From assembly GCA_001563335.1 (NCBI GenBank), contig LRSL01000041.1, positions 1 to 21,307 of the forward strand: 21,307 nt of DNA, written 5' to 3'. Below, piece by piece: positions 1-21,307 of this stretch (positions are counted from its first letter, which is position 1; every line of letters begins with the position of its first letter). Both the position numbers and the translations under genes were made by a program. This DNA comes from Candidatus Thorarchaeota archaeon SMTZ1-45 (GTDB taxonomy: Archaea; Asgardarchaeota; Thorarchaeia; Thorarchaeales; Thorarchaeaceae). The notes beneath the pieces were generated by a model. That model searched no databases, was not told the origin of the DNA, and saw nothing but the letters and a program-made list of their open reading frames with translations.

Positions 1-1
1 C

Positions 2-1003
2 AAGCAATGCGTTCATTGTGTTCTCATAGGCTGCTTGTTGATCAGGAACCTTGGAGTCAATGACTCCAGCAGCACCGTAATATGGCAATCCATAGTAATG
101 AGCCATCTGACAAAATGCAGCATGAATCAGTCCATTTTCTGGCGAGCCATATGCAGCCGTTCCAAATCTCTGATCCATTATTGTGGCACAAGAGCCCCAC
201 ATTATCGGCGTTCCAGGACCCATAAGTTGAGTTAAAACCACAATTGCGTGGTTTTCTGCAATACCCTGAACGATAGTACCTGCAAGTGTAACTGGTCCAC
301 TTGCACTAGACAATAATCCTGTACTAATATCAAAAGGAATCCTATACCTTGCGCATTCAAGTATCATGTCAATGATTTCGCGGGTGTACTTCAGTGGTGG
401 GACATTGTTAAATCCGGTATCTATTATTGAAGGATTTTTGGCAAACTCATCCTCACCACCCGCATAGATTTTTGCCATTTCTATGACATCTCTCCAACCT
501 TCAGGAGTTAATGCTACAAGACTGAGGTGTTTTTCCGAGCTTTTAAACATGGCAAGAGCCATTTCTTGTTCCCATATTGTCTTGGGTACATCCTGAGGTA
601 AGATGTTAGGTTTGATGTAGTCAACAGTAGGAAAGTAATCAGCTAGTAGTGTAAACTCCTCCAGATCCTTGATTGTAGAAAGTCTACGTTCTCCAGTTTT
701 CAAGTCTATTGTATAATGTGCACCAAAAGCATTGGTGAAATATGATTCGCCATTCCCTATGACAATATTGTATTTCTGATTTCTAGCAATTAGTTTATGC
801 CTTCGAGGACTCTTTTGAAGTGCATCATTGAGAAGATACTCAGGGATTCTTACAACTTTGGTTTTCTTGTCTACAGATGCACCAGCTTTTGCAAGTTTAT
901 TCAGCGCTTTGTCATGCTGAATGACAATGCCAACTTTTTCAAGAACCTCCATTGCAGCTGTATGAATAGAAAGTATCTCACCACGACTTAGCAGTTTGTA
1001 CAT
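2..1003 (-). CDS. mttB: Trimethylamine methyltransferase (MttB) superfamily protein, non-pyrrolysine type; 3' end runs off the window
   Basis: Not in the ORF track; translated by hand. ATG at 1003 with GGAGG at 1010-1014, open for 334 codons to the edge: MYKLLSRGEILSIHTAAMEVLEKVGI...SGPVTLAGTIVQGIAE...GTPIMWGSCATIMDQRFGTAAYGSPE...YYGLPYYGAAGVIDSKVPDQQAAYE. These are MttB-family signatures (PVTLAG, MDxRxG, GSPE, GLP, DSKxPDxQAxxE). Lies directly downstream of a corrinoid protein gene. Confidence 0.92.
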   Translation of the reverse strand, partial: MYKLLSRGEILSIHTAAMEVLEKVGIVIQHDKALNKLAKAGASVDKKTKVVRIPEYLLNDALQKSPRRHKLIARNQKYNIVIGNGESYFTNAFGAHYTIDLKTGERRLSTIKDLEEFTLLADYFPTVDYIKPNILPQDVPKTIWEQEMALAMFKSSEKHLSLVALTPEGWRDVIEMAKIYAGGEDEFAKNPSIIDTGFNNVPPLKYTREIIDMILECARYRIPFDISTGLLSSASGPVTLAGTIVQGIAENHAIVVLTQLMGPGTPIMWGSCATIMDQRFGTAAYGSPENGLIHAAFCQMAHYYGLPYYGAAGVIDSKVPDQQAAYENTMNALL

Positions 1004-1028
1004 AGAATTCCTCCATATATTTCCTTAA

Positions 1029-1676
1029 TCAGTTTTTTACAAGCTTTTTGACTAGACTGACTGCTGTTACTGCATCACCAGCCCAGCCATCAGCTTCTAT
1101 CTCATCAGACCATTCTTGAGTGGTGGGAGCACCACCAATAATGACTTTCACGTTTCCCCTAAGACCAGCTGCCTTAAGCTTCTCAATCACAGCCTTTTGC
1201 GCGGGCATTGTTGCAGTAAGAAGCGACGATAAACCAAGCACATCCGGTTTGTATTCCTTGACCTTATCAACAAAGGTCTCTGATGAAACATCTTCACCAA
1301 TATTAAAGACTTCAAAACCCTCAGCTTCTAATAAGGTACCCACTATGTCTTTTCCTATACTATGAATATCACCCTCAACCGTACCAATAATCACTTTTCC
1401 TTCGGATTTCATCTCCATTTTTGATTCTTTGATCACTGGAAGAAGCACTGACATTCCTGCTTTCATAGCATCGCCAGCCATGACAAGCTCTACAAGAAAA
1501 ACTTCTCCTTGACTGAATAGGTCACCCACTGCTTTGACACCCTTGGCTAAACCATTTGTAATAGCTTCCAAGGGAGGGATGTTTTCCTCAAGAGCTTTCT
1601 TTGCAAACTCAACAGATTTCTCAGAATCTCCTTCCATGACAGCAGCTTTTAGTTCTTCAAGAATAGAAGAAGTCAT
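1029..1676 (-). CDS. Methyltransferase cognate corrinoid (B12-binding) protein, MttC/MtbC-like
   Basis: N-terminal four-helix cap followed by GTVEGDIHSIGKDIV (DxHxxG cobalamin motif), GLSSLLT and IIGGAP; GGAGGAG RBS at about 1684-1690; 25 bp from the MttB-like gene. Confidence 0.95.
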   Translation of the reverse strand: MTSSILEELKAAVMEGDSEKSVEFAKKALEENIPPLEAITNGLAKGVKAVGDLFSQGEVFLVELVMAGDAMKAGMSVLLPVIKESKMEMKSEGKVIIGTVEGDIHSIGKDIVGTLLEAEGFEVFNIGEDVSSETFVDKVKEYKPDVLGLSSLLTATMPAQKAVIEKLKAAGLRGNVKVIIGGAPTTQEWSDEIEADGWAGDAVTAVSLVKKLVKN

Positions 1677-1813
1677 TCCAAATCTCCTCCTCTAACATGT
1701 CCTGATGGACAATCTTCATCTACGGAATTGCCTACTTATATCTCTACTCGTGGAAGTTAATAAATAGGAGAATCTGAGATTTAATATGCTTTATACAAAA
1801 GTGGCTCTTGAGC

Positions 1814-1847
1814 AAAATAAAGAGAAGCCTGAGGTTATCCTCAGGCT
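1814..1847 (-). terminator. Hairpin plus pyrimidine/U tract after the permease gene
   Basis: Perfect 9-bp inverted repeat AGCCTGAGG-ttat-CCTCAGGCT (1826-1847), 10 nt past the permease stop, followed on the minus strand by TCTCTTTATTTT. Confidence 0.7.
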
Positions 1848-1856
1848 AATAATCTA

Positions 1857-3437
1857 TTATTCTGGCGATAGTGAGGTGTAGATTGCATCCATGTCTATAT
1901 TCTGCTTTTGCATTCGTCTGGCAAAGTAGACGAACCATAACGCTGAGAATCCATATTGCACACACATCGATATGATCGATAGAAATGCGGCTCCCTGAAA
2001 GAATCCAATCAGCAGGAACAACGCTGTTGGAAGCATTATGACTCCTATCCATGACATTAGAGCAATTCCTAAGAATTCAGGTTGTCGTCTGATACTTCCT
2101 TCATATAATGGTCGTCTCAAGAACGGTAATTGTAATGCAGCCATTGATTGGAAAATCATCTCTATACCCCAGAGGCCTACTAAGGATGTCACCACAGCCA
2201 AGAATCCACTAAGACCAGGAACAGCATATGCAAATGCGAATGGTGCTCCAAACAAGAAGTAGTAGAGGATTGCATATGTGGGAGTGTGGTATTTTGAAAG
2301 CTTTCCGAAGAGTGAAGGCATCATCCTATCAAGCGAGGCTTGGAAGAATCCTCTAGTGACCCATGCCATATTTATCGGAGTAGCAGTCAAACCAATAACA
2401 ACTGGCGATAGTAATATCCATCCGGAGATCACGGGGTTTCCTGCAAGAACTGCAGTCATAGTCCCAAGGCCTCCTTGAAATACTCCTGTTTGCGTTAGAT
2501 TTCCAGTCGCTGCTGCCACTGCGTATTCACTTGAGAATGTCCCGAAAGTTCCCTGGAATAGCCAGGCTCCTCCTGCAAGCAAACCAGCTAGAATAAGACC
2601 ACCAAGTATCTGTGAAAGAACTAGGTTCTTCGCTGGATCAGCGACTTCTCCACCATAGAGCAGTATGAGATATGGCCATGTCAGTCCTATGGGCCAGATT
2701 GTTGCCAAAAGGGTCATTTCCAGACTAAACGCAGGCGCTGCATATCCTGCTGCAGCGGCGACGGTTTGAACTTCTGTATAAGCTCCAGCACCCCAGACCG
2801 CATCCCAGCGGCCAGATACTGCACTAGCTGGAGTTGTCGCTAGTACCACAAGTGCCAAAACCCAGCCAATTGTTGAGAACAATCCACCCGCCATCTGTAT
2901 TCTCGGTTCCATCTTTAATAATGGCCCAAGATAGGCGATGATTGAAAACAAGGCCATCAATCCTATTGATACTGCAACCAAAGCCATTGGATTCGCTGTT
3001 GAGAAGGTGACACCTAAAGATTGCATACCCGGGTTATTTGTCACTGCACCCCATTGAGCGAATGCGGCACCCAAGAATACGAGGAACAGATAGAACTCAC
3101 TCGTCTTGATAATTGGGTTAGCAATTATGCCACGCCAAACCGCTATTGTACCTGCAACAGGATTGAAACCCCTTGCTGAGATCTGGTAGAGACCCGAAGA
3201 ACGCGGCATGGCCATCGACAGTAATGTCATCATTACTGTGTAGATAAGCATGAATAACATACCTATTCCCCAAGTTGCCCCAGCATCAATTCCGGGATAC
3301 ATGTCCTGAAGGATGCCGACAAATAGCCATTGATATGTTCCTAGGCTTGCACCTAGAATTGCAAATAGGGATGTCCATGTACCGAAATACTTGGTCAACC
3401 CTGATGTCGGTCGAAGAAATAGTACTTCTGACATCAT
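1857..3437 (-). CDS. APC-superfamily amino acid/amine permease
   Basis: 526 aa with about 12 hydrophobic segments; FLRPTSGLTK N-terminus, AMPRSSGLYQ (APC 'MPRsGGxY' motif), YGGEV in TM6 and DRMMPSLFGKLSKYHTP (APC 'DrxlPxxFxklxxxxTP'). Confidence 0.9.
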   Translation of the reverse strand: MMSEVLFLRPTSGLTKYFGTWTSLFAILGASLGTYQWLFVGILQDMYPGIDAGATWGIGMLFMLIYTVMMTLLSMAMPRSSGLYQISARGFNPVAGTIAVWRGIIANPIIKTSEFYLFLVFLGAAFAQWGAVTNNPGMQSLGVTFSTANPMALVAVSIGLMALFSIIAYLGPLLKMEPRIQMAGGLFSTIGWVLALVVLATTPASAVSGRWDAVWGAGAYTEVQTVAAAAGYAAPAFSLEMTLLATIWPIGLTWPYLILLYGGEVADPAKNLVLSQILGGLILAGLLAGGAWLFQGTFGTFSSEYAVAAATGNLTQTGVFQGGLGTMTAVLAGNPVISGWILLSPVVIGLTATPINMAWVTRGFFQASLDRMMPSLFGKLSKYHTPTYAILYYFLFGAPFAFAYAVPGLSGFLAVVTSLVGLWGIEMIFQSMAALQLPFLRRPLYEGSIRRQPEFLGIALMSWIGVIMLPTALFLLIGFFQGAAFLSIISMCVQYGFSALWFVYFARRMQKQNIDMDAIYTSLSPE

Positions 3438-3511
3438 TCTCTCCTTCCTAATTTATTCTCCTCTCCAAAAGCAACATTGGAGAAGATGAATCTCATTAGA
3501 AGTAGCAGTGT

Positions 3512-3520
3512 GATATAAGA
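3512..3520 (-). promoter_or_regulatory. Candidate archaeal TATA box for the permease
   Basis: Minus strand reads CTTATATC about 75 nt upstream of the start; a 12-bp palindrome GAATTTAAATTC lies at 3530-3541 just upstream. Confidence 0.3.
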
Positions 3521-3576
3521 GTTTGTGTCGAATTTAAATTCAGTAGTAATTTGTTAAATTGAGTTCAAGTGAATTA

Positions 3577-4272
3577 TTAATAGACAAGCTGAACCAAATA
3601 ATACTGTCTCCATGGTTTCGGTGTTTTGACGATTTCAACATAATCATAATCAACGATACCAAGACCTACAAGATGATCTTTGGGTTCCTCATCTTCATAG
3701 TAGAGAATCTCTCTGAGCAAGTTGATGAGACCTTGAATTACCATTTTCAACTCATCTGAACGCAGTTGTTGAGCTTCTGGATTATCAATGAAGTATTTGT
3801 CTATACGACGACTTATCTGTAAACCCAAAATGTACCTGCCTAGTAAACCAATAATCATAGCTGCAAAGGCTGTAATCATAATGTAGGGTGCAATAGCTCC
3901 AATGATTGGAGTTTGAGGTGCGATTAAACCAATAATTAGAACTACAAAAACAATGGGAACTGCGACTTGCCATATACCCTCAGTATATGATTGGTATCTT
4001 GCAAGTCGAATGGTGTCAGGATTACTCGTGGCTGCTTTGGCCATCTTGATTAGCTTTCTCCTAAGATTCTTCCAGTTCTGCCCAAATCCCTCTCCAAGGG
4101 TTCCCTTCTCTACCATGTCATCAACAAAGCTTAGATTGTAGTATATATGAGATCGGTATGCATCTATGTGGTAGATTGCCTTTCTTATGTCATCAGGGTC
4201 TGCTTCTTTGGTTTTTATGACTCCAGACTCCCTACGGCTTGCCGCTCTCTTACGCCTGTTCTTTCTTGACAT
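3577..4272 (-). CDS. Hypothetical membrane protein (two central TM helices, basic N-terminus)
   Basis: 231 aa; hydrophobic hairpin IWQVAVPIVFVVLIIGLIAP / IIGAIAPYIMITAFAAMIIGLLG; 23 bp downstream of the phosphoesterase, so probably co-transcribed. Family not recognised. Confidence 0.75.
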   Translation of the reverse strand: MSRKNRRKRAASRRESGVIKTKEADPDDIRKAIYHIDAYRSHIYYNLSFVDDMVEKGTLGEGFGQNWKNLRRKLIKMAKAATSNPDTIRLARYQSYTEGIWQVAVPIVFVVLIIGLIAPQTPIIGAIAPYIMITAFAAMIIGLLGRYILGLQISRRIDKYFIDNPEAQQLRSDELKMVIQGLINLLREILYYEDEEPKDHLVGLGIVDYDYVEIVKTPKPWRQYYLVQLVY

Positions 4273-4295
4273 TGTATTGATCTCCGAGCAATGAT

Positions 4296-5246
4296 TTACG
4301 CAGATACAGCTATAGCGATAACTTCATCGTTGGGATTCTTGGGTAAGTCGATTACAAATGCACTCAGCATACCTTGTGTGTAAGATGATCCAGGATTGAT
4401 ACATAATGAACGACCAATATGCTCTAGACCTGCAGACTCATGAATATGCCCATGAAGACCTAGAAGAGGTTGATATTCTTCAATAACCTGACGGACACTT
4501 TTACTTCCAACAGGAACCATTTCTGGTGCGCCATACCTGACCTTGACCTGAGCCTTCTCATCCAACTTAGGTGCTAGATCAATCATTGTTCCATAGGGGG
4601 GAGCATGGAAGTTGCAAATAAGTCCTTCATATGTTTCTACGCGTCCGAACTCCCTACGGAGCTTCTCTAGCAATTCATCCTCAGGACACTCTCGTGGTGT
4701 ATCCCAAGGAGTTGAATTTACAAACTCGCATGATATCATTTGATGTTTATCATCAATGTCTACGACATTTTGAAGGGGATAAGTGAGTCTATCACTATTT
4801 TGTATTAAGTTGTCTATTTCAAGAGAATCATCATTTCCAGGACTTACTACCACCATAATATTGGACGGCACTTTTTCTTCTATTAATGCGATCCACTCTT
4901 TCATTCTTTTGAGCATTAGTTCTTTGAACAAGGCAGTTACTTTTTCTGGGCTAGCTTGTAGTTCCTCCAACTCAGAATCTGTAGCAATAAACCAATAGAA
5001 TCCTCTTTTTTCGTAAATCTGCTTTGCCCGATCTAAATCCTTCTCTGATTTGTACTTCTCTTTTGAGCCCCATGGAGAGGACCACCATAGACCAGGTTTT
5101 TCTTCAATGATAGGAACAACAGCCTTGCCTGTGAGGTCTCCACACATCATAACAACATCGCACTTGTATGCCTCGTGTACCCTAACCATTTTTCGTTGCA
5201 CAGGCACGCTCCCATGTGCATCGCAAGCGAAGAAAACTCGGGTCAA
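4296..5246 (-). CDS. Calcineurin-like (Icc-related) metallophosphoesterase
   Basis: Motifs DAHG, GDLT, PGNDD, FHAPP, HGHIHE and INPGS; TTG start preceded by GAGGTT. Confidence 0.9.
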   Translation of the reverse strand: MTRVFFACDAHGSVPVQRKMVRVHEAYKCDVVMMCGDLTGKAVVPIIEEKPGLWWSSPWGSKEKYKSEKDLDRAKQIYEKRGFYWFIATDSELEELQASPEKVTALFKELMLKRMKEWIALIEEKVPSNIMVVVSPGNDDSLEIDNLIQNSDRLTYPLQNVVDIDDKHQMISCEFVNSTPWDTPRECPEDELLEKLRREFGRVETYEGLICNFHAPPYGTMIDLAPKLDEKAQVKVRYGAPEMVPVGSKSVRQVIEEYQPLLGLHGHIHESAGLEHIGRSLCINPGSSYTQGMLSAFVIDLPKNPNDEVIAIAVSA

Positions 5247-5334
5247 GTTTAAACCTCTTAAAGCAGCGGCCGAAATAGATATTTAAAGGTTTCAGAAATC
5301 CAACTGAAGTTAGCTGTTTGTTGAAGTGTTTGCT

Positions 5335-6105
5335 ATGGATTTTGACATTAAGGCACAGCAGGAGTTCATACGAGAAGCACTAAGGATTATTAAAGAAGCA
5401 AACAAGCAAGGAATCATCCTGCGACTGATGGGAGCCATAGCAATTCAACTTCACAGTCCAGAATATGCCTATCTGCATGAGAAACTTGGAAGGTTCATTA
5501 CTGACATCGATTTTGTTGCTTATGAGAAACAAACTTCTAAAATTGAGAAGTTCTTTGAGAGTCAGAACTATTCAAGGAGGATGATATCATTTAGCTTTGC
5601 ACTCGGAGGTAGAATGATTTTCATCAACAACTCAGATGGAAGGCATATTGATGTCTTCCTTGATCGTTTAGAAATGTGTCATAAAATCGATTACAAGAAA
5701 AGACTAGAAATTGATAATCCAACTGTACCATTAGCGGAGCTGCTTCTGCAAAAGATGCAGATTGTAAAAATCAGCGAGAAAGATATTATTGACACTACTA
5801 TGTTGCTCTTGGCTCACGAACTAGGAGATACTGATGACAATATAATAAATGCAAAACATATCTCACGAATTCTTGCATCAGAATGGGGATTCTATTATAC
5901 AGTAACAACCAATCTGAAGAAAGTGAATTCCATTATGCGTAAGTTCGAAGTGATATGTGAAAAAGACAACGATATTGTCAGTGGGAGAATTGAGGAGCTC
6001 ATCAAAAGGATTGACGATGAACCAAAGAGTACCTCATGGAAAATGAGGGCAAAAGTGGGGACATCGAAGAAATGGTATAAGGATGTTGACACTCCTGGAA
6101 GCTGA
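5335..6105 (+). CDS. Uncharacterised nucleotidyltransferase-fold protein (Pol-beta/AbiEii-like motifs)
   Basis: LRLMGAIAIQLH...RFITDIDFV (hG[GA]xA...DxD), third acidic residue in HIDVF, and KDIID near the C-terminus. The ORF track starts at GTG 5326; ATG 5335 is preferred. Confidence 0.7.
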   Translation: MDFDIKAQQEFIREALRIIKEANKQGIILRLMGAIAIQLHSPEYAYLHEKLGRFITDIDFVAYEKQTSKIEKFFESQNYSRRMISFSFALGGRMIFINNSDGRHIDVFLDRLEMCHKIDYKKRLEIDNPTVPLAELLLQKMQIVKISEKDIIDTTMLLLAHELGDTDDNIINAKHISRILASEWGFYYTVTTNLKKVNSIMRKFEVICEKDNDIVSGRIEELIKRIDDEPKSTSWKMRAKVGTSKKWYKDVDTPGS

Positions 6106-6114
6106 TCTAAGTCT

Positions 6115-6630
6115 TCATTTTTTCATTTTGGTGATGATAACAGTACAGAATTCTCCGCCCTTCTGAAGGTCAGTTTCTCCTATTTCTGGAGGGGTCTGGG
6201 CTTGGAGTTCTGGATTCCAGCCCTCAACAAATCCATTGTCAAAAAGCTCCAGAATTGGGCAAACTGTTTCAATGTAGGAACTCGATAACCCTTCATCATT
6301 GAAAGCTGGTATTAGAGTAGGTACGGGACATCTACGCCAATGGATGACTGCTCTTTCTTCGGATATTTCAATGATTTCCGGATTAAATACACTGGTTCCT
6401 CCGAAAAGTTCTCCAAGTGTGACTAAATCATTCTTCCCAATTGCCTTTGCAGCATTCTTTCCTGCGACAAAACCAGCATCATAGTTTGCTTTCTTAATGT
6501 CCTCTAGAATCTCATCACCATATTTATCAGGCAACCTATGGATGAGGTATGAAACTATTAAGCACCTTGTGGCAATCTCTCCAGCAACAAGTTCGTTGCA
6601 TAACTCCCAAGACAATTCATCGTTTGACAA
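6115..6630 (-). CDS. V4R / L-2-amino-thiazoline-4-carboxylic acid hydrolase-like small protein
   Basis: Pattern RAVIHWRRCP...VCPILELFDNGFVEGWNPEL...LQKGGEFC (CP...C...D...GxxxC), typical of the V4R/ATC-hydrolase fold; TTG start with GAGGTT RBS; 23 bp downstream of the dehydrogenase. Confidence 0.6.
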   Translation of the reverse strand: MSNDELSWELCNELVAGEIATRCLIVSYLIHRLPDKYGDEILEDIKKANYDAGFVAGKNAAKAIGKNDLVTLGELFGGTSVFNPEIIEISEERAVIHWRRCPVPTLIPAFNDEGLSSSYIETVCPILELFDNGFVEGWNPELQAQTPPEIGETDLQKGGEFCTVIITKMKK

Positions 6631-6653
6631 ATTTATAACCTCAATTTTTCTAT

Positions 6654-7718
6654 CTAGAATATGATCTGGACCTTGATGGAATGTGATTCTCTTTTATCTA
6701 GAGCAGTTTGAAAAGCTTCTGATGATTTTTCAAGGGGAAATTTGTGTGTAATCAATGGCTTTGAATCAATCCTCCCCATTTCGAGAAGGTCCAAAGATAC
6801 TTTGAATTCTTTTAGGTGAGTCCAATATGCATATCCCCACGACCCTGTGAGGTTCACTTCTTTTGTGATAAGTGAGAACATATTGATGGGCATCGGATTT
6901 AGGAATATTCCAGTTGCGACAATTGTACCATGACGTCTAAGCATACTAACTCCTTGGTCAATCACTGGAGCATTACCTCCGACAGCTTCAACCACTTTGT
7001 CAACTCCCTTGCCAGAGGTCAGTTCCATTATTCGCTCTACAGGATTCTCTTTCTTTGCATTAATTGTAGCTGTCACATCAAATCTTTCTGCAGCTTCAAG
7101 CTGGTAATCATGAGTACCTGTCACATATACTTCCTTAGCTCCAGCAATATTTGCAGCTTGTGCAGCGAAAAGACCAATTGTTCCTGCCCCGAGTATAACC
7201 ACAGAATCCTCCATCGAAATACCAGCTCTCTTAATAGCACGCACAGCAACCGCAATGCAGTCCAATGTTGCTGCTTCTTCGTATGTTGTTTTCTCTGAGA
7301 TTTTGAAGCAATTCTCCTCTGGTGCAACACAATATTCTGCAATACCACCAATATAATAGAAACCAATTAGTCCTGATTTCTCACAGAGATTGTATAATCC
7401 AATATTGCACCAGTCACACTTTCCGCAGTTAACTGTTGGTTCTATAACAACCCTATCTCCTAGTTGAAGTGATGTGACTCCCTCACCAATTTCATGGATT
7501 TCTCCGGCCAACTCGTGACCTGGCACATATTTTCCTTCGCCAAGTATTGAAGAGATGGGAATGAATGTTTTTTCCTTGTACAAATGAAGATCACTTCCAC
7601 AGATTCCTGCTGCTCGTACCTTTATCAAGACCCATCCAGGTAGTAGCTTGGGAATCTCAATCTCTTCAACACGCAAATCCTTAGGAGCATAAAGAATACC
7701 AGCTTTCATCATTCCCAA
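6654..7718 (-). CDS. Zn-dependent medium-chain dehydrogenase (sorbitol/threonine/idonate dehydrogenase-like)
   Basis: GICGSDLH, PGHELAG, structural Zn motif CGKCDWCNIGLYNLC, Rossmann GAGTIG, ITHKFPLE and IKVQI. Confidence 0.93.
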   Translation of the reverse strand: MGMMKAGILYAPKDLRVEEIEIPKLLPGWVLIKVRAAGICGSDLHLYKEKTFIPISSILGEGKYVPGHELAGEIHEIGEGVTSLQLGDRVVIEPTVNCGKCDWCNIGLYNLCEKSGLIGFYYIGGIAEYCVAPEENCFKISEKTTYEEAATLDCIAVAVRAIKRAGISMEDSVVILGAGTIGLFAAQAANIAGAKEVYVTGTHDYQLEAAERFDVTATINAKKENPVERIMELTSGKGVDKVVEAVGGNAPVIDQGVSMLRRHGTIVATGIFLNPMPINMFSLITKEVNLTGSWGYAYWTHLKEFKVSLDLLEMGRIDSKPLITHKFPLEKSSEAFQTALDKRESHSIKVQIIF

Positions 7719-7771
7719 GGTGAATAACCTCGAAACATCTACTGACTCTGTGAACTACATAAACATTTCCG

Positions 7772-7789
7772 CTTAAAGTCCACTTTAAG
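7772..7789. promoter_or_regulatory. Palindromic candidate operator in the divergent intergenic region
   Basis: Perfect inverted repeat CTTAAAGT-cc-ACTTTAAG between the dehydrogenase and SAMP starts. Confidence 0.45.
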
Positions 7790-7864
7790 TTGAGAGGTCA
7801 CCTTCGACATACTTAATTTGAATAATGACGCAATATAAATTCAAGATAGTGGTGAAGCAAAGAA

Positions 7865-8155
7865 ATGACAGAAGTCTTTGTGAAGCTCATGAATAAAGGG
7901 CTCAAACATGCAGAGCATAACAAGTTTGCATTCGAAACAAGTGAGAATGCAACAGTTAGAGATTTGATTAATGAGCTTCATGAAGAGTATAGAGAGAGAT
8001 TCGAAGTTTATCTAGAAGACAAGGAAAAACGAGTTCTAAGAAGAGATACAGTAGTCATAGTAAATGGCATGAATATGGTTGCTAGAAAAGGAGAGAAGAC
8101 AAAACTCTCCAAGGGTGATTTGATTGTCTTTATGATAGCAGCTGTAGGTGGGTAA
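7865..8155 (+). CDS. MoaD/ThiS/SAMP-family ubiquitin-like sulfur carrier
   Basis: 96 aa beta-grasp pattern ATVRDLINEL...VIVNG...LSKGDLIVFMIAAVGG* with a C-terminal di-glycine; GGTGA RBS at 7851 and TATAAA at about 7834. Confidence 0.9.
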   Translation: MTEVFVKLMNKGLKHAEHNKFAFETSENATVRDLINELHEEYRERFEVYLEDKEKRVLRRDTVVIVNGMNMVARKGEKTKLSKGDLIVFMIAAVGG

Positions 8156-8187
8156 AGGAAGAAAAATGAGGGCGAAAAACACCCTCA
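8154..8187 (-). terminator. Hairpin plus U tract after the Fe-S oxidoreductase gene
   Basis: Minus strand: TGAGGGTG-ttttt-CGCCCTCA (8-bp stem with one G-U pair, 8167-8187) followed by TTTTTCTTCCTTT; lies between convergent genes. Confidence 0.65.
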
Positions 8188-8188
8188 A

Positions 8189-9385
8189 TCAATCTTCAGG
8201 AAAGTAGTCTGATTCAAGGATTTCAGAATCTACAAGTCCTGCTGAAACAGCCATGATCTCTGCGATGTCAAGTACTCTTGTGTCCAAATCTGCTTCGTAA
8301 AAACCATGAGTCAGATTCATCTCACAGGCTGGACAAATTGTTGTCAATAACTCGGCTTCAGTTTCAACGAAATCTCGAATTCGTTCGTCTGCCACCCGTT
8401 GAGAATAGTCTGGAAACATAATCTTGCATCCACCACCACCCCCACAGCAGAAAGCATGCTCTCGGTTTCTAGACATCTCAGTGAACTCTATTCCTGGAAT
8501 TGAATTAAGTATAGCTCGTGGAGGATCATAGATATCTCGGTAACGTCCAATTTCACAAGGATCATGATATGTGATCTTCTTGTTGACGGGGTATTTGAAA
8601 TTCAACTTCTTTTGGTCAATTATCTCTAGTAAGACCTCGCTAGTATGACGAATTCTGATTGGTAACTTTTCCATTCCAAGAAGATGAGGATACTCTTCAT
8701 CAAAAGCTCTAAAGCAACTGGGGCAAGGTGTTATGATTTCCTTGACTCTACGACTCTGCAGTTTTTTCAAATATGCTTCAGCATATTCCTTAGCATTCTC
8801 CATCTTTCCGGTGACCCAGTAAGGAGTACCACAGCATTTTTGATCATCACCTAAGAAATCAAGTCGATAACCTGCTGCTTGAAGAAGACGAACAAGTATG
8901 TTTGTCTTCTCCTTAAAACGATGGCTGGCGAGACATCCAGGATAGAATAGGGTTCCTGAACCCTCTTTGAATTCGAGTTCCTTGGCCCACCTGTTATGCT
9001 CTTTAGGGGGATCTGCAAAGATATTTCCGGAACTTGTAACCGTAGCGGCCATATTCGCTCCAGCTTCAGGAATTTGAACTCCTTGCTCAACGAAGTCTTG
9101 ACGCATTGCTTTTGTAATCTCAATGACATCAATTTGAGCCGCTTTCTTGCATTCCTCTCTACAACGTCCACACATGAAACATCCAAAGATTCTTTCTGCA
9201 AGGTCTTCAGAGTATTCAAGATTTCCCTCAAGGATTGCCCTCGCAATAGCCATTCTACCTCTTGCTGTTGAAGATTCCCAGTGTTGTGTAAATATCTCAG
9301 GACAACGGTCATTGTAGTCAAATCCTCGACAAAACTCACATCTCCCGCAAGCATAGATCATATCTTTGTATTGTTCAATTCTCAT
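8189..9385 (-). CDS. Fe-S oxidoreductase, HdrD/GlcF-like (2x[4Fe-4S] plus two CCG domains)
   Basis: CGRCEFC...CP and CFMCGRCREEC; YPGC...CCG...CPSC; YHDPC...CCGGGGG...CPAC. The ATG overlaps the upstream stop (TGATG); the ORF track uses GTG 9388. Confidence 0.92.
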   Translation of the reverse strand: MRIEQYKDMIYACGRCEFCRGFDYNDRCPEIFTQHWESSTARGRMAIARAILEGNLEYSEDLAERIFGCFMCGRCREECKKAAQIDVIEITKAMRQDFVEQGVQIPEAGANMAATVTSSGNIFADPPKEHNRWAKELEFKEGSGTLFYPGCLASHRFKEKTNILVRLLQAAGYRLDFLGDDQKCCGTPYWVTGKMENAKEYAEAYLKKLQSRRVKEIITPCPSCFRAFDEEYPHLLGMEKLPIRIRHTSEVLLEIIDQKKLNFKYPVNKKITYHDPCEIGRYRDIYDPPRAILNSIPGIEFTEMSRNREHAFCCGGGGGCKIMFPDYSQRVADERIRDFVETEAELLTTICPACEMNLTHGFYEADLDTRVLDIAEIMAVSAGLVDSEILESDYFPED

Positions 9386-10767
9386 CACAATTCCTCCTCT
9401 GGGATGAAAATTCCACGTTGCAGGATGTTCTTTGGATCAAGTGTCTTTTTTAGGGTCTTGAGCAGACGGTAGTAACCAGTGTCCCGCTCAGCTACAAATC
9501 TACGGAGACCATCTCGTCCACCAATACCGTAAGGAACCACGGGTCCATTGAGAGTGATTTCATCAATCTCATCTGCCATCTTAACAAGTTCCTTCCAATC
9601 ATCGGGTTCTCTATAGTTGGTAACCATGAAAGCAAGCCAATCTCTCGGGAGAATTTGTCCACCAAAACCAGCTTTGGTATATCCTCGTTTTTGGATTACT
9701 TCCTCTCTCCAAACCTTATACAGAAAAGTGATATCGTCAATCCTAAGAGACCCTGCTCCGAAGAAATGCCATACTCCAGTATTGAATAAGTCAGCTAATC
9801 CAGTGAGTATTCTTCCAAAATAATCATCTGCTGGAGCACGGTCACCAATCTCTCCTCCAAGTTCTTTGATCTTCTCGATGATCTTCTTTTTTCGATGATC
9901 AACAATCTCCTGCTCGTAGCCAAATATATCCATCATCAAGAAAAAGACATCAGGTGCTGAAGGGTCAACCCAGAGATATATCCCCTGCATATACTCGTCA
10001 CCGACATGTCTGTTGATGAAGTGCCCAAATTCAATGACATCATCAAGTGTCTTCATTGTTGCTGTGAGTCGTTCCGAAATGTCAGTTACAGGTCGTATTC
10101 GTAGTGAGAGTTCTGTACAGACACCTAGAATTCCTTCCGCACCGATAAACATGCCAGCTAGATCAGGTCCAAGGCACTGACGTTTGAATTTTCCTGCGCT
10201 TGGCCAAGCTGCAGACCCCGTTTCCACTATGTCACCATTTGGTAAGACCATCTCTAGAGCGATTATATCCTGATTTCCATGGAAACCAAACTTGGCTGTT
10301 GAGTGTGGTCCGCCACCTGCTTTCATGACCGATCCTCCAACAGTCATTGCAGGTCCCCCTGCTTCACTGCAAAGGTACGTCAATCCTTTTTTACGTAATT
10401 CTCGATCTAGCTTAGCCCATGTGCAGTTGGGTTGCACACTAGCAACGAGATCACGCTCGTTTATTTCCAAGACCTTATTCATACGCCCTAAATCAAGCAT
10501 AATACCTGGTTCCTGAGGTAGATAAGCATCCCAGTGGGAAGTACCTCCGCCTCTAAGGTATACAGGATATTCATGGTCATTCGCTATTCTTAGAATAGCT
10601 TGAATCTCCTCCTTGGTTTCGGGCATAACAACATGGGTTGGCATCTTCTGCTCTGCGGGACTTAAATCACGACTATATGGAATCAAGTCAAAATCTCTAT
10701 CAGTTACACGACTCGGGCTAACAACATCCTGTAGAAGAGCAGTAACCTTCTTCATGTCGACCATCAT
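9385..10767 (-). CDS. FAD-binding oxidoreductase (GlcD/D-lactate dehydrogenase/VAO superfamily)
   Basis: PTHVVMPETKEEIQAIL, RGGGTS, TVGGSV, GPDLAGMFIGAEGILGVCTE and DPKNILQRG. Start placed at ATG 10767 (GGAGAG RBS at 10772-10777) rather than TTG 10818. Confidence 0.9.
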   Translation of the reverse strand: MMVDMKKVTALLQDVVSPSRVTDRDFDLIPYSRDLSPAEQKMPTHVVMPETKEEIQAILRIANDHEYPVYLRGGGTSHWDAYLPQEPGIMLDLGRMNKVLEINERDLVASVQPNCTWAKLDRELRKKGLTYLCSEAGGPAMTVGGSVMKAGGGPHSTAKFGFHGNQDIIALEMVLPNGDIVETGSAAWPSAGKFKRQCLGPDLAGMFIGAEGILGVCTELSLRIRPVTDISERLTATMKTLDDVIEFGHFINRHVGDEYMQGIYLWVDPSAPDVFFLMMDIFGYEQEIVDHRKKKIIEKIKELGGEIGDRAPADDYFGRILTGLADLFNTGVWHFFGAGSLRIDDITFLYKVWREEVIQKRGYTKAGFGGQILPRDWLAFMVTNYREPDDWKELVKMADEIDEITLNGPVVPYGIGGRDGLRRFVAERDTGYYRLLKTLKKTLDPKNILQRGIFIPEEEL

Positions 10768-10903
10768 CGTTCTCTCCAATGACACTGTTGAAATTGTCAT
10801 AGCAGTGTCAAACTTCAAGAGTAGTAGCCACCGATTAATTAAAGACTACGGTCAGAACCCAATTTAACTTGAGATTATAATTTCATAAAATCAGGGATGA
10901 CGC

Positions 10904-12031
10904 ATGAAGCCACGAGAGAGATTCCACGCTGCTGTGAACCATGAAGAACCAGATAGGGTGCCTTTGGATTATTGGACCACTCCACAAGCATATGAGAACC
11001 TTCGAGATTACTTAGATATCACAGCATCTGAAACTCAAGACTGGGGAATTATGTCTACATGGAAAACATCAGAAGAATTGTTGAAACGACTCAATTTAGA
11101 CTTTAGACGAGTCTATATGAAAACCGCTGTAGGTTTCAAACCTCAACCACTCCCTGATGGATCTGTTGAAACGGAGTTCAAGTGTGGCATGACATTGATA
11201 GGTGGATACTATGAGGTCACTTATTATCCATGGGCTGAGTTCACTGAAGTTGAACAAGTTGAAGAATTTGAGTGGATTGATCCAGATGACCCATCAAGAA
11301 TGGATGGAGTGCTAGAGTGGGCAAGATACCTCCATGAAGAAACAGATTATGCAGTTGTAGGTATGGTAGGTGGACCATGGGGAGTTTTTGAGGTTGTAGC
11401 ACACTACATGAGAGGGTTTGATAAATTCCTAATCGATCTTCTAAAACGACCGAATCTTGCAGAAGCTATGATGGAAAAAAGCATGAAACTTGCAATAGAA
11501 ATGAATCGTGTCCTTCTAGATGAAGTTGGAGAATATTTGGACATAGTACAAGTTGGGGATGATCTGGGTCATCAGGATGGACTCCTCATAAGCCCAAGGA
11601 TTTATCGTAACATGGTAAAACAACGACACAAGAAGATCTATAGTGACATCCATAGACGTGCACCACATGTCAAGATCCTCTATCACTCATGCGGTGCAGT
11701 AGAGCCCATGATTGAAGATTTGATAGAGGTCGATGTAGATATTTTGAATCCAATACAACCACTAGCAAAGGGAATGGACTCTGCACAACTCAAGAGAAAA
11801 TATGGCGATAGATTGACTTTCCATGGAGGAATAGACTTGCAACATGCCATGTCAGCCCAAGGTACAATTGAGGATGTTCGAGCAGAGGTTGATAGACGAG
11901 TAAAAGATCTTGCACCAGATGGCGGCTACATTCTTGCTCCTGCACACAACATTCAGCCAGAATCGACTCCAGAAAAAATCTTGGAACTTTATGATTATGC
12001 TACTAAGAAAGGCATGTACCCGATAGATTGA
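10904..12031 (+). CDS. Uroporphyrinogen decarboxylase / MtaA-CmuA (MT2) superfamily protein
   Basis: MKPRERFHAAVNHEEPDRVP N-terminus, GDDLG, YHSCG, LNPIQP, FHGGID and GGYILAPAHNIQ; this family commonly accompanies corrinoid methyltransferase systems. Confidence 0.88.
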   Translation: MKPRERFHAAVNHEEPDRVPLDYWTTPQAYENLRDYLDITASETQDWGIMSTWKTSEELLKRLNLDFRRVYMKTAVGFKPQPLPDGSVETEFKCGMTLIGGYYEVTYYPWAEFTEVEQVEEFEWIDPDDPSRMDGVLEWARYLHEETDYAVVGMVGGPWGVFEVVAHYMRGFDKFLIDLLKRPNLAEAMMEKSMKLAIEMNRVLLDEVGEYLDIVQVGDDLGHQDGLLISPRIYRNMVKQRHKKIYSDIHRRAPHVKILYHSCGAVEPMIEDLIEVDVDILNPIQPLAKGMDSAQLKRKYGDRLTFHGGIDLQHAMSAQGTIEDVRAEVDRRVKDLAPDGGYILAPAHNIQPESTPEKILELYDYATKKGMYPID

Positions 12032-12036
12032 AGCAC

Positions 12037-12705
12037 TCAAGGAATAGGTCTCTCTTTGTGAAGATCATGAGGATCTTTGCCTTCATCTAGTTTGTCTGCC
12101 CACCAATTGTCAGTTGCAACAACCTGTTCAGCATGTTTAAGGACTTCTTCTATTCGATCCGCGGGAATCACAACGATTCCATCACCGTCCCCGAAAATCA
12201 AATCTCCAGGATGAACGCTAACTCCACCACAGACAATGGGATTCTGGACAGACTCCATATTTAATCGACCCCTCATAGTTCCTGGATGACGACCTCTAGC
12301 AAAAACTGTGAAGTTCATGGCATCGATTTCATGTATGTCTCTTGAGGTGCCATCTACCACTGCTCCTTTAACACCTATAGGAATCCCAATTTTTGTCATA
12401 ATCTGACCCCAAGCTGAACAGTCTATAGCTCCAGCCATATCAATGACAATTATATCACCCTCTACAGCATTGGTAGCTAGACTCATGAAAACATCCAGTT
12501 GTTTCTCATCATATGGACGATTAGCTGGTGATCGTGTCAGCTTTCCAGTTCTAGCAAATCCTGCCATCCGCTTATTCTTAGTGAGAGGCAAAATACCTCG
12601 GTCCATACACACTTGTCCAAGTCCTATTTCATCTGCTGCATCAGATAATGCGGCTACATACAGTTTCATTGTTCGTTCAATTATAGAATTTCGATTAGTC
12701 GTCAT
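12037..12705 (-). CDS. RraA family protein / 4-hydroxy-4-methyl-2-oxoglutarate (HMG) aldolase-like
   Basis: AALSDA, GDIIVID, SAWGQIM, GAVVDGTSRDI (catalytic RD retained) and VHPGDLIFGDGDGIVVIP. Confidence 0.9.
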   Translation of the reverse strand: MTTNRNSIIERTMKLYVAALSDAADEIGLGQVCMDRGILPLTKNKRMAGFARTGKLTRSPANRPYDEKQLDVFMSLATNAVEGDIIVIDMAGAIDCSAWGQIMTKIGIPIGVKGAVVDGTSRDIHEIDAMNFTVFARGRHPGTMRGRLNMESVQNPIVCGGVSVHPGDLIFGDGDGIVVIPADRIEEVLKHAEQVVATDNWWADKLDEGKDPHDLHKERPIP

Positions 12706-12842
12706 AATTGTCGCTCCTCTTTGGTGTTATTTTGGATCAGCATGAAGTTACTATAGTAGGCTTTCAAGATTATACACGTATCTTAAAATTCCTGTGAAAT
12801 TGAAAACTTTATGCAGCAAATCACCATAGTCCATTAGATAGG

Positions 12843-12851
12843 TTATATAAA
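12843..12851 (+). promoter_or_regulatory. Archaeal TATA box for the aminotransferase-GRE unit
   Basis: TTATATAAA ending 38 nt upstream of ATG 12889, in the divergent intergenic region. Confidence 0.55.
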
Positions 12852-12888
12852 CTGGGAATTTCTCCGCAGGCTCTTAGGGGTAATAGTA

Positions 12889-14049
12889 ATGCTTGCTGAG
12901 AGAAATGTAGATGTTCCTGCGAGTGAAATCCGTAAAATCTTCAACAAGATAATTGGTAGAACTGATGTCTTTGATATGACTGTCGGGATTCCTGATTTTG
13001 ATACTCCAGAACATATCAAAGAAGCCGCAAAGAAGGCTCTCGATGATGGGTTCACTCGGTACACTCACAATGCAGGTTATATCGATGTGAGAGAAGCCCT
13101 CGCTCAGAAACTCAAACGTGACAATAATATTGAAGCAAATCCTGAAACCGAGCTGATATGTACAGCAGGTGGAATGGGAGCTCTTGTTCTTGCAAACATG
13201 GTTATCATAAATCCAAGAGAGGAGGTGATCTATCCAGACCCAGGATTTGTGAGTCATTATGCACACATTAAGCTAGCTGGAGGTGTGCCAGTTCCAGTTC
13301 AGCTAAAGAAGGAACATCGGTTCGGTTTCCTAGCAGAGGATATTGAAAGCAAGATTACTTCCAAGACAAAGATGATAGTACTTAATTCACCAAATAATCC
13401 GACTGGTGGAGTTATTTCCAATATGGAATTGAAAAGGATTGCAGAATTGTGTATTGAGAAGGATTTGTACGTGATTGCTGATGAAGCATATGAGAAATTT
13501 AGATACGTAGAAGAAGATCCTTTGTTCATTGGTTCACTCCCAGGTATGAAGGAGAGAACCGTTTCAATATTCTCACTTTCTAAGACCTACGCAATGACCG
13601 GGTGGCGTATCGCTGTCGCTACAGGATCCAGCGAGCTAATTGGTGCAATGACAAAACTCCAGGAACATATCATAGCTATGCCAACATCAATAGCCCAAAA
13701 AGCAGCAGCAGCTGCAGCAATTGGTCCCCAAGATTGTATCAGCGAGATGTTGCAGACATTTCGACGACGCCGGGACTTAATAACAAAGGGATTAAACGAT
13801 ATCGAAGGAGTTGAATTAGAACCTCCTGGAGGCGCCTTCTACGTATTCCCTGATGTGTCTGCATATGGTATAAAATCATATGATCTCGTTCACAAACTCC
13901 TAAATGAGACGAAAGTCGTCACAGTCCATGGAACAGCTTTTGGAAAATATGGGGAAGGATTCCTCAGGCTTTGTTATGCTGTTTCTACTGAGAGGATTAA
14001 TGAAGCACTCAGCAGATTAGATGGTTATCTACCAAAATTATTGCATTAA
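12889..14049 (+). CDS. PLP-dependent aminotransferase class I/II (aspartate aminotransferase-like)
   Basis: GIPDFDTP, LNSPNNPTG, ADEAY, SLSKTYAMTGWRIA (PLP lysine), GAFYVF and GFLRLCYA. Confidence 0.95.
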   Translation: MLAERNVDVPASEIRKIFNKIIGRTDVFDMTVGIPDFDTPEHIKEAAKKALDDGFTRYTHNAGYIDVREALAQKLKRDNNIEANPETELICTAGGMGALVLANMVIINPREEVIYPDPGFVSHYAHIKLAGGVPVPVQLKKEHRFGFLAEDIESKITSKTKMIVLNSPNNPTGGVISNMELKRIAELCIEKDLYVIADEAYEKFRYVEEDPLFIGSLPGMKERTVSIFSLSKTYAMTGWRIAVATGSSELIGAMTKLQEHIIAMPTSIAQKAAAAAAIGPQDCISEMLQTFRRRRDLITKGLNDIEGVELEPPGGAFYVFPDVSAYGIKSYDLVHKLLNETKVVTVHGTAFGKYGEGFLRLCYAVSTERINEALSRLDGYLPKLLH

Positions 14050-14098
14050 TTGTGTCAGATGCGAAAAGTAATGAATAGAAAAATCATTAGTGCGAAGG

Positions 14099-16411
14099 AT
14101 GACGTCCCGTAGTAAGCGCTTAAAGCAAAGAATGCTTGATGCCGAACCAACGATATCATCAGAGAGAGCTGTTCTCTTTACAGAATATGTTAGAGATAAT
14201 TTGTCTGAGCCAACAATACTGAAGAATGCAGGTGCGTTTGCTTATGTTCTTGATAATATAACAATCAGAATAGAGCCCGATGAACTTATCGTTGGGAACA
14301 TGGGACCAACTCCTCGATCCTGCCAAGTATTTCCAGAGTATAGCTGGAATTGGATTGAAGAAGAGTTAGACAGATTTGACAAACGCAGAACCGAGCGATT
14401 CTCAATAAGTGAAGAGGACAAACAGAATCTCCGGAGAGTGTTCCAATTCTGGAAGGGAAAGAGCACATCTGAAATTGCGGGGATAAGGATGCCACAAGAA
14501 TCGATAAAGGCATCAAAAGCAGGCCTATTCACGATTGGGGCTCCAGGTACAGGAATCGGACATGTTATTGTTGATTATGAAAAAGTGCTGCGGAAGGGAT
14601 TCCTCAGAATTCTAGACGAAATTGAAGGGATAGCAGGTGACTATTATGACGCAGTTCGTACTGAGATCATTGCAGTCCTCAGATATGTGGAAAGATTCTC
14701 TCATCTAGCGTCAGATATGGCAAAAAAAGAATCTGACAAAAAAAGGAGGGAAGAACTGAAAGAGATTGCTAGAATCTGTATGAAAGTGCCAGCTGAACCT
14801 GCAGGTTCATTTCATGAAGCGCTTCAATCTTTCTGGTTTATTCATCTCCTAATCCAGACAGAGTCTAATGGTCATTCAATGTCCACTGGAAGATTTGATC
14901 AGTACATGTTTCCATTTTACAAGAGCGATATCAAGAAAGGAAGAATCACCCAAGCTCATACGCTCGAACTTCTTGAGGCTCTTTGGGTAAAAATGACCTC
15001 TCTCATCAAGATACGAAATGAATACTATAGTATAGCATTTGCAGGTCATCCAATGTTCCAGAACCTCACAATAGGAGGACAGAACGAAGATGGATCTGAT
15101 GCATCGAATGATCTTGCTAGATTAATCCTTCAAGCGACTGCTAATATTAGAGTGACTCAACCGAGTGTTTCTTTCCGGTGGCACAAGAATACACCGGAAG
15201 ACCTCAAACTACAGGTGGTTGATGTAATATCTCAAGGACTAGGAATGCCAGGTCTCTTTAATGATGATGCAATCATACCAATGATGATTGAGAAGGGAAC
15301 TCTCCCATCAGAGGCCAATAATTACTCTATACTTGGATGTGTTGAACCAATAATTGGGGGAAAATCTGATCCAAGACAAAATATAGGGTATGTGAATCTA
15401 CCGAAGATACTTGAAGTAACACTGAACAATGGTAGAAATCCAAAAACAGGTGAACTAGTGGGAAAAGAAACCGGAGATCCTCGAGATTTCAAATCATTTG
15501 ATAAGTTGTGGTTAGCATTCAAGGAACAGATCGATTACACCATAGAGCTTTTGACTAATGCAGACAGAATTGCTGCAGAAGTTCTTGCAGAAAACACACC
15601 AACTCCCTTCATATCATCACTTCTTGAGGGATGCAATGAGTCAGGAAAGACAATGCAAGAAGGAGGAGCGATTTACAATTCAGGCGGAATCATGGGAGTT
15701 GGAATTGCTATCGTGGCGGACTCACTTGAAGTCCTAAGAAAGTTCATCTTCGAGAGGAAAGAGCTGACGATGGATGAGATGCTTCAGATTCTTGCTGACA
15801 ACTATGATGGTCATGAAGAACTGAGAATCAAGTTTGAGAATGATCCATCAAAGTATGGTAATGACATCGAGAGAGTGGACTTTATTGCAAGAGATACTGG
15901 AAGAGCTTTCTGCAATTCAATTCAGAGCAGGATGACAACAAGAAATGGCCCATATCATGGAGCTCTGTTCTCAGTTTCTATGTACATACCACAAGGCGAA
16001 GTTCTTGGAGCAACACCAGATGGAAGAAAAGCTGGTTATATGATTTCTGATGGAGTTTCACCGACTCAGAACAGAGATGTTAATGGACCAACAGCAGCGA
16101 TGAAATCTGTTGCTCGTTTGGATCATGCATTATGTTACAACGGTACACTATACAATATGAAATTCACACCAGACTTCTTTGATACTGAGTCGAGGAGAAA
16201 GAAATTCATCAGTATGGTTGACGCATACTTTGGAATGGGAGGTTTCCACGTACAATATAATGTGGTTTCAAGAGAAACCCTTGAAGATGCAAAAGTAAAT
16301 CCTCTGCAGCATAGAGACCTTATTGTTCGTGTTGCTGGATATAGTGCTTATTTCATCGAACTTGATCCCTTTGTTCAGGACGAGGTGATCGCTAGGACAG
16401 AGTTCTCTTGA
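14099..16411 (+). CDS. Glycyl radical enzyme, PFL2/diol-dehydratase-like, substrate unknown
   Basis: Cys loop SILGCVEP (single Cys, codon 15338), Gly loop LIVRVAGYSAYF (Gly codon 16337), plus GRFDQY, ATPDGR and FHVQYNVV. The ORF track starts at GTG 14090; in-frame ATG at 14099. Confidence 0.95.
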   Translation: MTSRSKRLKQRMLDAEPTISSERAVLFTEYVRDNLSEPTILKNAGAFAYVLDNITIRIEPDELIVGNMGPTPRSCQVFPEYSWNWIEEELDRFDKRRTERFSISEEDKQNLRRVFQFWKGKSTSEIAGIRMPQESIKASKAGLFTIGAPGTGIGHVIVDYEKVLRKGFLRILDEIEGIAGDYYDAVRTEIIAVLRYVERFSHLASDMAKKESDKKRREELKEIARICMKVPAEPAGSFHEALQSFWFIHLLIQTESNGHSMSTGRFDQYMFPFYKSDIKKGRITQAHTLELLEALWVKMTSLIKIRNEYYSIAFAGHPMFQNLTIGGQNEDGSDASNDLARLILQATANIRVTQPSVSFRWHKNTPEDLKLQVVDVISQGLGMPGLFNDDAIIPMMIEKGTLPSEANNYSILGCVEPIIGGKSDPRQNIGYVNLPKILEVTLNNGRNPKTGELVGKETGDPRDFKSFDKLWLAFKEQIDYTIELLTNADRIAAEVLAENTPTPFISSLLEGCNESGKTMQEGGAIYNSGGIMGVGIAIVADSLEVLRKFIFERKELTMDEMLQILADNYDGHEELRIKFENDPSKYGNDIERVDFIARDTGRAFCNSIQSRMTTRNGPYHGALFSVSMYIPQGEVLGATPDGRKAGYMISDGVSPTQNRDVNGPTAAMKSVARLDHALCYNGTLYNMKFTPDFFDTESRRKKFISMVDAYFGMGGFHVQYNVVSRETLEDAKVNPLQHRDLIVRVAGYSAYFIELDPFVQDEVIARTEFS

Positions 16412-16481
16412 CAATAGGTCGACAGATTTAACATTTCCATGAGATAGTATGCTCTTGTTAAACCTTGATGAGTTGAGAAAC

Positions 16482-17477
16482 ATGAGTTATGACGTAGTCA
16501 CCTTTGGAGAAGTAATGCTTCGCCTCTCTCCGCCTGACTTCAAGAGGTTTGAGCAGACTGAGAGATTTAATGCAAATGCAGGTGGAGCAGAGATGAATGT
16601 CGCTGTAGCTTGTGCGCGACTAGGACTGAAATCTGCATATGTCACTAAATTGGGAGACAATTCTATCGGACATTTCATACGGAACAAAGCTCGTGAACAT
16701 GGAGTTGATACATCACACATCCTGTGGGATGCAGGTAGTAGATGTGGTGTTTACTTTGTAGAATTTGGTGCAGCGCCACGTACAAACCGGGTCATCTATG
16801 ACCGTAAAGAGTCTGCAATAAGTAAGATAAAACCGGGAGAGGTTGATTGGAAAAAAATCCTGAAGGGAACTAAGCTATTCCACACAAGTGGAATTACACC
16901 TGCTCTCAGTTTAAGCTGTGCAGACGCAACTGATGAAGCTCTCAAGATAGCAAAAGAACAGGATGTCAAAGTTTCATACGATGTAAACTACAGAGGAAAA
17001 CTCTGGACTCCAAAAGAAGCGCAAAAATTCACAGAACCGGCCTCTGAGTATATTGATATTTTAATCACTACCGAGGAGGACACCAAGGTTGTCTATGGAA
17101 TTGAAGGAAAAGACTACGAAGATGTTGCTGCAAAACTGATTGACACATTTGGATTTGAGGTTGTGGTCATTACACTCAGGGAAACACCTTCGGTCTGGTT
17201 CAATAAGTGGTCAGTTTTCGCATATTCCAATGGAAAAGTGTTCAAAAGCCCAGTCTATGATGTCGAAATTGTGGATCGATTAGGTGGAGGCGACTCTTGT
17301 AGTGCAGGTTTTATCTATGGATATCTTGAGCTAAAAGATTTACAGAAAGCGGTTGATTTTGGCTCAGCATTCTCAGCACTGAAGCACTCAGTTCCTGGAG
17401 ACCTTGCTTTTGTTTACAAATCAGAGGTTGAAGAACTCATCAAAGGTCGCCAACGCGGTTTGCGTATTGAAAGGTGA
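16482..17477 (+). CDS. kdgK: PfkB-family sugar kinase, 2-keto-3-deoxygluconate kinase type
   Basis: VVTFGEVMLRLSP, GGAEMNVA, VIYDRKESA, SGITPAL, DVNYRGKLW and DRLGGGDS, as in KDG kinases. Start placed at ATG 16482 (ORF track 16449). Confidence 0.88.
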   Translation: MSYDVVTFGEVMLRLSPPDFKRFEQTERFNANAGGAEMNVAVACARLGLKSAYVTKLGDNSIGHFIRNKAREHGVDTSHILWDAGSRCGVYFVEFGAAPRTNRVIYDRKESAISKIKPGEVDWKKILKGTKLFHTSGITPALSLSCADATDEALKIAKEQDVKVSYDVNYRGKLWTPKEAQKFTEPASEYIDILITTEEDTKVVYGIEGKDYEDVAAKLIDTFGFEVVVITLRETPSVWFNKWSVFAYSNGKVFKSPVYDVEIVDRLGGGDSCSAGFIYGYLELKDLQKAVDFGSAFSALKHSVPGDLAFVYKSEVEELIKGRQRGLRIER

Positions 17478-17483
17478 AACGAT

Positions 17484-18134
17484 ATGTGGACGAAGGAAAC
17501 AGCAATGAAATTAATCTATGAAACTGGTTTCATTCCAATTATCCGTGTTGAGTCCACGGACATTGCTTTCAAAGTAGCTGAAGCATTTTTGGAAGGCGGA
17601 ATCAATATCATAGAGGTCACAATGAGTGTTCCTGGCGCAATCGATGTAGTCAAGCAGCTTATCGAAAATTATGGTGATAAAGTTCTGATAGGAACGGGAA
17701 CTGTTCTAGATGGCATAATGGCAGAGGAAGTTATTAAAGCTGGAAGTGAGTTCATTGTGAGTCCGAACTACTCCCAAGATTTGATAGAAACTGCTAAGAA
17801 GCACTCCAAACCAATAATTCCAGGAGCTCTCACACCGACTGAGATCTACAATGCGTATTCGATGGGAGCAGACGCAGTGAAAGTATTTCCATGTGGGAAC
17901 ATAGGAGGGGCAGACTACATAAAAGCCATTAGAGCTCCGTTACCAGATATCCCTCTTGTTCCGACTGGAGGGGTTGATCTTGAAACAGCAGGACCAATGC
18001 TTGATGCTGGAGCTTATGCTCTTGGTGTGGGTGGAGCAATTACAGACAAAAAGGCAATCAAGGAAAGAAAATATGAAGTGATTACTGAGAATGTTAGGAA
18101 ATTCCTTGATATTGTGAAGAAGTATAGAAGCTAA
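17484..18134 (+). CDS. eda: KDPG/KHG aldolase (class I)
   Basis: IPIIR, IEVT, IGTGTVL, FIVSP, PGALTPTE, VKVFP (Schiff-base Lys) and PTGGV; 6 bp after kdgK with a GGTGA RBS. Confidence 0.93.
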   Translation: MWTKETAMKLIYETGFIPIIRVESTDIAFKVAEAFLEGGINIIEVTMSVPGAIDVVKQLIENYGDKVLIGTGTVLDGIMAEEVIKAGSEFIVSPNYSQDLIETAKKHSKPIIPGALTPTEIYNAYSMGADAVKVFPCGNIGGADYIKAIRAPLPDIPLVPTGGVDLETAGPMLDAGAYALGVGGAITDKKAIKERKYEVITENVRKFLDIVKKYRS

Positions 18135-18188
18135 AAAGGAAACAACTAAATCCGCCTTTTGCTGCATGTAGCTATTGGGTGCTAAGAG

Positions 18189-18515
18189 ATGACACAAGAC
18201 TTACTTGAACTCATGCGAGAAAGAATTGCCATTGGCCTTGAACGAGAGAAGACTTTGGAAGCTATTGAGGGATGGGAACGAACAGCACATCTAAGCTTGA
18301 AAGAAGGAGCGGAATACCATTTCATAGTCAAAGATAACAATATCACTGTGCATGAAGGTTCTATAGAAAACCCAGACATGAGAATTCAAAGTGATGAAGA
18401 TACAATTAGAAAATTGTTTCTTGAGGAGATGAGTGCAGCCTCAGCCCTCCTGAAACGTAAGTTGAAAGTGAAGGGTTCAGCTTCTGACCTGATGAAAATC
18501 AGACACATCTTCTAA
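18189..18515 (+). CDS. SCP2 sterol/lipid-binding domain protein
   Basis: 108 aa; ITVHEGSIENPDMRIQSDEDT...LKRKLKVKGSASDLMK matches the SCP2 pattern (vxeGxxxxpDxxi...GklKvkG). Confidence 0.8.
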   Translation: MTQDLLELMRERIAIGLEREKTLEAIEGWERTAHLSLKEGAEYHFIVKDNNITVHEGSIENPDMRIQSDEDTIRKLFLEEMSAASALLKRKLKVKGSASDLMKIRHIF

Positions 18516-18543
18516 CTGTAGGTCATTATCTGGAGGATATAGA

Positions 18544-19950
18544 GTGGATAAGAAGATAGTGACAGAACTATCCAAAGTTGTTGGAAAAGAATACATCTCA
18601 ACGAAAAAGGATGTCCTCATAGCATACTCAACATCTGCTTCAATGAGTTATGAAAATGTCATTCCAGATGCTGTTGTGAGACCAGGGACAACAGAAGAAG
18701 TTTCTAGAGTTCTAAAGATAGCAAATAAATACAAAATCCCTGTGACTCCACGATGTGGTGGTTCAAGTCTCCAAGGGGAGGTGATTCCGCATTCGAATAG
18801 TCTTGTTATAGAATTGATGCGACTTGAAGATATTGTCTTGTACAAAGATCTAAGGTCAGTGACTGTAGGGGCTGGAGTTACATTTGGTAAACTTGACAAA
18901 TATCTGAACAAACATGATTTATGGATTCCATTCTATCCAGGTTCTGCTCTAGCTGCAACATTGGCTGGTAATGTTGCTGTAAACGGAGCAGGTTTTGGGT
19001 CTGGAGTATACGGATGTATAGCAGAACTCGTTATGGGTCTCGAAGTTGTTTTACCTGATGGTACAATTATCCAAACAGGTTCTGAGGCAAACCCGAACTC
19101 ACCAGGACCTTTCTTGCGTTATGCTTTTGGTCCAGACCTTACAGGGCTTTTCATTGGCTCTCTTGGTAGTTTTGGAATCATCACGAAGGTTTCTATAAAG
19201 ACACACAAACGGATGAGGCACATTGATTATAACACCTACGGATTTAATGAGGTTGAGAAAGCAGAGAGATTCCTATTGAAGTTGAAGGAAAATGATATCA
19301 ATGCAGTATGGGTAGCGCTTTATGAAGGCCGTGTACTCGAATTCTTTCTTGAAATGGTGGGTGAAGAGTATGGCGTCCCACAACATGATTGGCCAACTTT
19401 CACTGTATCTGTAGCCATTGGTCATGTAAGGAAGGACCAGTTACAGAGTGACATGAAGATGGCAGGCAGTATATGCGAACAACTTGGAGGTTATGTTATT
19501 GGGGTTAAAGAGTTACCAAAGGCAGAATGGGAGGATCGCATGAGAGAGCTTGCTCGCTCATCATATGTTCATGGATGGCACTGGCGTATTCTATATCACC
19601 ATCAACCACCAATTAGCTGGCATAAGTCAATGGATGCAATTTGGTCGGTTATGGATGAGTATGGTGTCTTGGGACACACTGCGGGATTTCTTTCAGGTCA
19701 TGGAAGTTATAACTGGTATCCTCAAATCTACTTTGATCCACAGGATAAGAATGAGGAAGAAAGAGTTAAGGAGGCTCATAGAGAGCTCGCACGACGTCTC
19801 TTCAAGACTGGAGCAGTCCCTTTCAAACTAGCTGAATACTGGAAAGATGCGATTGAAGGTATGGATGACTATATGGCATTTCTCAAACTAATCAAGAAGA
19901 CAATTGATCCAAATAACATAATGAACCCAGGAGTACTAGGAGGAATTTAG
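18544..19950 (+). CDS. FAD-binding oxidoreductase (GlcD/VAO superfamily), second paralogue
   Basis: PDAVVRPGTTEEVSRVL, RCGGSSL, ATLAGNVAVNG, GPDLTGLFIGSLGSFGIITK and DPNNIMNPG; GTG start with GGAGG RBS. Confidence 0.92.
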   Translation: MDKKIVTELSKVVGKEYISTKKDVLIAYSTSASMSYENVIPDAVVRPGTTEEVSRVLKIANKYKIPVTPRCGGSSLQGEVIPHSNSLVIELMRLEDIVLYKDLRSVTVGAGVTFGKLDKYLNKHDLWIPFYPGSALAATLAGNVAVNGAGFGSGVYGCIAELVMGLEVVLPDGTIIQTGSEANPNSPGPFLRYAFGPDLTGLFIGSLGSFGIITKVSIKTHKRMRHIDYNTYGFNEVEKAERFLLKLKENDINAVWVALYEGRVLEFFLEMVGEEYGVPQHDWPTFTVSVAIGHVRKDQLQSDMKMAGSICEQLGGYVIGVKELPKAEWEDRMRELARSSYVHGWHWRILYHHQPPISWHKSMDAIWSVMDEYGVLGHTAGFLSGHGSYNWYPQIYFDPQDKNEEERVKEAHRELARRLFKTGAVPFKLAEYWKDAIEGMDDYMAFLKLIKKTIDPNNIMNPGVLGGI

Positions 19951-21128
19951 TGATAACAGAGATAGACCTTGATGAACTTGTCGAAAACCTGATGCAATGT
20001 CGCAGGTGTGGAATTTGCAGAAATGCGGTATTCGAAGAAAGAGGTTTTGATGGAGTCTGTCCAGTCTGGAGAAACTCTTCTGGGTTTGAAACCAGTTTCA
20101 TGCGTGGTCGGATTCAAGTAGCATTGGCTCTGTTGGAGGGAGTCCTTGAAAAGACTCCAGAGAATGCTGAGGCACTTTATACCTGTACTCTCTGCGGGAA
20201 CTGCACTGAAATTTGCGCCGCAGAGTTTGACCCAGCAGAGTGTCTTGAGAAAGTTAGAGCTGTTCTAAATGATATTCCAAATGATGTTCGAGATTCTATT
20301 GCAGAAATGATCATGCAATATGATAATCCATATGAAGAGAATAGTCAGCTCAAACGGAATTGGGTTGAGGAAGTTGGATTTGAGATAACATCAACGGGAG
20401 AGGTTCTCTATTACGTTGGATGTACAGCTGGAATTAGACTTCCTAATATTGCTAAATCCACCGTGAAGATATTGAAAGCAGCGGACATCGATTTTGCGGT
20501 CCTTGAACATGAACCCTGTTGCGGCAGTGTTATGCTCCGAACAGGTAGAATTGAGAACGCACTCACTAATGCGAAGAGGTTTGCTGATATCATTCAAAAG
20601 TCTGGAGCAAAGAGGATCATAATTACTTGTGCAGGTTGTTTGAAAACTTTGACAGAGGATTATCCCAAGATGGGAGTTGAACTTCCAGAGGTCATCCATA
20701 TAACTGAATTCTTAAGGGATATAATTGAAAGTAAGAAACTCAAACTGAAATCATTGGGGAAAGGAATCAAGGTGACATACCACGACCCCTGTCATCTTTC
20801 GAGAGCCCTAGGATTCTATGATGAACCACGGGAAATAATCAAGGCAATCCCAGATATTAAATTGGTAGAGATGGAAACTAATAGAGTAACTGCTATGTGT
20901 TGTGGAGCAGGAGGAGGACTTCGCTCATATGACTCGGAGCTTTCAAAGAAGATAGCAGCGGATAGAGTGAAAAGTGCAGTTGCCATTGATGTAGAAATGA
21001 TTGTGACTGCTTGCCCCTTCTGCGAGCATAATCTCACGGCAGGCGCAGATATAATCGACCAATCTATGCGTGTTGTTGATGTTGTAGACCTAGTAGCTGA
21101 AAGTCTAACATTGAAAGGAAATGGGTAG
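19950..21128 (+). CDS. Fe-S oxidoreductase, HdrD/GlcF-like, second paralogue
   Basis: CRRCGIC...CP and CTLCGNCTEIC; YVGC...CCG...CAGC; YHDPC...CCGAGGG...CPFC. GTG start overlaps the upstream TAG by one base. Confidence 0.92.
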   Translation: MITEIDLDELVENLMQCRRCGICRNAVFEERGFDGVCPVWRNSSGFETSFMRGRIQVALALLEGVLEKTPENAEALYTCTLCGNCTEICAAEFDPAECLEKVRAVLNDIPNDVRDSIAEMIMQYDNPYEENSQLKRNWVEEVGFEITSTGEVLYYVGCTAGIRLPNIAKSTVKILKAADIDFAVLEHEPCCGSVMLRTGRIENALTNAKRFADIIQKSGAKRIIITCAGCLKTLTEDYPKMGVELPEVIHITEFLRDIIESKKLKLKSLGKGIKVTYHDPCHLSRALGFYDEPREIIKAIPDIKLVEMETNRVTAMCCGAGGGLRSYDSELSKKIAADRVKSAVAIDVEMIVTACPFCEHNLTAGADIIDQSMRVVDVVDLVAESLTLKGNG

Positions 21129-21176
21129 TCACTACGAGCGTAATGCAACCCATTATAGAAAGTATCACAAATGAAG

Positions 21177-21307
21177 CTAGTATCCACCGCTTCTATCGCG
21201 ATAACCGCCACCACGACGGCGATCTCGGCCTCCATAGCCACGGTCTCGACCATAGCCGCCTCCACCGCCTCGCCCATATCCCCTGCCGCCACCACTATAT
21301 CTTGGTC
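21177..21307 (-). CDS. C-terminal RGG/YGG-rich tail of a gene entering from the right edge (probable RNA-binding protein)
   Basis: Hand translation of the minus strand: ..PRYSGGGRGYGRGGGGGYGRDRGYGGRDRRRGGGYRDRSGGY* (TAG at 21177-21179). This frame explains the abrupt GC-rich patch at the window end. Confidence 0.75.
   Translation of the reverse strand, partial: PRYSGGGRGYGRGGGGGYGRDRGYGGRDRRRGGGYRDRSGGY

Follow-up and report, generated by a model that had tools for sequence, protein, structure and literature searches.

Every PFL-like glycyl radical enzyme (GRE) with a characterised function is bacterial, according to the sections of a June 2026 review (PMC13450708) on which this account draws. 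Review text describes a single Cys within a Cys-x-Glu loop as typical of GRE eliminases, and gives the roles of this motif and of the equivalent of His164 of glycerol dehydratase (GDH) in these enzymes. PMC13450708 also describes E. coli YbiW/PflD, which converts 1,5-anhydroglucitol or -mannitol 6-phosphate to 1-deoxyfructose 6-phosphate, followed by aldolase cleavage. HpfG, the (S)-2,3-dihydroxypropanesulfonate dehydratase, resembles GDH among the GREs and removes water from a diol that bears an anionic group, and in HypD, as outlined in PMC7077986, Tyr450 hydrogen-bonds the substrate carboxylate. Among the sugar-acid routes, the DauB-DauC-DauD system of Zobellia for 3,6-anhydro-D-galactonate is outlined in PMC5698469 as formation of a 2-keto-3-deoxy acid, phosphorylation by a PfkB enzyme and cleavage by an Eda-family aldolase. 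The semi-phosphorylative Entner-Doudoroff and De Ley-Doudoroff-type routes, of which this is one, follow the same scheme, and in them enolase-superfamily or IlvD/Edd enzymes form the keto-deoxy acid. Several enzyme families dehydrate aldonates (alpha,beta) without radicals, so radical chemistry is not needed for this reaction.

The window analysed here is a stretch of 21,307 nucleotides from the MAG, 88% complete, of an uncultured Thorarchaeota-type Asgard archaeon. Positions 12889-18134 hold four genes, all on the plus strand, which were assigned by open reading frame, Pfam and NCBIfam calls; these calls bear out the first-pass annotation, which had described four co-oriented genes with gaps of about 49, 70 and 6 bp. 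The first gene (12889..14049) encodes a class-I (Asp/aromatic-type) PLP aminotransferase of 386 aa (Pfam Aminotran_1_2, E 2e-74); among solved structures it comes closest to the Asp/aromatic aminotransferase of P. horikoshii (1gd9/1dju, 313 bits), and it reaches no NCBIfam equivalog cut-off. The 49-bp gap that follows is measured to the ATG at 14099, the start used by homologues (relatives are 770 aa), although the frame can also open at GTG 14090. The GRE gene (14099..16411, 770 aa) matches PF02901 PFL-like (E 3.5e-202) and PF01228 Gly_radical (E 1.8e-33). Next is the KDG/KDGal-type kinase of the PfkB family, KdgK (16482..17477; PF00294 PfkB, E 1e-46). The longest frame opens at 16449, but translation probably begins with the ATG at 16482 (Met12 of that frame), because homologues align from residues 8-12; the gap to the GRE is 70 bp to this ATG and 37 bp to the first ATG. 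The best characterised relative is the T. maritima KDG kinase (2afb, 288 bits, E 8e-85), and the score against the NCBIfam haloarchaeal KDG/KDGal kinase model (309 bits) lies below the cut-off of 440, no equivalog being reached. By fold and closest characterised relative the enzyme belongs to the KDG kinases, with KDG or KDGal as the presumed sugar acid. After 6 bp comes the KDPG/KHG aldolase gene, Eda (17484..18134; PF01081, E 8e-46), which exceeds the TIGR01182 cut-off (185.9 vs 156.05 bits) and scores 118 bits against the T. maritima KDPG aldolase 1wa3. A TATA-like box (TTATATAA, 12843..12850, plus strand) is seen 39 bp 5' of the aminotransferase ATG, within the 183-bp divergent spacer between an RraA-like gene and the aminotransferase, and is a candidate archaeal promoter for the run.

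The GRE, an uncharacterised enzyme of an oxygen-sensitive kind, contains both the PFL-like barrel and the C-terminal glycine-radical domain with an RVxG-type motif, and the motifs GCVE, GIGH, NGHS and RVAGY are intact. The catalytic residues (P0001 numbering) are the Cys417-Val-Glu419 loop, His158 (equivalent to GDH His164) and Gly750 in RVAGY; Gly750 is invariant, as is Cys417 (alignment A1), which aligns with GDH Cys433. By these motifs the enzyme belongs to the Cys-x-Glu eliminase type, confirming the earlier assignment as a GCVE-type eliminase. In comparison with a locus whose GRE protein is 87% identical, dN/dS is 0.03, with dS saturated. With C. butyricum GDH (1r8w/1r9d) and R. inulinivorans propanediol dehydratase (PDH, 5i2a) the GRE shares the Cys-x-Glu loop, the His164 equivalent, NGHS and the glycine motif, and a ketyl radical followed by beta-elimination is likely common to all three. 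In contrast to GDH, Trp445/His446/Asp447 are replaced by Arg/Gln/Asn and Tyr640 by Phe. The Trp-His-Asp triad after the Cys loop is present in GDH, PDH, 9rco, the HpfG-like representative and several bacterial loci, while the site reads Arg-[Gln/Pro]-Asn in all 36 full-length ORFs from the Asgard loci and in the window copy. The Phe beyond this site is Tyr in the Asgard GRE and aligns with HypD Tyr450; Arg429, Asn431 and Tyr434 (P0001 numbering) are clade-specific. Judged from these residues, the pocket has been remade relative to the Trp-His-Asp GREs.

No characterised NCBIfam equivalog cut-off is reached by the GRE, which clears the PFL2-3 subfamily cut-off only. Its scores against the cut-offs (in bits) are 611/1000 for HpfG, 588/1100 for HypD, 574/1050 for CutC, 527/1000 for HpsG, 418/1100 for indoleacetate decarboxylase, 344/1150 for hydroxyphenylacetate decarboxylase and 155/994 for PFL (TIGR01255). 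A single cluster representative among 1.84 billion is more than 50% identical to it (72%); the next relative is 42% identical (655 bits vs 1291). In the tree the clade has support of 1.0, its sister group (0.994) consists of uncharacterised bacterial GREs with no sugar-acid genes among their neighbours, and it branches outside the WHD-motif GDH/PDH-like group. By tree and cluster search, then, the window GRE forms a distinct clade outside every characterised clade compared, and a place inside one, which the first-pass annotation had named as counter-evidence, was not seen. The remark that no characterised GRE has such a role also held: our literature search found no paper describing one, and no GRE is known to act on a sugar acid.

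The order GRE then KdgK recurs in 36/41 Asgard loci, with GRE identities from 66% to 87% (two of the remaining five lack downstream flank and three have another context), an order too regular to be put down to chance. In a set of 77 genomes from a single GTDB family, gene fragments included in the count, 55 have both GRE and KdgK, 1 (66% complete) has only the GRE, none has only KdgK and 21 have neither. Adjacent genes are expected to be lost together by a single deletion. The GRE of genus g6 sits at another locus: genome G281 retains both GRE and KdgK, and in genome G055, a single MAG, GRE (3 in-frame stops), KdgK (2) and Eda (frameshifted) are all broken, with the genes on separate contigs; the aminotransferase and the 8 scanned GRE neighbours are intact there. 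Synteny, co-occurrence and joint decay thus uphold the proposed linkage and tie the GRE tightly to kdgK-eda on genomic evidence. Because all linked loci fall within one GTDB family, the synteny may go back to one common origin. In 32 Asgard loci the aminotransferase gene precedes that of the GRE; four genomes carry it without GRE and KdgK, and in the two whose loci were fetched it stands alone in unrelated contexts. It is separable from GRE-KdgK-Eda and its link to them is loose. An amino-sugar acid linked by the aminotransferase, as the first-pass annotation had suggested, finds no support, since the gene occurs alone and stays intact where the other three decay; pyruvate/alanine or aspartate/oxaloacetate are the enzyme's probable substrates, and it would not be specific to the route.

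The absence of IlvD/Edd and enolase-superfamily dehydratases from the window, noted earlier, was upheld among 20 chosen ORFs of at least 96 aa. A conventional KDG-forming dehydratase elsewhere was also sought: the 88%-complete genome yielded no IlvD/Edd, no enolase-superfamily match above cut-off and no UxuA, GD_AH, KduI or UxaC. Family-wide, IlvD/Edd is found in 6/81 genomes and strong MR_MLE matches in 23/81; two MR_MLE examples reach no sugar-acid dehydratase cut-off and adjoin peptidase and esterase genes. Eda is single copy and the sole member of its family found in the window's genome; in our main reading KdgK is the genome's only sugar-acid kinase and Eda its only aldolase of this kind. 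The gene identities, catalytic motifs, clade isolation, genomic coupling and failure to find a conventional dehydratase were established directly. The GRE is kept together with this only sugar-acid kinase and aldolase and therefore probably makes their keto-deoxy sugar acid by an as yet undescribed radical reaction. We propose, tentatively and at slightly less than an even chance, that it is a new eliminase sharing a pathway with the KDG kinase and KDPG aldolase and most likely makes their 2-keto-3-deoxy acid by radical beta-elimination. In the cluster the GRE stands where other routes have enolase-superfamily or IlvD/Edd enzymes.

In such a reaction, an activase encoded elsewhere in the genome would install the glycyl radical, which would move to Cys417. 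The thiyl would abstract hydrogen from the carbinol carbon adjoining the sugar-acid carboxylate (C2 in an aldonate, C5 in a hexuronate). Glu419 would deprotonate the hydroxyl of that carbon, and His158 would donate a proton to the group leaving the carbon next to it; this group would be a hydroxyl, or perhaps the oxygen of an ether. Once the hydrogen is handed back, the 2-keto-3-deoxy acid would result, to be phosphorylated by KdgK and cleaved by Eda to pyruvate and glyceraldehyde 3-phosphate. The substrate class, the regiochemistry and the identity of the GRE product with the kinase substrate are what we infer here. YbiW/PflD offers a precedent for a GRE whose substrate is a sugar derivative and whose product goes to an aldolase, and for ether C-O cleavage beside a carbinol, but the window GRE is more distant from it (508 and 490 bits) and the substrates and aldolase family differ. 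Points against the proposed eliminase are the lack of any known sugar-acid GRE, the radical-free dehydration of aldonates by other families, the confinement of the linked loci to one GTDB family, the 88% completeness of the genome, the single MAG behind the joint breaks, the activase that is not adjacent, the sister GREs without sugar-acid neighbours and the unexplained role of the aminotransferase. KDG could also arise without a dehydratase, e.g. by a generic reductase acting on 4-deoxy-5-hexosulose uronate, a route with which the missing dehydratase genes are compatible. One TIGR02494 match above cut-off (318 bits, genome contig C19:37923-38897) is a candidate radical-SAM activase, and its gene adjoins another GRE, not the window GRE; near the GRE an activase was found in 0/41 Asgard loci, vs 30/38 bacterial loci.

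Asgard GREs have been labelled otherwise in the literature: alkyl- or benzylsuccinate synthase (Ass/Bss) for those of Hermod- and Thorarchaeota in the text consulted of PMC8163825, and PFL in the corresponding part of a 2025 preprint. For the window GRE these functions are extremely improbable, as it scores 281 bits with benzylsuccinate synthase TutD/BssA (4pkc), 290 with MasD and 148 with E. coli PFL, vs 684 with GDH, far from the PFL equivalog cut-off given above, and has the single Cys in the Cys-x-Glu loop seen in eliminases. The same 684 bits with GDH (1r8w) and 642 with PDH (5i2a), its best solved relatives, together with a Phe where GDH has Tyr339, a feature shared with PDH, could speak for a conventional B12-independent dehydratase of glycerol or 1,2-propanediol. 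That identity is very unlikely: the nearest non-Thor clusters are only about 41-44% identical, the branch lies outside the WHD group, Trp445, His446 and Asp447 are replaced, and, unlike GDH and PDH, this archaeal enzyme has no adjacent activase and neighbours a KDG kinase and aldolase instead of aldehyde-processing genes, with no microcompartment or aldehyde dehydrogenase genes in the window scan.

Somewhat unlikely is a GRE in the same pathway at another step, placed earlier or on a side branch, where an anionic vicinal diol or hydroxy acid would be its substrate, with KDG formed by other enzymes such as a Zn-dependent polyol dehydrogenase. Coupling speaks for shared function, not adjacent steps, and the proximal residues for binding the diol resemble those of GDH (His158, NGHS, Glu419). 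A Zn-ADH, nearest among solved structures to threonine and sorbitol dehydrogenases (weak match to Glu_dehyd_C, 44 bits), is encoded near the GRE in the window and six loci, but is missing from most loci, and no candidate was found for the missing KDG-forming step. This Zn-ADH is also an ambiguous candidate for the glucose dehydrogenase that would supply an aldonate in the semi-phosphorylative Entner-Doudoroff pathway. We regard as unlikely a function unrelated to KdgK-Eda, the neighbourhood being inherited from one ancestor and the GRE acting on a hydroxy amino or keto acid with the aminotransferase, or on a sulfonated or phosphorylated diol. The confinement of the cluster to one family, the APC-type permease and MttB/corrinoid system upstream, and HpfG as second-best NCBIfam match would fit this, but GRE and KdgK-Eda decay jointly at separate loci beside an intact aminotransferase, which also occurs without the GRE, and, unlike the GRE clade, the HpfG-like representative retains WHD. 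More doubtful still would be a role as radical 'cycloisomerase/lyase' on sugar acids in which the oxygen at C3 (or C4) belongs to an ether or is otherwise hard to eliminate; examples are 3,6-anhydrogalactonate from red-algal galactan, converted directly to KDGal, and hexuronate, converted to 5-keto-4-deoxyuronate. Such an enzyme would stand in for the enolase-type enzymes in an archaeal, oxygen-free setting and would be the first archaeal PFL-like GRE to be given a function, and the adjoining URO-D/corrinoid methyltransferases could strip O-methyl groups off the same algal sugars.

If the clade feeds KDG kinase and aldolase as proposed, GRE chemistry would gain a new class of substrates and Entner-Doudoroff-type sugar-acid breakdown a radical entry, and reconstructions of Thorarchaeota from marine and mangrove sediments would shift from hydrocarbon/formate to sugar-acid use. 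A URO-D/MtaA-like methyltransferase gene (10904-12031, plus strand) and an RraA-like aldolase/oxaloacetate decarboxylase gene (12037-12705, minus strand) are frequent upstream companions, adjoining the aminotransferase in most loci. Downstream, on the plus strand, lie genes for a small SCP2-fold protein (18189-18515), an FAD-binding GlcD-like oxidase (18544-19950) and a CCG/Fe-S GlcF-like subunit (19950-21128). This set (18189..21128) is likely a 2-hydroxyacid (lactate or glycolate type) dehydrogenase, as predicted from sequence, and these frequent companions follow Eda in many Asgard loci, though not in every one, and in some cases an insertion of ~1 kb comes between.

The four co-oriented genes reported in the first-pass annotation are real, as ORF calling and family scans agree, and they encode, all on the forward strand, a class-I aminotransferase (12889-14049), a glycyl radical enzyme (GRE; 14090/14099-16411), a PfkB-type KDG kinase (KdgK; 16449/16482-17477) and a KDPG/KHG aldolase (Eda; 17484-18134). 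With start codons chosen by homologue support, the genes are separated by 49, 70 and 6 bp, in agreement with the earlier statement. A TATA-like box is located 39 bp 5' of the aminotransferase gene, and inspection of the sequence found no T-runs of 5 or more between the four genes. A promoter/terminator scan gave 7 promoter-like sites versus 15.4 expected, its models being bacterial and not applicable to archaea. The MAG to which the window belongs as contig C41 (G000) measures 3.54 Mb in 119 contigs and is 88% complete; close relatives carry the labels Candidatus Thorarchaeota, Hermodarchaeota or Promethearchaeota.

Among solved structures, KdgK is nearest to the T. maritima KDG kinase (2afb, E 8e-85); Eda is nearest to the T. 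maritima KDPG aldolase and scores above the Eda subfamily cut-off, and the aminotransferase is similar to the aspartate/aromatic aminotransferase of P. horikoshii. Because the kinase and aldolase are of the KDG/KDPG type and a C6 kinase is senseless on a 6-sulfo sugar, the sulfoquinovose-type routes (sulfo-ED, sulfo-EMP) were set aside.

The GRE is functionally tied to the KDG kinase and aldolase in a conserved, lineage-specific gene set. Window proteins were searched by tblastn against 79 loci, 41 from Asgard archaea (GRE 66-87% identical) and 38 bacterial (32-42%). The KdgK gene lies directly 3' of the GRE gene in 36 of the 41 Asgard loci and is followed by Eda in 33 of these, the remaining 3 stopping at a contig edge; the aminotransferase gene is found 5' of the GRE in 32/41. 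The downstream flank is missing in loci L010 and L027, and in L023, L024 and L028 the GRE gene adjoins a 2-oxoacid:ferredoxin oxidoreductase and a thermosome gene. In a locus of genus g4 (L094, contig C12 of G027) a gene encoding a 1147-aa multi-PAS histidine-kinase-like sensor (9772-13215) is found between GRE and KdgK.

Among 301 sampled Asgard genomes, 77 of which (including G000) belong to GTDB family f1, GRE orthologues (at least 64% identity) were detected in 54, all within f1, the best match outside this family being 41%; KdgK orthologues (at least 73%) were detected in 54 of the 77 f1 genomes. Three apparent mismatches (G221 at locus L072, G233 at L069, and G200) are explained by contig-end fragments, and after correction f1 has 55 genomes with both genes, one with the GRE only (G287, 66% complete), none with KdgK only and 21 with neither. 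Joint loss is in itself of little weight, as these genes mostly lie side by side, and the informative case is genus g6. In one genome of this genus (G281) the GRE is at an alternative locus, and aminotransferase, KdgK and Eda genes are contiguous on another contig. In another (G055) three in-frame stops interrupt the GRE gene and two the KdgK gene, and Eda has a frameshift close to the C-terminus; the aminotransferase gene adjoining the broken KdgK/Eda is intact, and eight scanned neighbors of the GRE give full-length domain matches. The G055 breaks come from one MAG, and that the changes are nonsense rather than indels argues against simple long-read error. The aminotransferase is bound less tightly than GRE, KdgK and Eda: its orthologues (at least 62%) remain in four genomes without GRE and KdgK, with an unrelated context in both of the two loci inspected. 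The proposed recurrence of the cluster is thereby borne out in part, the GRE-KdgK linkage holding in both synteny and co-occurrence and the aminotransferase persisting alone; the pairing of homologues with kdgK/eda did not extend beyond f1, neither KdgK nor Eda being found near the GRE in any of the 38 bacterial loci.

Outside f1, the most similar KdgK-Eda pair (61% and 50% identity; locus L095, contig C13 of G025, 2598-10956, GTDB family f18) follows genes for two HGD-D subunits, which are 2-hydroxyacyl-CoA dehydratase-like, for two activator ATPases of the BcrAD/BadFG type and for an HpcH/HpaI aldolase. This places a second radical-type dehydratase system beside KdgK-Eda, in a single genome, and may be a coincidence.

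The GRE falls outside each of the characterized clades tested, the opposite outcome having been named as one that would weigh against the proposal. It passes the cut-off of the broad PFL2-3 subfamily only and reaches no NCBIfam equivalog; its best solved relatives are glycerol dehydratase (GDH, 1r8w; 684 bits), propanediol dehydratase (PDH; 642) and an unnamed GRE (9rco; 616). A word-indexed search found at least 120 GRE clusters at 71-100% identity. When 1.84 billion representatives of 50%-identity clusters were searched exhaustively, a single one (72% identity) covers the whole clade formed by the window GRE and its Asgard orthologues (Thor clade), and the runner-up has 42% identity (655 bits versus 1291). 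None of the 10 next-best representatives scanned reached an equivalog cut-off, and among 58 further representatives there were one CutC and one HpfG-like protein (924/1000). A FastTree phylogeny of 90 sequences was built from nine Thor members, the two other GREs of G000, three bacterial loci and the representatives P0122-P0199 longer than 700 aa, the shorter ones being excluded. The Thor clade has a support of 1.0, and its sister group (0.994) consists of uncharacterized bacterial GREs, namely P0122, P0125, P0148, P0178 and the GRE of a Desulfobacteraceae locus; the GDH/PDH-like GREs that keep the Trp-His-Asp (WHD) triplet after the Cys loop attach farther out, weakly (0.51). Sugar-acid genes were absent from the inspected contexts of the bacterial relatives L061, L042, L055 and L060, which contain adjacent activases, MFS, AKR and SDR genes and a GntR regulator.

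The protein carries PFL-like and glycine-radical domains, an RVAGY motif and a single Cys within the GCVE loop. When the residue alignment is numbered by the 1r8w chain, Cys433, Glu435 and His164 come out as given in the available text of a 2026 review (PMC13450708). GDH residues His164, His281, Ser282, Cys433 and Glu435 are all kept, and Tyr339 is replaced by Phe, the same as in PDH. GDH Trp445-His446-Asp447 becomes Arg-Gln-Asn and Tyr640 becomes Phe; Tyr339, Asp447 and Tyr640 are presumably substrate contacts in GDH/PDH. The Tyr of the clade's NIGYVN motif, aligned by way of the HypD-like protein of G000, corresponds to HypD Tyr450, a position occupied by Phe in GDH, PDH and an HpfG-like representative, all three of which keep WHD. 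HypD Tyr450 hydrogen-bonds the hydroxyproline carboxylate, according to excerpts of PMC7077986. All 36 full-length Asgard GRE ORFs extracted, and the window copy, carry the R-[Q/P]-N, GY, FSVSMY and PMFQN motifs without variation. We read the alignment as pointing to a retained diol-activating core and a far pocket side rebuilt with Arg, Asn, Tyr and Ser, a putative arrangement that would suit a substrate with an anionic tail, for example a carboxylate.

We tentatively propose, at somewhat under an even chance, that this GRE makes a 2-keto-3-deoxy acid for KdgK-Eda by radical elimination. If the standard GRE eliminase cycle, as described in the review text (PMC13450708), is applied to a 2,3-dihydroxy acid motif, the thiyl radical would take a hydrogen from the carbinol carbon adjoining the carboxylate, Glu would deprotonate the hydroxyl on that carbon, the neighboring oxygen would depart with assistance of His, and return of the hydrogen would yield the 2-keto-3-deoxy acid used by KdgK and Eda. 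The departing oxygen would be a hydroxyl (aldonate or uronate) or else belong to an ether, for which the GRE isomerases YbiW and PflD, covered in the same text, offer an analogy. A parallel is found in the 3,6-anhydrogalactonate route outlined in excerpts of PMC5698469, where an enolase-type enzyme forms KDGal, followed by kinase and aldolase.

Against radical elimination stand the facts that aldonate dehydration needs no radical, that biochemical precedent is lacking and that the whole pattern may trace to one ancestor; most of the remaining weight goes to the GRE acting at another step of the same pathway. KDG could also arise by reduction of 4-deoxy-5-hexosulose uronate, which requires a generic reductase alone. 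No conventional dehydratase was found as its source: the earlier statement for the window is borne out, as 0 of 20 scanned ORFs encode a conventional sugar-acid dehydratase, and it extends to the genome. G000 has a single Eda, a family search of this 88% complete assembly found no IlvD/Edd, UxuA, GD_AH, KduI or UxaC, and from the enolase superfamily it gave nothing beyond a fragment of 21 bits at the edge of a contig. Of 81 family members, 6 have IlvD/Edd, as do 0 of 23 within the window's genus. Strong MR_MLE matches occur in 23 of the 81; the weak ones in other members, on ORFs of about 435 aa, we take to be enolase itself. Two strong examples, considered as a hidden dehydratase, reach no NCBIfam sugar-acid dehydratase cut-off and adjoin peptidase and esterase genes. 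The GRE is an uncharacterized member of the GRE eliminases, and its predicted role is directly testable.

The only activase above cut-off in G000 (C19:37923-38897) has a third GRE and an MFS transporter as neighbors, and would have to serve all three GREs; an activase is near the GRE in 0/41 Asgard loci versus 30/38 bacterial loci. The third GRE (799 aa; locus L091, C19:37923-41296, −, a region that includes the adjacent activase) is uncharacterized, its best NCBIfam match being PFL2-3 at 544 bits, below cut-off. The second (locus L092, C26:9278-11695, −) stands alone beside ribosomal protein genes and passes the HypD equivalog cut-off (1259 versus 1100 bits). It keeps HypD Asp278 and has Cys-Val-Thr in place of Cys-Val-Glu436; the HypD E436Q variant is inactive, according to the excerpted PMC7077986, and the activity of this second GRE may differ from that of HypD.

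A literature search of titles and excerpts found no paper on a GRE forming, or linked to, KDG or KDPG, in line with the earlier remark that no characterized GRE has this role; the matches listed concern sulfosugars or Pectobacterium, and the terms "gluconate" and "keto-3-deoxy" are absent from the text of PMC13450708. In the parts of PMC8163825 available, Hermod- and Thorarchaeota GREs are labelled alkyl/benzylsuccinate synthase (Ass/Bss), with bit scores of 336-463 against A. fulgidus PflD, and Asgard GREs are labelled PFL in excerpts of a 2025 preprint. The window GRE scores 413 bits against the same PflD, within the published range, so the genes called Ass/Bss may include the putatively eliminase-type Thor clade. 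The full aminotransferase-GRE-KdgK-Eda set is present at L018, a locus labelled Hermodarchaeota.

Upstream of the cluster are a divergent RraA-like aldolase/decarboxylase gene and genes for a methyltransferase of URO-D/MtaA-like type, an FAD/CCG oxidoreductase pair, a ThiS/MoaD-like protein and a Zn-dependent dehydrogenase whose solved relatives lend no support to a glucose dehydrogenase reading. On the downstream side, a gene for an SCP2-fold protein precedes another FAD/CCG pair. The two pairs are paralogous, each combining an oxidase that binds FAD with a CCG/Fe-S subunit (GlcD/GlcF-like; 8189-10818, −, and 18544-21128, +), and some relatives have a tandem pair of FAD subunits, as in GlcDEF. 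Farther upstream, beyond several unknown ORFs, an APC-type permease, an MtgC-like corrinoid protein and an edge-truncated MttB-family methyltransferase (316 bits versus the 525-bit cut-off of the Pyl-type trimethylamine enzyme) share positions 2-3437 (−); in several relatives a single conserved block contains both these three genes and the GRE cluster, and methyl removal may be a step of the same pathway. No Pfam match was found for orf171 (6115-6630, −), and a small protein adjoining the RraA-like gene in the relative L094 (5391-5864, −) matches the ATC_hydrolase family.
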